From IMG/VR virus record IMGVR_UViG_2897328257_000003: DNA of 64,000 bases; one strand, 5' to 3'. The translations under genes and the position numbers were made by a program. This document shows positions 1 through 64,000 of the stretch, one piece after another. Origin of the DNA: a virus (taxonomy: Duplodnaviria > Heunggongvirae > Uroviricota > Caudoviricetes). The notes beneath the pieces were generated by a model. The model ran no database searches. It saw only the letters and a list, made by a program, of their open reading frames with translations, and had not been told where the DNA came from. Each line of letters opens with the position of its first letter. Within the stretch, counting starts at the first letter, position 1.

Positions 1-1119
1 TTAAATAACCAACTTAACCCATTCCTGACCTCGGGTATCGTTATAGCGATCGGTGGTAGCCTGGACTTTATGTCCCAGTAATGTTTTTGTATCGACACCC
101 TGTGCGCGGTACAACCGTTCTGACAGGGAGCGTTGTTCATGAAATGTTGGCGGTGTTTTTCCTGCTGGTGGAATTATTCCAGCCAGATCTCGCGCTTTGG
201 CGAAGTAATCGCTCAGGTTGTCTTTACTCATCGGTTTTGGTTGTTTCTGGTGCCTACTATGGATTAGGTATGGACTCAACATTCTGTCCCTGCATCCATC
301 AATAACTTCTTTTAACGATACCCCAATTTCATCGCATCGTAGCGTAAGAGGTAAGGCCAGACGCATTCCGGTTTTTCCTTGGGTTATATGTAGATGTCCA
401 TTCCATACATCTGAAAAACGCATGTGGCAAATGTCATCACGGCGCTGACCAGTAACAATCGCAAGAAGCATTGCGTTACGGATAAAGTGTTTTTCTGGCG
501 TTGCATTATAAATTTTTTGCCAGTCTTCCAGGGTGAGTCTGGATCTGGTCACTTTAGGGATCGGTTTACGGGTAGCCTCCGGAGGATTCCATCCAGGAGG
601 AACTTCTCCCGCATGCTGTGCTTCTTTATAAATATCAACCCATAATCCGCGATTTACTCTTGCTGTGCTGACCATGTCTTTATCCATCCACTCGTCCAGT
701 ATTAATGCAAAGTCTCTTACCTCCAGTTCTTTCAATGGGTGGTTTCCCAGGCGGGAAACCAGGTATGCAGCCATTCGCACTTTTTCTTTGTGGGTTGTAG
801 CTGCAATGTCTCCATTTTTCAGTCGCGAATCCTGTATTTTCAGATATCGATCAACCCATGCCTTTAATCTGATACCCCGACGTTTTGTTGCTGACGGACT
901 TTCATCAATTTTGCGCATGAAATATTCAGCTTCTGCTGCAGCTATTCGCTGATTGGCTGTGGAAGCGATTTTTTCTGCCTTACCTTTGTCTGTTCCGAGT
1001 CCGTGAAATTTTCCAGTCACAGGATTTTTATACTGGTAGTAAACTCTGCCAGTTCTGCGATCAAACTTTTCGTAAAGACCGGCTACGTCAGTGCTGTTTT
1101 TTCGTGGCCTCGGTGACAT
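1..1119 (-). CDS. int: Tyrosine recombinase, lambda-type prophage integrase
   Basis: 372-aa ORF; C-terminal region (..PTFHEQRSLSERLY..LLGHKVQATTDRYNDTRGQEW..) parallels the lambda Int catalytic C-terminus as recalled; followed by an xis-like gene overlapping its start. Confidence 0.9.
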   Translation of the reverse strand: MSPRPRKNSTDVAGLYEKFDRRTGRVYYQYKNPVTGKFHGLGTDKGKAEKIASTANQRIAAAEAEYFMRKIDESPSATKRRGIRLKAWVDRYLKIQDSRLKNGDIAATTHKEKVRMAAYLVSRLGNHPLKELEVRDFALILDEWMDKDMVSTARVNRGLWVDIYKEAQHAGEVPPGWNPPEATRKPIPKVTRSRLTLEDWQKIYNATPEKHFIRNAMLLAIVTGQRRDDICHMRFSDVWNGHLHITQGKTGMRLALPLTLRCDEIGVSLKEVIDGCRDRMLSPYLIHSRHQKQPKPMSKDNLSDYFAKARDLAGIIPPAGKTPPTFHEQRSLSERLYRAQGVDTKTLLGHKVQATTDRYNDTRGQEWVKLVI

Positions 1120-1366
1120 GAGTTAAAATCTCCTTCAGTGCATCATCATCGCCAGTATGAATTTCCGGCGCAATTCCCGTTTCACCAGGCCCAACAAATA
1201 CTGCTCGGCGATCTATCAGCCAACGCCCACGAATTTTTTGTGGTCTTGGAACGATGTATCCTAGTTTTCCGTATTTCACCAGGGTAGTGTTTGTTATTGG
1301 GAGACTGAACCGTTTTGGTTTCCACTCATCGAGCGTTATCAGGTACTGTTCGCTCATGGCTATCAC
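1088..1366 (-). CDS. xis: Excisionase-like protein (Xis family); start may be the internal Met at 1357
   Basis: 92-aa ORF overlapping the int start in another frame; N-terminus MSEQYLITLDEW resembles lambda Xis YLTLQEW. Confidence 0.6.
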   Translation of the reverse strand: MIAMSEQYLITLDEWKPKRFSLPITNTTLVKYGKLGYIVPRPQKIRGRWLIDRRAVFVGPGETGIAPEIHTGDDDALKEILTHVTEATKKQH

Positions 1367-1418
1367 TCCGGAACGCGCCAGTTGCAGAATACCAACGACA
1401 ACTGGCGACGGTTGAACA

Positions 1419-3863
1419 TTAAAAATCAGCCTGACTCGGGATCAGTTTTTGCCAGATAGCTGAAACGTATTTTGCCTGGTAACGCGCATCGTGCAGGGCA
1501 TTATGGCGCTCACCCTCAAATGTGATGACACTTCGAGCATCGAAATCCATCACCAGTCCCAGAGCAACCATCGTTCTTACATCGCGATCATTGGTGTAAC
1601 GCCATGGGCAGGGGATCCCCTGCCGTTCATATGAACGGCGTAAAATTACGTTGTCAAAGTTGGCTCCATTTCCCCAGACCTGAACAAAAAATTCACCGGA
1701 GTTTTCGTCGATAAATTCCCGTAATTGCAACAGTGCGTCATCCAACGGGATTTCATCGGTCAGAATGGCTGATTGTGCTTCCCGTGACTGTTTCAGCCAC
1801 CACTTAATGGTGTCCCGATCGATGACTCCGCCCGCGGTTTCCAGATCGATAGTTTTGCTGAATTCTGGCCCCATCTCTCCGGTTGCCGGATCAAAAAACT
1901 TACCGGCCAGAGCGTTTATTGGCGCATCAGGATTTTTGCCCATTGTTTCAAGGTCAATCATCAGATGGTGCCACAACCTGCTGGTGGATGTGCTTTCGTG
2001 ATGACCGTTCACCTTAATTAAGGGATTTGCTGTCTCGCCTGTTTCATTATTGCCATTGGCATGTTGATCGCCTTCGGTACACTCCTTGTTCGGGTATACG
2101 GCACTTTCCATTTCCTCTGGATCTTTCTCCCGGGCTTCATCCTGGCTTTCTTCGTTGAATGTTTCCTGGTATGTTGCGTCGCCCATTACCGCGCCACAGT
2201 CAGGACAGTTGCCGTCGCCGGTCTGACCGCAGGCGTTGCAGACTTTTTCCGGTTCTTGTTGCTCTTCTGGTTCAGGCTGTTTCGTTTCTGGCTCGTTTTG
2301 TAACGCATTTGGGCTGTTTTGTTCCGCTTTCTGGTCGTTTTGTTCCGATTTGTGCTGGTTCTGGTTCACAGAGTCGCGGGTTTCAATCCCCTTCACCCAT
2401 TTCGGATCATTCGGGTCGCTAATCCCTTCAACAAATTCTCCGTGAGAAGCAGCCAGTAATTTATCTGCATCGACAGGATTTTTGGGGGGAATGTTTTTCC
2501 TGGCTTCATGGAGTTCTGCACGCAGTTTCTGATATTTCGCATCAACAGAATTTATCTGTGGCTGAGCATCCATCGACTGCGTGTCCTGATTATGTTCAGT
2601 TGTATCCGGTTCCACTGCTTCAGTCGTTGCCTGTTCATCTGCCATTGCGCCAGTTGGCTGCGGTTTTTCTTCATCATCCTGTTTTCCTTCTTTTGTTACA
2701 CGCTGCGGCATTGGAGCAGAGGAGCGACCGCAGGCAATATCCACGATTTCTGGATCAGGGTTGGCATGGTCGGTTTCGGTCAGTACTTTGTTCAGATATT
2801 CGGTAACACGGTGGGGAGTAGCCTCGATACCAATTGGTGCTTCTTTCACGGACGCAACCACTATCGCGCGGGAATAATCCAGGTGACCAGGCATGGCGAT
2901 GAATTTGTCACGAAAAACAGAAAAGGGCGGCTTATTCTCTGAAACGATTTCTTCAATGCGTTTGGCGTGTGCCGGATGTGGATTGTAAATATCGATGTCC
3001 ATTGAACGGGCCAGAACGCCAGCGGCAACGTCACGTTCCACTGACGCATCATCGTGGACAAAACCTTCACCGCGATCGGTAAGAATTCCTCCGCCAGCAT
3101 TAGCGCCGGATGGCGTGCGGCTGATGCGTAAAACACGATTTCCTTTCATCCACTCTTTTGTCAGCAGACCTCGATCGGTATAGTCAGCGTCCAGGTATGC
3201 TTCGAAAAAAGCAGTCATTAACCCCAGACTGGAATTAACGGGATTAGGGAAAACTTTGTCTGTGTCGCGTACCAGTTTGTGAAGGTCGCGAATCTCCAGC
3301 GGGTCGAGCAGCTTTGTGTTGTGGGAAATAGCCAGGGCAGTAACAGCAGGCAGTTCTTCAGCTCGTGCGATATGTAATGCCTGAAGTTCTTCCCGTGAAA
3401 CGTGCGTTACCGGTTTTTCGCTGCCATGTTGCGCAAGCCAGCGAATGGGCAGTTCCTGACCGGAAATCGGCAGGAGCATATTATCCTCAATCTCAGCCAT
3501 GTCTTCGCCATTGACGTTGGTATTGTCAGAGCTGGCTGGTTTGTCCTGAACTGAGGGGGAAGGCGCTATAAATATCATTGTGATGCCATCTTCCCCGCCT
3601 TTTTCATAGCGGTTGCAGAATTCAGTATCGAACACACCTTCAGGCGGCAGGTCATTAACAATGGGCAAATTCACGCGAACAGGTTTTTTGAAATCCTCTT
3701 CGTCAAATCCAGCATCGTCCATTGCGACAACACCCCGTGATATTGCAACCGATAATTTTTTTGCTGTGCGCCAGTAAAAACCGCCTTTAATCCCAAGGCG
3801 TTTTCTGACTTTGTCATTTTTGGCTTCGTAATACAGTGCAATTTCTTCTTTATCAGTGCTCAT
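1419..3863 (-). CDS. Prophage exonuclease (814 aa) with central acidic/Gln-rich low-complexity region, Cys4 zinc-ribbon (CNACG..CPDCG) and C-terminal DEDD-type 3'-5' exonuclease-like domain; resembles proteins annotated as exodeoxyribonuclease VIII-like in E. coli prophages
   Basis: Long uninterrupted ORF in the early-left position next to xis; C-terminal motifs (..MIDLETMG.., ..HNALHDARY..) match DnaQ-like exonuclease signatures by eye. Confidence 0.7.
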
Positions 3864-3955
3864 TGATAAACCTCATAACTATTTTAAGGTTGTACGAATC
3901 CCTGCCATTGCTGGCATGCTTAATCAACGGGTATGGCGTTAATACGGCTGGCGGG

Positions 3956-4144
3956 TTATCCAGCCGGTATTTCGTTATTCAGGTACAGCGATACTTTGTT
4001 TAACGGGAGACATTCACCGGAAATTTTTTGCTCGTCTCTTGCCTGATGGCAGGATTCTTTACTGGCATAAATTCCGGTAATCACATTCTGTGGCTCACCT
4101 GTTATAAGAAAAACCGTCATCATCAGTGCAAACGCTGAACTCAC
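3956..4144 (-). CDS. Hypothetical small early-left protein (62 aa, hydrophobic N-terminus)
   Basis: ORF on the same strand directly upstream of the exonuclease gene; no recognised family. Confidence 0.4.
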   Translation of the reverse strand: MSSAFALMMTVFLITGEPQNVITGIYASKESCHQARDEQKISGECLPLNKVSLYLNNEIPAG

Positions 4145-4329
4145 TGCTGCCCTCCGAAAATGCCAAGTTCAAGAAGGGCAATTCTGGAGAGTATGGAATT
4201 ATCATTGAGAAGATAAGGCTCATATTTTCTCATCCTGATGGCGTCCTCAGTAAACTCCCGGTTACTGAGCAGAATACCAATATTAAAACACCCTTCAGAC
4301 GTATTAACGTTTGGTAGTGACGTTTCCAT
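4141..4329 (-). CDS. Hypothetical small early-left protein (62 aa)
   Basis: ORF with a 4-nt overlap to the downstream small ORF; start lies inside a sequence duplicated across an N-run, so the exact 5' context is uncertain. Confidence 0.35.
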   Translation of the reverse strand: METSLPNVNTSEGCFNIGILLSNREFTEDAIRMRKYEPYLLNDNSILSRIALLELGIFGGQQ

Positions 4330-4527
4330 TATCGCGTCCTCAACAATGAATTTTGTGATGTGGTGCCTGGTGCCTCCAGGTGACGTTAACCAGTTAACAA
4401 TTAACGCCGGANNNNNNNNNNNACGTTTGGTAGTGACGTTTCCATTATCGCGTCCTCAACAATGAATTTTGTGATGTGGTGCCTGGTGCCTCCAGGTGAC
4501 GTTAACCAGTTAACAATTAACGCCGGA
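4307..4527. repeat. Exact ~105-bp direct duplication flanking a ~10-nt N-run (approx. 4412-4422); probable contig-join artefact
   Basis: Sequence acgtttggtagtgacgtttccattatcgcg...ttaacgccgga occurs identically on both sides of the N-run. Confidence 0.6.
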
Positions 4528-4997
4528 TTGTTAGTTGATGTCTGTTACGCCAGTAAAAGACCGCTTGTTTTAACTGTTCCGCGTGCGCTTAGCCGCATTC
4601 ACCGCATCACAAAATACACTTTAAAAATGGCGGATATCCATTTCCGCCGAATCACCAGAAAAGTGATAACAGAGGTTGTTGTGGCGGTGTTGTCACTCAG
4701 GCGTATGGTCAACCTGACAACCCGGTGCATTTTCTGGAGCAATGGAGGAAGCCCCAGCCATACTTACCGCCGCGCCATTTCGCGGATTGCCACAACCGGA
4801 AGCGCACGATCGAATTACATTTAACGACGACATATACAGAGAGACTAACTTCGCCGAGCGCTTTCGTGTTGTGTGCCTGCTTTTAACCACGTCAGGCGAG
4901 GTGGACCTGTTATTCCCCAACAACAAGGAGCTTGTTAATCTGGATATCCCCAACAACAATAAGAGTATTGAATGTGATCGCTGAATTAACGGCAGCA

Positions 4998-5489
4998 ATG
5001 ACGGCTATTCGTGAAACCGCTCAGATTACAAAACTAATGAACGAGGCAAAAACTCAAGCTGAAGTAAATGCGGCTATTGGTGAACTGAACTCAAAGCTTG
5101 CATCTATTCAGCACGAATGCGTGTCTCTCGTTGAGCTGGTGAGCACTTATCAAGAAATAAATGCTTCTCTCAAAGCTAAAATTGCAGAATTTGAAAACTT
5201 TGAGGCTCAGACGGAAGGTTATATCCTTAACCAACTTGAGTCGGGAACTTTTGTGTACTCGAAGGAGGTAACCGTGAACGGCGGCAGCATAATCATGCAT
5301 CTTTGTCCAAAATGTTTTGGACAAAAGATAGTATCGATACTTCAACCATTCCCGGTTAGAGAACATGAGTTTTTTCATAAAAGCAGGTGCCTCTACTGTG
5401 AAAATCAGTTTCTTATGAATAAAAATCCGGATTATGTATCGCCTCCATCTATTGAGGAGTTGGCCAGAAAACTGAACGGCAATCTGTAG
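4998..5489 (+). CDS. Hypothetical moron protein: N-terminal coiled-coil-like region plus C-terminal Cys4 zinc-ribbon (CPKC ... CLYC); alternative starts GTG 4974 or internal GTG 5274
   Basis: ORF on the strand opposite to the early-left genes, AT-rich relative to flanks, preceded by ~470 bp of non-coding DNA; internal in-frame AAGGAGGT (5262-5269) plus GTG (5274). Confidence 0.55.
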   Translation: MTAIRETAQITKLMNEAKTQAEVNAAIGELNSKLASIQHECVSLVELVSTYQEINASLKAKIAEFENFEAQTEGYILNQLESGTFVYSKEVTVNGGSIIMHLCPKCFGQKIVSILQPFPVREHEFFHKSRCLYCENQFLMNKNPDYVSPPSIEELARKLNGNL

Positions 5490-5602
5490 ATTGTTACTGT
5501 TATGGATATCCAGATTGTTAAAGAGCATGCCGGATGCTTGCTTGTGTCCGGCGCGTGTGCACCAGTTCTCCCCGTGGAGGATTCCTTAACTACCAGACTT
5601 CA

Positions 5603-5755
5603 TTAGTCAGAGTTTCTTGCTAACCAGCGACGCGCGCCAGCTTCAGTTTTAAACGTTTTGCTTCTGGTATACGTCATCGCGGTAAACGTGCCGTCCTGGT
5701 TGGGGAATACTCCGCATACCAGAGATTCGTTGTTGCCAAGATTGAGCGTATCCAT
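5603..5755 (-). CDS. Small protein (50 aa), YdaF/DUF1391-like as recalled
   Basis: Hand-translated ORF MDTLNLGNNESLVCGVFPNQDGTFTAMTYTRSKTFKTEAGARRWLARNSD; below the ORF-track size cut-off; position downstream of the repressor matches the Rac ydaF/ydaG locus. Confidence 0.45.
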   Translation of the reverse strand: MDTLNLGNNESLVCGVFPNQDGTFTAMTYTRSKTFKTEAGARRWLARNSD

Positions 5756-5791
5756 GTTGACCTCATTTGCCCTTAACGCCGGGTCGCGGAA

Positions 5792-6016
5792 CTAAAAACC
5801 TGCTGCGCTGTTATACAAAGTGTTCCCGCCGTCATGTTCATACGCCTCGGGCTGGCTACTTAACCCCTGACCACTGCCTGGTAACTCGAAGTATTGCCTG
5901 GCGTTCTGTGGGGCGGGGTGGGTTGGTGATATAATGTACCTGCTGTTCATTAATGTAAAGTACTTTTGGTACATTTTTGTGAGGGGTAAAATATCAGGAG
6001 GGGATGAGAGGAGCAT
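5792..6016 (-). CDS. Hypothetical ORF (74 aa) downstream of the repressor; weak RBS, may be non-coding
   Basis: ORF only; no recognisable Shine-Dalgarno sequence; no family recognised. Confidence 0.25.
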   Translation of the reverse strand: MLLSSPPDILPLTKMYQKYFTLMNSRYIISPTHPAPQNARQYFELPGSGQGLSSQPEAYEHDGGNTLYNSAAGF

Positions 6017-6050
6017 AAACCCGGAGGGAAGCTACCGGATTTATGCAGAT

Positions 6051-6470
6051 TCAGGAGGCTTTTTGTTTTTTCTTTCGCGCTAATTCTTCATAAATTGCGT
6101 TGTACTTCTGTTTTTTCTCCTCAAGAGTTTTTAAAAGTTCATCAGTTTCACTGTCAGGGAGTTCATCAAGAAGTTCAATGATGATTTTTTGCTTCGGACT
6201 TAACTCCTGATAGAAACGCAGGCTTCCGCTTTCTTCAGTGTCCTCCCCCAGAAGGTAAGTTGGTGTTGTTCCGATAAGTGCTGCCAATTCTTTCAGTTTC
6301 TCTCGACGGGGAATTGCCTCTCCATTAAACCATTTACTAACCGCTTTGGGTGTTAGCTTCATTCGACGGGCAATTTCTGCCTGCCTTCCGTGTTGTTCAA
6401 AGCCAGCATTTTCACAGGCTAGCGCAAGCCTGCTGGCGAACTCTTTACGCGCTTCATCTTCATGAACCAT
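6051..6470 (-). CDS. Prophage repressor, XRE-family HTH, DicA/RacR-like
   Basis: 139 aa; N-terminal HTH (..QAEIARRMKLTPKAVSKWFNGEAIP..) and C-terminal ..LSPKQKIIIELLDELPDSETDELL.. closely parallel DicA as recalled; divergent from a cro-position gene. Confidence 0.85.
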   Translation of the reverse strand: MVHEDEARKEFASRLALACENAGFEQHGRQAEIARRMKLTPKAVSKWFNGEAIPRREKLKELAALIGTTPTYLLGEDTEESGSLRFYQELSPKQKIIIELLDELPDSETDELLKTLEEKKQKYNAIYEELARKKKQKAS

Positions 6471-6549
6471 AAGTTCAATGATATTTGCTATTGAATGTAC
6501 TGTCAGTTCTGTTATATTGTGTACTCAAAGTTCACATTGTGAGGGTGAT
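6471..6549. promoter_or_regulatory. Divergent promoter/operator region of the immunity switch (repressor vs cro-like gene)
   Basis: 79-bp AT-rich intergenic region between divergent start codons, with repeated TGTAC-containing half-sites (..aatgtactgtcag..tgtgtactcaa..). Confidence 0.5.
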
Positions 6550-6816
6550 ATGAGCCATACAACACTTGCAGATGTAATCAAAGCAGTTCGCGTTTCTGTT
6601 GTAGCCGATGTTTGCGGTGTCAGCCAAAGAGCAATCTACAAATGGATGAATAATGGAAAATTACCGCGCACAGAATATACAGGCGAAACAAATTACGCTG
6701 AAAAAATTGCTCTGGCATCAAACGGATTATTTTCTGCTGATGCGGTTTTGACTATTGGCAGGATTAAGCCTACAGCGAATGAATCACTGGCGGTGAACAA
6801 TGAAAATCACCCCTGA
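6550..6816 (+). CDS. Cro-position HTH protein, YdaS/DicC-like
   Basis: 88 aa from ATG 6550 preceded by GAGGG; HTH-like ..VADVCGVSQRAIYKWMNNGKLP..; divergent from the repressor. Confidence 0.7.
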   Translation: MSHTTLADVIKAVRVSVVADVCGVSQRAIYKWMNNGKLPRTEYTGETNYAEKIALASNGLFSADAVLTIGRIKPTANESLAVNNENHP

Positions 6817-7351
6817 ACAGGTTTGTGAGGCTCTGGATGCCTGGGTATGCCGACCAGGAATGACACAGGAGCAGGCGACGATATTAATCACGGAAGCATT
6901 CTGGGCTCTGAAAGAACGCCCGAACATCGATGTTCAACGCGTCACGTTTAATGATGGCGAGGTTGATCAACGGGCGCTGGGCGTTAATCGAGTGAAGATA
7001 TTCGAACGCTGGAAGGCTATCGACACCAGGGATAAGCGTGAAAAATTCACGGCGCTGATTCCGGCAATTATGGAGGCTATCCGGGTAAGTGATTTCAGGT
7101 TGTATTGTGAAATTACTGACGGAAAAAGCATTACGTACATGATCGCCGGGTTAAACAAAGAGTATGGCGATGTGGTGGAGTCCGGGCTGCTTTTTGCGGA
7201 TCCAGTTGTTGTGGAACGTGAGACTGATGAGCTTATAGAAAAAGCCATTGCTTTCAAGCGTGCGTATCGTCAGCAATACCAACATTACTTTGCAGATAAA
7301 CAAATATCTGTCTGGGGTTCGTATGAGTATCGATGCACTACGATGGGCTAA
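6800..7351 (+). CDS. YdaT-like protein (Rac ydaT family as recalled; proposed CII-analogue/toxic protein)
   Basis: 183 aa overlapping the end of the ydaS-like gene; segment ..DKREKFTALIPAIMEAIRVSDFRLYCEITD.. resembles YdaT. Confidence 0.6.
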   Translation: MKITPEQVCEALDAWVCRPGMTQEQATILITEAFWALKERPNIDVQRVTFNDGEVDQRALGVNRVKIFERWKAIDTRDKREKFTALIPAIMEAIRVSDFRLYCEITDGKSITYMIAGLNKEYGDVVESGLLFADPVVVERETDELIEKAIAFKRAYRQQYQHYFADKQISVWGSYEYRCTTMG

Positions 7352-8360
7352 AAAGGTGAAAACCGGCAGTTCATCCAGTAAGTCAGTATTGACCTGGCTT
7401 GCTGATATGTGCGGTGCCGATTTGTGCGCATACCCGTCTATATCTGCACTGGCAGAAGTAACGGAACTGAACAAAAAGACTGTGCAGGACAGTTTACGAC
7501 ACCTGATGGAGATTGGGTTAATTGTTGATACTGGTGAGAGAAAAGGCAGAACAAAGCAAATTGTGGTGTACCGACTTATCGGTGTAGAAGAAAGTGTTGC
7601 CGAGCCTGAATACACCCAAAAACGGGAGTCTTTAAAGGTGGGTAAAATTGGTACTGTTAATAAAAATAGTACCGAAAATGGTTATGTTTCAGCACAAAAC
7701 AGACCCAAAAACGGAACTCTTAGCTGCATGGAAAATAACCAAAGACACCCAAATTTTCCATCAAAGACACCCAAAAACGGATCACGGAACCCAAAGGAAC
7801 CCAAAGATCTAAACCCCACACATAACGCACGCGAGAGTGCTCCGACCAGTGAGCAGGAAGTTTTGTCGTTACAGGCAGCGCCCCCTGTATTCTTGGATGG
7901 CCTGAGCGAACCCATCGGGAAATTTTCGATGACTACTGTCTGGCAGCCGTCGCTGGATTTTCGACAACGGGCAGTAGTGTGGGGTATGGCTCTGCCTGAG
8001 CCGGAATTTACACCTGCAGAGCTTGCCGCATTCCGGGATTACTGGATGGCGGAGGGGAAGGTTTTCACGCAGGTTCAGTGGGAGCAGAAATTTGCCCGTC
8101 ACGTGCAGCACGTCAGGGCACAGGTAAAACCAGTCAGCAAGGGGGTAAGCCATGCAGCATCAGGTGGCACGGCATCACGGGCAGTTCAGGAAATCCGGGC
8201 AGCACGCGAACAGTGGGAACGTGAAAACGGATTTATCAGCAACGGAAACGGCCTGGAAGCTGTGGGAGCTTATGGGGGAGGTGTATTCGAACCGCTGGAC
8301 TCAGAAGAATGGGGCCGCACCTTCGAAGCTCTGGATTGCCCAGATTGGTGCGATGACTGA
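7323..8360 (+). CDS. Replication initiation protein: N-terminal winged-helix DNA-binding domain, low-complexity linker, C-terminal DnaT-like domain
   Basis: C-terminal ..GKFSMTTVWQPSLDFRQRAVVWGMALPEPEFTPAELAAFRDYWMAEGKVFTQVQWEQKFAR.. closely parallels E. coli DnaT as recalled; iteron-like repeats inside the linker-coding DNA. Confidence 0.7.
   Translation: MSIDALRWAKKVKTGSSSSKSVLTWLADMCGADLCAYPSISALAEVTELNKKTVQDSLRHLMEIGLIVDTGERKGRTKQIVVYRLIGVEESVAEPEYTQKRESLKVGKIGTVNKNSTENGYVSAQNRPKNGTLSCMENNQRHPNFPSKTPKNGSRNPKEPKDLNPTHNARESAPTSEQEVLSLQAAPPVFLDGLSEPIGKFSMTTVWQPSLDFRQRAVVWGMALPEPEFTPAELAAFRDYWMAEGKVFTQVQWEQKFARHVQHVRAQVKPVSKGVSHAASGGTASRAVQEIRAAREQWERENGFISNGNGLEAVGAYGGGVFEPLDSEEWGRTFEALDCPDWCDD
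7650..7810. repeat. Putative prophage replication origin: AT-rich palindrome followed by iteron-like direct repeats inside the replication gene
   Basis: GGTACTgttaataaaaatAGTACC palindrome; repeats gacccaaaaacggaac (7702-7717) and cacccaaaaacggatc (7768-7783), agacaccca x2, ggaacccaaag x2; analogous to lambda ori within O. Confidence 0.45.
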
Positions 8361-8814
8361 ACAGCAAATCCGTCTGGTCTGCCGTCAGTGCATGGACCGC
8401 TGCCGGGCGGGTGAAACGTGGCCCCCGGACCTGGCTGAGTTTGTTGCGCTGATTTCGGAGAGTGGGGCAAATCCATTTGGTCTTACGGTGGATGCCGTGA
8501 TGGAAGAGTACCGGCGCTGGCGCAATGAATCCTGGCGATACGACGGGAGTGATAAATACCCGTGGCCACAGCCTGTGCTGTACCACATCTGCCTCGAAAT
8601 GCGTACCAGAGGGATTGAGCGCCAGATGACGCAGGGTGAGTTAAAACGACTTGCGGAACGGCAACTGACGAAATGGGCAAAGCATGTTGGTAACGGGATG
8701 AGTGTTCCGCCAGTGCGACGACAACTGGAAGGGGCGAAACACCCGAAAGGGCCAACGCCAATTGAACGGCTGAAACAGGAATACGAACGCCGGAAGGCTG
8801 CTGGTTTTATTTGA
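8152..8814 (+). CDS. Lambda P-like replication protein (DnaB helicase loader family)
   Basis: 220 aa; strong RBS AAGGGGG before ATG 8152; ..TWPPDLAEFVAL.. and ..YPWPQPVLYHICLEMRTRGIERQMTQGELKRLAERQL.. parallel lambda P; overlaps the previous ORF by ~209 nt in another frame. Confidence 0.7.
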   Translation: MQHQVARHHGQFRKSGQHANSGNVKTDLSATETAWKLWELMGEVYSNRWTQKNGAAPSKLWIAQIGAMTEQQIRLVCRQCMDRCRAGETWPPDLAEFVALISESGANPFGLTVDAVMEEYRRWRNESWRYDGSDKYPWPQPVLYHICLEMRTRGIERQMTQGELKRLAERQLTKWAKHVGNGMSVPPVRRQLEGAKHPKGPTPIERLKQEYERRKAAGFI

Positions 8815-8847
8815 ATCTGGGAAACGATTTTGTCGGAGGAAATTTTA

Positions 8848-9564
8848 ATGGAAACCGTATTTGACGCACTGAAAGCACTGAAAAGAGCCTCTTCACAGGT
8901 AGTGGCGGCCCGCCTTGGAATCAGCCGTGAAGATGCGGTCAACGAACTGTGGAAACTGAAGCGCCGTGGTGAAGCGGATAACAAGGGGTCGATGTGGTGG
9001 CTGACTCAGGCAGGTGAAAGTGAACCAGTGTCACCGGTACCGAAAGTGACAGCGCAAATGCTGACTGAGGCGATTGAACAACATGGCCCACAAACGGCGG
9101 ATGAGCTGGCACTTATGTTCGGGATTACCTCCCGCCGGGCGAATTCATCGCTGGCCATGGCAATCAGCAAAGGGCGTCTGATTCGCGTAAATCAGGGCGG
9201 TAAATTTCGTTACTGCATACCGGGCGCTGATTTACCGGCAGAGCCGGAAGCTGCATCCGTAGCGGAAACCGATGGTAAAGCCTTTCCTCAGCCAGCAGGT
9301 GTTGCGTTACCAGTCCAGGAAACGACGACACAGGAAGAAATGAAAACAGAAATCGTGGAAGACATTGTGAAGTTACAGCCATCGGTCACCGAAACGAAAG
9401 CAGATAACCTGATTCTACCATCGCTGCATGTGGCTAACCGCGAGCTGCGCCGGGCAAAAGGTCAGGTTCAGAAGTGGGAGCGAGTCTGCGCCGCGCTGCG
9501 GGAGCTGAACAAGTGCCGGGATATTCTCTGGGATATTACCGCCACCAGAGAACAGCAGCGGTGA
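8848..9564 (+). CDS. Hypothetical prophage protein with two winged-helix-like segments (DUF1627-like as recalled)
   Basis: ATG 8848 preceded by GGAGGA at good spacing; ORF track places an upstream TTG at 8830. Confidence 0.55.
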
Positions 9565-9878
9565 GTGGGTGGAAGACGTGGTGCCGGGCTGAAATTCTGA
9601 TACTCCGGCAGTGCGCGGGAACAATGAAGGTAAAAAGCATTGGCGCACTTATCGGACGAACTGAAGCGGCAGTGAGAACGAAGGCACGGGAGTTGGGCAT
9701 CAGCATGATGTTACGTGGTGATTTTCACCCGTCGGCAAAATATTCTCAGCGTGATATTGAGCTGGCGCGGCAACTGCATCAGAGAGGCATGCAAAGAAGG
9801 GAAATTGCCAGAAAATTAGGCATGCCGCTGCGCATAGTGAATAACTACGTTTATTTCGACAGGAGGGTTCAGGCGTGA
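9561..9878 (+). CDS. Small DNA-binding protein with GcrA-like N-terminal HTH and a second sigma-70 region-4-like HTH
   Basis: GTG start overlapping the upstream stop (GTGA); pattern W..E.L....G.....I...+G.T.AV..K...LG resembles the GcrA N-terminus. Confidence 0.45.
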
Positions 9879-10180
9879 GGGTGAGCATTTATATCGCCGG
9901 TCCAATGACGGGATATGAAAATTTCAACCGCGAGGCGTTTCACAGGGCGGAAGAAGCACTGAAACGGGAAGGGCATACCGTTTTAAACCCGGCAGTACTT
10001 CCGGACGGGCTGACTCAGCCGCAGTACATGGATATTTGCATGGCAATGATTCGTTGTGTGGATGCGGTTTATATGCTGAAAGGCTGGCAGCGATCGGCAG
10101 GCGCTAAGGCAGAACTGGCACTGGCGGAGAAACTGGGACATGCGGTTATTTTCCAGGAGGCAACCAGTGAGCGAAATTAA
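9875..10180 (+). CDS. DUF4406-like protein (nucleoside 2-deoxyribosyltransferase-like fold family)
   Basis: 101 aa; GTG start after AGGAGGG with overlapped upstream stop; N-terminal ..VSIYIAGPMTGYENFNREAF.. is the characteristic motif as recalled. Confidence 0.65.
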   Translation: MRVSIYIAGPMTGYENFNREAFHRAEEALKREGHTVLNPAVLPDGLTQPQYMDICMAMIRCVDAVYMLKGWQRSAGAKAELALAEKLGHAVIFQEATSERN

Positions 10181-10329
10181 TTACCAGGAGCTACGGCAGG
10201 TGAAAGAGAAAGCATAATCCAGATCTGAATAATTAAAATCAGCACTGTAAATAAAATTTAATCCTTAACCGGAGGGATTTCTGCACCCTCAGAACATCAG
10301 GAGACCGCCAGAAAGGGCGGTAATGAAAA

Positions 10330-10698
10330 ATGACTGAATTAACAAAAGAGCAATTAATCAAAGAAGCCAAATTAAAAATAGCGGTTGCGAAATGTTACCC
10401 TAATTCAGAGATGGCCAGGGTAGAGGGAGAGCTATTCAAAATTGCACTGGCATCGCTGGAGGCGGTTCCGGTGGCATGGCTGCATTCAGACAATGGCCTG
10501 GGTATTCCAGCAATAACCAGGAGTAAAAACGTTGCTGATAGTTGGTTATCAAAGGGCTGGTATGTTCAGCCGTTATATGTAGCCCAACCTGTACCGGTGG
10601 TGCCGGATGCTCGTCCATCTTTAAATAATGGCATTGTCGGATTTGATGAAGGCTGGAATGCCTGCCGGGATGCCATGCTTAATGGAGATAAATCATGA
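10330..10698 (+). CDS. Hypothetical protein (122 aa), first gene of a coupled three-gene module; C-terminal ..EGWNACRDAML.. motif
   Basis: ORF after a 150-bp AT-rich intergenic region with promoter-like sequence and a hairpin just before the start; stop overlaps the next start (ATGA). Confidence 0.6.
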   Translation: MTELTKEQLIKEAKLKIAVAKCYPNSEMARVEGELFKIALASLEAVPVAWLHSDNGLGIPAITRSKNVADSWLSKGWYVQPLYVAQPVPVVPDARPSLNNGIVGFDEGWNACRDAMLNGDKS

Positions 10699-11396
10699 TT
10701 AATCGTATCAAACTGGAGCACATCCTCGAATATGCCGGGCAGCAGAGGCATATTGGTCAGCATTGTAAAATTCCACCAGGAGATATGGTTGAAATCATGG
10801 AGATTGCCATGCGCAAGGCTGGCAACCCTCCGGTAACTCCGGGGCGTTTGCCTGGCGGTTTCACCATTGAGGAGGCGAAGGAGTTACATGAAGACCTGGT
10901 GCGCAGCCACATAAGCAAGGCTTTAAGTGGCGAAAAGATGAAGAAGAAGGATCTCGATGCTGATTTGCGCTGGATCCATGGGGTTATAGTCCAGGCCGCC
11001 TGGTTTGTAAAAGCATCACTGGAGCAGAATGTGCTAACGGGTAACTCTCAGGTAATCCCTGATGACGGTCGCGAACAGTTTGAAACACTTATCAGGTTCC
11101 ATGCAGATGATAAAAACCATGAAACATTATTGCTTCGTGCTAACGAAGGGATGAATTACCGGGATCCAAATGTGGATTTGGCATGGATATTCTGGAAATC
11201 CAGTCGAGAGCACATATTGCCTGGAAAAAGCGACAATAATCCAGCATCAGGCGATCAGGTAAGTGAATTAACAATGTGGGTGAAGCGGTTATCTCATTCC
11301 TTAAAAAGCGTTAATAAATCAAGCAAACTACCGGATAAAGCGATGGACTACCTGAAGCGAAACGGACTGATAAACGAGGAGAATATTTTACGATGA
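10695..11396 (+). CDS. Hypothetical protein (233 aa), second gene of the coupled module
   Basis: ATGA overlaps with both neighbours; no recognised domain. Confidence 0.6.
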   Translation: MINRIKLEHILEYAGQQRHIGQHCKIPPGDMVEIMEIAMRKAGNPPVTPGRLPGGFTIEEAKELHEDLVRSHISKALSGEKMKKKDLDADLRWIHGVIVQAAWFVKASLEQNVLTGNSQVIPDDGREQFETLIRFHADDKNHETLLLRANEGMNYRDPNVDLAWIFWKSSREHILPGKSDNNPASGDQVSELTMWVKRLSHSLKSVNKSSKLPDKAMDYLKRNGLINEENILR

Positions 11397-11476
11397 CCTG
11401 GCCTGAAGCGTTCATAACGGTAGGAATTGCAATGGCGGTGGCGCTGGTGGTGTATTCGATTTGCCGCTGGGGATAA
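11393..11476 (+). CDS. Putative 27-aa hydrophobic (single transmembrane-like) peptide, third gene of the module
   Basis: Hand-translated MTWPEAFITVGIAMAVALVVYSICRWG; start overlaps the upstream stop (ATGA); below ORF-track cut-off. Confidence 0.3.
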   Translation: MTWPEAFITVGIAMAVALVVYSICRWG

Positions 11477-11538
11477 AAACGGTTTGCGGGGAAAGAAGAG
11501 TTAAGTAGAATTGCTGCGGGTGCTTGAGGCTGTCTGCC

Positions 11539-14500
11539 NNNNNNNNNNNNNNNNNNNNNNNNNNNNNNNNNNNNNNNNNNNNNNNNNNNNNNNNNNNNNN
11601 NNNNNNNNNNNNNNNNNNNNNNNNNNNNNNNNNNNNNNNNNNNNNNNNNNNNNNNNNNNNNNNNNNNNNNNNNNNNNNNNNNNNNNNNNNNNNNNNNNNN
11701 NNNNNNNNNNNNNNNNNNNNNNNNNNNNNNNNNNNNNNNNNNNNNNNNNNNNNNNNNNNNNNNNNNNNNNNNNNNNNNNNNNNNNNNNNNNNNNNNNNNN
11801 NNNNNNNNNNNNNNNNNNNNNNNNNNNNNNNNNNNNNNNNNNNNNNNNNNNNNNNNNNNNNNNNNNNNNNNNNNNNNNNNNNNNNNNNNNNNNNNNNNNN
11901 NNNNNNNNNNNNNNNNNNNNNNNNNNNNNNNNNNNNNNNNNNNNNNNNNNNNNNNNNNNNNNNNNNNNNNNNNNNNNNNNNNNNNNNNNNNNNNNNNNNN
12001 NNNNNNNNNNNNNNNNNNNNNNNNNNNNNNNNNNNNNNNNNNNNNNNNNNNNNNNNNNNNNNNNNNNNNNNNNNNNNNNNNNNNNNNNNNNNNNNNNNNN
12101 NNNNNNNNNNNNNNNNNNNNNNNNNNNNNNNNNNNNNNNNNNNNNNNNNNNNNNNNNNNNNNNNNNNNNNNNNNNNNNNNNNNNNNNNNNNNNNNNNNNN
12201 NNNNNNNNNNNNNNNNNNNNNNNNNNNNNNNNNNNNNNNNNNNNNNNNNNNNNNNNNNNNNNNNNNNNNNNNNNNNNNNNNNNNNNNNNNNNNNNNNNNN
12301 NNNNNNNNNNNNNNNNNNNNNNNNNNNNNNNNNNNNNNNNNNNNNNNNNNNNNNNNNNNNNNNNNNNNNNNNNNNNNNNNNNNNNNNNNNNNNNNNNNNN
12401 NNNNNNNNNNNNNNNNNNNNNNNNNNNNNNNNNNNNNNNNNNNNNNNNNNNNNNNNNNNNNNNNNNNNNNNNNNNNNNNNNNNNNNNNNNNNNNNNNNNN
12501 NNNNNNNNNNNNNNNNNNNNNNNNNNNNNNNNNNNNNNNNNNNNNNNNNNNNNNNNNNNNNNNNNNNNNNNNNNNNNNNNNNNNNNNNNNNNNNNNNNNN
12601 NNNNNNNNNNNNNNNNNNNNNNNNNNNNNNNNNNNNNNNNNNNNNNNNNNNNNNNNNNNNNNNNNNNNNNNNNNNNNNNNNNNNNNNNNNNNNNNNNNNN
12701 NNNNNNNNNNNNNNNNNNNNNNNNNNNNNNNNNNNNNNNNNNNNNNNNNNNNNNNNNNNNNNNNNNNNNNNNNNNNNNNNNNNNNNNNNNNNNNNNNNNN
12801 NNNNNNNNNNNNNNNNNNNNNNNNNNNNNNNNNNNNNNNNNNNNNNNNNNNNNNNNNNNNNNNNNNNNNNNNNNNNNNNNNNNNNNNNNNNNNNNNNNNN
12901 NNNNNNNNNNNNNNNNNNNNNNNNNNNNNNNNNNNNNNNNNNNNNNNNNNNNNNNNNNNNNNNNNNNNNNNNNNNNNNNNNNNNNNNNNNNNNNNNNNNN
13001 NNNNNNNNNNNNNNNNNNNNNNNNNNNNNNNNNNNNNNNNNNNNNNNNNNNNNNNNNNNNNNNNNNNNNNNNNNNNNNNNNNNNNNNNNNNNNNNNNNNN
13101 NNNNNNNNNNNNNNNNNNNNNNNNNNNNNNNNNNNNNNNNNNNNNNNNNNNNNNNNNNNNNNNNNNNNNNNNNNNNNNNNNNNNNNNNNNNNNNNNNNNN
13201 NNNNNNNNNNNNNNNNNNNNNNNNNNNNNNNNNNNNNNNNNNNNNNNNNNNNNNNNNNNNNNNNNNNNNNNNNNNNNNNNNNNNNNNNNNNNNNNNNNNN
13301 NNNNNNNNNNNNNNNNNNNNNNNNNNNNNNNNNNNNNNNNNNNNNNNNNNNNNNNNNNNNNNNNNNNNNNNNNNNNNNNNNNNNNNNNNNNNNNNNNNNN
13401 NNNNNNNNNNNNNNNNNNNNNNNNNNNNNNNNNNNNNNNNNNNNNNNNNNNNNNNNNNNNNNNNNNNNNNNNNNNNNNNNNNNNNNNNNNNNNNNNNNNN
13501 NNNNNNNNNNNNNNNNNNNNNNNNNNNNNNNNNNNNNNNNNNNNNNNNNNNNNNNNNNNNNNNNNNNNNNNNNNNNNNNNNNNNNNNNNNNNNNNNNNNN
13601 NNNNNNNNNNNNNNNNNNNNNNNNNNNNNNNNNNNNNNNNNNNNNNNNNNNNNNNNNNNNNNNNNNNNNNNNNNNNNNNNNNNNNNNNNNNNNNNNNNNN
13701 NNNNNNNNNNNNNNNNNNNNNNNNNNNNNNNNNNNNNNNNNNNNNNNNNNNNNNNNNNNNNNNNNNNNNNNNNNNNNNNNNNNNNNNNNNNNNNNNNNNN
13801 NNNNNNNNNNNNNNNNNNNNNNNNNNNNNNNNNNNNNNNNNNNNNNNNNNNNNNNNNNNNNNNNNNNNNNNNNNNNNNNNNNNNNNNNNNNNNNNNNNNN
13901 NNNNNNNNNNNNNNNNNNNNNNNNNNNNNNNNNNNNNNNNNNNNNNNNNNNNNNNNNNNNNNNNNNNNNNNNNNNNNNNNNNNNNNNNNNNNNNNNNNNN
14001 NNNNNNNNNNNNNNNNNNNNNNNNNNNNNNNNNNNNNNNNNNNNNNNNNNNNNNNNNNNNNNNNNNNNNNNNNNNNNNNNNNNNNNNNNNNNNNNNNNNN
14101 NNNNNNNNNNNNNNNNNNNNNNNNNNNNNNNNNNNNNNNNNNNNNNNNNNNNNNNNNNNNNNNNNNNNNNNNNNNNNNNNNNNNNNNNNNNNNNNNNNNN
14201 NNNNNNNNNNNNNNNNNNNNNNNNNNNNNNNNNNNNNNNNNNNNNNNNNNNNNNNNNNNNNNNNNNNNNNNNNNNNNNNNNNNNNNNNNNNNNNNNNNNN
14301 NNNNNNNNNNNNNNNNNNNNNNNNNNNNNNNNNNNNNNNNNNNNNNNNNNNNNNNNNNNNNNNNNNNNNNNNNNNNNNNNNNNNNNNNNNNNNNNNNNNN
14401 NNNNNNNNNNNNNNNNNNNNNNNNNNNNNNNNNNNNNNNNNNNNNNNNNNNNNNNNNNNNNNNNNNNNNNNNNNNNNNNNNNNNNNNNNNNNNNNNNNNN

Positions 14501-17500
14501 NNNNNNNNNNNNNNNNNNNNNNNNNNNNNNNNNNNNNNNNNNNNNNNNNNNNNNNNNNNNNNNNNNNNNNNNNNNNNNNNNNNNNNNNNNNNNNNNNNNN
14601 NNNNNNNNNNNNNNNNNNNNNNNNNNNNNNNNNNNNNNNNNNNNNNNNNNNNNNNNNNNNNNNNNNNNNNNNNNNNNNNNNNNNNNNNNNNNNNNNNNNN
14701 NNNNNNNNNNNNNNNNNNNNNNNNNNNNNNNNNNNNNNNNNNNNNNNNNNNNNNNNNNNNNNNNNNNNNNNNNNNNNNNNNNNNNNNNNNNNNNNNNNNN
14801 NNNNNNNNNNNNNNNNNNNNNNNNNNNNNNNNNNNNNNNNNNNNNNNNNNNNNNNNNNNNNNNNNNNNNNNNNNNNNNNNNNNNNNNNNNNNNNNNNNNN
14901 NNNNNNNNNNNNNNNNNNNNNNNNNNNNNNNNNNNNNNNNNNNNNNNNNNNNNNNNNNNNNNNNNNNNNNNNNNNNNNNNNNNNNNNNNNNNNNNNNNNN
15001 NNNNNNNNNNNNNNNNNNNNNNNNNNNNNNNNNNNNNNNNNNNNNNNNNNNNNNNNNNNNNNNNNNNNNNNNNNNNNNNNNNNNNNNNNNNNNNNNNNNN
15101 NNNNNNNNNNNNNNNNNNNNNNNNNNNNNNNNNNNNNNNNNNNNNNNNNNNNNNNNNNNNNNNNNNNNNNNNNNNNNNNNNNNNNNNNNNNNNNNNNNNN
15201 NNNNNNNNNNNNNNNNNNNNNNNNNNNNNNNNNNNNNNNNNNNNNNNNNNNNNNNNNNNNNNNNNNNNNNNNNNNNNNNNNNNNNNNNNNNNNNNNNNNN
15301 NNNNNNNNNNNNNNNNNNNNNNNNNNNNNNNNNNNNNNNNNNNNNNNNNNNNNNNNNNNNNNNNNNNNNNNNNNNNNNNNNNNNNNNNNNNNNNNNNNNN
15401 NNNNNNNNNNNNNNNNNNNNNNNNNNNNNNNNNNNNNNNNNNNNNNNNNNNNNNNNNNNNNNNNNNNNNNNNNNNNNNNNNNNNNNNNNNNNNNNNNNNN
15501 NNNNNNNNNNNNNNNNNNNNNNNNNNNNNNNNNNNNNNNNNNNNNNNNNNNNNNNNNNNNNNNNNNNNNNNNNNNNNNNNNNNNNNNNNNNNNNNNNNNN
15601 NNNNNNNNNNNNNNNNNNNNNNNNNNNNNNNNNNNNNNNNNNNNNNNNNNNNNNNNNNNNNNNNNNNNNNNNNNNNNNNNNNNNNNNNNNNNNNNNNNNN
15701 NNNNNNNNNNNNNNNNNNNNNNNNNNNNNNNNNNNNNNNNNNNNNNNNNNNNNNNNNNNNNNNNNNNNNNNNNNNNNNNNNNNNNNNNNNNNNNNNNNNN
15801 NNNNNNNNNNNNNNNNNNNNNNNNNNNNNNNNNNNNNNNNNNNNNNNNNNNNNNNNNNNNNNNNNNNNNNNNNNNNNNNNNNNNNNNNNNNNNNNNNNNN
15901 NNNNNNNNNNNNNNNNNNNNNNNNNNNNNNNNNNNNNNNNNNNNNNNNNNNNNNNNNNNNNNNNNNNNNNNNNNNNNNNNNNNNNNNNNNNNNNNNNNNN
16001 NNNNNNNNNNNNNNNNNNNNNNNNNNNNNNNNNNNNNNNNNNNNNNNNNNNNNNNNNNNNNNNNNNNNNNNNNNNNNNNNNNNNNNNNNNNNNNNNNNNN
16101 NNNNNNNNNNNNNNNNNNNNNNNNNNNNNNNNNNNNNNNNNNNNNNNNNNNNNNNNNNNNNNNNNNNNNNNNNNNNNNNNNNNNNNNNNNNNNNNNNNNN
16201 NNNNNNNNNNNNNNNNNNNNNNNNNNNNNNNNNNNNNNNNNNNNNNNNNNNNNNNNNNNNNNNNNNNNNNNNNNNNNNNNNNNNNNNNNNNNNNNNNNNN
16301 NNNNNNNNNNNNNNNNNNNNNNNNNNNNNNNNNNNNNNNNNNNNNNNNNNNNNNNNNNNNNNNNNNNNNNNNNNNNNNNNNNNNNNNNNNNNNNNNNNNN
16401 NNNNNNNNNNNNNNNNNNNNNNNNNNNNNNNNNNNNNNNNNNNNNNNNNNNNNNNNNNNNNNNNNNNNNNNNNNNNNNNNNNNNNNNNNNNNNNNNNNNN
16501 NNNNNNNNNNNNNNNNNNNNNNNNNNNNNNNNNNNNNNNNNNNNNNNNNNNNNNNNNNNNNNNNNNNNNNNNNNNNNNNNNNNNNNNNNNNNNNNNNNNN
16601 NNNNNNNNNNNNNNNNNNNNNNNNNNNNNNNNNNNNNNNNNNNNNNNNNNNNNNNNNNNNNNNNNNNNNNNNNNNNNNNNNNNNNNNNNNNNNNNNNNNN
16701 NNNNNNNNNNNNNNNNNNNNNNNNNNNNNNNNNNNNNNNNNNNNNNNNNNNNNNNNNNNNNNNNNNNNNNNNNNNNNNNNNNNNNNNNNNNNNNNNNNNN
16801 NNNNNNNNNNNNNNNNNNNNNNNNNNNNNNNNNNNNNNNNNNNNNNNNNNNNNNNNNNNNNNNNNNNNNNNNNNNNNNNNNNNNNNNNNNNNNNNNNNNN
16901 NNNNNNNNNNNNNNNNNNNNNNNNNNNNNNNNNNNNNNNNNNNNNNNNNNNNNNNNNNNNNNNNNNNNNNNNNNNNNNNNNNNNNNNNNNNNNNNNNNNN
17001 NNNNNNNNNNNNNNNNNNNNNNNNNNNNNNNNNNNNNNNNNNNNNNNNNNNNNNNNNNNNNNNNNNNNNNNNNNNNNNNNNNNNNNNNNNNNNNNNNNNN
17101 NNNNNNNNNNNNNNNNNNNNNNNNNNNNNNNNNNNNNNNNNNNNNNNNNNNNNNNNNNNNNNNNNNNNNNNNNNNNNNNNNNNNNNNNNNNNNNNNNNNN
17201 NNNNNNNNNNNNNNNNNNNNNNNNNNNNNNNNNNNNNNNNNNNNNNNNNNNNNNNNNNNNNNNNNNNNNNNNNNNNNNNNNNNNNNNNNNNNNNNNNNNN
17301 NNNNNNNNNNNNNNNNNNNNNNNNNNNNNNNNNNNNNNNNNNNNNNNNNNNNNNNNNNNNNNNNNNNNNNNNNNNNNNNNNNNNNNNNNNNNNNNNNNNN
17401 NNNNNNNNNNNNNNNNNNNNNNNNNNNNNNNNNNNNNNNNNNNNNNNNNNNNNNNNNNNNNNNNNNNNNNNNNNNNNNNNNNNNNNNNNNNNNNNNNNNN

Positions 17501-20500
17501 NNNNNNNNNNNNNNNNNNNNNNNNNNNNNNNNNNNNNNNNNNNNNNNNNNNNNNNNNNNNNNNNNNNNNNNNNNNNNNNNNNNNNNNNNNNNNNNNNNNN
17601 NNNNNNNNNNNNNNNNNNNNNNNNNNNNNNNNNNNNNNNNNNNNNNNNNNNNNNNNNNNNNNNNNNNNNNNNNNNNNNNNNNNNNNNNNNNNNNNNNNNN
17701 NNNNNNNNNNNNNNNNNNNNNNNNNNNNNNNNNNNNNNNNNNNNNNNNNNNNNNNNNNNNNNNNNNNNNNNNNNNNNNNNNNNNNNNNNNNNNNNNNNNN
17801 NNNNNNNNNNNNNNNNNNNNNNNNNNNNNNNNNNNNNNNNNNNNNNNNNNNNNNNNNNNNNNNNNNNNNNNNNNNNNNNNNNNNNNNNNNNNNNNNNNNN
17901 NNNNNNNNNNNNNNNNNNNNNNNNNNNNNNNNNNNNNNNNNNNNNNNNNNNNNNNNNNNNNNNNNNNNNNNNNNNNNNNNNNNNNNNNNNNNNNNNNNNN
18001 NNNNNNNNNNNNNNNNNNNNNNNNNNNNNNNNNNNNNNNNNNNNNNNNNNNNNNNNNNNNNNNNNNNNNNNNNNNNNNNNNNNNNNNNNNNNNNNNNNNN
18101 NNNNNNNNNNNNNNNNNNNNNNNNNNNNNNNNNNNNNNNNNNNNNNNNNNNNNNNNNNNNNNNNNNNNNNNNNNNNNNNNNNNNNNNNNNNNNNNNNNNN
18201 NNNNNNNNNNNNNNNNNNNNNNNNNNNNNNNNNNNNNNNNNNNNNNNNNNNNNNNNNNNNNNNNNNNNNNNNNNNNNNNNNNNNNNNNNNNNNNNNNNNN
18301 NNNNNNNNNNNNNNNNNNNNNNNNNNNNNNNNNNNNNNNNNNNNNNNNNNNNNNNNNNNNNNNNNNNNNNNNNNNNNNNNNNNNNNNNNNNNNNNNNNNN
18401 NNNNNNNNNNNNNNNNNNNNNNNNNNNNNNNNNNNNNNNNNNNNNNNNNNNNNNNNNNNNNNNNNNNNNNNNNNNNNNNNNNNNNNNNNNNNNNNNNNNN
18501 NNNNNNNNNNNNNNNNNNNNNNNNNNNNNNNNNNNNNNNNNNNNNNNNNNNNNNNNNNNNNNNNNNNNNNNNNNNNNNNNNNNNNNNNNNNNNNNNNNNN
18601 NNNNNNNNNNNNNNNNNNNNNNNNNNNNNNNNNNNNNNNNNNNNNNNNNNNNNNNNNNNNNNNNNNNNNNNNNNNNNNNNNNNNNNNNNNNNNNNNNNNN
18701 NNNNNNNNNNNNNNNNNNNNNNNNNNNNNNNNNNNNNNNNNNNNNNNNNNNNNNNNNNNNNNNNNNNNNNNNNNNNNNNNNNNNNNNNNNNNNNNNNNNN
18801 NNNNNNNNNNNNNNNNNNNNNNNNNNNNNNNNNNNNNNNNNNNNNNNNNNNNNNNNNNNNNNNNNNNNNNNNNNNNNNNNNNNNNNNNNNNNNNNNNNNN
18901 NNNNNNNNNNNNNNNNNNNNNNNNNNNNNNNNNNNNNNNNNNNNNNNNNNNNNNNNNNNNNNNNNNNNNNNNNNNNNNNNNNNNNNNNNNNNNNNNNNNN
19001 NNNNNNNNNNNNNNNNNNNNNNNNNNNNNNNNNNNNNNNNNNNNNNNNNNNNNNNNNNNNNNNNNNNNNNNNNNNNNNNNNNNNNNNNNNNNNNNNNNNN
19101 NNNNNNNNNNNNNNNNNNNNNNNNNNNNNNNNNNNNNNNNNNNNNNNNNNNNNNNNNNNNNNNNNNNNNNNNNNNNNNNNNNNNNNNNNNNNNNNNNNNN
19201 NNNNNNNNNNNNNNNNNNNNNNNNNNNNNNNNNNNNNNNNNNNNNNNNNNNNNNNNNNNNNNNNNNNNNNNNNNNNNNNNNNNNNNNNNNNNNNNNNNNN
19301 NNNNNNNNNNNNNNNNNNNNNNNNNNNNNNNNNNNNNNNNNNNNNNNNNNNNNNNNNNNNNNNNNNNNNNNNNNNNNNNNNNNNNNNNNNNNNNNNNNNN
19401 NNNNNNNNNNNNNNNNNNNNNNNNNNNNNNNNNNNNNNNNNNNNNNNNNNNNNNNNNNNNNNNNNNNNNNNNNNNNNNNNNNNNNNNNNNNNNNNNNNNN
19501 NNNNNNNNNNNNNNNNNNNNNNNNNNNNNNNNNNNNNNNNNNNNNNNNNNNNNNNNNNNNNNNNNNNNNNNNNNNNNNNNNNNNNNNNNNNNNNNNNNNN
19601 NNNNNNNNNNNNNNNNNNNNNNNNNNNNNNNNNNNNNNNNNNNNNNNNNNNNNNNNNNNNNNNNNNNNNNNNNNNNNNNNNNNNNNNNNNNNNNNNNNNN
19701 NNNNNNNNNNNNNNNNNNNNNNNNNNNNNNNNNNNNNNNNNNNNNNNNNNNNNNNNNNNNNNNNNNNNNNNNNNNNNNNNNNNNNNNNNNNNNNNNNNNN
19801 NNNNNNNNNNNNNNNNNNNNNNNNNNNNNNNNNNNNNNNNNNNNNNNNNNNNNNNNNNNNNNNNNNNNNNNNNNNNNNNNNNNNNNNNNNNNNNNNNNNN
19901 NNNNNNNNNNNNNNNNNNNNNNNNNNNNNNNNNNNNNNNNNNNNNNNNNNNNNNNNNNNNNNNNNNNNNNNNNNNNNNNNNNNNNNNNNNNNNNNNNNNN
20001 NNNNNNNNNNNNNNNNNNNNNNNNNNNNNNNNNNNNNNNNNNNNNNNNNNNNNNNNNNNNNNNNNNNNNNNNNNNNNNNNNNNNNNNNNNNNNNNNNNNN
20101 NNNNNNNNNNNNNNNNNNNNNNNNNNNNNNNNNNNNNNNNNNNNNNNNNNNNNNNNNNNNNNNNNNNNNNNNNNNNNNNNNNNNNNNNNNNNNNNNNNNN
20201 NNNNNNNNNNNNNNNNNNNNNNNNNNNNNNNNNNNNNNNNNNNNNNNNNNNNNNNNNNNNNNNNNNNNNNNNNNNNNNNNNNNNNNNNNNNNNNNNNNNN
20301 NNNNNNNNNNNNNNNNNNNNNNNNNNNNNNNNNNNNNNNNNNNNNNNNNNNNNNNNNNNNNNNNNNNNNNNNNNNNNNNNNNNNNNNNNNNNNNNNNNNN
20401 NNNNNNNNNNNNNNNNNNNNNNNNNNNNNNNNNNNNNNNNNNNNNNNNNNNNNNNNNNNNNNNNNNNNNNNNNNNNNNNNNNNNNNNNNNNNNNNNNNNN

Positions 20501-23500
20501 NNNNNNNNNNNNNNNNNNNNNNNNNNNNNNNNNNNNNNNNNNNNNNNNNNNNNNNNNNNNNNNNNNNNNNNNNNNNNNNNNNNNNNNNNNNNNNNNNNNN
20601 NNNNNNNNNNNNNNNNNNNNNNNNNNNNNNNNNNNNNNNNNNNNNNNNNNNNNNNNNNNNNNNNNNNNNNNNNNNNNNNNNNNNNNNNNNNNNNNNNNNN
20701 NNNNNNNNNNNNNNNNNNNNNNNNNNNNNNNNNNNNNNNNNNNNNNNNNNNNNNNNNNNNNNNNNNNNNNNNNNNNNNNNNNNNNNNNNNNNNNNNNNNN
20801 NNNNNNNNNNNNNNNNNNNNNNNNNNNNNNNNNNNNNNNNNNNNNNNNNNNNNNNNNNNNNNNNNNNNNNNNNNNNNNNNNNNNNNNNNNNNNNNNNNNN
20901 NNNNNNNNNNNNNNNNNNNNNNNNNNNNNNNNNNNNNNNNNNNNNNNNNNNNNNNNNNNNNNNNNNNNNNNNNNNNNNNNNNNNNNNNNNNNNNNNNNNN
21001 NNNNNNNNNNNNNNNNNNNNNNNNNNNNNNNNNNNNNNNNNNNNNNNNNNNNNNNNNNNNNNNNNNNNNNNNNNNNNNNNNNNNNNNNNNNNNNNNNNNN
21101 NNNNNNNNNNNNNNNNNNNNNNNNNNNNNNNNNNNNNNNNNNNNNNNNNNNNNNNNNNNNNNNNNNNNNNNNNNNNNNNNNNNNNNNNNNNNNNNNNNNN
21201 NNNNNNNNNNNNNNNNNNNNNNNNNNNNNNNNNNNNNNNNNNNNNNNNNNNNNNNNNNNNNNNNNNNNNNNNNNNNNNNNNNNNNNNNNNNNNNNNNNNN
21301 NNNNNNNNNNNNNNNNNNNNNNNNNNNNNNNNNNNNNNNNNNNNNNNNNNNNNNNNNNNNNNNNNNNNNNNNNNNNNNNNNNNNNNNNNNNNNNNNNNNN
21401 NNNNNNNNNNNNNNNNNNNNNNNNNNNNNNNNNNNNNNNNNNNNNNNNNNNNNNNNNNNNNNNNNNNNNNNNNNNNNNNNNNNNNNNNNNNNNNNNNNNN
21501 NNNNNNNNNNNNNNNNNNNNNNNNNNNNNNNNNNNNNNNNNNNNNNNNNNNNNNNNNNNNNNNNNNNNNNNNNNNNNNNNNNNNNNNNNNNNNNNNNNNN
21601 NNNNNNNNNNNNNNNNNNNNNNNNNNNNNNNNNNNNNNNNNNNNNNNNNNNNNNNNNNNNNNNNNNNNNNNNNNNNNNNNNNNNNNNNNNNNNNNNNNNN
21701 NNNNNNNNNNNNNNNNNNNNNNNNNNNNNNNNNNNNNNNNNNNNNNNNNNNNNNNNNNNNNNNNNNNNNNNNNNNNNNNNNNNNNNNNNNNNNNNNNNNN
21801 NNNNNNNNNNNNNNNNNNNNNNNNNNNNNNNNNNNNNNNNNNNNNNNNNNNNNNNNNNNNNNNNNNNNNNNNNNNNNNNNNNNNNNNNNNNNNNNNNNNN
21901 NNNNNNNNNNNNNNNNNNNNNNNNNNNNNNNNNNNNNNNNNNNNNNNNNNNNNNNNNNNNNNNNNNNNNNNNNNNNNNNNNNNNNNNNNNNNNNNNNNNN
22001 NNNNNNNNNNNNNNNNNNNNNNNNNNNNNNNNNNNNNNNNNNNNNNNNNNNNNNNNNNNNNNNNNNNNNNNNNNNNNNNNNNNNNNNNNNNNNNNNNNNN
22101 NNNNNNNNNNNNNNNNNNNNNNNNNNNNNNNNNNNNNNNNNNNNNNNNNNNNNNNNNNNNNNNNNNNNNNNNNNNNNNNNNNNNNNNNNNNNNNNNNNNN
22201 NNNNNNNNNNNNNNNNNNNNNNNNNNNNNNNNNNNNNNNNNNNNNNNNNNNNNNNNNNNNNNNNNNNNNNNNNNNNNNNNNNNNNNNNNNNNNNNNNNNN
22301 NNNNNNNNNNNNNNNNNNNNNNNNNNNNNNNNNNNNNNNNNNNNNNNNNNNNNNNNNNNNNNNNNNNNNNNNNNNNNNNNNNNNNNNNNNNNNNNNNNNN
22401 NNNNNNNNNNNNNNNNNNNNNNNNNNNNNNNNNNNNNNNNNNNNNNNNNNNNNNNNNNNNNNNNNNNNNNNNNNNNNNNNNNNNNNNNNNNNNNNNNNNN
22501 NNNNNNNNNNNNNNNNNNNNNNNNNNNNNNNNNNNNNNNNNNNNNNNNNNNNNNNNNNNNNNNNNNNNNNNNNNNNNNNNNNNNNNNNNNNNNNNNNNNN
22601 NNNNNNNNNNNNNNNNNNNNNNNNNNNNNNNNNNNNNNNNNNNNNNNNNNNNNNNNNNNNNNNNNNNNNNNNNNNNNNNNNNNNNNNNNNNNNNNNNNNN
22701 NNNNNNNNNNNNNNNNNNNNNNNNNNNNNNNNNNNNNNNNNNNNNNNNNNNNNNNNNNNNNNNNNNNNNNNNNNNNNNNNNNNNNNNNNNNNNNNNNNNN
22801 NNNNNNNNNNNNNNNNNNNNNNNNNNNNNNNNNNNNNNNNNNNNNNNNNNNNNNNNNNNNNNNNNNNNNNNNNNNNNNNNNNNNNNNNNNNNNNNNNNNN
22901 NNNNNNNNNNNNNNNNNNNNNNNNNNNNNNNNNNNNNNNNNNNNNNNNNNNNNNNNNNNNNNNNNNNNNNNNNNNNNNNNNNNNNNNNNNNNNNNNNNNN
23001 NNNNNNNNNNNNNNNNNNNNNNNNNNNNNNNNNNNNNNNNNNNNNNNNNNNNNNNNNNNNNNNNNNNNNNNNNNNNNNNNNNNNNNNNNNNNNNNNNNNN
23101 NNNNNNNNNNNNNNNNNNNNNNNNNNNNNNNNNNNNNNNNNNNNNNNNNNNNNNNNNNNNNNNNNNNNNNNNNNNNNNNNNNNNNNNNNNNNNNNNNNNN
23201 NNNNNNNNNNNNNNNNNNNNNNNNNNNNNNNNNNNNNNNNNNNNNNNNNNNNNNNNNNNNNNNNNNNNNNNNNNNNNNNNNNNNNNNNNNNNNNNNNNNN
23301 NNNNNNNNNNNNNNNNNNNNNNNNNNNNNNNNNNNNNNNNNNNNNNNNNNNNNNNNNNNNNNNNNNNNNNNNNNNNNNNNNNNNNNNNNNNNNNNNNNNN
23401 NNNNNNNNNNNNNNNNNNNNNNNNNNNNNNNNNNNNNNNNNNNNNNNNNNNNNNNNNNNNNNNNNNNNNNNNNNNNNNNNNNNNNNNNNNNNNNNNNNNN

Positions 23501-26500
23501 NNNNNNNNNNNNNNNNNNNNNNNNNNNNNNNNNNNNNNNNNNNNNNNNNNNNNNNNNNNNNNNNNNNNNNNNNNNNNNNNNNNNNNNNNNNNNNNNNNNN
23601 NNNNNNNNNNNNNNNNNNNNNNNNNNNNNNNNNNNNNNNNNNNNNNNNNNNNNNNNNNNNNNNNNNNNNNNNNNNNNNNNNNNNNNNNNNNNNNNNNNNN
23701 NNNNNNNNNNNNNNNNNNNNNNNNNNNNNNNNNNNNNNNNNNNNNNNNNNNNNNNNNNNNNNNNNNNNNNNNNNNNNNNNNNNNNNNNNNNNNNNNNNNN
23801 NNNNNNNNNNNNNNNNNNNNNNNNNNNNNNNNNNNNNNNNNNNNNNNNNNNNNNNNNNNNNNNNNNNNNNNNNNNNNNNNNNNNNNNNNNNNNNNNNNNN
23901 NNNNNNNNNNNNNNNNNNNNNNNNNNNNNNNNNNNNNNNNNNNNNNNNNNNNNNNNNNNNNNNNNNNNNNNNNNNNNNNNNNNNNNNNNNNNNNNNNNNN
24001 NNNNNNNNNNNNNNNNNNNNNNNNNNNNNNNNNNNNNNNNNNNNNNNNNNNNNNNNNNNNNNNNNNNNNNNNNNNNNNNNNNNNNNNNNNNNNNNNNNNN
24101 NNNNNNNNNNNNNNNNNNNNNNNNNNNNNNNNNNNNNNNNNNNNNNNNNNNNNNNNNNNNNNNNNNNNNNNNNNNNNNNNNNNNNNNNNNNNNNNNNNNN
24201 NNNNNNNNNNNNNNNNNNNNNNNNNNNNNNNNNNNNNNNNNNNNNNNNNNNNNNNNNNNNNNNNNNNNNNNNNNNNNNNNNNNNNNNNNNNNNNNNNNNN
24301 NNNNNNNNNNNNNNNNNNNNNNNNNNNNNNNNNNNNNNNNNNNNNNNNNNNNNNNNNNNNNNNNNNNNNNNNNNNNNNNNNNNNNNNNNNNNNNNNNNNN
24401 NNNNNNNNNNNNNNNNNNNNNNNNNNNNNNNNNNNNNNNNNNNNNNNNNNNNNNNNNNNNNNNNNNNNNNNNNNNNNNNNNNNNNNNNNNNNNNNNNNNN
24501 NNNNNNNNNNNNNNNNNNNNNNNNNNNNNNNNNNNNNNNNNNNNNNNNNNNNNNNNNNNNNNNNNNNNNNNNNNNNNNNNNNNNNNNNNNNNNNNNNNNN
24601 NNNNNNNNNNNNNNNNNNNNNNNNNNNNNNNNNNNNNNNNNNNNNNNNNNNNNNNNNNNNNNNNNNNNNNNNNNNNNNNNNNNNNNNNNNNNNNNNNNNN
24701 NNNNNNNNNNNNNNNNNNNNNNNNNNNNNNNNNNNNNNNNNNNNNNNNNNNNNNNNNNNNNNNNNNNNNNNNNNNNNNNNNNNNNNNNNNNNNNNNNNNN
24801 NNNNNNNNNNNNNNNNNNNNNNNNNNNNNNNNNNNNNNNNNNNNNNNNNNNNNNNNNNNNNNNNNNNNNNNNNNNNNNNNNNNNNNNNNNNNNNNNNNNN
24901 NNNNNNNNNNNNNNNNNNNNNNNNNNNNNNNNNNNNNNNNNNNNNNNNNNNNNNNNNNNNNNNNNNNNNNNNNNNNNNNNNNNNNNNNNNNNNNNNNNNN
25001 NNNNNNNNNNNNNNNNNNNNNNNNNNNNNNNNNNNNNNNNNNNNNNNNNNNNNNNNNNNNNNNNNNNNNNNNNNNNNNNNNNNNNNNNNNNNNNNNNNNN
25101 NNNNNNNNNNNNNNNNNNNNNNNNNNNNNNNNNNNNNNNNNNNNNNNNNNNNNNNNNNNNNNNNNNNNNNNNNNNNNNNNNNNNNNNNNNNNNNNNNNNN
25201 NNNNNNNNNNNNNNNNNNNNNNNNNNNNNNNNNNNNNNNNNNNNNNNNNNNNNNNNNNNNNNNNNNNNNNNNNNNNNNNNNNNNNNNNNNNNNNNNNNNN
25301 NNNNNNNNNNNNNNNNNNNNNNNNNNNNNNNNNNNNNNNNNNNNNNNNNNNNNNNNNNNNNNNNNNNNNNNNNNNNNNNNNNNNNNNNNNNNNNNNNNNN
25401 NNNNNNNNNNNNNNNNNNNNNNNNNNNNNNNNNNNNNNNNNNNNNNNNNNNNNNNNNNNNNNNNNNNNNNNNNNNNNNNNNNNNNNNNNNNNNNNNNNNN
25501 NNNNNNNNNNNNNNNNNNNNNNNNNNNNNNNNNNNNNNNNNNNNNNNNNNNNNNNNNNNNNNNNNNNNNNNNNNNNNNNNNNNNNNNNNNNNNNNNNNNN
25601 NNNNNNNNNNNNNNNNNNNNNNNNNNNNNNNNNNNNNNNNNNNNNNNNNNNNNNNNNNNNNNNNNNNNNNNNNNNNNNNNNNNNNNNNNNNNNNNNNNNN
25701 NNNNNNNNNNNNNNNNNNNNNNNNNNNNNNNNNNNNNNNNNNNNNNNNNNNNNNNNNNNNNNNNNNNNNNNNNNNNNNNNNNNNNNNNNNNNNNNNNNNN
25801 NNNNNNNNNNNNNNNNNNNNNNNNNNNNNNNNNNNNNNNNNNNNNNNNNNNNNNNNNNNNNNNNNNNNNNNNNNNNNNNNNNNNNNNNNNNNNNNNNNNN
25901 NNNNNNNNNNNNNNNNNNNNNNNNNNNNNNNNNNNNNNNNNNNNNNNNNNNNNNNNNNNNNNNNNNNNNNNNNNNNNNNNNNNNNNNNNNNNNNNNNNNN
26001 NNNNNNNNNNNNNNNNNNNNNNNNNNNNNNNNNNNNNNNNNNNNNNNNNNNNNNNNNNNNNNNNNNNNNNNNNNNNNNNNNNNNNNNNNNNNNNNNNNNN
26101 NNNNNNNNNNNNNNNNNNNNNNNNNNNNNNNNNNNNNNNNNNNNNNNNNNNNNNNNNNNNNNNNNNNNNNNNNNNNNNNNNNNNNNNNNNNNNNNNNNNN
26201 NNNNNNNNNNNNNNNNNNNNNNNNNNNNNNNNNNNNNNNNNNNNNNNNNNNNNNNNNNNNNNNNNNNNNNNNNNNNNNNNNNNNNNNNNNNNNNNNNNNN
26301 NNNNNNNNNNNNNNNNNNNNNNNNNNNNNNNNNNNNNNNNNNNNNNNNNNNNNNNNNNNNNNNNNNNNNNNNNNNNNNNNNNNNNNNNNNNNNNNNNNNN
26401 NNNNNNNNNNNNNNNNNNNNNNNNNNNNNNNNNNNNNNNNNNNNNNNNNNNNNNNNNNNNNNNNNNNNNNNNNNNNNNNNNNNNNNNNNNNNNNNNNNNN

Positions 26501-29500
26501 NNNNNNNNNNNNNNNNNNNNNNNNNNNNNNNNNNNNNNNNNNNNNNNNNNNNNNNNNNNNNNNNNNNNNNNNNNNNNNNNNNNNNNNNNNNNNNNNNNNN
26601 NNNNNNNNNNNNNNNNNNNNNNNNNNNNNNNNNNNNNNNNNNNNNNNNNNNNNNNNNNNNNNNNNNNNNNNNNNNNNNNNNNNNNNNNNNNNNNNNNNNN
26701 NNNNNNNNNNNNNNNNNNNNNNNNNNNNNNNNNNNNNNNNNNNNNNNNNNNNNNNNNNNNNNNNNNNNNNNNNNNNNNNNNNNNNNNNNNNNNNNNNNNN
26801 NNNNNNNNNNNNNNNNNNNNNNNNNNNNNNNNNNNNNNNNNNNNNNNNNNNNNNNNNNNNNNNNNNNNNNNNNNNNNNNNNNNNNNNNNNNNNNNNNNNN
26901 NNNNNNNNNNNNNNNNNNNNNNNNNNNNNNNNNNNNNNNNNNNNNNNNNNNNNNNNNNNNNNNNNNNNNNNNNNNNNNNNNNNNNNNNNNNNNNNNNNNN
27001 NNNNNNNNNNNNNNNNNNNNNNNNNNNNNNNNNNNNNNNNNNNNNNNNNNNNNNNNNNNNNNNNNNNNNNNNNNNNNNNNNNNNNNNNNNNNNNNNNNNN
27101 NNNNNNNNNNNNNNNNNNNNNNNNNNNNNNNNNNNNNNNNNNNNNNNNNNNNNNNNNNNNNNNNNNNNNNNNNNNNNNNNNNNNNNNNNNNNNNNNNNNN
27201 NNNNNNNNNNNNNNNNNNNNNNNNNNNNNNNNNNNNNNNNNNNNNNNNNNNNNNNNNNNNNNNNNNNNNNNNNNNNNNNNNNNNNNNNNNNNNNNNNNNN
27301 NNNNNNNNNNNNNNNNNNNNNNNNNNNNNNNNNNNNNNNNNNNNNNNNNNNNNNNNNNNNNNNNNNNNNNNNNNNNNNNNNNNNNNNNNNNNNNNNNNNN
27401 NNNNNNNNNNNNNNNNNNNNNNNNNNNNNNNNNNNNNNNNNNNNNNNNNNNNNNNNNNNNNNNNNNNNNNNNNNNNNNNNNNNNNNNNNNNNNNNNNNNN
27501 NNNNNNNNNNNNNNNNNNNNNNNNNNNNNNNNNNNNNNNNNNNNNNNNNNNNNNNNNNNNNNNNNNNNNNNNNNNNNNNNNNNNNNNNNNNNNNNNNNNN
27601 NNNNNNNNNNNNNNNNNNNNNNNNNNNNNNNNNNNNNNNNNNNNNNNNNNNNNNNNNNNNNNNNNNNNNNNNNNNNNNNNNNNNNNNNNNNNNNNNNNNN
27701 NNNNNNNNNNNNNNNNNNNNNNNNNNNNNNNNNNNNNNNNNNNNNNNNNNNNNNNNNNNNNNNNNNNNNNNNNNNNNNNNNNNNNNNNNNNNNNNNNNNN
27801 NNNNNNNNNNNNNNNNNNNNNNNNNNNNNNNNNNNNNNNNNNNNNNNNNNNNNNNNNNNNNNNNNNNNNNNNNNNNNNNNNNNNNNNNNNNNNNNNNNNN
27901 NNNNNNNNNNNNNNNNNNNNNNNNNNNNNNNNNNNNNNNNNNNNNNNNNNNNNNNNNNNNNNNNNNNNNNNNNNNNNNNNNNNNNNNNNNNNNNNNNNNN
28001 NNNNNNNNNNNNNNNNNNNNNNNNNNNNNNNNNNNNNNNNNNNNNNNNNNNNNNNNNNNNNNNNNNNNNNNNNNNNNNNNNNNNNNNNNNNNNNNNNNNN
28101 NNNNNNNNNNNNNNNNNNNNNNNNNNNNNNNNNNNNNNNNNNNNNNNNNNNNNNNNNNNNNNNNNNNNNNNNNNNNNNNNNNNNNNNNNNNNNNNNNNNN
28201 NNNNNNNNNNNNNNNNNNNNNNNNNNNNNNNNNNNNNNNNNNNNNNNNNNNNNNNNNNNNNNNNNNNNNNNNNNNNNNNNNNNNNNNNNNNNNNNNNNNN
28301 NNNNNNNNNNNNNNNNNNNNNNNNNNNNNNNNNNNNNNNNNNNNNNNNNNNNNNNNNNNNNNNNNNNNNNNNNNNNNNNNNNNNNNNNNNNNNNNNNNNN
28401 NNNNNNNNNNNNNNNNNNNNNNNNNNNNNNNNNNNNNNNNNNNNNNNNNNNNNNNNNNNNNNNNNNNNNNNNNNNNNNNNNNNNNNNNNNNNNNNNNNNN
28501 NNNNNNNNNNNNNNNNNNNNNNNNNNNNNNNNNNNNNNNNNNNNNNNNNNNNNNNNNNNNNNNNNNNNNNNNNNNNNNNNNNNNNNNNNNNNNNNNNNNN
28601 NNNNNNNNNNNNNNNNNNNNNNNNNNNNNNNNNNNNNNNNNNNNNNNNNNNNNNNNNNNNNNNNNNNNNNNNNNNNNNNNNNNNNNNNNNNNNNNNNNNN
28701 NNNNNNNNNNNNNNNNNNNNNNNNNNNNNNNNNNNNNNNNNNNNNNNNNNNNNNNNNNNNNNNNNNNNNNNNNNNNNNNNNNNNNNNNNNNNNNNNNNNN
28801 NNNNNNNNNNNNNNNNNNNNNNNNNNNNNNNNNNNNNNNNNNNNNNNNNNNNNNNNNNNNNNNNNNNNNNNNNNNNNNNNNNNNNNNNNNNNNNNNNNNN
28901 NNNNNNNNNNNNNNNNNNNNNNNNNNNNNNNNNNNNNNNNNNNNNNNNNNNNNNNNNNNNNNNNNNNNNNNNNNNNNNNNNNNNNNNNNNNNNNNNNNNN
29001 NNNNNNNNNNNNNNNNNNNNNNNNNNNNNNNNNNNNNNNNNNNNNNNNNNNNNNNNNNNNNNNNNNNNNNNNNNNNNNNNNNNNNNNNNNNNNNNNNNNN
29101 NNNNNNNNNNNNNNNNNNNNNNNNNNNNNNNNNNNNNNNNNNNNNNNNNNNNNNNNNNNNNNNNNNNNNNNNNNNNNNNNNNNNNNNNNNNNNNNNNNNN
29201 NNNNNNNNNNNNNNNNNNNNNNNNNNNNNNNNNNNNNNNNNNNNNNNNNNNNNNNNNNNNNNNNNNNNNNNNNNNNNNNNNNNNNNNNNNNNNNNNNNNN
29301 NNNNNNNNNNNNNNNNNNNNNNNNNNNNNNNNNNNNNNNNNNNNNNNNNNNNNNNNNNNNNNNNNNNNNNNNNNNNNNNNNNNNNNNNNNNNNNNNNNNN
29401 NNNNNNNNNNNNNNNNNNNNNNNNNNNNNNNNNNNNNNNNNNNNNNNNNNNNNNNNNNNNNNNNNNNNNNNNNNNNNNNNNNNNNNNNNNNNNNNNNNNN

Positions 29501-32500
29501 NNNNNNNNNNNNNNNNNNNNNNNNNNNNNNNNNNNNNNNNNNNNNNNNNNNNNNNNNNNNNNNNNNNNNNNNNNNNNNNNNNNNNNNNNNNNNNNNNNNN
29601 NNNNNNNNNNNNNNNNNNNNNNNNNNNNNNNNNNNNNNNNNNNNNNNNNNNNNNNNNNNNNNNNNNNNNNNNNNNNNNNNNNNNNNNNNNNNNNNNNNNN
29701 NNNNNNNNNNNNNNNNNNNNNNNNNNNNNNNNNNNNNNNNNNNNNNNNNNNNNNNNNNNNNNNNNNNNNNNNNNNNNNNNNNNNNNNNNNNNNNNNNNNN
29801 NNNNNNNNNNNNNNNNNNNNNNNNNNNNNNNNNNNNNNNNNNNNNNNNNNNNNNNNNNNNNNNNNNNNNNNNNNNNNNNNNNNNNNNNNNNNNNNNNNNN
29901 NNNNNNNNNNNNNNNNNNNNNNNNNNNNNNNNNNNNNNNNNNNNNNNNNNNNNNNNNNNNNNNNNNNNNNNNNNNNNNNNNNNNNNNNNNNNNNNNNNNN
30001 NNNNNNNNNNNNNNNNNNNNNNNNNNNNNNNNNNNNNNNNNNNNNNNNNNNNNNNNNNNNNNNNNNNNNNNNNNNNNNNNNNNNNNNNNNNNNNNNNNNN
30101 NNNNNNNNNNNNNNNNNNNNNNNNNNNNNNNNNNNNNNNNNNNNNNNNNNNNNNNNNNNNNNNNNNNNNNNNNNNNNNNNNNNNNNNNNNNNNNNNNNNN
30201 NNNNNNNNNNNNNNNNNNNNNNNNNNNNNNNNNNNNNNNNNNNNNNNNNNNNNNNNNNNNNNNNNNNNNNNNNNNNNNNNNNNNNNNNNNNNNNNNNNNN
30301 NNNNNNNNNNNNNNNNNNNNNNNNNNNNNNNNNNNNNNNNNNNNNNNNNNNNNNNNNNNNNNNNNNNNNNNNNNNNNNNNNNNNNNNNNNNNNNNNNNNN
30401 NNNNNNNNNNNNNNNNNNNNNNNNNNNNNNNNNNNNNNNNNNNNNNNNNNNNNNNNNNNNNNNNNNNNNNNNNNNNNNNNNNNNNNNNNNNNNNNNNNNN
30501 NNNNNNNNNNNNNNNNNNNNNNNNNNNNNNNNNNNNNNNNNNNNNNNNNNNNNNNNNNNNNNNNNNNNNNNNNNNNNNNNNNNNNNNNNNNNNNNNNNNN
30601 NNNNNNNNNNNNNNNNNNNNNNNNNNNNNNNNNNNNNNNNNNNNNNNNNNNNNNNNNNNNNNNNNNNNNNNNNNNNNNNNNNNNNNNNNNNNNNNNNNNN
30701 NNNNNNNNNNNNNNNNNNNNNNNNNNNNNNNNNNNNNNNNNNNNNNNNNNNNNNNNNNNNNNNNNNNNNNNNNNNNNNNNNNNNNNNNNNNNNNNNNNNN
30801 NNNNNNNNNNNNNNNNNNNNNNNNNNNNNNNNNNNNNNNNNNNNNNNNNNNNNNNNNNNNNNNNNNNNNNNNNNNNNNNNNNNNNNNNNNNNNNNNNNNN
30901 NNNNNNNNNNNNNNNNNNNNNNNNNNNNNNNNNNNNNNNNNNNNNNNNNNNNNNNNNNNNNNNNNNNNNNNNNNNNNNNNNNNNNNNNNNNNNNNNNNNN
31001 NNNNNNNNNNNNNNNNNNNNNNNNNNNNNNNNNNNNNNNNNNNNNNNNNNNNNNNNNNNNNNNNNNNNNNNNNNNNNNNNNNNNNNNNNNNNNNNNNNNN
31101 NNNNNNNNNNNNNNNNNNNNNNNNNNNNNNNNNNNNNNNNNNNNNNNNNNNNNNNNNNNNNNNNNNNNNNNNNNNNNNNNNNNNNNNNNNNNNNNNNNNN
31201 NNNNNNNNNNNNNNNNNNNNNNNNNNNNNNNNNNNNNNNNNNNNNNNNNNNNNNNNNNNNNNNNNNNNNNNNNNNNNNNNNNNNNNNNNNNNNNNNNNNN
31301 NNNNNNNNNNNNNNNNNNNNNNNNNNNNNNNNNNNNNNNNNNNNNNNNNNNNNNNNNNNNNNNNNNNNNNNNNNNNNNNNNNNNNNNNNNNNNNNNNNNN
31401 NNNNNNNNNNNNNNNNNNNNNNNNNNNNNNNNNNNNNNNNNNNNNNNNNNNNNNNNNNNNNNNNNNNNNNNNNNNNNNNNNNNNNNNNNNNNNNNNNNNN
31501 NNNNNNNNNNNNNNNNNNNNNNNNNNNNNNNNNNNNNNNNNNNNNNNNNNNNNNNNNNNNNNNNNNNNNNNNNNNNNNNNNNNNNNNNNNNNNNNNNNNN
31601 NNNNNNNNNNNNNNNNNNNNNNNNNNNNNNNNNNNNNNNNNNNNNNNNNNNNNNNNNNNNNNNNNNNNNNNNNNNNNNNNNNNNNNNNNNNNNNNNNNNN
31701 NNNNNNNNNNNNNNNNNNNNNNNNNNNNNNNNNNNNNNNNNNNNNNNNNNNNNNNNNNNNNNNNNNNNNNNNNNNNNNNNNNNNNNNNNNNNNNNNNNNN
31801 NNNNNNNNNNNNNNNNNNNNNNNNNNNNNNNNNNNNNNNNNNNNNNNNNNNNNNNNNNNNNNNNNNNNNNNNNNNNNNNNNNNNNNNNNNNNNNNNNNNN
31901 NNNNNNNNNNNNNNNNNNNNNNNNNNNNNNNNNNNNNNNNNNNNNNNNNNNNNNNNNNNNNNNNNNNNNNNNNNNNNNNNNNNNNNNNNNNNNNNNNNNN
32001 NNNNNNNNNNNNNNNNNNNNNNNNNNNNNNNNNNNNNNNNNNNNNNNNNNNNNNNNNNNNNNNNNNNNNNNNNNNNNNNNNNNNNNNNNNNNNNNNNNNN
32101 NNNNNNNNNNNNNNNNNNNNNNNNNNNNNNNNNNNNNNNNNNNNNNNNNNNNNNNNNNNNNNNNNNNNNNNNNNNNNNNNNNNNNNNNNNNNNNNNNNNN
32201 NNNNNNNNNNNNNNNNNNNNNNNNNNNNNNNNNNNNNNNNNNNNNNNNNNNNNNNNNNNNNNNNNNNNNNNNNNNNNNNNNNNNNNNNNNNNNNNNNNNN
32301 NNNNNNNNNNNNNNNNNNNNNNNNNNNNNNNNNNNNNNNNNNNNNNNNNNNNNNNNNNNNNNNNNNNNNNNNNNNNNNNNNNNNNNNNNNNNNNNNNNNN
32401 NNNNNNNNNNNNNNNNNNNNNNNNNNNNNNNNNNNNNNNNNNNNNNNNNNNNNNNNNNNNNNNNNNNNNNNNNNNNNNNNNNNNNNNNNNNNNNNNNNNN

Positions 32501-35500
32501 NNNNNNNNNNNNNNNNNNNNNNNNNNNNNNNNNNNNNNNNNNNNNNNNNNNNNNNNNNNNNNNNNNNNNNNNNNNNNNNNNNNNNNNNNNNNNNNNNNNN
32601 NNNNNNNNNNNNNNNNNNNNNNNNNNNNNNNNNNNNNNNNNNNNNNNNNNNNNNNNNNNNNNNNNNNNNNNNNNNNNNNNNNNNNNNNNNNNNNNNNNNN
32701 NNNNNNNNNNNNNNNNNNNNNNNNNNNNNNNNNNNNNNNNNNNNNNNNNNNNNNNNNNNNNNNNNNNNNNNNNNNNNNNNNNNNNNNNNNNNNNNNNNNN
32801 NNNNNNNNNNNNNNNNNNNNNNNNNNNNNNNNNNNNNNNNNNNNNNNNNNNNNNNNNNNNNNNNNNNNNNNNNNNNNNNNNNNNNNNNNNNNNNNNNNNN
32901 NNNNNNNNNNNNNNNNNNNNNNNNNNNNNNNNNNNNNNNNNNNNNNNNNNNNNNNNNNNNNNNNNNNNNNNNNNNNNNNNNNNNNNNNNNNNNNNNNNNN
33001 NNNNNNNNNNNNNNNNNNNNNNNNNNNNNNNNNNNNNNNNNNNNNNNNNNNNNNNNNNNNNNNNNNNNNNNNNNNNNNNNNNNNNNNNNNNNNNNNNNNN
33101 NNNNNNNNNNNNNNNNNNNNNNNNNNNNNNNNNNNNNNNNNNNNNNNNNNNNNNNNNNNNNNNNNNNNNNNNNNNNNNNNNNNNNNNNNNNNNNNNNNNN
33201 NNNNNNNNNNNNNNNNNNNNNNNNNNNNNNNNNNNNNNNNNNNNNNNNNNNNNNNNNNNNNNNNNNNNNNNNNNNNNNNNNNNNNNNNNNNNNNNNNNNN
33301 NNNNNNNNNNNNNNNNNNNNNNNNNNNNNNNNNNNNNNNNNNNNNNNNNNNNNNNNNNNNNNNNNNNNNNNNNNNNNNNNNNNNNNNNNNNNNNNNNNNN
33401 NNNNNNNNNNNNNNNNNNNNNNNNNNNNNNNNNNNNNNNNNNNNNNNNNNNNNNNNNNNNNNNNNNNNNNNNNNNNNNNNNNNNNNNNNNNNNNNNNNNN
33501 NNNNNNNNNNNNNNNNNNNNNNNNNNNNNNNNNNNNNNNNNNNNNNNNNNNNNNNNNNNNNNNNNNNNNNNNNNNNNNNNNNNNNNNNNNNNNNNNNNNN
33601 NNNNNNNNNNNNNNNNNNNNNNNNNNNNNNNNNNNNNNNNNNNNNNNNNNNNNNNNNNNNNNNNNNNNNNNNNNNNNNNNNNNNNNNNNNNNNNNNNNNN
33701 NNNNNNNNNNNNNNNNNNNNNNNNNNNNNNNNNNNNNNNNNNNNNNNNNNNNNNNNNNNNNNNNNNNNNNNNNNNNNNNNNNNNNNNNNNNNNNNNNNNN
33801 NNNNNNNNNNNNNNNNNNNNNNNNNNNNNNNNNNNNNNNNNNNNNNNNNNNNNNNNNNNNNNNNNNNNNNNNNNNNNNNNNNNNNNNNNNNNNNNNNNNN
33901 NNNNNNNNNNNNNNNNNNNNNNNNNNNNNNNNNNNNNNNNNNNNNNNNNNNNNNNNNNNNNNNNNNNNNNNNNNNNNNNNNNNNNNNNNNNNNNNNNNNN
34001 NNNNNNNNNNNNNNNNNNNNNNNNNNNNNNNNNNNNNNNNNNNNNNNNNNNNNNNNNNNNNNNNNNNNNNNNNNNNNNNNNNNNNNNNNNNNNNNNNNNN
34101 NNNNNNNNNNNNNNNNNNNNNNNNNNNNNNNNNNNNNNNNNNNNNNNNNNNNNNNNNNNNNNNNNNNNNNNNNNNNNNNNNNNNNNNNNNNNNNNNNNNN
34201 NNNNNNNNNNNNNNNNNNNNNNNNNNNNNNNNNNNNNNNNNNNNNNNNNNNNNNNNNNNNNNNNNNNNNNNNNNNNNNNNNNNNNNNNNNNNNNNNNNNN
34301 NNNNNNNNNNNNNNNNNNNNNNNNNNNNNNNNNNNNNNNNNNNNNNNNNNNNNNNNNNNNNNNNNNNNNNNNNNNNNNNNNNNNNNNNNNNNNNNNNNNN
34401 NNNNNNNNNNNNNNNNNNNNNNNNNNNNNNNNNNNNNNNNNNNNNNNNNNNNNNNNNNNNNNNNNNNNNNNNNNNNNNNNNNNNNNNNNNNNNNNNNNNN
34501 NNNNNNNNNNNNNNNNNNNNNNNNNNNNNNNNNNNNNNNNNNNNNNNNNNNNNNNNNNNNNNNNNNNNNNNNNNNNNNNNNNNNNNNNNNNNNNNNNNNN
34601 NNNNNNNNNNNNNNNNNNNNNNNNNNNNNNNNNNNNNNNNNNNNNNNNNNNNNNNNNNNNNNNNNNNNNNNNNNNNNNNNNNNNNNNNNNNNNNNNNNNN
34701 NNNNNNNNNNNNNNNNNNNNNNNNNNNNNNNNNNNNNNNNNNNNNNNNNNNNNNNNNNNNNNNNNNNNNNNNNNNNNNNNNNNNNNNNNNNNNNNNNNNN
34801 NNNNNNNNNNNNNNNNNNNNNNNNNNNNNNNNNNNNNNNNNNNNNNNNNNNNNNNNNNNNNNNNNNNNNNNNNNNNNNNNNNNNNNNNNNNNNNNNNNNN
34901 NNNNNNNNNNNNNNNNNNNNNNNNNNNNNNNNNNNNNNNNNNNNNNNNNNNNNNNNNNNNNNNNNNNNNNNNNNNNNNNNNNNNNNNNNNNNNNNNNNNN
35001 NNNNNNNNNNNNNNNNNNNNNNNNNNNNNNNNNNNNNNNNNNNNNNNNNNNNNNNNNNNNNNNNNNNNNNNNNNNNNNNNNNNNNNNNNNNNNNNNNNNN
35101 NNNNNNNNNNNNNNNNNNNNNNNNNNNNNNNNNNNNNNNNNNNNNNNNNNNNNNNNNNNNNNNNNNNNNNNNNNNNNNNNNNNNNNNNNNNNNNNNNNNN
35201 NNNNNNNNNNNNNNNNNNNNNNNNNNNNNNNNNNNNNNNNNNNNNNNNNNNNNNNNNNNNNNNNNNNNNNNNNNNNNNNNNNNNNNNNNNNNNNNNNNNN
35301 NNNNNNNNNNNNNNNNNNNNNNNNNNNNNNNNNNNNNNNNNNNNNNNNNNNNNNNNNNNNNNNNNNNNNNNNNNNNNNNNNNNNNNNNNNNNNNNNNNNN
35401 NNNNNNNNNNNNNNNNNNNNNNNNNNNNNNNNNNNNNNNNNNNNNNNNNNNNNNNNNNNNNNNNNNNNNNNNNNNNNNNNNNNNNNNNNNNNNNNNNNNN

Positions 35501-38500
35501 NNNNNNNNNNNNNNNNNNNNNNNNNNNNNNNNNNNNNNNNNNNNNNNNNNNNNNNNNNNNNNNNNNNNNNNNNNNNNNNNNNNNNNNNNNNNNNNNNNNN
35601 NNNNNNNNNNNNNNNNNNNNNNNNNNNNNNNNNNNNNNNNNNNNNNNNNNNNNNNNNNNNNNNNNNNNNNNNNNNNNNNNNNNNNNNNNNNNNNNNNNNN
35701 NNNNNNNNNNNNNNNNNNNNNNNNNNNNNNNNNNNNNNNNNNNNNNNNNNNNNNNNNNNNNNNNNNNNNNNNNNNNNNNNNNNNNNNNNNNNNNNNNNNN
35801 NNNNNNNNNNNNNNNNNNNNNNNNNNNNNNNNNNNNNNNNNNNNNNNNNNNNNNNNNNNNNNNNNNNNNNNNNNNNNNNNNNNNNNNNNNNNNNNNNNNN
35901 NNNNNNNNNNNNNNNNNNNNNNNNNNNNNNNNNNNNNNNNNNNNNNNNNNNNNNNNNNNNNNNNNNNNNNNNNNNNNNNNNNNNNNNNNNNNNNNNNNNN
36001 NNNNNNNNNNNNNNNNNNNNNNNNNNNNNNNNNNNNNNNNNNNNNNNNNNNNNNNNNNNNNNNNNNNNNNNNNNNNNNNNNNNNNNNNNNNNNNNNNNNN
36101 NNNNNNNNNNNNNNNNNNNNNNNNNNNNNNNNNNNNNNNNNNNNNNNNNNNNNNNNNNNNNNNNNNNNNNNNNNNNNNNNNNNNNNNNNNNNNNNNNNNN
36201 NNNNNNNNNNNNNNNNNNNNNNNNNNNNNNNNNNNNNNNNNNNNNNNNNNNNNNNNNNNNNNNNNNNNNNNNNNNNNNNNNNNNNNNNNNNNNNNNNNNN
36301 NNNNNNNNNNNNNNNNNNNNNNNNNNNNNNNNNNNNNNNNNNNNNNNNNNNNNNNNNNNNNNNNNNNNNNNNNNNNNNNNNNNNNNNNNNNNNNNNNNNN
36401 NNNNNNNNNNNNNNNNNNNNNNNNNNNNNNNNNNNNNNNNNNNNNNNNNNNNNNNNNNNNNNNNNNNNNNNNNNNNNNNNNNNNNNNNNNNNNNNNNNNN
36501 NNNNNNNNNNNNNNNNNNNNNNNNNNNNNNNNNNNNNNNNNNNNNNNNNNNNNNNNNNNNNNNNNNNNNNNNNNNNNNNNNNNNNNNNNNNNNNNNNNNN
36601 NNNNNNNNNNNNNNNNNNNNNNNNNNNNNNNNNNNNNNNNNNNNNNNNNNNNNNNNNNNNNNNNNNNNNNNNNNNNNNNNNNNNNNNNNNNNNNNNNNNN
36701 NNNNNNNNNNNNNNNNNNNNNNNNNNNNNNNNNNNNNNNNNNNNNNNNNNNNNNNNNNNNNNNNNNNNNNNNNNNNNNNNNNNNNNNNNNNNNNNNNNNN
36801 NNNNNNNNNNNNNNNNNNNNNNNNNNNNNNNNNNNNNNNNNNNNNNNNNNNNNNNNNNNNNNNNNNNNNNNNNNNNNNNNNNNNNNNNNNNNNNNNNNNN
36901 NNNNNNNNNNNNNNNNNNNNNNNNNNNNNNNNNNNNNNNNNNNNNNNNNNNNNNNNNNNNNNNNNNNNNNNNNNNNNNNNNNNNNNNNNNNNNNNNNNNN
37001 NNNNNNNNNNNNNNNNNNNNNNNNNNNNNNNNNNNNNNNNNNNNNNNNNNNNNNNNNNNNNNNNNNNNNNNNNNNNNNNNNNNNNNNNNNNNNNNNNNNN
37101 NNNNNNNNNNNNNNNNNNNNNNNNNNNNNNNNNNNNNNNNNNNNNNNNNNNNNNNNNNNNNNNNNNNNNNNNNNNNNNNNNNNNNNNNNNNNNNNNNNNN
37201 NNNNNNNNNNNNNNNNNNNNNNNNNNNNNNNNNNNNNNNNNNNNNNNNNNNNNNNNNNNNNNNNNNNNNNNNNNNNNNNNNNNNNNNNNNNNNNNNNNNN
37301 NNNNNNNNNNNNNNNNNNNNNNNNNNNNNNNNNNNNNNNNNNNNNNNNNNNNNNNNNNNNNNNNNNNNNNNNNNNNNNNNNNNNNNNNNNNNNNNNNNNN
37401 NNNNNNNNNNNNNNNNNNNNNNNNNNNNNNNNNNNNNNNNNNNNNNNNNNNNNNNNNNNNNNNNNNNNNNNNNNNNNNNNNNNNNNNNNNNNNNNNNNNN
37501 NNNNNNNNNNNNNNNNNNNNNNNNNNNNNNNNNNNNNNNNNNNNNNNNNNNNNNNNNNNNNNNNNNNNNNNNNNNNNNNNNNNNNNNNNNNNNNNNNNNN
37601 NNNNNNNNNNNNNNNNNNNNNNNNNNNNNNNNNNNNNNNNNNNNNNNNNNNNNNNNNNNNNNNNNNNNNNNNNNNNNNNNNNNNNNNNNNNNNNNNNNNN
37701 NNNNNNNNNNNNNNNNNNNNNNNNNNNNNNNNNNNNNNNNNNNNNNNNNNNNNNNNNNNNNNNNNNNNNNNNNNNNNNNNNNNNNNNNNNNNNNNNNNNN
37801 NNNNNNNNNNNNNNNNNNNNNNNNNNNNNNNNNNNNNNNNNNNNNNNNNNNNNNNNNNNNNNNNNNNNNNNNNNNNNNNNNNNNNNNNNNNNNNNNNNNN
37901 NNNNNNNNNNNNNNNNNNNNNNNNNNNNNNNNNNNNNNNNNNNNNNNNNNNNNNNNNNNNNNNNNNNNNNNNNNNNNNNNNNNNNNNNNNNNNNNNNNNN
38001 NNNNNNNNNNNNNNNNNNNNNNNNNNNNNNNNNNNNNNNNNNNNNNNNNNNNNNNNNNNNNNNNNNNNNNNNNNNNNNNNNNNNNNNNNNNNNNNNNNNN
38101 NNNNNNNNNNNNNNNNNNNNNNNNNNNNNNNNNNNNNNNNNNNNNNNNNNNNNNNNNNNNNNNNNNNNNNNNNNNNNNNNNNNNNNNNNNNNNNNNNNNN
38201 NNNNNNNNNNNNNNNNNNNNNNNNNNNNNNNNNNNNNNNNNNNNNNNNNNNNNNNNNNNNNNNNNNNNNNNNNNNNNNNNNNNNNNNNNNNNNNNNNNNN
38301 NNNNNNNNNNNNNNNNNNNNNNNNNNNNNNNNNNNNNNNNNNNNNNNNNNNNNNNNNNNNNNNNNNNNNNNNNNNNNNNNNNNNNNNNNNNNNNNNNNNN
38401 NNNNNNNNNNNNNNNNNNNNNNNNNNNNNNNNNNNNNNNNNNNNNNNNNNNNNNNNNNNNNNNNNNNNNNNNNNNNNNNNNNNNNNNNNNNNNNNNNNNN

Positions 38501-41500
38501 NNNNNNNNNNNNNNNNNNNNNNNNNNNNNNNNNNNNNNNNNNNNNNNNNNNNNNNNNNNNNNNNNNNNNNNNNNNNNNNNNNNNNNNNNNNNNNNNNNNN
38601 NNNNNNNNNNNNNNNNNNNNNNNNNNNNNNNNNNNNNNNNNNNNNNNNNNNNNNNNNNNNNNNNNNNNNNNNNNNNNNNNNNNNNNNNNNNNNNNNNNNN
38701 NNNNNNNNNNNNNNNNNNNNNNNNNNNNNNNNNNNNNNNNNNNNNNNNNNNNNNNNNNNNNNNNNNNNNNNNNNNNNNNNNNNNNNNNNNNNNNNNNNNN
38801 NNNNNNNNNNNNNNNNNNNNNNNNNNNNNNNNNNNNNNNNNNNNNNNNNNNNNNNNNNNNNNNNNNNNNNNNNNNNNNNNNNNNNNNNNNNNNNNNNNNN
38901 NNNNNNNNNNNNNNNNNNNNNNNNNNNNNNNNNNNNNNNNNNNNNNNNNNNNNNNNNNNNNNNNNNNNNNNNNNNNNNNNNNNNNNNNNNNNNNNNNNNN
39001 NNNNNNNNNNNNNNNNNNNNNNNNNNNNNNNNNNNNNNNNNNNNNNNNNNNNNNNNNNNNNNNNNNNNNNNNNNNNNNNNNNNNNNNNNNNNNNNNNNNN
39101 NNNNNNNNNNNNNNNNNNNNNNNNNNNNNNNNNNNNNNNNNNNNNNNNNNNNNNNNNNNNNNNNNNNNNNNNNNNNNNNNNNNNNNNNNNNNNNNNNNNN
39201 NNNNNNNNNNNNNNNNNNNNNNNNNNNNNNNNNNNNNNNNNNNNNNNNNNNNNNNNNNNNNNNNNNNNNNNNNNNNNNNNNNNNNNNNNNNNNNNNNNNN
39301 NNNNNNNNNNNNNNNNNNNNNNNNNNNNNNNNNNNNNNNNNNNNNNNNNNNNNNNNNNNNNNNNNNNNNNNNNNNNNNNNNNNNNNNNNNNNNNNNNNNN
39401 NNNNNNNNNNNNNNNNNNNNNNNNNNNNNNNNNNNNNNNNNNNNNNNNNNNNNNNNNNNNNNNNNNNNNNNNNNNNNNNNNNNNNNNNNNNNNNNNNNNN
39501 NNNNNNNNNNNNNNNNNNNNNNNNNNNNNNNNNNNNNNNNNNNNNNNNNNNNNNNNNNNNNNNNNNNNNNNNNNNNNNNNNNNNNNNNNNNNNNNNNNNN
39601 NNNNNNNNNNNNNNNNNNNNNNNNNNNNNNNNNNNNNNNNNNNNNNNNNNNNNNNNNNNNNNNNNNNNNNNNNNNNNNNNNNNNNNNNNNNNNNNNNNNN
39701 NNNNNNNNNNNNNNNNNNNNNNNNNNNNNNNNNNNNNNNNNNNNNNNNNNNNNNNNNNNNNNNNNNNNNNNNNNNNNNNNNNNNNNNNNNNNNNNNNNNN
39801 NNNNNNNNNNNNNNNNNNNNNNNNNNNNNNNNNNNNNNNNNNNNNNNNNNNNNNNNNNNNNNNNNNNNNNNNNNNNNNNNNNNNNNNNNNNNNNNNNNNN
39901 NNNNNNNNNNNNNNNNNNNNNNNNNNNNNNNNNNNNNNNNNNNNNNNNNNNNNNNNNNNNNNNNNNNNNNNNNNNNNNNNNNNNNNNNNNNNNNNNNNNN
40001 NNNNNNNNNNNNNNNNNNNNNNNNNNNNNNNNNNNNNNNNNNNNNNNNNNNNNNNNNNNNNNNNNNNNNNNNNNNNNNNNNNNNNNNNNNNNNNNNNNNN
40101 NNNNNNNNNNNNNNNNNNNNNNNNNNNNNNNNNNNNNNNNNNNNNNNNNNNNNNNNNNNNNNNNNNNNNNNNNNNNNNNNNNNNNNNNNNNNNNNNNNNN
40201 NNNNNNNNNNNNNNNNNNNNNNNNNNNNNNNNNNNNNNNNNNNNNNNNNNNNNNNNNNNNNNNNNNNNNNNNNNNNNNNNNNNNNNNNNNNNNNNNNNNN
40301 NNNNNNNNNNNNNNNNNNNNNNNNNNNNNNNNNNNNNNNNNNNNNNNNNNNNNNNNNNNNNNNNNNNNNNNNNNNNNNNNNNNNNNNNNNNNNNNNNNNN
40401 NNNNNNNNNNNNNNNNNNNNNNNNNNNNNNNNNNNNNNNNNNNNNNNNNNNNNNNNNNNNNNNNNNNNNNNNNNNNNNNNNNNNNNNNNNNNNNNNNNNN
40501 NNNNNNNNNNNNNNNNNNNNNNNNNNNNNNNNNNNNNNNNNNNNNNNNNNNNNNNNNNNNNNNNNNNNNNNNNNNNNNNNNNNNNNNNNNNNNNNNNNNN
40601 NNNNNNNNNNNNNNNNNNNNNNNNNNNNNNNNNNNNNNNNNNNNNNNNNNNNNNNNNNNNNNNNNNNNNNNNNNNNNNNNNNNNNNNNNNNNNNNNNNNN
40701 NNNNNNNNNNNNNNNNNNNNNNNNNNNNNNNNNNNNNNNNNNNNNNNNNNNNNNNNNNNNNNNNNNNNNNNNNNNNNNNNNNNNNNNNNNNNNNNNNNNN
40801 NNNNNNNNNNNNNNNNNNNNNNNNNNNNNNNNNNNNNNNNNNNNNNNNNNNNNNNNNNNNNNNNNNNNNNNNNNNNNNNNNNNNNNNNNNNNNNNNNNNN
40901 NNNNNNNNNNNNNNNNNNNNNNNNNNNNNNNNNNNNNNNNNNNNNNNNNNNNNNNNNNNNNNNNNNNNNNNNNNNNNNNNNNNNNNNNNNNNNNNNNNNN
41001 NNNNNNNNNNNNNNNNNNNNNNNNNNNNNNNNNNNNNNNNNNNNNNNNNNNNNNNNNNNNNNNNNNNNNNNNNNNNNNNNNNNNNNNNNNNNNNNNNNNN
41101 NNNNNNNNNNNNNNNNNNNNNNNNNNNNNNNNNNNNNNNNNNNNNNNNNNNNNNNNNNNNNNNNNNNNNNNNNNNNNNNNNNNNNNNNNNNNNNNNNNNN
41201 NNNNNNNNNNNNNNNNNNNNNNNNNNNNNNNNNNNNNNNNNNNNNNNNNNNNNNNNNNNNNNNNNNNNNNNNNNNNNNNNNNNNNNNNNNNNNNNNNNNN
41301 NNNNNNNNNNNNNNNNNNNNNNNNNNNNNNNNNNNNNNNNNNNNNNNNNNNNNNNNNNNNNNNNNNNNNNNNNNNNNNNNNNNNNNNNNNNNNNNNNNNN
41401 NNNNNNNNNNNNNNNNNNNNNNNNNNNNNNNNNNNNNNNNNNNNNNNNNNNNNNNNNNNNNNNNNNNNNNNNNNNNNNNNNNNNNNNNNNNNNNNNNNNN

Positions 41501-44500
41501 NNNNNNNNNNNNNNNNNNNNNNNNNNNNNNNNNNNNNNNNNNNNNNNNNNNNNNNNNNNNNNNNNNNNNNNNNNNNNNNNNNNNNNNNNNNNNNNNNNNN
41601 NNNNNNNNNNNNNNNNNNNNNNNNNNNNNNNNNNNNNNNNNNNNNNNNNNNNNNNNNNNNNNNNNNNNNNNNNNNNNNNNNNNNNNNNNNNNNNNNNNNN
41701 NNNNNNNNNNNNNNNNNNNNNNNNNNNNNNNNNNNNNNNNNNNNNNNNNNNNNNNNNNNNNNNNNNNNNNNNNNNNNNNNNNNNNNNNNNNNNNNNNNNN
41801 NNNNNNNNNNNNNNNNNNNNNNNNNNNNNNNNNNNNNNNNNNNNNNNNNNNNNNNNNNNNNNNNNNNNNNNNNNNNNNNNNNNNNNNNNNNNNNNNNNNN
41901 NNNNNNNNNNNNNNNNNNNNNNNNNNNNNNNNNNNNNNNNNNNNNNNNNNNNNNNNNNNNNNNNNNNNNNNNNNNNNNNNNNNNNNNNNNNNNNNNNNNN
42001 NNNNNNNNNNNNNNNNNNNNNNNNNNNNNNNNNNNNNNNNNNNNNNNNNNNNNNNNNNNNNNNNNNNNNNNNNNNNNNNNNNNNNNNNNNNNNNNNNNNN
42101 NNNNNNNNNNNNNNNNNNNNNNNNNNNNNNNNNNNNNNNNNNNNNNNNNNNNNNNNNNNNNNNNNNNNNNNNNNNNNNNNNNNNNNNNNNNNNNNNNNNN
42201 NNNNNNNNNNNNNNNNNNNNNNNNNNNNNNNNNNNNNNNNNNNNNNNNNNNNNNNNNNNNNNNNNNNNNNNNNNNNNNNNNNNNNNNNNNNNNNNNNNNN
42301 NNNNNNNNNNNNNNNNNNNNNNNNNNNNNNNNNNNNNNNNNNNNNNNNNNNNNNNNNNNNNNNNNNNNNNNNNNNNNNNNNNNNNNNNNNNNNNNNNNNN
42401 NNNNNNNNNNNNNNNNNNNNNNNNNNNNNNNNNNNNNNNNNNNNNNNNNNNNNNNNNNNNNNNNNNNNNNNNNNNNNNNNNNNNNNNNNNNNNNNNNNNN
42501 NNNNNNNNNNNNNNNNNNNNNNNNNNNNNNNNNNNNNNNNNNNNNNNNNNNNNNNNNNNNNNNNNNNNNNNNNNNNNNNNNNNNNNNNNNNNNNNNNNNN
42601 NNNNNNNNNNNNNNNNNNNNNNNNNNNNNNNNNNNNNNNNNNNNNNNNNNNNNNNNNNNNNNNNNNNNNNNNNNNNNNNNNNNNNNNNNNNNNNNNNNNN
42701 NNNNNNNNNNNNNNNNNNNNNNNNNNNNNNNNNNNNNNNNNNNNNNNNNNNNNNNNNNNNNNNNNNNNNNNNNNNNNNNNNNNNNNNNNNNNNNNNNNNN
42801 NNNNNNNNNNNNNNNNNNNNNNNNNNNNNNNNNNNNNNNNNNNNNNNNNNNNNNNNNNNNNNNNNNNNNNNNNNNNNNNNNNNNNNNNNNNNNNNNNNNN
42901 NNNNNNNNNNNNNNNNNNNNNNNNNNNNNNNNNNNNNNNNNNNNNNNNNNNNNNNNNNNNNNNNNNNNNNNNNNNNNNNNNNNNNNNNNNNNNNNNNNNN
43001 NNNNNNNNNNNNNNNNNNNNNNNNNNNNNNNNNNNNNNNNNNNNNNNNNNNNNNNNNNNNNNNNNNNNNNNNNNNNNNNNNNNNNNNNNNNNNNNNNNNN
43101 NNNNNNNNNNNNNNNNNNNNNNNNNNNNNNNNNNNNNNNNNNNNNNNNNNNNNNNNNNNNNNNNNNNNNNNNNNNNNNNNNNNNNNNNNNNNNNNNNNNN
43201 NNNNNNNNNNNNNNNNNNNNNNNNNNNNNNNNNNNNNNNNNNNNNNNNNNNNNNNNNNNNNNNNNNNNNNNNNNNNNNNNNNNNNNNNNNNNNNNNNNNN
43301 NNNNNNNNNNNNNNNNNNNNNNNNNNNNNNNNNNNNNNNNNNNNNNNNNNNNNNNNNNNNNNNNNNNNNNNNNNNNNNNNNNNNNNNNNNNNNNNNNNNN
43401 NNNNNNNNNNNNNNNNNNNNNNNNNNNNNNNNNNNNNNNNNNNNNNNNNNNNNNNNNNNNNNNNNNNNNNNNNNNNNNNNNNNNNNNNNNNNNNNNNNNN
43501 NNNNNNNNNNNNNNNNNNNNNNNNNNNNNNNNNNNNNNNNNNNNNNNNNNNNNNNNNNNNNNNNNNNNNNNNNNNNNNNNNNNNNNNNNNNNNNNNNNNN
43601 NNNNNNNNNNNNNNNNNNNNNNNNNNNNNNNNNNNNNNNNNNNNNNNNNNNNNNNNNNNNNNNNNNNNNNNNNNNNNNNNNNNNNNNNNNNNNNNNNNNN
43701 NNNNNNNNNNNNNNNNNNNNNNNNNNNNNNNNNNNNNNNNNNNNNNNNNNNNNNNNNNNNNNNNNNNNNNNNNNNNNNNNNNNNNNNNNNNNNNNNNNNN
43801 NNNNNNNNNNNNNNNNNNNNNNNNNNNNNNNNNNNNNNNNNNNNNNNNNNNNNNNNNNNNNNNNNNNNNNNNNNNNNNNNNNNNNNNNNNNNNNNNNNNN
43901 NNNNNNNNNNNNNNNNNNNNNNNNNNNNNNNNNNNNNNNNNNNNNNNNNNNNNNNNNNNNNNNNNNNNNNNNNNNNNNNNNNNNNNNNNNNNNNNNNNNN
44001 NNNNNNNNNNNNNNNNNNNNNNNNNNNNNNNNNNNNNNNNNNNNNNNNNNNNNNNNNNNNNNNNNNNNNNNNNNNNNNNNNNNNNNNNNNNNNNNNNNNN
44101 NNNNNNNNNNNNNNNNNNNNNNNNNNNNNNNNNNNNNNNNNNNNNNNNNNNNNNNNNNNNNNNNNNNNNNNNNNNNNNNNNNNNNNNNNNNNNNNNNNNN
44201 NNNNNNNNNNNNNNNNNNNNNNNNNNNNNNNNNNNNNNNNNNNNNNNNNNNNNNNNNNNNNNNNNNNNNNNNNNNNNNNNNNNNNNNNNNNNNNNNNNNN
44301 NNNNNNNNNNNNNNNNNNNNNNNNNNNNNNNNNNNNNNNNNNNNNNNNNNNNNNNNNNNNNNNNNNNNNNNNNNNNNNNNNNNNNNNNNNNNNNNNNNNN
44401 NNNNNNNNNNNNNNNNNNNNNNNNNNNNNNNNNNNNNNNNNNNNNNNNNNNNNNNNNNNNNNNNNNNNNNNNNNNNNNNNNNNNNNNNNNNNNNNNNNNN

Positions 44501-47500
44501 NNNNNNNNNNNNNNNNNNNNNNNNNNNNNNNNNNNNNNNNNNNNNNNNNNNNNNNNNNNNNNNNNNNNNNNNNNNNNNNNNNNNNNNNNNNNNNNNNNNN
44601 NNNNNNNNNNNNNNNNNNNNNNNNNNNNNNNNNNNNNNNNNNNNNNNNNNNNNNNNNNNNNNNNNNNNNNNNNNNNNNNNNNNNNNNNNNNNNNNNNNNN
44701 NNNNNNNNNNNNNNNNNNNNNNNNNNNNNNNNNNNNNNNNNNNNNNNNNNNNNNNNNNNNNNNNNNNNNNNNNNNNNNNNNNNNNNNNNNNNNNNNNNNN
44801 NNNNNNNNNNNNNNNNNNNNNNNNNNNNNNNNNNNNNNNNNNNNNNNNNNNNNNNNNNNNNNNNNNNNNNNNNNNNNNNNNNNNNNNNNNNNNNNNNNNN
44901 NNNNNNNNNNNNNNNNNNNNNNNNNNNNNNNNNNNNNNNNNNNNNNNNNNNNNNNNNNNNNNNNNNNNNNNNNNNNNNNNNNNNNNNNNNNNNNNNNNNN
45001 NNNNNNNNNNNNNNNNNNNNNNNNNNNNNNNNNNNNNNNNNNNNNNNNNNNNNNNNNNNNNNNNNNNNNNNNNNNNNNNNNNNNNNNNNNNNNNNNNNNN
45101 NNNNNNNNNNNNNNNNNNNNNNNNNNNNNNNNNNNNNNNNNNNNNNNNNNNNNNNNNNNNNNNNNNNNNNNNNNNNNNNNNNNNNNNNNNNNNNNNNNNN
45201 NNNNNNNNNNNNNNNNNNNNNNNNNNNNNNNNNNNNNNNNNNNNNNNNNNNNNNNNNNNNNNNNNNNNNNNNNNNNNNNNNNNNNNNNNNNNNNNNNNNN
45301 NNNNNNNNNNNNNNNNNNNNNNNNNNNNNNNNNNNNNNNNNNNNNNNNNNNNNNNNNNNNNNNNNNNNNNNNNNNNNNNNNNNNNNNNNNNNNNNNNNNN
45401 NNNNNNNNNNNNNNNNNNNNNNNNNNNNNNNNNNNNNNNNNNNNNNNNNNNNNNNNNNNNNNNNNNNNNNNNNNNNNNNNNNNNNNNNNNNNNNNNNNNN
45501 NNNNNNNNNNNNNNNNNNNNNNNNNNNNNNNNNNNNNNNNNNNNNNNNNNNNNNNNNNNNNNNNNNNNNNNNNNNNNNNNNNNNNNNNNNNNNNNNNNNN
45601 NNNNNNNNNNNNNNNNNNNNNNNNNNNNNNNNNNNNNNNNNNNNNNNNNNNNNNNNNNNNNNNNNNNNNNNNNNNNNNNNNNNNNNNNNNNNNNNNNNNN
45701 NNNNNNNNNNNNNNNNNNNNNNNNNNNNNNNNNNNNNNNNNNNNNNNNNNNNNNNNNNNNNNNNNNNNNNNNNNNNNNNNNNNNNNNNNNNNNNNNNNNN
45801 NNNNNNNNNNNNNNNNNNNNNNNNNNNNNNNNNNNNNNNNNNNNNNNNNNNNNNNNNNNNNNNNNNNNNNNNNNNNNNNNNNNNNNNNNNNNNNNNNNNN
45901 NNNNNNNNNNNNNNNNNNNNNNNNNNNNNNNNNNNNNNNNNNNNNNNNNNNNNNNNNNNNNNNNNNNNNNNNNNNNNNNNNNNNNNNNNNNNNNNNNNNN
46001 NNNNNNNNNNNNNNNNNNNNNNNNNNNNNNNNNNNNNNNNNNNNNNNNNNNNNNNNNNNNNNNNNNNNNNNNNNNNNNNNNNNNNNNNNNNNNNNNNNNN
46101 NNNNNNNNNNNNNNNNNNNNNNNNNNNNNNNNNNNNNNNNNNNNNNNNNNNNNNNNNNNNNNNNNNNNNNNNNNNNNNNNNNNNNNNNNNNNNNNNNNNN
46201 NNNNNNNNNNNNNNNNNNNNNNNNNNNNNNNNNNNNNNNNNNNNNNNNNNNNNNNNNNNNNNNNNNNNNNNNNNNNNNNNNNNNNNNNNNNNNNNNNNNN
46301 NNNNNNNNNNNNNNNNNNNNNNNNNNNNNNNNNNNNNNNNNNNNNNNNNNNNNNNNNNNNNNNNNNNNNNNNNNNNNNNNNNNNNNNNNNNNNNNNNNNN
46401 NNNNNNNNNNNNNNNNNNNNNNNNNNNNNNNNNNNNNNNNNNNNNNNNNNNNNNNNNNNNNNNNNNNNNNNNNNNNNNNNNNNNNNNNNNNNNNNNNNNN
46501 NNNNNNNNNNNNNNNNNNNNNNNNNNNNNNNNNNNNNNNNNNNNNNNNNNNNNNNNNNNNNNNNNNNNNNNNNNNNNNNNNNNNNNNNNNNNNNNNNNNN
46601 NNNNNNNNNNNNNNNNNNNNNNNNNNNNNNNNNNNNNNNNNNNNNNNNNNNNNNNNNNNNNNNNNNNNNNNNNNNNNNNNNNNNNNNNNNNNNNNNNNNN
46701 NNNNNNNNNNNNNNNNNNNNNNNNNNNNNNNNNNNNNNNNNNNNNNNNNNNNNNNNNNNNNNNNNNNNNNNNNNNNNNNNNNNNNNNNNNNNNNNNNNNN
46801 NNNNNNNNNNNNNNNNNNNNNNNNNNNNNNNNNNNNNNNNNNNNNNNNNNNNNNNNNNNNNNNNNNNNNNNNNNNNNNNNNNNNNNNNNNNNNNNNNNNN
46901 NNNNNNNNNNNNNNNNNNNNNNNNNNNNNNNNNNNNNNNNNNNNNNNNNNNNNNNNNNNNNNNNNNNNNNNNNNNNNNNNNNNNNNNNNNNNNNNNNNNN
47001 NNNNNNNNNNNNNNNNNNNNNNNNNNNNNNNNNNNNNNNNNNNNNNNNNNNNNNNNNNNNNNNNNNNNNNNNNNNNNNNNNNNNNNNNNNNNNNNNNNNN
47101 NNNNNNNNNNNNNNNNNNNNNNNNNNNNNNNNNNNNNNNNNNNNNNNNNNNNNNNNNNNNNNNNNNNNNNNNNNNNNNNNNNNNNNNNNNNNNNNNNNNN
47201 NNNNNNNNNNNNNNNNNNNNNNNNNNNNNNNNNNNNNNNNNNNNNNNNNNNNNNNNNNNNNNNNNNNNNNNNNNNNNNNNNNNNNNNNNNNNNNNNNNNN
47301 NNNNNNNNNNNNNNNNNNNNNNNNNNNNNNNNNNNNNNNNNNNNNNNNNNNNNNNNNNNNNNNNNNNNNNNNNNNNNNNNNNNNNNNNNNNNNNNNNNNN
47401 NNNNNNNNNNNNNNNNNNNNNNNNNNNNNNNNNNNNNNNNNNNNNNNNNNNNNNNNNNNNNNNNNNNNNNNNNNNNNNNNNNNNNNNNNNNNNNNNNNNN

Positions 47501-50500
47501 NNNNNNNNNNNNNNNNNNNNNNNNNNNNNNNNNNNNNNNNNNNNNNNNNNNNNNNNNNNNNNNNNNNNNNNNNNNNNNNNNNNNNNNNNNNNNNNNNNNN
47601 NNNNNNNNNNNNNNNNNNNNNNNNNNNNNNNNNNNNNNNNNNNNNNNNNNNNNNNNNNNNNNNNNNNNNNNNNNNNNNNNNNNNNNNNNNNNNNNNNNNN
47701 NNNNNNNNNNNNNNNNNNNNNNNNNNNNNNNNNNNNNNNNNNNNNNNNNNNNNNNNNNNNNNNNNNNNNNNNNNNNNNNNNNNNNNNNNNNNNNNNNNNN
47801 NNNNNNNNNNNNNNNNNNNNNNNNNNNNNNNNNNNNNNNNNNNNNNNNNNNNNNNNNNNNNNNNNNNNNNNNNNNNNNNNNNNNNNNNNNNNNNNNNNNN
47901 NNNNNNNNNNNNNNNNNNNNNNNNNNNNNNNNNNNNNNNNNNNNNNNNNNNNNNNNNNNNNNNNNNNNNNNNNNNNNNNNNNNNNNNNNNNNNNNNNNNN
48001 NNNNNNNNNNNNNNNNNNNNNNNNNNNNNNNNNNNNNNNNNNNNNNNNNNNNNNNNNNNNNNNNNNNNNNNNNNNNNNNNNNNNNNNNNNNNNNNNNNNN
48101 NNNNNNNNNNNNNNNNNNNNNNNNNNNNNNNNNNNNNNNNNNNNNNNNNNNNNNNNNNNNNNNNNNNNNNNNNNNNNNNNNNNNNNNNNNNNNNNNNNNN
48201 NNNNNNNNNNNNNNNNNNNNNNNNNNNNNNNNNNNNNNNNNNNNNNNNNNNNNNNNNNNNNNNNNNNNNNNNNNNNNNNNNNNNNNNNNNNNNNNNNNNN
48301 NNNNNNNNNNNNNNNNNNNNNNNNNNNNNNNNNNNNNNNNNNNNNNNNNNNNNNNNNNNNNNNNNNNNNNNNNNNNNNNNNNNNNNNNNNNNNNNNNNNN
48401 NNNNNNNNNNNNNNNNNNNNNNNNNNNNNNNNNNNNNNNNNNNNNNNNNNNNNNNNNNNNNNNNNNNNNNNNNNNNNNNNNNNNNNNNNNNNNNNNNNNN
48501 NNNNNNNNNNNNNNNNNNNNNNNNNNNNNNNNNNNNNNNNNNNNNNNNNNNNNNNNNNNNNNNNNNNNNNNNNNNNNNNNNNNNNNNNNNNNNNNNNNNN
48601 NNNNNNNNNNNNNNNNNNNNNNNNNNNNNNNNNNNNNNNNNNNNNNNNNNNNNNNNNNNNNNNNNNNNNNNNNNNNNNNNNNNNNNNNNNNNNNNNNNNN
48701 NNNNNNNNNNNNNNNNNNNNNNNNNNNNNNNNNNNNNNNNNNNNNNNNNNNNNNNNNNNNNNNNNNNNNNNNNNNNNNNNNNNNNNNNNNNNNNNNNNNN
48801 NNNNNNNNNNNNNNNNNNNNNNNNNNNNNNNNNNNNNNNNNNNNNNNNNNNNNNNNNNNNNNNNNNNNNNNNNNNNNNNNNNNNNNNNNNNNNNNNNNNN
48901 NNNNNNNNNNNNNNNNNNNNNNNNNNNNNNNNNNNNNNNNNNNNNNNNNNNNNNNNNNNNNNNNNNNNNNNNNNNNNNNNNNNNNNNNNNNNNNNNNNNN
49001 NNNNNNNNNNNNNNNNNNNNNNNNNNNNNNNNNNNNNNNNNNNNNNNNNNNNNNNNNNNNNNNNNNNNNNNNNNNNNNNNNNNNNNNNNNNNNNNNNNNN
49101 NNNNNNNNNNNNNNNNNNNNNNNNNNNNNNNNNNNNNNNNNNNNNNNNNNNNNNNNNNNNNNNNNNNNNNNNNNNNNNNNNNNNNNNNNNNNNNNNNNNN
49201 NNNNNNNNNNNNNNNNNNNNNNNNNNNNNNNNNNNNNNNNNNNNNNNNNNNNNNNNNNNNNNNNNNNNNNNNNNNNNNNNNNNNNNNNNNNNNNNNNNNN
49301 NNNNNNNNNNNNNNNNNNNNNNNNNNNNNNNNNNNNNNNNNNNNNNNNNNNNNNNNNNNNNNNNNNNNNNNNNNNNNNNNNNNNNNNNNNNNNNNNNNNN
49401 NNNNNNNNNNNNNNNNNNNNNNNNNNNNNNNNNNNNNNNNNNNNNNNNNNNNNNNNNNNNNNNNNNNNNNNNNNNNNNNNNNNNNNNNNNNNNNNNNNNN
49501 NNNNNNNNNNNNNNNNNNNNNNNNNNNNNNNNNNNNNNNNNNNNNNNNNNNNNNNNNNNNNNNNNNNNNNNNNNNNNNNNNNNNNNNNNNNNNNNNNNNN
49601 NNNNNNNNNNNNNNNNNNNNNNNNNNNNNNNNNNNNNNNNNNNNNNNNNNNNNNNNNNNNNNNNNNNNNNNNNNNNNNNNNNNNNNNNNNNNNNNNNNNN
49701 NNNNNNNNNNNNNNNNNNNNNNNNNNNNNNNNNNNNNNNNNNNNNNNNNNNNNNNNNNNNNNNNNNNNNNNNNNNNNNNNNNNNNNNNNNNNNNNNNNNN
49801 NNNNNNNNNNNNNNNNNNNNNNNNNNNNNNNNNNNNNNNNNNNNNNNNNNNNNNNNNNNNNNNNNNNNNNNNNNNNNNNNNNNNNNNNNNNNNNNNNNNN
49901 NNNNNNNNNNNNNNNNNNNNNNNNNNNNNNNNNNNNNNNNNNNNNNNNNNNNNNNNNNNNNNNNNNNNNNNNNNNNNNNNNNNNNNNNNNNNNNNNNNNN
50001 NNNNNNNNNNNNNNNNNNNNNNNNNNNNNNNNNNNNNNNNNNNNNNNNNNNNNNNNNNNNNNNNNNNNNNNNNNNNNNNNNNNNNNNNNNNNNNNNNNNN
50101 NNNNNNNNNNNNNNNNNNNNNNNNNNNNNNNNNNNNNNNNNNNNNNNNNNNNNNNNNNNNNNNNNNNNNNNNNNNNNNNNNNNNNNNNNNNNNNNNNNNN
50201 NNNNNNNNNNNNNNNNNNNNNNNNNNNNNNNNNNNNNNNNNNNNNNNNNNNNNNNNNNNNNNNNNNNNNNNNNNNNNNNNNNNNNNNNNNNNNNNNNNNN
50301 NNNNNNNNNNNNNNNNNNNNNNNNNNNNNNNNNNNNNNNNNNNNNNNNNNNNNNNNNNNNNNNNNNNNNNNNNNNNNNNNNNNNNNNNNNNNNNNNNNNN
50401 NNNNNNNNNNNNNNNNNNNNNNNNNNNNNNNNNNNNNNNNNNNNNNNNNNNNNNNNNNNNNNNNNNNNNNNNNNNNNNNNNNNNNNNNNNNNNNNNNNNN

Positions 50501-52025
50501 NNNNNNNNNNNNNNNNNNNNNNNNNNNNNNNNNNNNNNNNNNNNNNNNNNNNNNNNNNNNNNNNNNNNNNNNNNNNNNNNNNNNNNNNNNNNNNNNNNNN
50601 NNNNNNNNNNNNNNNNNNNNNNNNNNNNNNNNNNNNNNNNNNNNNNNNNNNNNNNNNNNNNNNNNNNNNNNNNNNNNNNNNNNNNNNNNNNNNNNNNNNN
50701 NNNNNNNNNNNNNNNNNNNNNNNNNNNNNNNNNNNNNNNNNNNNNNNNNNNNNNNNNNNNNNNNNNNNNNNNNNNNNNNNNNNNNNNNNNNNNNNNNNNN
50801 NNNNNNNNNNNNNNNNNNNNNNNNNNNNNNNNNNNNNNNNNNNNNNNNNNNNNNNNNNNNNNNNNNNNNNNNNNNNNNNNNNNNNNNNNNNNNNNNNNNN
50901 NNNNNNNNNNNNNNNNNNNNNNNNNNNNNNNNNNNNNNNNNNNNNNNNNNNNNNNNNNNNNNNNNNNNNNNNNNNNNNNNNNNNNNNNNNNNNNNNNNNN
51001 NNNNNNNNNNNNNNNNNNNNNNNNNNNNNNNNNNNNNNNNNNNNNNNNNNNNNNNNNNNNNNNNNNNNNNNNNNNNNNNNNNNNNNNNNNNNNNNNNNNN
51101 NNNNNNNNNNNNNNNNNNNNNNNNNNNNNNNNNNNNNNNNNNNNNNNNNNNNNNNNNNNNNNNNNNNNNNNNNNNNNNNNNNNNNNNNNNNNNNNNNNNN
51201 NNNNNNNNNNNNNNNNNNNNNNNNNNNNNNNNNNNNNNNNNNNNNNNNNNNNNNNNNNNNNNNNNNNNNNNNNNNNNNNNNNNNNNNNNNNNNNNNNNNN
51301 NNNNNNNNNNNNNNNNNNNNNNNNNNNNNNNNNNNNNNNNNNNNNNNNNNNNNNNNNNNNNNNNNNNNNNNNNNNNNNNNNNNNNNNNNNNNNNNNNNNN
51401 NNNNNNNNNNNNNNNNNNNNNNNNNNNNNNNNNNNNNNNNNNNNNNNNNNNNNNNNNNNNNNNNNNNNNNNNNNNNNNNNNNNNNNNNNNNNNNNNNNNN
51501 NNNNNNNNNNNNNNNNNNNNNNNNNNNNNNNNNNNNNNNNNNNNNNNNNNNNNNNNNNNNNNNNNNNNNNNNNNNNNNNNNNNNNNNNNNNNNNNNNNNN
51601 NNNNNNNNNNNNNNNNNNNNNNNNNNNNNNNNNNNNNNNNNNNNNNNNNNNNNNNNNNNNNNNNNNNNNNNNNNNNNNNNNNNNNNNNNNNNNNNNNNNN
51701 NNNNNNNNNNNNNNNNNNNNNNNNNNNNNNNNNNNNNNNNNNNNNNNNNNNNNNNNNNNNNNNNNNNNNNNNNNNNNNNNNNNNNNNNNNNNNNNNNNNN
51801 NNNNNNNNNNNNNNNNNNNNNNNNNNNNNNNNNNNNNNNNNNNNNNNNNNNNNNNNNNNNNNNNNNNNNNNNNNNNNNNNNNNNNNNNNNNNNNNNNNNN
51901 NNNNNNNNNNNNNNNNNNNNNNNNNNNNNNNNNNNNNNNNNNNNNNNNNNNNNNNNNNNNNNNNNNNNNNNNNNNNNNNNNNNNNNNNNNNNNNNNNNNN
52001 NNNNNNNNNNNNNNNNNNNNNNNNN
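11539..52025. other. Unresolved sequence: 40,487-nt run of N
   Basis: Contiguous n characters; all ORF-track entries spanning it are artefacts. Confidence 1.
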
Positions 52026-52062
52026 ACAGGGTTGGCTGGGCACAGGAATAACAGACAAAAAG

Positions 52063-52086
52063 ATGGGGGACCATCACTTCCCCCAT
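52063..52086 (-). terminator. Hairpin followed by a T-run on the minus strand; candidate terminator downstream of the YkgJ-like gene
   Basis: atggggga-ccatcact-tcccccat inverted repeat; minus-strand continuation cttttt. Confidence 0.4.
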
Positions 52087-52215
52087 GAACTGCGTTGATT
52101 ATGTCATTATTGTGAAGAGACCTTACCTACACAGATAAAGAATGCCACGGAAAAGTTAATTCCGGAAGTGACGGAAATCTCATTTTTCGTGCATCCTGTT
52201 GATATGGATGATTTT

Positions 52216-52545
52216 TCAGATTTCCGGAAGTCCGTATTTTGCCCGGGCGCGGTTGCATGCTTCATTCGCGATGCCATTTTCTCCGGACATTGCGAATTCC
52301 CGGCATGTGGACGGACGGTTTTTGTAAACAGAGCAATATGCGTTTTCACCCGGAGTTCCCGCCAGAGCGACACATCGGGGATTTTTCTGACTTGTGCCGC
52401 GCATACAGCGATGAAAGGGGGATATTTGCTCAGTGAGACTGACCGGAACCTTTCCGCCAGCATCGTCAGCTTCTGCCCAGTAAAAAGAGACGCGGAAAAA
52501 TGCACAACAGGCACCACACGTCATGCATGGATTCGGATTGTTCAT
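52216..52545 (-). CDS. YkgJ-like CxxCxxCC zinc/iron-chelating domain protein (UPF0153-like as recalled)
   Basis: 109 aa; N-terminal [17 protein letters not shown].. motif; sits between the N-run and the potB 3' end, i.e. in apparent prophage-end DNA. Confidence 0.65.
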
Positions 52546-52634
52546 TTTTATACTATTTGTTGTTTTTTCAGCGATCAGATCAAAGGGCGCTGAAAAAAAA
52601 CATTCTCCAAAATTAGATTATAACTATTTGATTT

Positions 52635-52668
52635 TATGGATAGAGGCATGCTTTTTACGCAAAAGTAA
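52635..52668. terminator. Perfect 14-bp-stem hairpin just downstream of potB; candidate bidirectional terminator or palindromic binding site
   Basis: ggcatgctttttac-gcaaaa-gtaaaaagcatgcc. Confidence 0.4.
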
Positions 52669-52710
52669 AAAGCATGCCAAATTTGCTATTAACTCTTTGA
52701 ATATTCAGCA

Positions 52711-53574
52711 CTAATCATCTATTTCGGTTGCCTTCTTATTCAGCAGACGAGAAGCGCGCCAGTAAACCAGCAACATCAGGCCCATTACGATAGTCAGCGT
52801 AATGCTGGTGGCTGCACCAAACGGCCAGTCACGAATATTGAGGAACTGGACCTTGATGACGTTACCGATCAGCAGGTTTTTCGCACCGCCCATCAGGTCG
52901 GATACATAGAACAGGCCCATCGCTGGCAGCATCACCAGCAGACATCCGGCAATAATTCCCGGCATCGTCAGTGGAATAATGATACGGATAAAAGTCTGTA
53001 ACTTGCTGGCACCGAGATCGCGCGCCGCCTCAAGCAACGGCTTATCCAGTTTTTCGATACTGGAGTACAGCGGCATCACCATAAACGGTAGCAGAATGTA
53101 AACCAGACCGATAATCACCGCACTGGGCGTGAACATGATACGAATTGGTGTGTCGATAACGCCCAGCCAGAGCAAAAACTCGTTGAGATAGCCTTTGGTG
53201 CTGAGGAAAATTTTCAGCCCGTAGATGCGAATCAGTGAGTTGGTCCAGAAGGGAACAATCAGCAGAAACAGCAGCAGCGGACGCACCTTGTGTGGTAGCT
53301 TCGCTAGAAACCAGGCAAACGGGTAGCCCAGCACCAGGCAGGCGAGGGTGGCGATCAGCGCCATATTCAGCGAGTGCAATAGCACTTCAAAATAGAGCGG
53401 ATCGAGCAGACGCGTGTAGTTATCCAGCGTAAAGACCATTTTGACGAAACTGGCGTCGTCGCGGGTCAAAAAGCTGGTGCCAATGATCATCAGGTTGGGC
53501 AGAAAGACAAACAACACAAGCCAACCGACAATAGTGACAATCACTACATTCTGGAACTTACTTGTGTTCTTCAT
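52711..53574 (-). CDS. potB: Spermidine/putrescine ABC transporter permease PotB, C-terminus apparently altered
   Basis: 287 aa, multi-TM permease, overlaps the potA stop as in the pot operon; ends ..[11 protein letters not shown] and is ~12 aa longer than the 275 aa I recall for K-12 PotB; no potC downstream. Confidence 0.85.
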
Positions 53575-54694
53575 CAGCCAGTACGACCTCCCAGCTTTCT
53601 ACCCAATTAATGGCCATTTTTTGGTCGAGAGAGTGGTCAAAGTCAGGGTCGTCTTCATTGAAGAATTCGCTGACCATCACCATCTTGCCATTTTCCAGTT
53701 CAACAACCGACTCCAGCGTCATGCCTTTGTAGTTACGCTCACGAACGTAACCAATCAGCCCTTCAGCGTGGTTGTCGTCGTTAATCTCTTCAACACGTAA
53801 GTCTTCCGGGCGCAGCAGAACATGCAGTTTTTGCCCCGGTTCAACGGCGAAGTTAACGTAGATATTACATTCGCGGCCTTCAACGTTGGCGCGTACGCGC
53901 TGCTCGTCTAGACGTTCGATGACAGTGGCGTTAAACATATTGATTTCGCCAATGAAGCCGGCAACAAACAGGTTTTTCGGCTCTTCGTAAATTTCGCGCG
54001 GTGTACCATCTTGCTCAATACGACCCTCGCGCATCACCACAATCCTGTCTGACATGGTGAGCGCTTCTTCCTGATCGTGAGTGACAAAGACGAAGGTAAT
54101 ACCAAGCTTACGCTGTAACGCTTTCAGCTCGTTCTGCATTTGCTTACGCAGTTTGTAATCCAGCGCTGAGAGCGACTCATCCAGCAACAACAGACGAGGC
54201 TTGTTAACCACCGCGCGAGCAATGGCGACGCGTTGCTGTTGACCACCAGAGAGCTGATGCGGTTTACGTTGAGCGAAGGTTTCCAGTTGCACCATCCGCA
54301 GGGCTTCCATCACGCGGGGCGTAATTTCAGCAGCGGGGGTTTTTTGCATGCGCAACCCAAAGGCCACATTTTCGAACACGGTCATGTGGGGGAAAAGTGC
54401 GTAGCTTTGGAAAACAGTGTTCACATAGCGGTTTTCCGCCGGAACGTGGGTGATGTCCTCGTTATCCAGCATGATGCGTCCGGAATCAACAGTTTCCAGA
54501 CCTGCAATCAGGCGAAGAACGGTTGTTTTACCGCAGCCAGAAGGGCCAAGCAGCGTGAGGAACTCGCCATTGTTGATAGTCAGATCCAGCTGGGGAATGA
54601 CCTCTTTACCATCAAAGCATTTGCGAATTCCCGCCAATTGCACCAGCGGTGAAAGCGAACTCGGTTGTTTATTCAATTTTTTACTCTGTCCCAT
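53558..54694 (-). CDS. potA: Spermidine/putrescine ABC transporter ATP-binding protein PotA
   Basis: 378 aa; Walker [13 protein letters not shown] signature LSGGQQQR, Walker B LLLLDE; divergent from pepT. Confidence 0.95.
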
Positions 54695-54943
54695 GTAAAC
54701 GCAACGGATGGCTTACCGATGCGGGGTTTGTGGTTAACCACCTTGGTGACTCTTAATGAGGGCGGTAATTCTACGGCAAACCGCTTGAATCGCCAATCTT
54801 TGTTGTGAATTACTGGCTTAGCTTTATATTCATTAAGGTAATGCTGATAAATATTCCCGCTTGCAGGGGTAAAAGTGACCTGACGCAATATTTGTCTTTT
54901 CTTGCTTCTTAATAATGTTGTCACAAAAAGTGAGGGTGACTAC

Positions 54944-56173
54944 ATGGATAAACTACTTGAGCGATTTTTGAACTACGTGTCTCTGGATACCCAATCAAAA
55001 GCAGGGGTGAGACAGGTTCCCAGCACGGAAGGCCAATGGAAGTTATTGCATCTGCTGAAAGAGCAGCTCGAAGAGATGGGGCTTATCAATGTGACCTTAA
55101 GTGAGAAGGGCACTTTGATGGCGACGTTACCGGCTAACGTCCCTGGCGATATCCCGGCGATTGGCTTTATTTCTCATGTGGATACCTCACCGGATTGCAG
55201 CGGCAAAAATGTGAATCCGCAAATTGTTGAAAACTATCGCGGTGGCGATATTGCGCTGGGTATCGGCGATGAAGTTTTATCACCGGTTATGTTCCCGGTG
55301 CTGCATCAGCTACTGGGTCAGACGCTGATTACTACCGATGGTAAAACCTTGTTAGGTGCCGATGACAAAGCCGGTATTGCAGAAATCATGACCGCGCTGG
55401 CGGTATTGCAACAGAAAAACATTCCGCATGGTGATATTCGCGTCGCCTTTACCCCGGATGAAGAAGTGGGCAAAGGGGCGAAACATTTTGATGTTGATGC
55501 CTTCGATGCCCGCTGGGCTTACACTGTTGACGGTGGTGGCGTAGGTGAACTGGAGTTTGAAAACTTCAACGCCGCATCGGTCAATATCAAAATTGTCGGT
55601 AACAATGTTCATCCGGGCACGGCGAAAGGAGTGATGGTAAATGCGCTGTCGCTGGCGGCACGTATTCATGCGGAAGTTCCGGCGGATGAAAGCCCGGAAA
55701 TGACAGAAGGCTATGAAGGTTTCTATCACCTGGCGAGCATGAAAGGCACCGTTGACCGAGCCGATATGCACTACATCATCCGTGATTTCGACCGTAAACA
55801 GTTTGAAGCGCGTAAACGTAAAATGATGGAGATCGCCAAAAAAGTGGGCAAAGGGTTACATCCTGATTGCTACATTGAACTGGTGATTGAAGACAGTTAC
55901 TACAATATGCGCGAGAAAGTGGTTGAGCATCCGCATATTATCGATATCGCCCAGCAGGCGATGCGTGACTGCGATATTGAACCGGAACTGAAACCGATCC
56001 GCGGCGGTACCGACGGCGCGCAGTTGTCGTTTATGGGATTACCGTGCCCGAACCTGTTCACTGGCGGTTACAACTATCATGGTAAGCATGAGTTTGTGAC
56101 TCTGGAAGGTATGGAAAAAGCGGTGCAGGTGATTGTCCGTATTGCCGAGTTAACGGCGCAACGGAAGTCGTGA
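54944..56173 (+). CDS. pepT: Peptidase T (tripeptide aminopeptidase)
   Basis: Begins [19 protein letters not shown] (internal Met of the track ORF 54902..56173); M20-family metal-binding motifs; conserved position next to potA. Confidence 0.95.
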
Positions 56174-56318
56174 TTGCCCGATGCGTATGTGGACTGCCAA
56201 TTACCGGGATGAAACCGTTATATTGATACTGGTCAACATACTTATCGTGCCTACAGGCGTTCAGTGCATGTAGGCACGATAAGGCGCAATCAGCGCCGCA
56301 TCCGGCTTAAATCCAAAC

Positions 56319-57440
56319 TTACCCTTCGAAGAACCAATACCCGCTATTGACCAGCGCCGCGAGCATCGCGAGGAATGACGGATCTTCCAGCGCATCGCCA
56401 AAATTCTCCGCAGTCAGCGCAATGTTGCTGGCGAGTGCATCCAGTGCCGGACGGTGCGGGGAATCGATCTTCTCACCATTGGCATACACGTCGTCGCCAA
56501 TGCGCAATACGCGCAGACCACCCAGGCGCACCAGCACATCACCTTGTTTCAGCGCATCGTAGATTTCATCTGGCTGATAAGGCGGTTCCGGCGGCGCGAT
56601 ATCCAGTTCATGACGTGACTGGGATATAAACTCGCCAAACCATTGCTTAAAGTGTTCCGGCTGGTTGATCAATTCGAGCATCATCTCACGCAGTTTATCC
56701 ATCTCTTGCGGCAGAACATCCGCAGGATGAGCGCGAGGTGGAACATCAGGATCGCTGTAGTAGTTGCCGCCCAGTTCACGTTGCAGCACATAATCGGCAA
56801 ATCCACTAATCAGTTCCCGCGTATTTGGCGCGCGAAAGCCCACGGAATAGTTCATCGCATTTTCCAGCGCGTAGCCTTCATGCGGGAATCCTGGCGGAAT
56901 ATAAAGAATATCACCAGGCTCCAGCTCTTCATCGATGATGGCTTCGAACGGATCGACCTGTAACAGATCCGGATGTGGGCAGTGCTGTTTCATTTGCAGC
57001 TTTTCGCCCACTCGCCAGCGACGACGTCCGGTACCCTGAATGATAAACACGTCGTACTGATCGAGATGCGGGCCGACGCCGCCGCCAGGTACAGAAAAAG
57101 AGATCATCAGATCATCAATACGCCAGTCCGGTAGTTCACGGAACGGTCGCATCAGCGCGGCGGTCGGCTCATGCCAGTGGTTTACTGCCTGTACCAGTAA
57201 TGACCAGTTGGTTTCACCGAGATGATCGTAGCTTTCGAACGGGCCGTGGCTGACCTGCCATTTGCCATCCTGGTGACTGACCAGTCGACTGTCAACTTCG
57301 CTTTCCATCGCCAGACCCGCCAACTCGTCTGGAGAGATCGGGTCAATAAAATTATTAAAGCCGCGTTTTAACACCACCGGGCGTTTCTGCCAGTGACGTT
57401 CAAGAAAATCGGGCCAGTTAAGAGTGAGTTGGTATTCCAT
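56319..57440 (-). CDS. roxA: Ribosomal protein uL16 arginine hydroxylase RoxA (YcfD), cupin/JmjC-like
   Basis: 373 aa from the second ATG (MEYQLTLNWPDFLERHW..); conserved neighbour of pepT in E. coli. Confidence 0.9.
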   Translation of the reverse strand: MEYQLTLNWPDFLERHWQKRPVVLKRGFNNFIDPISPDELAGLAMESEVDSRLVSHQDGKWQVSHGPFESYDHLGETNWSLLVQAVNHWHEPTAALMRPFRELPDWRIDDLMISFSVPGGGVGPHLDQYDVFIIQGTGRRRWRVGEKLQMKQHCPHPDLLQVDPFEAIIDEELEPGDILYIPPGFPHEGYALENAMNYSVGFRAPNTRELISGFADYVLQRELGGNYYSDPDVPPRAHPADVLPQEMDKLREMMLELINQPEHFKQWFGEFISQSRHELDIAPPEPPYQPDEIYDALKQGDVLVRLGGLRVLRIGDDVYANGEKIDSPHRPALDALASNIALTAENFGDALEDPSFLAMLAALVNSGYWFFEG

Positions 57441-57491
57441 GTTAAGCATCCACAGGCTGGTATCTGCAACCGATTATAACGGATGCTTAAC
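57441..57491 (-). promoter_or_regulatory. roxA 5' region: 11-bp inverted repeat with 29-nt spacer containing a TATAAT on the roxA strand
   Basis: gttaagcatcc ... ggatgcttaac; right arm repeats the ATGCTTAAC that precedes the roxA start; spacer contains ccgTTATAATcgg on the minus strand. Confidence 0.3.
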
Positions 57492-57667
57492 GTAATGCGT
57501 GAAGTATGGACATATTTTATCAATTAGTGTTTTTTGCCGTTTCATAATGTTTCAGGTTGTGCGTTATGTTTTTGATTATAAACAGATTTGTGATTTTTCT
57601 TGTTCCAGCTTGTTTCACGTTGTAGCCCTTTGTGCAACGATCGGTGTAGTTAATGGTGTAGTTAATT

Positions 57668-58918
57668 GTGATGACCGGATTCAAAATTATGAGCAGAGCA
57701 CTTAACAAACTGAGCGATACACAGCTGAGGAAAATCAACGGCACACCCGCCCAAAAAACAGCCTTTCTTAATGACGGTGGAAACCTGAGCGTCAGGCATT
57801 CAACCAGTGGCCTTTTAACCTGGTATTTCACTTACAGGGCCGGAACGGGAAGGGGGGCACCACCGGAACGCATTAAGCTGGGAAATTATCCTGATCTGAG
57901 CCTGAAATCAGCCAGGGAAAAAGCCGCCCAGTGTCGCGCATGGCTGGCAGAGGGGAAAAATCCACGTCATGAAATGAATTACACCGTACAGGAAGCGTTA
58001 AAGCCGGTAACGGTTGGCGATGCGCTCACCTACTGGCTTGAGTCGTACGCAAAGGAAAACCGTGTGGATTATGACCCACTGAAAAAGCGGCTAAATAATC
58101 ACGTAATACAGCACATTGGCCCTATGCCGCTGGATAAATGCGAGCTACGGCACTGGCTGGCCTGTTTTGATCGGGTGGCAAAGAAAGCCCCTGTTTCCGC
58201 CGGGTTCCTGCTACAGACATGCAAGCAGGCGCTTAAGTTCTGCAGGAAGCGGCGCTATGCAATCAGCAACGTTCTTGATGATATGAGTGTGGCGGACGTT
58301 GGGAAAAAACCGGATATAAGTGAGCGTGTCTTAAGTAACAAAGAACTTGGCGAATTATTGCAGGCACTGGACAAAAAAATATTTTCCCCTTACTACGTCG
58401 CACTAATCCGCCTCCTGATTGTTTTCGGATGCCGGACAGTAGAACTGAGGTTATCGGAGATCGGCGAGTGGGATTTTACCGAAATGCTCTGGACCGTTCC
58501 GAAGGAGCACAGCAAAACGAAGGTAGCCATATTCCGGCCCATACCGGAAGCGATACTGCCGTTCGTCACGCAGCTGGTGGAGCAGAACAGGCACACGGGC
58601 TTATTGCTGGGGGAAGTGAAACAGGAAACCAGCGTATCGCAGTACGGCAGATTAGCGCACAGGAGGCTAAAACACCCTCAATGGTCATTGCATGACATCC
58701 GGCGCACCTTTACAACCATGCTGAACGATTTAGGCGTTGATCCTCACGTCGTGGAGCAGCTTACAGGTCATCAGATGCCAGGGATGCAACGAGTCTATAA
58801 CCACTCCCGTTATCTCGATGCGAAACGTGATGCGCTGGATATGTGGACGGAGCGGTTAGGAATACTGGCGGGAACACATGAAAACGTAACCACGCTACCA
58901 GTAACCAGAATAAAATAA
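57668..58918 (+). CDS. Tyrosine integrase, P4 family (DUF4102-type N-terminus); start may be 57671 or 57689
   Basis: 416-aa ORF; N-terminal ..LSDTQLRKINGT..DGGNLSV..W.FTYR..G..P..+.LGNYPDLSLKSAREKA.. pattern of P4-type integrases. Confidence 0.85.
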   Translation: MMTGFKIMSRALNKLSDTQLRKINGTPAQKTAFLNDGGNLSVRHSTSGLLTWYFTYRAGTGRGAPPERIKLGNYPDLSLKSAREKAAQCRAWLAEGKNPRHEMNYTVQEALKPVTVGDALTYWLESYAKENRVDYDPLKKRLNNHVIQHIGPMPLDKCELRHWLACFDRVAKKAPVSAGFLLQTCKQALKFCRKRRYAISNVLDDMSVADVGKKPDISERVLSNKELGELLQALDKKIFSPYYVALIRLLIVFGCRTVELRLSEIGEWDFTEMLWTVPKEHSKTKVAIFRPIPEAILPFVTQLVEQNRHTGLLLGEVKQETSVSQYGRLAHRRLKHPQWSLHDIRRTFTTMLNDLGVDPHVVEQLTGHQMPGMQRVYNHSRYLDAKRDALDMWTERLGILAGTHENVTTLPVTRIK

Positions 58919-59144
58919 TTTTTTTCGTGTTTTTTCAGTATGCGCATACTGGATAAGTGCACAGATACAACGTGAAACAATGTGCAACAACGTGACANNN
59001 NNNNNNNNATACTGGCGGGAACACATGAAAACGTAACCACGCTACCAGTAACCAGAATAAAATAATTTTTTTCGTGTTTTTTCAGTATGCGCATACTGGA
59101 TAAGTGCACAGATACAACGTGAAACAATGTGCAACAACGTGACA
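58862..59144. repeat. Exact ~136-bp direct duplication flanking a ~10-nt N-run (approx. 58998-59008); probable contig-join artefact
   Basis: atactggcgggaacacatgaaaacg...caacaacgtgaca occurs identically before and after the N-run; first copy includes the integrase 3' end. Confidence 0.6.
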
Positions 59145-59254
59145 CAATCACGAACAAGAGGCCAAAAAGAATACAGATTTGTAAGTTACTGATTTTCAAT
59201 GCTCAGCTGGTTTTTTATACATTAGTGAATTACGCGTTAAAGCGTGCGAAAAAA

Positions 59255-59285
59255 GGCATAAAACAAGATTTTATGCCTTTGTATT
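59255..59285 (+). terminator. Hairpin plus T-tract; candidate rho-independent terminator between the integrase and alpA regions
   Basis: aaaaaa-ggcataaaa-caaga-ttttatgcc-tttgtatt. Confidence 0.45.
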
Positions 59286-59439
59286 AACATGAATTTAAAT
59301 GATTTTATCCTGATTATTCCTCTTTCTGTAAACCATGCGACACCAACATTTGCCAACTCTGAATCATCCTGACACAATCAGACACATCCCAACGCAATAG
59401 AACACGAAATAACTCTTTAAGAAACGAAAGGGGGCAATA

Positions 59440-59628
59440 GTGTTAAGCACTGATCGGTTTATACGTGAAAAAGAATGCGAAAAGCTAACAGGCCTTAGCC
59501 GCTCATGCCGCTACCGCCTGGAAAAGGCCGGACAATTCCCATCACGTCGTAAACTTGGTGGGCGTTCTGTTGGCTGGTCTTTATCTGAGGTTTTGGCCTG
59601 GAAGGATAGCTGCAAGGCAGTTCACTAA
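59440..59628 (+). CDS. alpA: AlpA-family phage transcriptional regulator
   Basis: 62 aa; GTG start after AAGGGGG; ..RRKLGGRSVGWSLSEVLAW.. matches the AlpA family pattern. Confidence 0.8.
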   Translation: MLSTDRFIREKECEKLTGLSRSCRYRLEKAGQFPSRRKLGGRSVGWSLSEVLAWKDSCKAVH

Positions 59629-59968
59629 AAAGACTGGCGGCACACAGTCGCCACACATCCACTAATACAGAGATATAACTATGAAGATTGAATATGCGCC
59701 CGAACGTGGGCGGGGATTCGTTCGCCCTGGTGAAACTGAAAAACAACAAAATTGGGGTTTTTCAGGCATAAAAAAAGCGGCCCCGATATGGAGCCGCCTT
59801 TCTGAACAATTAACCTGCTGCGCCTTATGTGTATGTGATCCCAAACATAAGCACGGGAATGATAGCCGCTATCAGGCTGGTGGGCAATTACCTTGCTTGT
59901 TGGGGCCGTATTGTGCTGCCATTTTCATCCGTTCAGAACGTGAATATTTTTTTAGAAACTCATCAAGG

Positions 59969-60591
59969 NNNNNNNNNNNNNNNNNNNNNNNNNNNNNNNN
60001 NNNNNNNNNNNNNNNNNNNNNNNNNNNNNNNNNNNNNNNNNNNNNNNNNNNNNNNNNNNNNNNNNNNNNNNNNNNNNNNNNNNNNNNNNNNNNNNNNNNN
60101 NNNNNNNNNNNNNNNNNNNNNNNNNNNNNNNNNNNNNNNNNNNNNNNNNNNNNNNNNNNNNNNNNNNNNNNNNNNNNNNNNNNNNNNNNNNNNNNNNNNN
60201 NNNNNNNNNNNNNNNNNNNNNNNNNNNNNNNNNNNNNNNNNNNNNNNNNNNNNNNNNNNNNNNNNNNNNNNNNNNNNNNNNNNNNNNNNNNNNNNNNNNN
60301 NNNNNNNNNNNNNNNNNNNNNNNNNNNNNNNNNNNNNNNNNNNNNNNNNNNNNNNNNNNNNNNNNNNNNNNNNNNNNNNNNNNNNNNNNNNNNNNNNNNN
60401 NNNNNNNNNNNNNNNNNNNNNNNNNNNNNNNNNNNNNNNNNNNNNNNNNNNNNNNNNNNNNNNNNNNNNNNNNNNNNNNNNNNNNNNNNNNNNNNNNNNN
60501 NNNNNNNNNNNNNNNNNNNNNNNNNNNNNNNNNNNNNNNNNNNNNNNNNNNNNNNNNNNNNNNNNNNNNNNNNNNNNNNNNNNNNNNNNNN
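59969..60591. other. Unresolved sequence: 623-nt run of N inside the satellite element
   Basis: Contiguous n characters. Confidence 1.
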
Positions 60592-60708
60592 AGTGATTAT
60601 ACTGGAATCCAGTTGAGTGTTTATCACTCAATGCAAACGAGGCTGAAAAGGATTGCCGTCCTTTCGCAGCCTCTGACCACCAACGATAGCGAAAGTATCG
60701 AGGTAGCT

Positions 60709-60909
60709 ATGAGAAATCATACCACACACCCGCAAGGGCGGGACTCGCACAACCTGAATAAATTCACCTGGCGCTTTATGCAGTGCCTGACAGACAGCAT
60801 TGCAATATTCACCGTTACCGCTGCCACTGAGCGCGAAGCACGCGCACAGCTGCCGCACGCACATCTTATTTTTGTCGCCCGTATTCGTCAGGGGGTGTGC
60901 CGTGCTTAA
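60709..60909 (+). CDS. Icd-like (host cell division inhibitor-like) small protein
   Basis: 66 aa from ATG 60709 after GAGGTAG; ..ATEREARAQLPHAHLIFVARI.. matches the Icd-like motif recalled from P4-like islands. Confidence 0.55.
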   Translation: MRNHTTHPQGRDSHNLNKFTWRFMQCLTDSIAIFTVTAATEREARAQLPHAHLIFVARIRQGVCRA

Positions 60910-61087
60910 AACCTTCCGTGTATTTGCCAGCGCTGTTAACCCACTAGGCCACACAATTGGTATCGCTCAGAATGTGAAGGCTGTTAATGTTCAGACGGCT
61001 ATTGCTGCGGTGAGAAGCGAATCATCAGAATATGGCTTATCACAAGTCATTATTTCAGCAGTGTATGAATTAAAAGAGGTGCATTAA
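60902..61087 (+). CDS. Hypothetical small protein (61 aa, GTG start)
   Basis: ORF beginning inside the icd-like stop region after AGGGGG; ends TAATG overlapping the next start. Confidence 0.4.
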   Translation: MLKTFRVFASAVNPLGHTIGIAQNVKAVNVQTAIAAVRSESSEYGLSQVIISAVYELKEVH

Positions 61088-61278
61088 TGAAGGAAATTAC
61101 ATTACACGAAGCCGCTGAACGTGCGCACCAGACAGAAATTATTTGCCGACTTCTTGAGGTGTACCCTAATAAATTAAATGATGGTGATATATCCGCATTA
61201 GCTGGCCTTCTGGCAAAACTTTCTGGAAGTGTTGCGCTGTGGTTAATTGATGAGAGAGCCGAACGCTATGAAAAATAA
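61087..61278 (+). CDS. Hypothetical small protein (63 aa)
   Basis: ORF in a tightly packed co-directional block upstream of the primase. Confidence 0.5.
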   Translation: MKEITLHEAAERAHQTEIICRLLEVYPNKLNDGDISALAGLLAKLSGSVALWLIDERAERYEK

Positions 61279-61510
61279 TAAACTGGCGACCAGTGAATTA
61301 AGAAGCCTTGCCAACAGCGCAATATCTTTAAACAACGCAGCAAACGAAGTAATGAACATGTGGCTTCAGTCGCTGGTGAATAATGAACGCGATGAATCAA
61401 CCGCAAGATTAATATTAGCCGTTTCTGAATTACTGGATAGTTCAACCAGCAAAATAGAGAGCATATCAGAGAAGATTAACGGCTTATCAGGTCACGCTAT
61501 CGGAGAATAA
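61268..61510 (+). CDS. Hypothetical small protein (80 aa from ATG 61268)
   Basis: ORF overlapping the previous stop by 11 nt; ORF track offers a longer version from 61247. Confidence 0.5.
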   Translation: MKNNKLATSELRSLANSAISLNNAANEVMNMWLQSLVNNERDESTARLILAVSELLDSSTSKIESISEKINGLSGHAIGE

Positions 61511-61515
61511 AAATA

Positions 61516-61815
61516 ATGAAACTTAAATATCCTGGCTTAACTGCCAGCGGCAAAACTCGCACTAAATTCATGCGCGGGGATATTTACCGCGACCAGTACG
61601 GCGGCACGGTAACGATTAAAGGCGTGGAGGAACGGCGCATCACTTACCGCCGTGAAGGCTACGAATATGACTGCGTTATGCCTGTTTATCAGTTCGATCG
61701 TGATTTTTCTCTGGTACAGGCAGCGCCCCGCAGTAAACCAACCAGCAGGGAGAAAGCACGCGCCAATATTCAGGAAATAAAAAAGATGCTTAACGTATTC
61801 AGGGGTAAAAAATGA
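61516..61815 (+). CDS. Hypothetical protein (99 aa) immediately upstream of and coupled to the primase gene
   Basis: ORF with GGAG upstream; stop overlaps the primase start (ATGA). Confidence 0.55.
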   Translation: MKLKYPGLTASGKTRTKFMRGDIYRDQYGGTVTIKGVEERRITYRREGYEYDCVMPVYQFDRDFSLVQAAPRSKPTSREKARANIQEIKKMLNVFRGKK

Positions 61816-63560
61816 AACTGGCACCGAACGTAAAAAAACAGCCACGCGGAATAAAACACAAAGACACAGAGGTGATTATTTTCGCGGGTAGTGATGCGTG
61901 GGCACATGCAAAACAGTGGCAGGAGCAGGACGGCCCCGCATCCGGCGATAATGTGCCTCCTGTGTGGCTTGGGCCAAATCAGCTTGCCGAACTTGATGCA
62001 CTGCAAATTGTTCCTGATGGAAAAAAACGCGTAAGGCTGTACCAGGCAGGAGAACTGGACTTGGTGGAGACCAAAAAGATTGGTCAGAAGCTGGCGGCGG
62101 CAGATATTCAGGACACAAATTTTTACCCCGAAGGAATGCACGCCCAGAAGTGTGAAAACTGGCGGCGCTATCTGAATGCTGAGCGTGAAAATATTGCCGC
62201 AGGGCTTACCATGCCGGAGCAGAAAAATACGCAACTGGCACAAATGGCAGACAGTGAGCGCGCCCAGCTGCTTGCTGGTCGATTTGATGGCGTTTGCGTA
62301 CATCCTGAAAGTGAAATCGTTCACGTATGGCGCGGCGGGGTATGGTGTCCGGTCAGCACAATGGAACTTAGCCGCGAAATGGTGGCGATCTATTCAGAGC
62401 ACAGGGCCACTTTCAGCAAGCGCGTAATCAATAACGCCGTGGAAGCGTTAAAAGTTATTGCCGAACCAATGGGCGAGCCGTCTGGCGATTTGCTGCCGTT
62501 CGCCAATGGTGCGCTTGACCTGAAAACAGGGGAATTTTCCCCGCACACGCCGGAGAACTGGATCACCACGCACAACGGCATTGAGTACACGCCACCAGCA
62601 CCAGGGGAGAACATCCGCGATAACGCGCCAAACTTTCATAAATGGCTTGAGCACGCAGCCGGAAAAGACCCGCGCAAGATGATGCGTATATGTGCCGCGC
62701 TGTACATGATTATGGCGAACCGGTACGACTGGCAGATGTTTATTGAGGCCACCGGAGACGGCGGGAGCGGTAAAAGTACATTCACACACATAGCCAGCCT
62801 TCTGGCAGGGAAACAGAACACGGTAAGCGCTGAAATGACATCGCTTGATGATGCTGGTGGACGTGCGCAGGTTGTCGGGAGTCGTCTTATCGTCCTGGCT
62901 GACCAGCCGAAATATACAGGCGAAGGAACGGGCATCAAGAAAATCACAGGCGGCGACCCCGTGGAAATTAACCCGAAATATGAAAAGCGTTTCACGGCGG
63001 TAATCAGGGCGGTGGTGCTGGCGACCAACAACAACCCGATGATATTCACCGAACGGGCCGGAGGTGTGGCACGTCGTCGCGTGATTTTCCGTTTCGACAA
63101 TATCGTCAGTGAGGCCGAAAAAGACAGGGAGCTACCGGAAAAGATTGCGGCTGAAATCCCCGTTATTATCCGCCGATTGCTGGCGAACTTTACCGACCCT
63201 GAGAAGGCACGGGCTTTACTACTGGAACAGCGTGACGGTGATGAAGCACTGGCAATAAAGCAACAGACGGATCCGGTTATTGAGTTTTGCCAGTTCCTGA
63301 ATTTTCTGGAGGAAGCGCGCGGCCTGATGATGGGTGGCGGTGGTGATTCAGTGAAGTACACGACCAGGAACAGCCTTTACCGCGTCTATCTGGCGTTTAT
63401 GGCATACGCGGGCAGGAGCAAACCGCTAAACGTGGCTGAGTTCAGCAAGGCCATGAAGCCAGCGGCGAAAGTTTACGGGCATGAATATATTACGCGAAAA
63501 GTTAAGGGAGTAACGCAGACCAACGCAATTACAACAGACGATTGCGACGCGTTTTTATAA
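61812..63560 (+). CDS. Phage/plasmid primase-helicase, P4 alpha-like (SF3 P-loop NTPase C-terminal domain)
   Basis: 582 aa; Walker A ..EATGDGGSGKSTFTHIA..; Walker B-like ..LIVLADQP..; standard position in P4-like satellites. Confidence 0.85.
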   Translation: MKLAPNVKKQPRGIKHKDTEVIIFAGSDAWAHAKQWQEQDGPASGDNVPPVWLGPNQLAELDALQIVPDGKKRVRLYQAGELDLVETKKIGQKLAAADIQDTNFYPEGMHAQKCENWRRYLNAERENIAAGLTMPEQKNTQLAQMADSERAQLLAGRFDGVCVHPESEIVHVWRGGVWCPVSTMELSREMVAIYSEHRATFSKRVINNAVEALKVIAEPMGEPSGDLLPFANGALDLKTGEFSPHTPENWITTHNGIEYTPPAPGENIRDNAPNFHKWLEHAAGKDPRKMMRICAALYMIMANRYDWQMFIEATGDGGSGKSTFTHIASLLAGKQNTVSAEMTSLDDAGGRAQVVGSRLIVLADQPKYTGEGTGIKKITGGDPVEINPKYEKRFTAVIRAVVLATNNNPMIFTERAGGVARRRVIFRFDNIVSEAEKDRELPEKIAAEIPVIIRRLLANFTDPEKARALLLEQRDGDEALAIKQQTDPVIEFCQFLNFLEEARGLMMGGGGDSVKYTTRNSLYRVYLAFMAYAGRSKPLNVAEFSKAMKPAAKVYGHEYITRKVKGVTQTNAITTDDCDAFL

Positions 63561-63574
63561 TTTTTTGTAAAAGC

Positions 63575-63795
63575 CATCTACCCCATCTACCTGAACGAAA
63601 TAAACGCATATTATTCAACATGATAAGTGGGTATAGGGCTAGGTAGAAGGCTAATAAAAGCTCTCTACCTCTTCTACCTGATTTTATCAGTTTCAGGTAG
63701 CAGGGTAGACGGCAGGTAGAGGAGTCAAAAAAGCTATCTACCCGCTGAAAGCGGCGCCATTACTGACATGATGAGCATTCGGGTAGATGGGTAGA
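63575..63795. repeat. Iteron array, putative replication origin of the satellite element
   Basis: At least 11 copies of GGTAGA/TCTACC in both orientations within ~220 bp (e.g. catctaccccatctacc, tctacctcttctacc, ggtagcagggtagacggcaggtagagg, gggtagatgggtagagg) just downstream of the primase gene. Confidence 0.6.
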
Positions 63796-63845
63796 GGGGG
63801 GGGAGGCACAACTAAAAACTTTTTAAACGAGGGGGGGTGAAAATA

Positions 63846-64000
63846 AATGCGCATACATAAAAATCACTTAACAAACATGCCAGCCGAATACATGAATCAG
63901 GGGCGACAAATGACCCAAAAACGCAGAGACAGAACAGAGCCAAAATATAAAGCGTTAGACATGACTGAGCACACCTTAAAGGTGGCAATCAGAACGATAG
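63846..64000 (+). CDS. Hypothetical protein, 5' partial view (runs off the window end)
   Basis: ATG 63846 preceded by GAGGGGGGG; open frame to the window end (MRIHKNHLTNMPAEYMNQGRQMTQKRRDRTEPKYKALDMTEHTLKVAIRTI..). Confidence 0.35.

What the first reader, a model, noticed from the sequence alone, without database searches (positions are those of the whole stretch)
9875..10180. DUF4406-like (nucleoside 2-deoxyribosyltransferase-like) gene at the end of the replication operon
The last gene of the replication-linked operon encodes a 101-aa protein whose N-terminal IYIAGPMTG.. motif matches the nucleoside 2-deoxyribosyltransferase-like fold as I recall it. A phage-encoded enzyme of this family next to replication genes could act on nucleotide pools or nucleotide-derived signals, which would bear on phage-host or phage-defence interactions. 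The function is unknown to me.
Basis: partly seen in the sequence, partly recalled or inferred. Interest (0 to 1): 0.35.

Follow-up and report, generated by a model that had tools for sequence, protein, structure and literature searches.

The report
Small prophage nucleotide-cleaving enzyme (DUF4406)
This is a real, very common prophage gene for a 101-residue enzyme of the deoxyribosyltransferase fold that most likely cuts or swaps the base on DNA-building-block nucleotides (dNMPs); databases already list the family, but nobody has tested its function.

Summary
Window 9875-10180 (+) is a 101-aa GTG-start ORF with a good Shine-Dalgarno site. It is under purifying selection and is identical to RefSeq WP_001376361.1, "DUF4406 domain-containing protein". 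It matches Pfam DUF4406 over its full length (E=1.3e-36). A confident AlphaFold model (pLDDT 89.5) hits only nucleoside 2-deoxyribosyltransferases, CMP N-glycosidases (MilB/BcmB) and DNPH1 in the PDB.

The nucleophile motif S74-x-G-x-x-x-E80 and Tyr6 are essentially invariant. Ser74 sits where DNPH1 has its phosphate-binding Ser98 and where true NDTs have the 5'-OH-binding Asp.

Relatives are fused to a dNMP kinase in at least 120 protein clusters, and to a dNTP diphosphohydrolase domain. Both fusions point to dNMP substrates.

Two departures from the textbook enzymes stand out. The protein lacks the C-terminal third of NDT/DNPH1. In this enterobacterial subfamily the canonical general-acid Asp is Cys55, accompanied by a subfamily-specific Asp53/Arg19 pair.

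The gene is not the end of an operon. It lies in the nin-like early region between replication gene P and antiterminator Q, and no terminator follows it. It occurs in 22% of complete E. coli genomes. I found no link to defence or anti-defence. Verdict: a correct, annotation-level finding in a known but uncharacterised family; modest interest.

The parts
9875..10180 (+). DUF4406 gene (101 aa plus stop): a minimal NDT-superfamily enzyme
   Evidence: ORF and translation; Pfam PF14359 E=1.3e-36; identical to WP_001376361.1; AF2 and Foldseek; dN/dS 0.11-0.21
9861..9866 (+). Shine-Dalgarno AGGAGG, 8 nt before the GTG start
   Evidence: read directly from the sequence
9890..9892 (+). codon for Tyr6 (IYIAGP motif), equivalent to DNPH1 Y24 and LlNDT Y7
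   Evidence: Y in 40/40 viral cluster representatives, Y or F in 67/68; aligned to YIAGP of T. brucei NDT and to YFCGS of DNPH1
10031..10039 (+). codons for Asp53-Ile54-Cys55. Cys55 occupies the position of the canonical general-acid Asp/Asn; Asp53 is specific to this subfamily
   Evidence: register from the HMM alignment to TbNDT and the DNPH1 fragment alignment; position 55 is D in 14 divergent clusters and C in the query's subfamily, and it covaries with R19/D53
10094..10114 (+). codons for Ser74-Ala-Gly76-Ala-Lys-Ala-Glu80: the nucleophile motif [S/D]xGxxxE
   Evidence: S74 68/68 and E80 67/68; same spacing as DNPH1 S98...E104 and LlNDT D92...E98 (sequences verified); GAxAE aligned to GTAFE of TbNDT
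9597..9878 (+). upstream, translationally coupled HTH DNA-binding protein gene (PGAP start; the mechanical ORF starts at 9474)
6478..9564 (+). preceding early-right genes: cro/YdaS-like HTH, YdaT-family, DnaT-domain O-like initiator, lambda P-like loader, DUF1627
   Evidence: Pfam and RefSeq annotation of identical DNA
10181..10329 (+). 150-bp spacer with no terminator-like site; same-strand early genes resume at 10330

Best explanation
The gene encodes a stand-alone, minimal member of the N-(deoxy)ribosyltransferase superfamily. It has four strands and three helices. It is transcribed with the prophage's early replication genes. It most likely binds a 2'-deoxynucleoside 5'-monophosphate and cleaves the N-glycosidic bond through a covalent deoxyribosyl-5-phosphate ester on Glu80. 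Tyr6 would position the nucleophile, and Ser74 plus the flexible G9-R19 loop would hold the 5'-phosphate. The intermediate is then resolved either by water, giving free base plus deoxyribose-5-phosphate (DNPH1-like), or by another base (phosphodeoxyribosyl transfer, DmtZ-like). The biological role would be editing or rebalancing of the dNMP pool while phage DNA is replicated. Shown here: the gene, the family, the fold, conservation of the nucleophile motif, the Ser-for-Asp signature, and the fusion partners. Inferred: the substrate class, the covalent mechanism, hydrolase versus transferase outcome, and the physiological role.
For: Family and fold: Pfam DUF4406 E=1.3e-36; PHROG 355. The AF2 model has pLDDT 89.5 and pTM 0.83. 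The top 38 Foldseek PDB hits are all NDT, MilB/BcmB CMP N-glycosidase, DNPH1, the DUF1937 structure 1t1j or the unnamed NDT-fold entry 7m5h. A 68-sequence family profile hits T. brucei NDT 2a0k at E=1.7e-4, aligning YIAGP to YIAGP and GAxAE to GTAFE.

Catalytic residues: Y6, S74, G76 and E80 are invariant or nearly so across 47, 68 and 39-cluster samples. The S74-x-G-x-x-x-E80 spacing is identical to DNPH1 S98...E104 and LlNDT D92...E98; both reference sequences were verified against the PDB. In DNPH1, E104 is the covalent nucleophile and S98 coordinates the phosphate (PMC10603095). Phage DmtZ likewise lacks the Asp/Asn that hold the 5'-OH in NDTs and is dNMP-specific (PMC12884076).

Fusions: DUF4406 joined to the dNMP kinase domain PF21448 is found in three viral clusters and in all 120 best database clusters, at 59-94% identity over the full length. 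DUF4406 joined to PF18909 is found in L150 and in BFVD entries. PF18909 is a dNTP-to-dNMP phosphohydrolase domain, shown biochemically in PMC12884076. This second fusion mirrors the characterised DmtZ-DutZ fusion.

Context: neighbours in 39 non-redundant viral clusters are replication and recombination genes, with scattered dNMP kinase, ThyX, dUTPase and dATP/dGTP pyrophosphohydrolase genes. Purifying selection: dN/dS 0.11-0.21.
Against: No member of DUF4406 has been assayed or solved. Literature searches for DUF4406 and PF14359 found no functional study, and there is no sequence relative in the PDB. At the position of the canonical general acid (DNPH1 D80, LlNDT D72) this protein has Cys55. 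The fusion proteins all belong to the Asp55 subfamily, which is only about 35-40% identical to the query, so their substrate need not transfer to this protein. The protein ends after strand 4. It therefore lacks the segment that in DNPH1 supplies the second phosphate ligand S128' from the partner subunit, and that in LlNDT supplies N123 and the C-terminal Tyr157. The oligomeric state and completeness of the active site are unknown. This lambdoid prophage has no other nucleotide-metabolism gene that would suggest a pathway.
Confidence: 0.5

Rival explanations
1. It is a classical nucleoside 2-deoxyribosyltransferase (EC 2.4.2.6), as PHROGs and many phage annotations label it. It would exchange bases between unphosphorylated deoxynucleosides for salvage.
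For: PHROG 355 and many GenBank phage records use this name. The best structural and profile hits are trypanosomatid and bacterial NDTs. Some phage PF05014 NDTs are active purine transferases (bioRxiv 10.1101/2025.10.22.683976).
Against: The PF05014 score of 17.8 bits is below the gathering cutoff of 28.8. The Asp that binds the 5'-OH in NDT (LlNDT D92) is an invariant Ser here, as in the dNMP hydrolase DNPH1. The C-terminal segment carrying N123 and the C-terminal Tyr is absent. The fusion partners handle phosphorylated nucleotides.
Confidence: 0.15
2. It is a conflict enzyme rather than a metabolic one. It would destroy or modify a nucleotide-derived immune signal or NAD-type molecule, or counteract a nucleotide-depleting defence, to help the phage escape host immunity.
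For: NDT-like domains serve as effectors in retron Ec86, where they deplete adenine derivatives. The fold is distantly similar to TIR domains (Foldseek E about 0.01). The gene is an accessory, mosaic early gene present in only 22% of E. coli genomes.
Against: No PADLOC family match. No defence or anti-defence genes are enriched among 300 neighbours of 39 clusters. The conserved fusions are to housekeeping-type dNMP and dNTP enzymes. No literature support was found.
Confidence: 0.1
3. It is specialised for modified nucleotides made by phage or host DNA methyltransferases. Candidates are N6-methyl-dAMP and 5-methyl-dCMP released from degraded DNA, or the SAH by-product. It would act as a pool sanitiser in the way DNPH1 does for hmdUMP.
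For: In N15 the homologue gp57 overlaps a cytosine-methylase gene. Immediate neighbours include four different MTase families, some overlapping the gene. The characterised relatives DNPH1 and MilB prefer 5-modified pyrimidine nucleotides. The window prophage carries a DNA methyltransferase about 6 kb downstream.
Against: The enrichment is weak and not significant: 5/77 MTase domains at positions +-1, against 2/73 at +-2 and at least 3/150 at +-3 to 5; Fisher p=0.08-0.09. MTases are common in the same early regions anyway.
Confidence: 0.12
4. It is catalytically weak or inactive and works as a nucleotide-binding or regulatory subunit, for example modulating a host or phage enzyme, because the canonical acid and the C-terminal complementing segment are missing.
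For: Cys55 replaces the canonical Asp, and the protein is only 101 aa with four strands.
Against: Glu80, Ser74 and Tyr6 are kept almost without exception over very large divergence: 17,250 representative clusters match the profile. Active relatives tolerate Asn at the middle position, as in DmtZ N77 and TbNDT. A compensating D53/R19 pair covaries with Cys55.
Confidence: 0.1

Closest known systems
DNPH1 / Rcl (2'-deoxynucleoside 5'-phosphate N-hydrolase; PDB 8qhr, 4fyh)
   Same: Same fold (Foldseek TM about 0.70). Tyr on strand 1. Identical S-x-G-x-x-x-E spacing, with Ser as phosphate ligand and Glu as covalent nucleophile. The predicted substrate class, dNMP, is the same.
   Different: No significant sequence similarity. 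Cys55 sits where DNPH1 has D80. The protein lacks strand 5 and the helical extension that gives S128' to the partner active site, and it lacks the E55/H56 element. It is 101 aa, against about 145 aa for the DNPH1 core.
Phage DmtZ (Gordonia phage Ghobes / Arthrobacter phage Wayne; dAMP hydrolase and deoxyribose-5-phosphate transferase, PMC12884076)
   Same: A phage-encoded NDT-superfamily enzyme acting on a dNMP. It is found fused to a dNTP diphosphatase, paralleling the DUF4406-PF18909 and DUF4406-dNMP-kinase fusions. Its middle triad residue is not Asp (N77).
   Different: It is not a DUF4406 member: hmmsearch and hhalign give no significant match, and the authors needed a hand-made HMM. It is about 145-160 aa with five strands and is tied to 2-aminoadenine (Z) genomes, which this lambdoid prophage is not.
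Nucleoside 2-deoxyribosyltransferases (L. leichmannii 1f8x; T. brucei 2a0k; Pfam PF05014)
   Same: Best structural and profile matches. The YIAGP motif is identical to T. brucei NDT. The Glu nucleophile motif is shared.
   Different: Below the PF05014 threshold. Ser replaces the 5'-OH-binding Asp. The C-terminal third, with N123 and the C-terminal Tyr, is missing.
MilB / BcmB / BlsM (CMP and hydroxymethyl-CMP N-glycosidases)
   Same: Fold (TM 0.63-0.78). They hydrolyse nucleoside 5'-monophosphates through the equivalent Glu. There are weak profile hits to 4jen and 5vto.
   Different: They are ribonucleotide-specific enzymes of antibiotic biosynthesis and are about 50 aa longer. No sequence-level membership.
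DUF1937 (PDB 1t1j, P. aeruginosa hypothetical protein)
   Same: Another short, uncharacterised NDT-fold family. Weak Pfam hit E=1.3e-4 and Foldseek hit TM 0.71.
   Different: A different Pfam family; its function is also unknown.

Membership tests
Pfam DUF4406 (PF14359) | Full-length match to the family HMM above the curated gathering score | tested here: met
   125.3 bits against a cutoff of 22, E=1.3e-36, residues 4-93 on profile positions 2-91 of 91
Pfam DUF4406 (PF14359) | Family signature motifs: YIAGPM(T/S)G, LNPxxLP, SxGAxxE | tested here: met
   All are present. G9, F22, P39, P43 and S74 are invariant, and E80, G76 and A77 are at least 95% conserved in 68 diverse representatives
N-(deoxy)ribosyltransferase-like superfamily (fold level) | Flavodoxin/Rossmann-like alpha/beta fold superimposable on NDT, DNPH1 and MilB | tested here: met
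   AF2 pLDDT 89.5. Foldseek PDB hits 2a0k, 8pqt, 6evs, 4jem, 1t1j and 9da6 with probability 1.00 and TM 0.70-0.75 normalised to the query. Only four of the five strands are present
N-(deoxy)ribosyltransferase-like superfamily (catalytic triad) | Glu nucleophile at the N-terminus of helix 3 within [S/D]xGxxxE | tested here: met
   E80: 47/47, 67/68 and 39/40; aligned to the Glu of GTAFE in TbNDT
N-(deoxy)ribosyltransferase-like superfamily (catalytic triad) | Tyr at the end of strand 1 | tested here: met
   Y6: Y/F in 67/68 and Y in 40/40; aligned to DNPH1 Y24
N-(deoxy)ribosyltransferase-like superfamily (catalytic triad) | Asp (or Asn) general acid on helix 2, eight residues before the Asp that precedes strand 3 | tested here: not met
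   That position is Cys55 in this protein and its subfamily. It is Asp in 14 of 39 viral clusters. Asp53 and Arg19 covary with Cys55. The register comes from alignments, not from a 3-D superposition
Classical nucleoside 2-deoxyribosyltransferase (PF05014, EC 2.4.2.6) | Match to PF05014 above the gathering score | tested here: not met
   17.8 bits against a cutoff of 28.8
Classical nucleoside 2-deoxyribosyltransferase (PF05014, EC 2.4.2.6) | Asp binding the 5'-OH of the deoxynucleoside (LlNDT D92), and the C-terminal segment with N123 and the C-terminal Tyr from the neighbouring subunit | tested here: not met
   Ser74 occupies the D92 position. The protein ends after strand 4
Classical nucleoside 2-deoxyribosyltransferase (PF05014, EC 2.4.2.6) | Base exchange between deoxynucleosides in vitro | not testable with these tools
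   Needs an enzyme assay
DNPH1/Rcl-type dNMP N-glycosidase | Ser in place of the NDT Asp as 5'-phosphate ligand (human S98) | tested here: met
   S74 in 68/68, with the same spacing to the Glu. The role of S98 is taken from PMC10603095
DNPH1/Rcl-type dNMP N-glycosidase | Second phosphate ligand from the partner subunit (S128') on a helical extension after strand 5; homodimer | tested here: not met
   The segment is absent from the 101-aa protein. The oligomeric state could not be tested
DNPH1/Rcl-type dNMP N-glycosidase | Hydrolysis of dNMP to base plus deoxyribose-5-phosphate | not testable with these tools
   Supported only indirectly, by fusions to a dNMP kinase and a dNTP diphosphohydrolase domain
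Known anti-phage defence components (PADLOC) | Match to any defence-system protein model | tested here: not met
   0 families at E<=0.01

The most novel reading that the evidence does not exclude
The enterobacterial DUF4406 subfamily is a distinct minimal class of nucleotide N-glycosidase whose active site has been rebuilt: Tyr6 / Cys55 / Glu80 with a migrated Asp53-Arg19 pair in place of the canonical Asp. Under this reading it acts not on bulk dNMPs but on a specific non-canonical target. Candidates are methylated or damaged dNMPs or a nucleotide-derived immune signal. That would make it a widespread prophage tool in phage-host conflict, carried by about one in five E. coli genomes.
Probability: 0.1. 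Interest if true: 0.65.

Novelty: already known. Interest (0 to 1): 0.3.

Why it matters
The gene family is very large: 17,250 representative clusters match the profile, there are homologues in 507 phage records, and copies sit in 22% of complete E. coli genomes. Yet it has no tested function. If it is a dNMP N-glycosidase or phosphodeoxyribosyl transferase, temperate phages routinely carry a step that edits the deoxynucleotide pool during replication. That would parallel the human pool sanitiser DNPH1 and the recently described DmtZ of Z-genome phages. For this particular window the finding adds nothing beyond existing annotation. Its value is as a well-defined, cheap biochemical target: a 101-aa soluble protein with clear mutants to make.

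Tried and rejected
- **PDB sequence searches.** The single protein and a 47-sequence profile found no true relative. Only the more diverse 68-sequence profile reached TbNDT.
- **hhalign against single sequences.** The close-relative alignment against DNPH1 or LlNDT gave meaningless short alignments because Neff was about 2.
- **Apparent fusions in Arthrobacter phages.** Genes labelled 'MazG-like pyrophosphatase' or 'deoxycytidylate deaminase' are single-domain 122-aa DUF4406 proteins. The labels are annotation noise, not fusions.
- **Long representatives.** A Pfam scan of the 49 longest proteins among the 150 best representatives showed no recurrent second domain. The real fusions appeared only in more divergent viral loci.
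- **Linkage to DNA methyltransferases.** It looked striking in a first pass. Against local controls it did not hold up: 5/77 versus 2/73 and at least 3/150, Fisher p about 0.08-0.09. I kept it only as a minor rival.
- **Curated libraries.** No PADLOC or NCBIfam match.
- **Literature.** 'DUF4406' gave three incidental mentions, 'PF14359' gave none, and no functional study turned up.
- **Failed scans.** Two viral-contig scans with single divergent queries returned nothing.
- **DmtZ.** It was tested as a possible characterised member of the family and is not one.
- **Right-hand flank.** I tried to map the window's right flank onto strain S19-141 and it does not match. It is the potB-pepT region.

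Full report
**1. The observation**

Window 9875-10180 (+) is an open reading frame of 101 codons starting with GTG. It translates to [101 protein letters not shown].

An AGGAGG Shine-Dalgarno sequence lies at 9861-9866. The GTG overlaps the TGA of the upstream ORF (GTGA), which is typical of translational coupling.

The same DNA is 100% identical in several Shiga-toxin-type E. coli chromosomes. There PGAP annotates exactly this ORF as WP_001376361.1, "DUF4406 domain-containing protein". It sits in a lambdoid prophage inserted next to ompW.

Against 11 same-length homologues from viral contigs, dN/dS is 0.11-0.21. The ORF is therefore a real gene under purifying selection.

**2. Family and fold**

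- Pfam gives a full-length match to DUF4406 (PF14359; E=1.3e-36, 125 bits against a cutoff of 22).
- It gives only sub-threshold hits to DUF1937 and to the classical NDT family PF05014 (17.8 bits against 28.8).
- PHROGs places the protein in phrog_355, "nucleoside 2-deoxyribosyltransferase".
- NCBIfam and PADLOC have nothing.

An AlphaFold2 model built on 47 homologues is confident (pLDDT 89.5, pTM 0.83). It has the order strand-helix-strand-helix-strand-helix-strand.

Foldseek against the PDB returns, as its top 38 hits, only the following, with TM-scores of 0.63-0.78 normalised to the query:
- nucleoside 2-deoxyribosyltransferases;
- the CMP/hmCMP N-glycosidases MilB and BcmB;
- the dNMP N-hydrolase DNPH1;
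- the DUF1937 structure 1t1j;
- 7m5h, an unnamed conserved protein from Enterococcus faecalis, which PMC12884076 lists among 2-deoxyribosyltransferase structures.

No PDB chain is a sequence relative of the single protein or of its close-relative profile. A profile of 68 diverse family representatives does reach T. brucei NDT (2a0k) at E=1.7e-4.

**3. Catalytic residues**

I verified my recalled sequences of human DNPH1 and L. leichmannii NDT against the PDB.

- *Nucleophile motif.* The motif S74-A-G76-A-K-A-E80 has the same spacing as DNPH1 S98-L-G-V-G-Y-E104 and LlNDT D92-V-G-L-G-M-E98. The profile alignment to T. brucei NDT puts GAxAE on GTAFE and YIAGP on YIAGP.
- *Conservation.* Across three samples (47 close relatives, 68 representatives at 50% identity or less, 39 non-redundant viral clusters), Y6, G9, S74, G76, A77 and E80 are invariant or nearly so.
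- *Roles in DNPH1.* E104 forms the covalent deoxyribosyl-phosphate intermediate. Y24/D80/E104 is the triad. S98, together with S128' from the partner subunit, holds the phosphate (PMC10603095).
- *Ser signature.* In NDTs the residue at the S98 position is an Asp that binds the 5'-OH. The dNMP-specific phage enzyme DmtZ also lacks that Asp/Asn (PMC12884076). The invariant Ser74 is thus the signature of a 5'-phosphorylated substrate.

Two departures from the textbook enzymes matter.

(i) *The general acid.* In LlNDT, DNPH1 and TbNDT it lies eight residues before the Asp that precedes strand 3. In this protein that register gives Cys55. A low-confidence hhalign alignment to DmtZ also puts Cys55 on DmtZ N77. 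In 14 of 39 viral clusters position 55 is Asp, giving the canonical Tyr-Asp-Glu triad. In the query's subfamily it is Cys, and this covaries with Arg19 and Asp53, whereas the Asp55 group has Phe/Tyr19 and Arg/Lys53.

(ii) *Truncation.* The protein stops after strand 4. It therefore lacks the segment that supplies S128' in DNPH1, and N123 and the C-terminal Tyr in NDT.

**4. Evidence on substrate from domain fusions**

- Apparent "MazG" and "dCMP deaminase" homologues in Arthrobacter phages are single-domain proteins with inconsistent labels.
- The longest proteins among the 150 best representatives show no recurrent extra domain.
- More divergent viral loci contain true single-ORF fusions. DUF4406 (residues 1-106) is joined to the dNMP kinase domain PF21448 in three clusters. 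DUF4406 is joined to PF18909, the dATP/dGTP diphosphohydrolase N-domain, in another.
- A database search with one kinase fusion found 1,314 hits. All 120 best clusters, at 59-94% identity over the full length, carry both domains.
- BFVD independently shows the DUF4406 fold fused to PF18909-type proteins.
- PF18909 (DUF5664) has been shown to convert dNTPs to dNMPs. The NDT-like DmtZ, fused to a dUTPase-like dNTP diphosphatase, hydrolyses dAMP and transfers deoxyribose-5-phosphate to another base (PMC12884076).

These fusions place DUF4406 next to enzymes that make or consume dNMPs. DmtZ itself is not a DUF4406 member.

**5. Genomic context**

In the window the gene follows, on the same strand and tightly packed:
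- a cro/YdaS-like HTH gene;
- a YdaT-family gene;
- a DnaT-domain O-like initiator;
- a lambda-P-like loader;
- DUF1627;
- a small HTH protein.

No terminator-like site follows. After 150 bp, further same-strand early genes run on to hokD, DUF968, RusA and Q in the identical genome. The gene therefore sits in the nin-like accessory region, not at the end of an operon.

Across 39 non-redundant viral clusters, the 300 nearest neighbours are mostly replication and recombination genes: DNA polymerase A, DnaB, primases, RecT, SSB, RusA. There are occasional dNMP kinase, ThyX, dUTPase, dATP/dGTP pyrophosphohydrolase and UDG genes.

A first impression of linkage to DNA methyltransferases came from N15 gp57-gp58 and several overlapping MTase genes. 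It did not survive a local control: 5/77 at +-1, against 2/73 and at least 3/150 further out, Fisher p about 0.08-0.09.

**6. Distribution**

- 17,250 representative clusters (at 50% identity) match the family profile at E<=0.001.
- 507 GenBank phage records encode a homologue, including N15 gp57 and PY54.
- The gene, at 80% nucleotide identity or more, occurs in 1,221 of 5,426 complete E. coli genomes in 1-4 copies. Every listed hit is annotated "DUF4406 domain-containing protein".
- No paper in the searchable library reports a function for DUF4406.

**7. Conclusion**

The most likely mechanism is N-glycosidic cleavage of a dNMP through a Glu80-linked intermediate. The 5'-phosphate would be held by Ser74 and the G9-R19 loop. 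The enzyme is expressed early with the replication genes. Whether water or a base resolves the intermediate is open, as is the preferred dNMP. I put this at about 0.5.

The rivals are each at about 0.10-0.15:
- a classical nucleoside transferase;
- a sanitiser of methylated nucleotides;
- an anti-defence enzyme;
- a non-catalytic nucleotide binder.

The finding is a correct reading of a known, uncharacterised family. It is ordinary as an annotation and moderately interesting as a biochemical target.

Noticed in passing
window 11539-52025; also 4412-4422, 58998-59008, 59969-60591: Runs of N (40,487 bases, 11, 11 and 623 bases). Most of the prophage, from just after the early region to its far end, is masked and unreadable in this window.
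   Followed up: partly
window 1-1119 versus 52100-58900: The left end begins at the ompW/attL junction with the prophage integrase. The readable right part is potB-potA-pepT-roxA plus another tyrosine integrase. The strain with identical early-region DNA (S19-141) instead has trp-yciEFG-ompW' beyond the prophage, and that region does not match the window. The window's genome therefore has a different arrangement, possibly a rearrangement between prophages.
   Followed up: partly
viral loci L156, L167, L147 (about 3001-3894) and L150 (2839-3762): Conserved single-ORF fusions of DUF4406 with a dNMP kinase domain (PF21448, about 297 aa; at least 120 protein clusters) and with the dATP/dGTP diphosphohydrolase N-domain (PF18909). 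I found no description of these in the papers searched.
   Followed up: yes
residues 19, 53 and 55 of the DUF4406 protein (window 9929-9931, 10031-10039) and homologues in L010-L169: Three-way covariation in the family. Members have either Phe/Tyr19 + Arg/Lys53 + Asp55, or Arg19 + Asp53 + Cys55. This suggests the acidic residue and its basic partner moved within the active site.
   Followed up: partly
L004 (phage N15) 3501-4809; L087 3003-4300; L085; the L070 group: DNA methyltransferase genes of four different families lie directly beside DUF4406 genes, sometimes overlapping them. The enrichment over local background is weak (p about 0.08-0.09).
   Followed up: yes
window 10330-10698 and 10695-11396 (+): The two ORFs downstream match only PHROGs of unknown function (phrog_5117, phrog_924). 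RefSeq annotates the first as a 'valyl-tRNA synthetase' pseudogene fragment, which looks like a mis-annotation of an Ead/Ea22-like phage gene.
   Followed up: no
window 8830-9564 (+): The DUF1627 protein between P and the HTH gene has weak sub-threshold similarity to AlkZ-like DNA glycosylase and AbiEi-type winged-helix domains. Its function is unknown.
   Followed up: no
L002 (Arthrobacter phage Tweety19 gp28) and L003 (Kepler gp54): Single-domain DUF4406 proteins are deposited as 'MazG-like pyrophosphatase' and 'deoxycytidylate deaminase'. The labelling of the same family in actinophage records is inconsistent.
   Followed up: yes
L171 6191-12028 (strain S19-141, attR side of the ompW prophage): An S6-family (SPATE-type) autotransporter peptidase and a YadA-like adhesin sit just inside the prophage's far end. 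They look like likely virulence cargo. This region is masked in the window.
   Followed up: no

Follow-up and report, generated by a model that had tools for sequence, protein, structure and literature searches.

Which part of the end of potB belongs to the host and which to a phage, and what becomes of an operon when the border runs through its second gene? These questions are raised by the right-hand part of a 64,000-nucleotide viral stretch (IMG/VR record IMGVR_UViG_2897328257_000003), called the window below. Here, the intact genes potA and potB are followed by a hairpin and a YkgJ-like gene where potC would be expected. An earlier note, made from the letters of the window, explained this order by a lambdoid prophage inserted in the last codons of potB. 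The interval concerned, 52546-52760, can be assigned with high confidence to attR: the right end of a lambda-type prophage, produced by Int-type site-specific recombination at the potB/potC boundary.

The attachment core at the end of potB

Alignment of the window to the empty site of prophage-free genomes locates the border precisely. Homology starts at 52731-52742, with identity rightward and no similarity leftward. These twelve bases constitute the att core, CCTT(C/T)TTATTCA, which reads CCTTCTTATTCA in the window and was mapped there as well as in three other loci (L003, L001 and L006). The three forms of the site can be read side by side: attR at 52731-52742 of the window (ggttgCCTTCTTATTCAgcagacg), attB in the prophage-free strain JS316 (L001, 3001-3012; ccaCCTTTTTATTCAgcagacg) and attL in strain OkiPb01694 (L003, 4845-4856; ccaCCTTTTTATTCAtaaggcgg). 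The segment TTATTCA (52736-52742) is identical across attR, attL and attB, and is preceded by CCTT and a single T/C position. All sampled interrupted genomes share one break base at the core.

The variable position of the core is the third base of a lysine codon, and the T/C difference is synonymous. Its use as a marker of the crossover was considered and rejected: the C also occurs in the attL of EC22 and 640R1, as well as in the empty attB of FEX669. The latter strain, E. coli O150:H6 FEX669, carries the phage-type C in an uninterrupted potB-potC site (L020, ~1201-1212; CCTTCTTATTCA). This C could be either a synonymous polymorphism of the host or the footprint of a past integration followed by excision.

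The phage site, attP, was rebuilt from attR and attL. In this reconstruction, the core lies between two pentamers in inverted orientation, GCCTT and AAGGC, nine bases apart, an arrangement that, to judge from the sequence, is what one would expect of core-type Int half-sites flanking an overlap of 7 bp. Int recombined attP (..GGTTGCCTTCTTATTCATAAGGCGG..) with attB (..CCACCTTTTTATTCAGCAG..) inside the 12-bp, near-identical core, and the attB junction predicted after excision reads ..CCACCTT(T/C)TTATTCAGCAG... A search of the phage collection for an intact attP found none: the only int matches, vB_EcoS-640R1 and 813R8, consist of prophage and a flank with potC and potD, and the Stx1a phage records of the collection span attL to attR. 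In the record ON470612.1, named 'Escherichia phage vB_EcoS-640R1' (L004), host ymfA, potD and potC adjoin int. Since it holds host genes beside int, this record represents a prophage with its chromosomal flank, not a packaged phage genome.

The consequence for PotB is visible in the reading frame. The gene (52711-53574, minus strand) is a chimeric host/phage ORF of 287 aa with a BPD_transp_1 domain (Pfam), corresponding to PotB WP_000799399.1, which measures 864 nt in lysogens. On the potB strand, the core encodes Leu-Asn-Lys-Lys; past the second lysine, only phage DNA is found (52711-52730, minus strand), and it supplies A-T-E-I-D-D and a stop codon in place of the host V-E-L-E and stop. The earlier note had let its reading depend on whether prophage-free strains have the C-terminus and the downstream sequence of the window. 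In the prophage-free strains compared (JS316; K-12 MG1655), potB instead ends in ..LLNKKVELE, the stop codon overlaps the start of potC, and potC is directly adjacent. As the att site lies 5-7 codons before the stop of potB, the P arm of the phage provides the gene end at integration: VELE-stop becomes ATEIDD-stop, the two lysine codons are kept, and PotB remains full-length (287 vs. 285 aa). The replaced tail presumably lies outside the known functional residues. Among the lysogens, three tail variants occur, ATEIDD, ATEIDN and VSELDD, all of six residues, and potB measures 864 nt in every lysogen examined.

The size of the change had been overestimated. The protein was first described as about 12 residues longer than K-12 PotB; the altered tail was correctly seen, but the true gain is two residues (VELE to ATEIDD), and the other ten result from start-codon annotation. 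The long potB ORF, starting MKNTSKF.., encodes 285 aa in prophage-free JS316 and in K-12 MG1655, and the MG1655 annotation starts potB 10 codons further in, giving 275 aa. The same choice affects the border with potA (53558-54694, minus strand). This gene is intact, as described, and overlaps the long potB ORF by 17 nt, but the overlap depends on the start codon chosen: with the MG1655-annotated start, there is none.

The prophage, its two borders and the divided operon

The opposite end of the prophage carries the recombination genes. A lambda-type tyrosine integrase of 372 aa is encoded at 1-1119 (minus strand), with the Pfam domains Arm-DNA-bind_1 (E 4e-21) and Phage_integrase (E 6e-19). 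Its residues 26-371 match the lambda Int structures 1z1b/1z1g (E 2e-55), and the protein is 97% identical to the integrases that adjoin potC in four other lysogens, among them O157:H7, EC22 and ETEC4085. The start of int is overlapped by the excisionase gene xis (1088-1357, minus strand). Its match to the Pfam family Exc (PF07825, E 8e-5) is at the cut-off; in matching lysogens, the gene is annotated as excisionase WP_000003742.1.

The stop codon of int occupies positions 1-3 of the window, and attL lies just outside. Together with potC and potD, the left junction was read from other genomes. The first 4.4 kb of the window match several closed STEC genomes (O113:H21 and related) at 99.1-99.9%. 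In lysogens with a 99.9% identical int region, the same core is present at a position equal to 144-155 bp left of window position 1, the side on which it had been suggested to look for it. In OkiPb01694, an intact potC-potD pair lies 166 bp beyond int, and int is likewise followed by potC-potD in O157:H7 Rafaela_II, EC22, ETEC4085 and 640R1, with an almost identical attL and P' arm. The proposal that the prophage separates potAB from potCD thus holds: prophage-free strains have potC adjacent to potB, lysogens have potC-potD beyond int.

The readable DNA of the window comprises 1-11538 and 52026-64000, separated by a run of 40,487 N (11539-52025) that covers most of the prophage interior. By the annotation of its relatives, the early region in 1-11538 is lambdoid, with exo, dicB and cI/cro-like genes. 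The closest closed relative, OkiPb01694, contains a complete lambdoid Stx2 phage of 48 kb at the same site, and the stretch corresponding to the run of N carries lambdoid replication, Q, stx2A/B, lysis, head and tail genes. The prophage of the window is ~4.7 kb longer and would measure ~52.9 kb if its left flank is alike. This agrees with the lambdoid prophage of at least ~52 kb, inserted in the last codons of potB, that had been postulated: the length is ~52-53 kb, the junction lies at the core, and the lambda-type int/xis genes are found at the opposite end, pointing outward.

Two details of the interior can be added. In OkiPb01694, stx2A and stx2B are located downstream of the antiterminator, together with three tRNA genes, and the counterpart of this region in the window is N. 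A second, 11-base run of N (4412-4422) lies just upstream of dicB (~4141-4329 by the annotation of L003), where the small RNA DicF would presumably be expected. An Rfam scan of the whole window returned no match at the gathering threshold.

On the right, a spacer of 165 bp separates potB from a phage cargo gene of the YkgJ/CxxCxxCC family (52216-52545, minus strand; Pfam PF03692, E 5e-12), which has the same orientation as potB and whose counterpart in relatives is annotated as a YkgJ family cysteine cluster protein. A YkgJ-like gene and then the run of N (11539-52025) therefore stand in the place of potC, just as had been described. Before this run, the last codons of a plus-strand, tail-fibre-associated gene are readable; its counterpart in relatives carries the annotation DUF4376 domain protein. 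The ykgJ-like gene is itself followed by a hairpin that resembles a terminator and has a T-run (52063-52086, minus strand), with an 8-bp stem containing 5 G-C pairs and the tail CTTTTTGTCT. From its sequence, it is likely the end point of minus-strand transcripts that come from potAB or from the att region. A promoter scan of 52026-53000 gave no promoter-like site, including none for ykgJ; by eye, a TATAAT is recognizable on the minus strand at 52622-52617, without a -35 element. With no promoter-like site found in 52026-53000 and no terminator-like one before the end of ykgJ, potAB transcription would, most simply, be expected to continue into the cargo gene.

The gene beside attR differs among the phages that use this site. 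It is a ykgJ-family gene here and espK in O157:H7, O145:H28 and O45:H2; in 2013C_3277, a gene like nleG (DUF1076) is accompanied by a chaperone gene, and a second group carries a SAM methyltransferase gene. In other phages at the site (L009-L012), the ykgJ-like gene is reduced to its first 9-22 codons (window 52480-52545 region), after which their espK or nleG-like/chaperone cargo begins. The slot beside attR has the appearance of a cargo locus open to exchange, where a remnant of ykgJ has stayed behind, and the retention of these first codons in related phages suggests that ykgJ is the older occupant.

At the left border, as seen in the relatives, potC has retained its own ATG along with 26 nt of the native leader, in which the AGGTGG ribosome-binding site lies. 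Judged from these relatives only, the gene would be cut off from the potA promoter by the ~53-kb prophage and would now be situated downstream of int. A promoter scan of attL and of the 3' region of int detected no promoter-like site on the potC strand. The attL of OkiPb01694 (L003, 4831-4857) also creates an ORF of eight codons, ATG AAT AAA AAG GTG GAA CTC GAA TGA (MNKKVELE). Its stop overlaps the ATG of potC as the native potB stop does, and the A of its own ATG is phage DNA. No obvious ribosome-binding site precedes this mini-ORF, and little weight is given to it as a meaningful feature.

It is rather improbable that, in the ~30% of E. coli genomes with a phage at this site, the insertion alters the wiring of the pot operon with real consequences for physiology. 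If it did, potAB would read through att into the cargo (ykgJ here, espK in O157), which would come under the polyamine-regulated potA promoter. On the other side, that promoter would no longer serve potCD, whose expression would hang on transcription running leftward from the prophage through int, and the uptake of spermidine would be tied to the state of the prophage. The conserved, acidic six-residue tail of PotB and the MNKKVELE mini-ORF would be compatible with selection that keeps both halves usable. The literature searched holds no answer on PotABCD spermidine uptake or on potCD transcription in these lysogens; a transcriptome paper gives fold changes for potA-D and does not mention the splitting of the operon (PMC7649339).

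The presumptive P arm of attP and its palindrome

The DNA between the core and the cargo gene has the makings of a P arm. The flagged interval would contain, in this order, a candidate arm-type site, an IHF consensus and a 14-bp palindrome, with the ykgJ-family cargo beyond. The candidate Int arm-type site, TCTCCAAAA, is located at 52604-52612 (plus strand), at -135..-127 from the core centre. It is the sole match in the window and is kept in both P-arm sequence types. In the P' arm, the motif TCYCCAAAA occurs in three tandem copies, at +51, +62 and +75, which are the only matches in the 14.4-kb locus of OkiPb01694 (L003). If these candidates are functional, their layout closely resembles that of P1 and P'1-P'3 in lambda. 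The IHF consensus, WATCAANNNNTTR, occupies 52621-52633 on the minus strand, at -118..-106 in the P arm. It is the sole exact match in the window, but as about one match per window is expected by chance, it carries little weight by itself and is informative through its position. Between the core and int, on the P' side, no IHF consensus was found within one mismatch. A literature search returned no Int, Xis or IHF binding experiment on this att site.

The arm also contains a palindrome, a 14-bp stem free of mismatches around a 6-nt spacer (GGCATGCTTTTTAC N6 GTAAAAAGCATGCC), with its halves at 52645-52658 and 52665-52678, that is, -94..-61 from the core centre. The stem itself had been recognized before, but it was placed at 52635-52668; the true location, 52645-52678, is 10 nt higher. 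Folded alone, the hairpin reaches -21.8 kcal/mol, with a z-score of ~-6 and 0 of 200 shuffles as good. It sits inside the presumptive P arm of attP, between the candidate arm-type/IHF sites and the core. Related phages keep the stem with one or two mismatches, and the version of O145:H28 still reaches -21.8 kcal/mol. No covariation was detected: the available variants keep or weaken the stem, and no compensatory change is seen among them. An Rfam search of the att region at E<=1 gave chance-level matches only, leaving the hairpin without a family. In the second P-arm type, whose phages share the same Xis and have an Int of 97% identity, the corresponding segment is unrelated and contains a weak 6-bp dyad with a z-score of -1.85. 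A second hairpin, A/T-rich (T6-CAGCG ... CGCTG-A6+), lies nearby at 52563-52598 and folds at -15.1 kcal/mol (z-score -3.0); no T-run follows it on either strand.

The palindrome could be an element of the P arm at the level of DNA, needed for the assembly of the intasome, as the site of a dimeric accessory or directionality factor, as a bend or as a cruciform. This is conceivable, though doubtful. The location fits, as -94..-61 falls between the candidate arm-type site (-135) and IHF consensus (-118..-106) on one side and the core on the other. In the corresponding stretch of its P arm, lambda has Xis and Fis sites. However, a site for Xis or Int should lie in conserved blocks, and the phages with the same Xis (WP_000003742.1) and a 97% identical Int show no similarity here: their unrelated segment argues against the palindrome as an Xis or Int site.

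A role of the hairpin in RNA, comparable to that of lambda sib/tI, is unlikely. It would then act downstream of int in the excised phage and cap the potAB or potAB-ykgJ message in the lysogen. In the reconstructed attP, read along the int strand, the hairpin comes ~205-240 nt after the stop of int, and lambda sib lies at about such a distance from int. A retroregulator would be a hairpin that follows int across attP and is parted from it by integration; the palindrome agrees with this arrangement in position only. Diverged phages have altered loops and upper stems but still form the hairpin, and the second P-arm type has another dyad in the corresponding position, although it is weaker (z-score only -1.85). 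On the other side, for a site of RNase III, a stem of 14 bp is short; the changes seen in the stem weaken it, with no covarying pairs among them; no U-run is present for a terminator like tI; and no Rfam family is matched. The hairpin is also closer to the core than lambda sib, in a place where accessory-protein sites are expected.

Finally, the earlier note had suggested that the hairpin might end readthrough from potAB, as an intrinsic terminator halting transcription at the prophage border. This is quite improbable, even if the stem-loop is very stable and, read along the potB strand, comes 33 nt after the stop of that gene. No T/U-run follows the stem on either strand (it is succeeded by TCTATCCA on the minus and by AAATTTGC on the plus strand), the terminator scan made no call there, and the upper half of the stem consists of A/U only. 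Moreover, the ykgJ-like gene follows in the same orientation, with no promoter-like site in 52026-53000 and a terminator-like site only at 52086-52063, with which read-through fits better. The hairpin is not a canonical intrinsic terminator.

Occupation of the site and comparison with known systems

The potB-potC junction is uninterrupted in 3800 of 5426 complete E. coli genomes, and a phage-type attR with a phage-supplied potB end is present in 1608 of them (~30%). The probability that the altered potB end is instead an ordinary allelic variant, or an artefact of assembly or masking with potC just displaced by the run of N, is negligible, and this explanation counts as refuted for practical purposes: a 40.5-kb run of N does separate the readable parts, and attL does lie outside the window, but the divergence from empty sites occurs at one precise base common to the 1608 complete genomes, closed genomes show int-attL-potC on the left and ykgJ-attR-potB on the right of one 48-kb prophage, and all three PotB tail variants occur only with phage DNA downstream. 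Integration of a lambda-type prophage at the potB/potC boundary is the reading adopted here.

The site itself is not new. That potC/potB is a lambdoid attachment region, as the earlier note had it, is supported by the literature, where the site is named potC or potB/potC. It is the insertion site of the O157 Sakai prophage Sp6 (PMC8190617), prophages at the potC/potB bacteriophage insertion site have been described (PMC11052207), and prophage J of O104:H4 uses the same site (PMC3486847). The Stx2 phages of O113:H21 and other LEE-negative STEC are inserted at potC, disrupt potAB-CD and share one integrase type (PMC9453080). PMC8065619 credits Steyert et al. 2012 with the first report of this Stx-phage site. 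A prophage at potB/potC is thus already known, ordinary and catalogued, and the splitting of the operon is already in print. What is added here is modest: the core at the level of the base, the six-residue substitute tail of PotB in three variants, and the numbers of occupied and empty sites (1608 of 5426 vs. 3800).

Further to the right, the window contains a second integrated element, immediately after roxA (57689-64000). It starts with a P4-type tyrosine integrase (57689-58918, plus strand; Arm-DNA-bind_3 and Phage_integrase in Pfam), after which an HTH regulator comes in the matching genome, and it is interrupted by two runs of N, 58998-59008 and 59969-60591. In OkiPb01694 and K-12, phoQ directly follows roxA; in O157:H7, a 10.4-kb prophage-like element lies between roxA and phoQ (PMC8190617). 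Between pepT and roxA, an 18-nt inverted repeat with 94% complementarity and a 7-nt spacer (56241-56283) is probably a shared terminator or a REP-like element.

Among the known systems, Sakai Sp6 and the other potC/potB prophages have the same attB and the same core as the phage of the window, together with a 97% identical Int, an identical Xis and a nearly identical P' arm. They also provide the same kind of six-residue replacement tail to PotB. The differences lie in the details: the tail is ATEIDN in the O157, O145 and O45 phages vs. ATEIDD here, and the Sp6-type phages carry espK beside attR, whereas the window has a ykgJ-family gene. Their hairpin is mismatched, in contrast to the perfect one of the window. 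The Stx2 phages of O113:H21 and LEE-negative STEC are close as well: the int region is identical at 99.1-99.9%, and the nearest closed genome carries stx2 at this site. In the window, however, the stx region is N, so that stx is visible only in the relative, and the prophage is ~4.7 kb longer than that of OkiPb01694.

The resemblance with lambda concerns the organization of the site. Int is a homologue of the three-domain lambda enzyme, int and xis lie beside attL, and a 7-bp identical segment is found between inverted core-type half-sites. The candidate sites would extend this likeness to the arms, with three tandem arm-type repeats in P' at ~+50 to +85, one copy in the P arm at ~-130 and an IHF consensus in the P arm. 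Unlike in lambda, attB is located in the end of a gene, not between gal and bio, and the sequences of the core and of the arms are others. Furthermore, the P arm yielded only a single recognizable arm-type copy, a search for an H' consensus gave nothing, and the sites described here have candidate status.

Integration into the 3' end of a gene is known from e14 and phage 21 at icd, where attP carries a substitute end and the target gene stays open. The phage of the window does the same, its attP supplying a substitute 3' end for potB. Two differences set it apart. The new tail is no copy of that of the host (VELE vs. ATEIDD, ATEIDN or VSELDD), and the insertion splits an operon, parting two translationally coupled genes.

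Follow-up and report, generated by a model that had tools for sequence, protein, structure and literature searches.

The island following roxA at the roxA-phoQ site of Escherichia coli is very probably a capsid-forming PICI

Gene content of the region following roxA

The window analyzed here (the whole 64,000-nt stretch of DNA) is 100% identical, N runs included, to CP023200.1, which is a scaffolded assembly and is referred to below as L009. From roxA to the end of the window, the following features were identified.

56319-57440, minus strand: roxA, the gene left of the island
57508-57517, plus strand: attL crossover core GGACATATTT, marking the left island end 67 bp 5′ of the roxA start codon; the same 10-mer occurs at attR
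57643-57666, plus strand: a tandem pair of 12-bp repeats, GGTGTAGTTAAT, candidate arm-type sites for integrase binding on the side of attL
57689-58918, plus strand: int, tyrosine integrase of the P4 superfamily, 409 aa from a RefSeq-style ATG (Pfam Arm-DNA-bind_3 and Phage_integrase)
58862-59144, no strand: scaffolding artefact, a 136-bp exact duplicate (58862-58997 = 59009-59144) flanking an 11-N gap (58998-59008)
59440-59628, plus strand: alpA, AlpA-family regulator (PF05930, 5e-18)
59969-60591, no strand: 623-N scaffold gap hiding ~1.1 kb of the regulatory region (counterpart, L006 7673-8780)
60712-60909, plus strand: Icd-like small protein, 65 aa (NCBIfam NF033153 phage_ICD_like, phrog_6196)
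60902-61087, 61087-61278, and 61268-61510, plus strand: three small overlapping ORFs of 61, 63, and 80 aa (full-length matches to phrog_3672, phrog_1478, and phrog_5796)
61516-61815, plus strand: DUF4222 protein, 99 aa (PF13973, 1e-23), directly 5′ of the primase gene
61812-63560, plus strand: Pri-Rep, predicted replication initiator, 582 aa, with an SF3 helicase/P4-family primase C-terminal domain (D5_N, DUF5906, Pox_D5; TIGR01613 'primase, P4 family')
63568-63805, no strand: predicted replication origin, with (T)CTACC iterons in both orientations flanking an AT-rich stretch
63910-64000, plus strand: first part of the next island gene, which encodes a hypothetical protein of 83 aa and runs past the end of the window (gene table of L009)

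Based on the ORF map and family matches, the island order is int-alpA-(small genes)-pri-rep-ori, with all assigned genes on the plus strand. Every feature that an earlier, sequence-only reading had listed after roxA (integrase, AlpA, Icd-like gene, primase/helicase, and iterons) was recovered, and the four small ORFs that it counted correspond to the three overlapping ORFs of 60902-61510 plus the DUF4222 gene. The int ORF also opens further upstream, at a GTG at 57668, and the Icd-like protein scored 54.2 bits against NF033153 (cut-off, 25). Searches of the three small ORFs against Pfam, NCBIfam, and PADLOC returned no matches; the same ORFs are called in the gene tables of relatives L005-L010. 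The placement of a DUF4222 gene just ahead of the primase is shared with EcCICFT073, with Sp7 of the Sakai strain, and with a tRNA-Pro island.

The 136-bp segment is single-copy in the gap-free relatives L006, L007, and L001, indicating that its duplication is an assembly artefact, and the query is 147 bp longer than the sequences it matches in complete genomes. The L006 counterpart of the 623-N gap carries small minus-strand ORFs, among them two YlcI/YnfO-like genes, one a clear match and the other weak.

Downstream of the primase gene, 10 of the 13 exact TCTACC/GGTAGA matches in the whole window fall within 63577-63795 (~5 were expected window-wide, and no shuffle gave 13). These iterons begin 17 bp past the primase stop and form opposed sets around an AT-rich stretch at ~63595-63625, in a region that also contains the D1/D2 families of repeats and numerous inverted pairs. 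This layout agrees with the PICI ori in Fig. 2 of PMC6092414, the study that describes AlpA induction and tests pri-rep-ori function in EcCICFT073. By homology to that tested pri-rep-ori, the 63568-63805 segment probably works as a replication origin.

Integration at the roxA-phoQ attachment site

The spacing between roxA and phoQ in K-12 is only 75 bp, and a contiguous empty roxA-phoQ site is present in 4822 of 5426 complete E. coli genomes (~11% are without it); thus, the island genes represent an insertion and are not ancestral at this locus. This comparison with reference genomes had been proposed in the sequence-only reading, and its outcome bears out the suggestion made there of a mobile satellite inserted beside roxA, which can now be placed between roxA and phoQ. 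In K-12, where the site is empty, the corresponding position reads GGGCATATTT, a sequence that shares 2 nt with the phoQ stop codon, and the attL core is found again at attR, beside phoQ, in relatives L001, L004, L006, L007, and L008. Integration at GGACATATTT regenerates the phoQ stop codon.

Neither ARAGORN nor Rfam at gathering thresholds detected a tRNA or tmRNA in the window, and a permissive Rfam scan of 57300-57900 also detected neither, in agreement with the earlier remark that the roxA-int junction is devoid of a tRNA. Of the two kinds of non-tRNA target then considered, the 3′ end of the gene beyond roxA proved correct, as the core overlaps the phoQ stop. This non-tRNA site and its 10-bp core at the phoQ end are not new, having been published in 2018: the core at ycfD-phoQ (ycfD being roxA) is listed for EcCICFT073 and EcCIRM12579 (Fillol-Salom et al. 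2018, Table S1, PMC6092414). According to the same study, the attC sites of Gram-negative PICIs are specific to PICIs and are not occupied by prophages. A PICI-type island was present in each occupied copy inspected (CFT073, 2015C-3905, Sakai, and L006-L009).

The 12-bp sequence GGTGTAGTTAAT matches the window only twice, versus 0.04 matches expected, and L006 contains a further tandem pair 74-97 bp inside attR, suggesting that these repeats are arm-type sites bound by the integrase.

Continuation of the island beyond the window

In L009, the genes beyond the primase encode SSB, PerC, HK97 capsid, protease, portal, adaptor, connector, HNH, TerS, and TerL proteins, and a Pfam scan of the L009 proteins yielded the families SSB, PerC, Phage_capsid, Peptidase_S78, portal, HCP, connector, HNH, Terminase_4, and TerL. 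All eight head and packaging components of cf-PICIs (capsid, protease, portal, adaptor, connector, HNH, TerS, and TerL) scored at or above the curated Pfam cut-offs. Since L009 8781-20378 is free of N and matches the gap-free contig L006 at 99.99% identity, the primase gene is physically joined to the packaging module. In L006, L007, and L008, roxA and phoQ flank the element, and its two cores are separated by 15,263 bp; the size criterion for cf-PICIs is ~10-15 kb, and their definition in SatelliteFinder comprises 11 core components (PMC10085698). Thus, the region after roxA is very probably the left 6.5 kb of a ~15.3-kb cf-PICI at the known E. coli roxA (ycfD)-phoQ site, an assignment based on identical contigs and on the packaging genes into which this public record extends, as the window itself ends before these genes. 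The CP023200.1 scaffold breaks 244 bp short of the expected attR, which is therefore known from relatives rather than from this copy. Directly after the island, the scaffold contains a fragment of another PICI, which could reflect a true tandem array.

Variable anti-phage cargo had been expected past the window end. Extension to the right along the same record, as had been suggested for its recovery, instead reached SSB, PerC, and a complete capsid/packaging module, and PADLOC found nothing among nine small unassigned ORFs and PerC. The PerC/Pch-family protein is an accessory regulator carried on the island; PerC/Pch homologues on such islands have been reported as LEE activators.

The gene tables of L006-L009 contain no tail or holin/lysis genes between attL and attR (a Sakai gene annotated as 'holin' matches by position the L009 gene that scores as HNH). 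Together with the Sakai annotation 'prophage Sp7; untypable' and the assembly gaps, which hide part of the regulatory region so that this copy may not be intact, this absence might be taken to indicate a defective prophage remnant lacking an independent life cycle. Such a reading is most improbable, however, considering that the organization is conserved, with at least 80% of the 15.3-kb element matched in 126 complete E. coli genomes (92-97% identity among the best 30 listed), that all ORFs seen are intact, that PICIs rather than prophages use this site, and that a prototype of the same architecture is inducible and transferable (bioRxiv 10.1101/2022.09.08.507074).

Comparison with PICI prototypes

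The left half of the element closely resembles EcCICFT073, the prototype Gram-negative PICI (AE014075.1 1377749-1389210), whose Int and Pri-Rep share 96% and 91% identity, respectively, with those of the element, and which has the identical att core, ycfD-phoQ location, left-half organization, and ori position. In contrast, EcCICFT073 is 11.4 kb long and has a lambda-E-like capsid and a head-decoration gene without portal or TerL and so depends on helper capsids and terminase, whereas the element has a full HK97-type head/terminase module; their nucleotide similarity covers ~39% of the element. A classical, non-capsid-forming PICI of the EcCICFT073 type, relying on helper-made capsids with Rpp- or TerS-type redirection, would also fit the part in the window, as int, alpA, icd, DUF4222, pri-rep, and ori are common to classical PICIs and cf-PICIs, and the same primase occurs in a classical PICI at tqsA (L005), which has a lambda-E-type capsid, HDPD, and Nu1. 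In the source record, however, the primase contig reaches portal, adaptor, connector, HNH, TerS, and TerL genes without any N, and the SatelliteFinder rules exclude classical PICIs when portal, adaptor, and connector are present (PMC10085698), which makes this alternative very unlikely.

As a whole, the element resembles EcCIEDL933, the 15.4-kb prototype cf-PICI, which was described together with the biology of this class (Alqurainy et al., bioRxiv 10.1101/2022.09.08.507074). Judging from its strain type, size, and genes, EcCIEDL933 probably corresponds to the 'prophage Sp7' of E. coli O157:H7 Sakai (NC_002695.2 1594711-1610171), which occupies the same roxA-phoQ site, is 15.4-15.5 kb long compared with 15.3 kb here, and has the same order: int, alpA, icd-like, DUF4222, primase, SSB, perC/pchE, capsid, protease, portal, adaptor, connector, HNH, TerS, and TerL. 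The packaging modules are 97.5% identical at the nucleotide level, the int genes ~95%, and the PerC of the element is 94% identical to PchE. The two islands differ in the alpA-icd regulatory region and in the replication protein, which is EcCICFT073-like with 582 aa here versus 710 aa in Sp7, nucleotide alignment covering the first ~350 nt only.

Comparison with satellite P4

The sequence-only reading had labeled the element a P4-like satellite, which would imply a P2-type helper, Sid/Psu capsid remodelling, Epsilon/Delta derepression, and a defence hotspot past the window. Several similarities favor this view, namely an arm-binding tyrosine integrase, a Vis/AlpA regulator, an SF3 helicase/ori-binding domain with nearby iterons, an Icd-type gene, and, as in the P4 attP annotated in NC_001609, arm repeats of 12 bp arranged in tandem on either side of the core. 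When all 13 P4 proteins (NC_001609) were compared by tblastn with the full 15.3-kb element (L006 5359-20631, E ≤ 0.01), homologues were found for three: Int (23% identity over ~400 aa), Vis (47% identity to AlpA), and alpha, to which Pri-Rep is 40% identical over residues 326-756 only, the helicase/ori-binding part. Nothing in the 582-aa Pri-Rep corresponds to the N-terminal primase domain of alpha. No match to sid, delta, psu, epsilon, cII, gop, or beta was found anywhere in the full element, and the gene tables of its relatives and of L009 contain no Psu or Ogr/Delta Pfam domains. The stretch corresponding to the 623-N gap holds only YlcI/YnfO-like small ORFs in relatives, and the iteron sequence is unlike that of P4. 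The att site of the element is the end of a protein gene, in contrast to that of P4, which is a tRNA gene (tRNA-Leu, leuX).

The P4-like core set in SatelliteFinder consists of int, psu, delta, sid, alpA, epsilon, and alpha, seven in all (PMC10085698); the element has the integrase and AlpA/Vis regulator of this set, both of which are common to PICIs too. In fact, Int, AlpA/Vis, and alpha are just the three proteins reported to be distantly common to PICIs and P4 (PMC6092414). Considering also the HK97-type head and terminase genes downstream, and the match of Int and Pri-Rep to EcCICFT073, the P4-like label was abandoned as highly improbable.

Proposed life cycle and implications

In EcCICFT073, AlpA is the master activator of the island cycle (PMC6092414), and helper-phage induction and transfer were shown experimentally for both EcCICFT073 (PMC6092414) and EcCIEDL933 (bioRxiv 10.1101/2022.09.08.507074), the latter being mobilized by phages such as HK106 and HK446. 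By analogy with these prototypes, a helper phage would induce alpA, and AlpA would then turn on excision, replication from Pri-Rep/ori, and the late genes. The island would make its own small capsids and package its own DNA via its own terminase and HNH protein, with only the tails supplied by a lambdoid helper, allowing transfer. Such a strategy of building its own capsid and stealing tails would differ from that of P4.

Integration 67 bp upstream of the roxA start, at the phoQ stop, might also alter host gene expression, although such an effect is doubtful. The insertion replaces the sequence after the phoQ stop, and it could deprive roxA of phoPQ read-through or of the upstream sequence native to the gene. 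If such an effect does occur, expression of the ribosomal hydroxylase RoxA or termination of phoQ transcripts would differ in the ~11% of E. coli in which the site is occupied.

The element family, its prototypes, the att site, and the 10-bp core are already published, and near-identical copies are present in many public genomes, such that the result has little discovery value and is mainly useful as annotation: the region should be labeled a cf-PICI of the EcCIEDL933/Sp7 type that carries a replication module of the EcCICFT073 type, and not a P4-like satellite or an 'untypable prophage'. The occurrence of one primase allele with two packaging modules and at two att sites points to module shuffling among E. 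coli satellites.

Gene content of the island

The right end of the window carries, at the E. coli roxA–phoQ junction, the left ~6.5 kb of an island of ~15.3 kb, which is very probably a capsid-forming PICI (cf-PICI). An ORF scan of 54000-64000 found potA, pepT and roxA followed by a rightward-transcribed block, and together with family matches it bore out every item that the sequence-only reading had listed after roxA (integrase, AlpA-like regulator, Icd-like gene, small ORFs and an alpha-like primase/helicase with iterons).

Features of the roxA junction and the left part of the island (coordinates, strand, feature, evidence)
56319-57440, minus strand, roxA (ORF scan)
57508-57517, attL core GGACATATTT, 67 bp upstream of the roxA start codon (junction alignment)
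57643-57666, two tandem 12-bp repeats GGTGTAGTTAAT
57689-58918, plus strand, integrase, ORF open from GTG 57668 (Pfam Arm-DNA-bind_3 and Phage_integrase)
59440-59628, plus strand, AlpA (PF05930)
60712-60909, plus strand, Icd-like protein, 65 aa (NCBIfam NF033153, 54 bits against a cut-off of 25)
60902-61510, plus strand, three small ORFs (full-length PHROG matches of unknown function)
61516-61815, plus strand, DUF4222 protein (Pfam)
61812-63560, plus strand, primase/helicase (Pri-Rep), 582 aa (D5_N, DUF5906, Pox_D5; TIGR01613 'phage/plasmid primase, P4 family')

Immediately 3′ of the primase stop codon is a repeat-rich region, in which opposed sets of TCTACC/GGTAGA iterons flank an AT-rich stretch. 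Ten of the 13 exact matches in the window fall inside 63577-63795; ~5 per window are expected by chance, and no shuffle reached 13.

Source record and assembly artefacts

An exact match to the primase protein identified locus L009 of CP023200.1 (GCA_002290225.1), which is 100% identical to 53000-64000, N runs included, indicating that the window was taken from that scaffolded record. The window has N runs at 4412-4422, 11539-52025 (40,487 N), 58998-59008 and 59969-60591. The 11-N gap at 58998-59008 has the same 136 bp on each side, a sequence that is present as a single copy in three gap-free relatives (L006, L007, and L001); thus, the duplicated int 3′ end and downstream region are a contig-overlap artefact rather than biology. 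The 623-N gap stands for ~1.1 kb, and its counterpart in L006 (7673-8780) contains minus-strand small ORFs, including YlcI/YnfO-like genes, one clear and one weak.

To the left of the longest run, 4423-11538 carries early-region genes of a lambdoid prophage (among them those for replication protein P and YdaT) and is 100% identical to several STEC genomes, and the right flank picks up again just before potA. The run looks like a largely unassembled prophage beside the pot operon, bridged by a scaffolder that we guess was reference-guided. Beyond the window, L009 20379-21749 (~8.2-9.6 kb past the window end) holds, after an 11-N gap, part of another PICI-type island (20390-21749), encoding an Icd-like protein, a DUF4222 protein, and a 605-aa primase, whose gene has only 68-72% nucleotide identity to that of the 582-aa primase. 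The start of this contig is homologous in position to the start of the contig following the 623-N gap, suggesting a regulatory repeat common to two islands in one genome. The fragment may belong to a genuine tandem array or may have been misplaced during scaffolding.

Attachment site

In the empty site of K-12, 75 bp separate the phoQ stop codon from the roxA start codon. The att core was defined by aligning this site with the left junctions of the window and of L001, a complete relative, and with the right junction of L001. The common core is GGACATATTT, and the K-12 version is GGGCATATTT. A second copy directly abuts phoQ in five loci (L001, L004, L006, L007, and L008); the final two T of the core also begin the complement of the phoQ stop codon TAA, which is regenerated. 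A second tandem 12-bp pair lies 74-97 bp inside attR. The annotated attP of P4 (NC_001609) has the same architecture, its core being flanked on either side by tandem 12-bp arm repeats, and by this analogy the island repeats are plausible candidates for arm-type Int sites.

A further motif, ACAACGTGA(A/C)A, occurs as an inverted copy at 57610-57624 (minus strand) between attL and int, as copies at 58966-58980 and 58987-58995 (plus strand) just downstream of int, with artefact repeats at 59113-59142, and as one copy near attR (L006 20498-20506). From k-mer matching, the copies are candidates for binding by an accessory protein with a recombination or regulatory role. The native phoQ-roxA intergenic sequence contains an 11-bp inverted repeat, GTTAAGCATCC ... 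GGATGCTTAAC, at 57441-57491, on the stretch from the att core to the roxA start codon. It also occurs in K-12 and may act as a hairpin at the phoQ 3′ end or as a regulatory element for roxA.

ARAGORN over the whole window, Rfam at gathering thresholds and a permissive Rfam scan of 57300-57900 found no tRNA or tmRNA. These scans rule out a tRNA as the integration target at this junction, as the sequence-only reading had deduced.

Site occupancy among E. coli genomes

Comparison with reference genomes confirmed that the locus has been invaded: the contiguous site is empty in K-12 and in 4822 of 5426 complete E. coli genomes, leaving ~11% without a contiguous empty site, and every such genome inspected has a PICI-type island there. 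The genes between roxA and phoQ are clearly not ancestral. The int-alpA module matched 792 genomes, a number that over-counts occupancy because a ~91% identical int module is also found at tqsA (in L005); the empty-site count is therefore the better estimate. At least 80% of the 15.3 kb is carried by 126 complete E. coli genomes, and islands with the same left half occupy roxA–phoQ in 2015C-3905 (a complete relative), CFT073, and Sakai.

Relationship to PICIs and P4

A search of main texts for a link between PICIs and phoQ found none, but a supplement gives it: in Table S1 of Fillol-Salom et al. 2018 (PMC6092414), EcCICFT073 (AE014075.1 1377749-1389210, 11.4 kb), the prototype Gram-negative PICI, and EcCIRM12579 appear with core GGACATATTT at ycfD-phoQ, ycfD being roxA. 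Core and location of EcCICFT073 are exactly those of the window, and its Int and Pri-Rep show 96% and 91% identity to the window proteins. In contrast, P4 Int is only 23% identical, P4 Vis is 47% identical to AlpA, and P4 alpha is 40% identical to the primase over alpha residues 326-756 only, its N-terminal primase domain being unmatched.

When all 13 P4 proteins were searched by tblastn against a full island copy, only int, alpha, and vis matched; sid, delta, psu, epsilon, cII, gop, and beta were absent. This reproduces the statement that AlpA, Pri-Rep, and Int are the only proteins distantly common to PICIs and P4 (PMC6092414). The island also falls outside the seven-component P4-like definition of SatelliteFinder (PMC10085698). 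The tblastn search rules out P4 membership, so the original label of P4-like satellite was wrong and that explanation is now exceedingly improbable.

Packaging module beyond the window

L009 8781-20378 is free of N, with 99.99% identity to the gap-free contig L006, showing that the primase is physically joined to the downstream genes. These encode, in order, an 83-aa ORF, SSB, a PerC-family regulator (94% identity to Sakai PchE), an HK97-type major capsid protein, an S78 prohead protease, portal, head completion/adaptor, a gp6-like connector, an HNH endonuclease, TerS (Terminase_4), TerL, and a 93-aa ORF; this continuation contains no tail or lysis genes. In L006, L007, and L008, roxA and phoQ flank the same arrangement, and 15,263 bp separate the two cores. 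All of the cfPICI core components (PMC10085698) are present, and the organisation agrees with the published account of the prototype EcCIEDL933 (15.4 kb; bioRxiv 10.1101/2022.09.08.507074).

The window part taken alone would be compatible with a classical PICI, and the same primase allele is found in one at tqsA (L005), but the source record joins the primase to portal and TerL, making this reading highly improbable. In Sakai, the same site holds 'prophage Sp7; untypable' (NC_002695.2 1594711-1610171), with 97.5% nucleotide identity in the packaging module. That older annotation would favour a dead prophage remnant, a reading scarcely credible given an organisation conserved and intact across many genomes and a prototype that is mobile in experiments. 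Within Sp7, ECs_1595 'holin protein' (L013 34297-34737) occupies the position of the HNH endonuclease gene (PF01844) of CP023200.1; the holin label is probably a legacy mis-annotation and could wrongly set off 'forbidden holin' filters.

Variable anti-phage cargo had been expected past the window end, where SSB, PerC, head, and packaging genes are found instead. PADLOC gave zero matches on the nine small unassigned ORFs plus PerC and the downstream genes are structural, which rules out defence cargo.

Proposed life cycle

The cf-PICI has, by sequence, an att core, arm repeats, integrase, AlpA, Pri-Rep with an iteron origin, and a complete tail-less head and packaging module. By analogy with near-identical prototypes studied experimentally (PMC6092414), helper-phage infection or induction would upregulate alpA independently of SOS; AlpA would be needed for the island cycle and Int for integration and excision, while the pri-rep-ori segment would replicate autonomously. 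As in prototype cf-PICIs, the island may make its own small capsids, package its own DNA alone with its own TerS, TerL, and HNH, and need only tails from the helper. The helpers of EcCIEDL933 are HK106 and HK446 (bioRxiv 10.1101/2022.09.08.507074), and a later preprint (bioRxiv 10.1101/2025.02.11.637232) reports that the mechanism of cf-PICI cross-species spread has been identified. With some of the regulatory region unsequenced and the CP023200.1 contig breaking off 244 bp before attR is expected, the record cannot show whether the present copy is intact.

Module shuffling

Two related islands were observed elsewhere. L005 5440-16600 (GCA_005395745.1) is a classical PICI whose 582-aa primase is identical and whose int region is ~91% identical, int being split into two ORFs; it encodes a lambda-E-type capsid, HDPD, and a Nu1-type TerS, and adjoins an AI-2E-transporter-family gene. 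Its site is taken to be tqsA, as given for EcCI042 in the PMC6092414 supplement. It clearly illustrates the shuffling of modules between PICIs and cf-PICIs, with related integrases at different sites. L003 8852-17477 (Z1323HEC0108) is a sister island adjoining tRNA-Pro (yejM-yejO), whose icd-to-primase block shows ~95% identity. Its integrase is different; one and the same replication module thus occurs at a tRNA site and at the non-tRNA phoQ site, according to the int module.

The finding is real: the sequence-only reading erred in family and cargo, not in its deduction about tRNA. The family, prototypes, site, and core were already published, and identical or near-identical copies exist in public assemblies. 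The only modest new point is that the island is a mosaic of an EcCICFT073-type replication module and an EDL933/Sp7-type capsid module, which fits the known gene flow between the left halves of PICIs and cfPICIs (bioRxiv 10.1101/2022.09.08.507074; PMC10085698).

Follow-up and report, generated by a model that had tools for sequence, protein, structure and literature searches.

Within the 64,000-nucleotide stretch of DNA analysed here (the window), the pri-rep gene of an integrated satellite is followed by a dense cluster of short repeats. The question raised by this locus is whether the cluster is the origin at which the satellite replicates and, if so, whether such an origin has been described before. 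The initial annotation had proposed that the repeats are iterons bound by the replicase and that they constitute a putative origin.

The cluster contains ten exact copies of the hexamer GGTAGA or its complement TCTACC, starting at positions 63577, 63586, 63642, 63664, 63673, 63704, 63715, 63737, 63782 and 63790, five in each orientation. In register with these are GGTATA at 63630 and GGTAGC at 63696, each with one mismatch, which brings the array to 12 sites over 219 bp (63577-63795). In three close alleles (L001, L002 and L004), the place of the degenerate GGTATA is taken by exact GGTAGA. Paired sites are spaced 8-12 bp apart. The dense array with tandem pairs in both orientations, as first described, is therefore real, although the accompanying count of at least 11 copies is true only when a degenerate copy is included, because the exact hexamers number ten.

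The window consists of 22,868 unmasked bases, the other 41,132 being N. Outside the array, the remaining ~22.6 kb of unmasked DNA has only three exact copies of GGTAGA or TCTACC. When the 286-bp gap that holds the array was simulated 20,000 times under a first-order Markov model, these hexamers numbered 0.17 on average and 4 at most, and no hexamer of any kind was present in more than six copies. The whole non-coding gap from the pri-rep stop codon (63558-63560) to the next open reading frame is taken up by the array, whose first iteron is at 63577; the array is thus located directly 3' of the primase/helicase gene as had been stated. It had also been recognised at the outset that repeats belonging to a coding sequence would speak against an origin. 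This reading is ruled out: the longest open reading frame touching the array is one of 38 aa, and no CDS is annotated over the array in RefSeq at seven homologous E. coli loci. A search for structured RNA in the array with Rfam at E <= 1 returned two sub-threshold chance hits only. Consensus scans found no sigma-70-like promoter in the array and no terminator after pri-rep or within the array, and no DnaA box was seen there beyond one chance-level match with one mismatch.

The genes of the island, all on the + strand, are arranged in the order int (57668-58918), alpA (59440-59628; PF05930, E 5e-18), DUF4222 and pri-rep. The island is situated between pepT and roxA, as in CFT073, and its right end lies past the window. 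The hallmarks of a phage-inducible chromosomal island (PICI) are present: the element has int and alpA, its operon reads rightward and its attachment site is specific to PICIs. Among satellites, it belongs to the PICIs of the EcCICFT073 type and is not P4-like. The positions of the parts of the locus are given in the table.

Table. Parts of the pri-rep/array locus, in window coordinates.
Feature	Position	Strand	Remarks
pri-rep gene, 582 aa	61812-63560	+	D5_N, DUF5906 (SF3 helicase) and Pox_D5 by Pfam; presumed initiator-helicase
Pri-Rep C-terminal winged helix, aa 486-574	63267-63533	+	PDB 1KA8 match; presumed iteron-recognition domain
T/A-rich tract over pri-rep stop codon	63549-63576		Least stable duplex of the region in a nearest-neighbour stability scan
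Iterons 1 and 2, TCTACC on + strand, 9 bp apart	63577-63591	-	Left arm of module X; invariant in 8 alleles
AT-rich 38-bp spacer, 29% G+C	63592-63629		Between opposed iteron sets; candidate melting site
Iterons 3 (GGTATA, degenerate) and 4 (GGTAGA), 12 bp apart	63630-63647	+
Iterons 5 and 6, TCTACC, 9 bp apart	63664-63678	-	End of module X
Iterons 7 (GGTAGC, degenerate, unconserved), 8 and 9 (GGTAGA)	63696-63720	+	Start of module Y
Iteron 10, TCTACC	63737-63742	-	Invariant in 8 alleles
Conserved non-iteron block: TGAAA (63746-63750), CATTACTG (63758-63765)	63746-63765		Invariant in 8 alleles
Iterons 11 and 12, GGTAGA, 8 bp apart	63782-63795	+	45 bp right of iteron 10
AAAACTTTTTAAAC block, end of module Y	63815-63828		Invariant in 8-allele alignment
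Next open reading frame: RBS (G7) 63831-63837, ATG 63847-63849	63831-63849	+	Runs off the window

Several features of the locus lie outside the iterons. The block at 63746-63765, invariant in eight alleles, contains no iteron. CTGAAA holds the equivalent place in the P4 crr units, and GCGTCATTACTGG of the same block is found in the relative L076 despite the different iterons of that locus. The P4 crr units each end in a AAAACTTTTTT-like tract. A T-rich tract resembling that at 63549-63576 is also found ahead of the first two iterons in the P4 ori.

Autonomous replication dependent on Pri-Rep has been demonstrated for the EcCICFT073 allele only (Fillol-Salom et al., ISME J, 2018; PMC6092414). 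A plasmid carrying pri-ori of EcCICFT073 formed colonies at the restrictive temperature and a rep mutant plasmid formed none, while deletion of the ori left colony numbers "significantly reduced", not abolished (PMC6092414). The interval tested in that work was recovered by mapping its supplementary primers onto the CFT073 genome. Those for pJP2027 (pri-ori) and pJP2028 (pri-delta-ori) match the genome without mismatches; primer rep-2c requires one indel, which may stem from a line break in the table. The delta-ori construct ends 4 nt past the pri-rep stop codon. The deleted CFT073 interval contains 11 GGTAGA/TCTACC sites in the layout seen in the window, and is homologous to the window array, with exactly the same position. 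From end to end, the window array aligns with that of Nissle 1917 (L003), which is of the EcCICFT073 type (nhmmer E 1e-34), at an identity of ~73% (BLAST); the identity of the window array to CFT073 is 64% (global alignment).

The neighbouring protein is the presumed iteron-binding initiator. Pri-Rep matches TIGR01613 ("P4 family primase C-terminal"), and its helicase core is homologous to PDB 7OLA, the SaPI5 protein PriRep5 (E 4e-15). The origin-binding domain of P4 alpha, PDB 1KA8, is matched by the whole protein with an E value of 8e-6 and by the C-terminal 103 aa with an E value of 7e-7, over residues 2-89 of the chain. In P4 alpha and the SaPI Reps, iterons are bound through this C-terminal winged helix (PMC2777425; PMC9371898). 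No primase catalytic domain was recognised in aa 1-150 of Pri-Rep by Pfam or NCBIfam.

An array is present at the equivalent position in all 89 related loci examined, and of 5,426 complete E. coli genomes, 563 have a homologous one. The comparative set includes 80 loci from viral contigs, which were scanned with an alignment query; a scan of genome contigs with a single protein query gave 3 loci only. Across eight alleles, the iteron-core columns have a pairwise identity of 90%, compared with 58% for the other columns (permutation p < 1e-4). Four iteron types were found among the 89 loci, GGTAGA, CTGTTCAC, GTGTTCAT and GGTATACAT, and the type tracks that of the Pri-Rep C-terminal domain across mosaic relatives. 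The N-terminus of L076 is 95% shared with the GGTAGA-type L070 and L072; its C-terminus is 76% identical to that of L008, and its iterons are the CTGTTCAC of L008. In at least one switch of type, from GTGTTCAT to GGTATACAT, only about four residues differ, and two of these fall in the presumed wing as judged by alignment position. Few independent events underlie the association between domain and iteron type, and physical linkage is a confounder, since less than 300 bp separate the array from the coding sequence of the domain. A literature search for GGTAGA as an iteron found nothing relevant.

The homology to the tested EcCICFT073 interval, the conservation of the iteron cores, the 1KA8-like domain and the tracking of iteron type by domain type all argue for the reading first proposed. 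The array is very probably the vegetative replication origin of an EcCICFT073-type PICI integrated by roxA. Its kind is already known: the array would be an allele of the EcCICFT073 origin, which had been cloned and assayed by 2018.

An AT-rich region flanked by sets of iterons is the published description of PICI and SaPI origins (PMC6092414; PMC9371898), and in the window iterons 1-2 (TCTACC) and 3-4 (GGTAGA) flank the AT-rich spacer in opposed orientation. Upon induction, the island would express Pri-Rep, an SF3 (D5-like) self-loading helicase-initiator, whose C-terminal winged helix would recognise iterons of ~8 bp having the core GGTAGA. With opposed iteron sets on either side of the AT-rich DNA, bound Pri-Rep protomers might assemble into hexamers on both sides. 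These hexamers would then melt the spacer at 63592-63629 and/or the T-rich tract at 63549-63576, whereupon bidirectional unwinding would start. The melting site is uncertain, because the least stable duplex is to the left of iterons 1-2 and not between the iteron sets.

Judged from its site pattern, the array can be split into two modules, X (63577-63678) and Y (63696-63828). The modules are separable, their order in L070, L072 and L076 being the reverse of that in E. coli. Module X is laid out like the P4 ori, to which it corresponds in the number, orientation and spacing of its sites. Read in the sense of the initiator gene, the P4 ori consists of two sites, an AT-rich gap of ~44 bp, one inverted site and three sites; the window has a 2-2-2 variant of this 2-1-3 pattern, a departure that counts against the assignment as an origin. 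The start-to-start spacings are 10, 44, 21, 11 and 10 in the P4 ori and 9, 46, 22, 11 and 9 in EcCICFT073. Relatives with TGTTCAC iterons (L008, L076 and L009) align with the whole P4 ori (E 3e-5 to 9e-5). Module Y resembles one unit of P4 crr: the arrangement of one site, a gap of 44-46 bp and an inverted pair is common to all relatives and to P4 crr. The comparison with P4-like origins that the initial annotation had suggested thus reveals a similar layout and a similar origin-binding domain, but no nhmmer match of the window array to the P4 genome. No DNA similarity of the array to phage records was detected, P4 matching only the helicase-coding part of pri-rep.

These secondary observations leave the assignment unchanged: the feature is a known kind of element, to which two modules resembling the P4 ori and crr are added. 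Tentatively, the E. coli PICI origin may unite both cis elements of P4 in a compact, permutable form and not be an organisation unique to PICIs, a proposal that is plausible rather than probable. Module X would then share ancestry with the P4 ori, whose layout and orientation to the initiator gene it has, and module Y would be a relative of a single P4 crr unit. Iterons and winged helix would have drifted as a pair through TGTTCAC, GTGTTCAT, GGTATACAT and GGTAGA. If this is true, the natural alleles would constitute a ready-made code for initiator-origin specificity and for incompatibility among co-resident satellites.

The resemblance to crr also gives rise to the rival explanation that survives best, though it is improbable. 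The array, or module Y alone, could be an accessory or copy-control region like P4 crr, at which bound Pri-Rep would, through looping or handcuffing, either enhance initiation or limit it, with replication starting in module X or elsewhere. The P4 cluster directly 3' of alpha is indeed crr and not the ori. In module Y as in the crr units, one site is followed after a 44-bp gap by an inverted pair with a spacing of 9 bp, CTGAAA and AAAACTTTTT tracts are common to the two, and X and Y are separable in either order. However, the similarity of module Y to P4 crr is non-significant (nhmmer E 0.08-0.12), and such a function would refine the assignment as an origin without being a true alternative to it. 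The published deletion does not distinguish between X and Y, because both were taken out together.

It is very unlikely that the repeats are operators through which a regulator of the island, be it AlpA, the DUF4222 protein or another, acts on the SSB/capsid operon downstream. The array is just upstream of the RBS of the next open reading frame, which the invariant AAAACTTTTTAAAC block abuts; homologues of this frame carry the annotation hypothetical protein and have SSB as the next gene, and the frame has a match to phrog_1231. The RBS had been noted correctly, but the ATG is at 63847-63849 and not at 63846 as initially given. A promoter for this gene within the array, also suggested at first, has no support: the scan found no sigma-70-like site, and transcription in Gram-negative PICIs is described as unidirectional and rightward (PMC6092414). 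Both observations, together with the lack of a terminator after pri-rep in the scan, count against operators as well. Moreover, exact GGTAGA is absent from the rest of the island, the region upstream of alpA included, the iteron type tracks the Pri-Rep C-terminal domain, and in L070, L072 and L076 module X is downstream of the AAAACTTTTT block, ~70 nt past module Y.

Least probable is a packaging signal, either a pac site or cosB-like sites for a small terminase: related islands do encode a small terminase and capsid proteins, and terminase-binding sites are often short repeats, but there is no lambda-type cosN in or near the array (a lone window match with two mismatches is at chance level and inside pri-rep), arrays occur with or without terS annotated nearby, and the cos sites of EcCICFT073 were mapped separately, by transfer, while the homologous interval was tested for replication (PMC6092414).

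With the array read as an origin, the interval 63561-63846 can be labelled the ori of a PICI from the EcCICFT073 family, and the gene beside it the initiator-helicase of this PICI. The GGTAGA motif is a cheap marker for these satellites, because none of the seven RefSeq E. coli loci examined has its array annotated. The two-module layout and the association of iteron with winged helix could guide work on the private origins of satellite replicons.

Among known systems, the iteron origins of plasmids share with the window array repeated sites for a winged-helix initiator beside AT-rich DNA. The F (RepE), R6K (pi) and RK2 (TrfA) origins have direct repeats of 17-22 bp in one orientation, and plasmid iteron origins usually rely on DnaA boxes and a loaded host helicase. 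In contrast, the sites in the window are 6-8 bp long, are found in both orientations and are unaccompanied by a DnaA box, and the initiator is itself a helicase. A plasmid origin of the Rep_3/RepE type was rejected on the size and orientation of the sites and the missing DnaA box.

By its published definition, a SaPI ori has 6-12 penta- or hexanucleotide iterons that directly follow rep; its centre is AT-rich and is flanked to left and right by two or more iterons, those on one side pointing the opposite way to those on the other (PMC9371898). The window array agrees with this definition point by point, the agreement being architectural and functional only. Both systems have an SF3-type helicase initiator with a C-terminal winged helix. 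SaPIs, however, are from another phylum and have Pri and Rep arranged differently, and Pri-Rep is without a recognisable primase domain.

P4 has a homologous initiator helicase, with the homologous C-terminal origin-binding domain (1KA8), and its crr is directly 3' of alpha, as the window array is 3' of pri-rep. Unlike the window modules, which are contiguous within 250 bp, the P4 elements are apart, the ori being 4.5 kb from the crr that follows alpha. The P4 crr has two 120-bp repeats, whereas the window has one crr-like unit and no terminator between gene and array. The GGTAGA/TCTACC core has about 4-5 of 8 positions in common with the P4 type I iteron, TGTTCACC. Pri-Rep (582 aa) is 195 aa shorter than P4 alpha (777 aa), and its N-terminus is unrelated to the DnaG/Toprim-type primase domain of alpha (17-20% identity).

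EcCICFT073 is the closest system, having the same host species, attachment site (pepT-roxA / int ... phoQ) and gene order, and the same GGTAGA iteron core with 11-12 sites at matching positions. The window Pri-Rep is 97-99% identical from aa 151 on to the EcCICFT073-type Pri-Rep of Nissle 1917 and 69% identical to this type in the N-terminal 150 aa; three C-terminal residues differ (NVAEFSK compared with NVNDFGK). The bases flanking the iterons are GGTAGAGG/GGTAGAAG in the window and GGTAGACA/GGTAGATA in EcCICFT073, and the 2-2-2 pattern of module X in the window is replaced in EcCICFT073 by the 2-1-3 pattern that it shares with P4.

The intergenic gap at 63561-63846, between the stop codon of the gene for Pri-Rep, the presumed initiator-helicase of 582 residues, and the ATG of the next ORF, carries a dense array of GGTAGA/TCTACC iterons. 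Ten copies are exact, five in each orientation, and neighbouring sites are 8-12 bp apart. The initial annotation had described this array and counted at least 11 copies, a figure reached only if one degenerate copy is included; three close alleles have an exact GGTAGA in place of the one-mismatch copy at 63630. The next start codon, placed there at 63846, lies at 63847. The density is far beyond chance, as had been supposed: when the gap itself was simulated 20,000 times under a first-order Markov model, the count averaged 0.17 and never exceeded 4, and no hexamer whatever occurred more than six times. Only three exact copies are found elsewhere in the window, for which chance expectations refer to the 22,868 unmasked bases alone (41,132 positions, 64%, are N). 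The repeats do not belong to a coding sequence, as no ORF longer than 38 residues overlaps the array, and an Rfam search of the array gave nothing above chance.

Coordinates of the island genes, array elements and masked runs in the window (< is TCTACC and > is GGTAGA on the + strand)
Feature	Position	Strand	Remark
pepT	54902-56173		left flank
roxA	56319-57449	-	left flank
Tyrosine integrase	57668-58918	+	
AlpA	59440-59628	+	PF05930, E 5e-18
Small ORFs		+	between AlpA and DUF4222 gene
DUF4222 protein	61516-61815	+	
Pri-Rep, 582 aa	61812-63560	+	D5_N, DUF5906, Pox_D5 domains
TCTACC, starts	63577, 63586, 63664, 63673, 63737	+	exact
GGTAGA, starts	63642, 63704, 63715, 63782, 63790	+	exact
GGTATA	63630		one mismatch, in register
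GGTAGC	63696		one mismatch, in register
Module X	63577-63678		<< / 38-bp AT-rich spacer (29% G+C) / >> / <<
Module Y	63696-63828		(>)>> / < / conserved block / >> / AAAACTTTTTAAAC
TGAAA	63746-63750		non-iteron block, invariant in eight alleles
CATTACTG	63758-63765		non-iteron block, invariant in eight alleles
AAAACTTTTTAAAC	63815-63828		non-iteron block, invariant in eight alleles
N-masked runs	11539-52025; 59969-60591; 4412-4422; 58998-59008		first is the main run

The gene order and attachment site of the island are those of EcCICFT073, the phage-inducible chromosomal island (PICI) of E. coli CFT073. The order in CFT073 is pepT, roxA, int, HTH, ..., DUF4222, 'DNA primase family protein' and a 288-bp gap, followed by hypothetical, SSB, PerC, capsid, decoration protein, ..., phoQ; the visible part of the window island stops with the window end, 150 bp into the gene following the array. 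A 311-residue 'protein' at 59681-60616 is an artefact of a reading frame that crosses a run of 623 N, and antisense ORFs across the same interval are likewise artefacts of this gap.

In 2018 Fillol-Salom et al. placed the PICI origin directly 3' of the initiator gene (PMC6092414). A thermosensitive plasmid carrying the EcCICFT073 pri-ori segment formed colonies at the restrictive temperature; none were obtained with the rep mutant plasmid, and significantly fewer with the ori-deleted plasmid (PMC6092414). The construct limits were found by mapping the supplementary primers of that paper (PMC6092414) onto CFT073, which rep-1m, rep-3c, rep-4c and rep-5m match with 0 mismatches. The delta-ori construct ends 4 nt past the pri-rep stop and the ori-containing construct reaches about 20 nt inside the next ORF; the deleted interval is thus exactly the CFT073 intergenic gap, where 11 exact GGTAGA/TCTACC sites are ordered as in the window. 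Over its full length the window array aligns with the EcCICFT073-type array of Nissle 1917 (nhmmer E 1e-34; about 73% identity by BLAST), and it is 64% identical to CFT073 itself in a global alignment. Homologous arrays are present in 563 of 5,426 complete E. coli genomes, chromosomal in every case. The array is thus an allele of a PICI origin that has been published and is supported by experiment. The initial annotation, which took the repeats for a replicase-binding array marking the ori, was sound in both observation and interpretation.

An array 100% identical to window 63540-63860 is found in a different PICI, at 1171-13671 of a locus (L091) from E. coli 210205630 (NZ_CP015912.1). This PICI sits inside a prophage portal gene, the CDS of which is split into two partial pieces, and its integrase differs from that of the window island. 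This ori and this Pri-Rep C-terminus are therefore in circulation among islands that differ in attachment site, one of them disrupting a prophage.

Upon aligning eight alleles (77% mean column identity), nearly all invariant runs were found to be iteron cores. In the stretch from stop codon to ribosome-binding site, pairwise identity averages 90% in core columns versus 58% in other columns, and the core value was not reached once when blocks of equal size were placed at random 10,000 times. The G runs vary in length between alleles (G5-G8); in the window they are a G8 at 63796-63803, after the last iteron, and a G7 at 63831-63837, within the ribosome-binding site of the next ORF.

The C-terminal 103 residues of Pri-Rep match the origin-binding winged helix of alpha, the initiator of satellite phage P4 (PDB 1KA8, chain residues 2-89, E 7e-7), and the helicase core matches SaPI5 PriRep5 (7OLA, E 4e-15). 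Alpha combines a DnaG-type primase, an SF3 helicase and a C-terminal winged-helix DNA-binding domain (PMC2777425). The SaPI Reps are self-loading helicases that recognise penta- or hexanucleotide iterons via a C-terminal winged helix; there are 6-12 such iterons, located just 3' of rep on both sides of an AT-rich centre, two or more per side and in opposite directions (PMC9371898). The window array agrees with the SaPI origin in number, place, AT-rich centre and opposed sides. By sequence, the winged-helix domain of Pri-Rep is homologous to two characterised iteron binders. No primase catalytic domain was detected by Pfam or NCBIfam in residues 1-150 (window 61812-62261), the sole match of which is phrog_2850 (unknown function); 'primase' is therefore a family label here and not a demonstrated activity. 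Among E. coli alleles these residues are hypervariable, with 43-100% identity versus 93-100% for residues 151-480.

The relation between protein and repeats was followed in 89 loci that encode relatives 52-100% identical, made up of seven E. coli loci, Shigella, Serratia, Morganella and 79 IMG/VR contigs. All 89 have a dense repeat array directly 3' of the gene, with four iteron types: GGTAGA (72 loci), GTGTTCAT (8), GGTATACA(T) (6) and CTGTTCAC (3). Among the protein segments, the C-terminal domain best follows iteron type. The IMG/VR locus L076 shares 95% of its N-terminal 150 residues with the GGTAGA-type loci L070 and L072, whereas at the C-terminus it has only 33% identity with them and 76% with Serratia L008, with which it has CTGTTCAC iterons in common. 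Despite its different iterons, L076 contains GCGTCATTACTGG. Single-linkage clustering brings the three CTGTTCAC loci together for the C-terminal segment only, and not for the helicase, N-terminus or downstream gene. In E. coli alleles a C-terminal NVAEFSK is accompanied by flanks of the GGTAGAGG/GGTAGAAG type and a module of pattern 2-2-2, and NVNDFGK by GGTAGACA/GGTAGATA flanks and a module of pattern 2-1-3; the pairing extends to Shigella L007, with a protein that is otherwise 97-100% like that of the window. Finally, L078-L090 from IMG/VR encode proteins 97-100% identical outside the C-terminus and have either GGTGTTCAT or GGTATACAT iterons at the same positions, about 330 nt past the pri-rep stop. 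About four C-terminal residues, two of them in the presumed wing, discriminate these groups, which looks like a natural specificity switch. One member, L084, has a hybrid last iteron pair (ATGAACACC ATGTATACC). The association represents few independent events, and linkage alone predicts some of it, because the domain is encoded within 300 bp of the array.

By analogy with P4 and the SaPIs, Pri-Rep protomers would bind the sites via the winged helix, ATP not being needed, and two hexamers would assemble on the oppositely oriented site sets. The AT-rich DNA would then melt and the SF3 helicase would unwind bidirectionally. The lowest-stability 25-mers lie at 63549-63581, left of iterons 1-2, and the next AT-rich stretch is the spacer at 63592-63629; both are candidate melting sites.

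The two halves of the array, modules X and Y, are permutable: within 1-330 nt past the pri-rep stop, L070, L072 and L076 have Y, about 70 nt, then X, the reverse of the E. coli islands, as was confirmed by nhmmer (E 3e-6 to 1e-5). Module Y resembles crr, the cis replication region of P4. Each 120-bp crr unit has '<, 44-46 bp, >, 8-9 bp, >' in common with it, as well as CTGAAA and AAAACTTTTT tracts, a resemblance that falls short of statistical significance (E about 0.1). Tracts similar to the three invariant non-iteron blocks occupy equivalent places in the crr units. That module Y acts as a crr-like accessory region is quite improbable, and would in any case refine rather than contradict the reading of the array as an origin. 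It is unlikely that the array serves the downstream operon as an operator, given that the modules can be exchanged, that GGTAGA is absent elsewhere in the island, and that neither an intrinsic terminator nor a sigma-70-like promoter, such as the initial annotation had suggested for the next gene, was found in the array. A packaging site is also unlikely, as no cosN was found and the assay made on the homologous interval was one of replication.

As an origin, the array can be compared with that of P4 at the level of its modules. The annotated P4 ori, read in the alpha-gene sense, has type I repeats in the order << / gap / > / <<<, and module X of EcCICFT073 reads << / spacer / > / <<<. The start-to-start spacings are 10, 44, 21, 11 and 10 bp in P4, 9, 46, 22, 11 and 9 bp in EcCICFT073, 10, 44, 20 and 11 bp in L008, and 9, 44, 23, 11 and 9 bp in L070. 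Relatives with TGTTCA-type iterons can be aligned with the entire P4 ori core in the alpha sense (E 3e-5 to 9e-5 versus the P4 genome). The window array gave no nhmmer match to the P4 genome, and for GGTAGA-type arrays, including that of the window, the link to P4 ori is one of layout; the sole cross-type sequence link is weak (Nissle 1917 to L076, module Y, E 0.003). A literature search found no paper comparing an ori-like and a crr-like module with P4, and this reading of the array, together with the natural iteron/winged-helix switches, may be new. The analogy with P4-like elements drawn in the initial annotation is loose as regards placement, because the repeats that follow alpha directly are those of crr and the P4 ori is 4.5 kb distant; the correct precedent for an origin directly 3' of its initiator gene is that of the PICIs and SaPIs.
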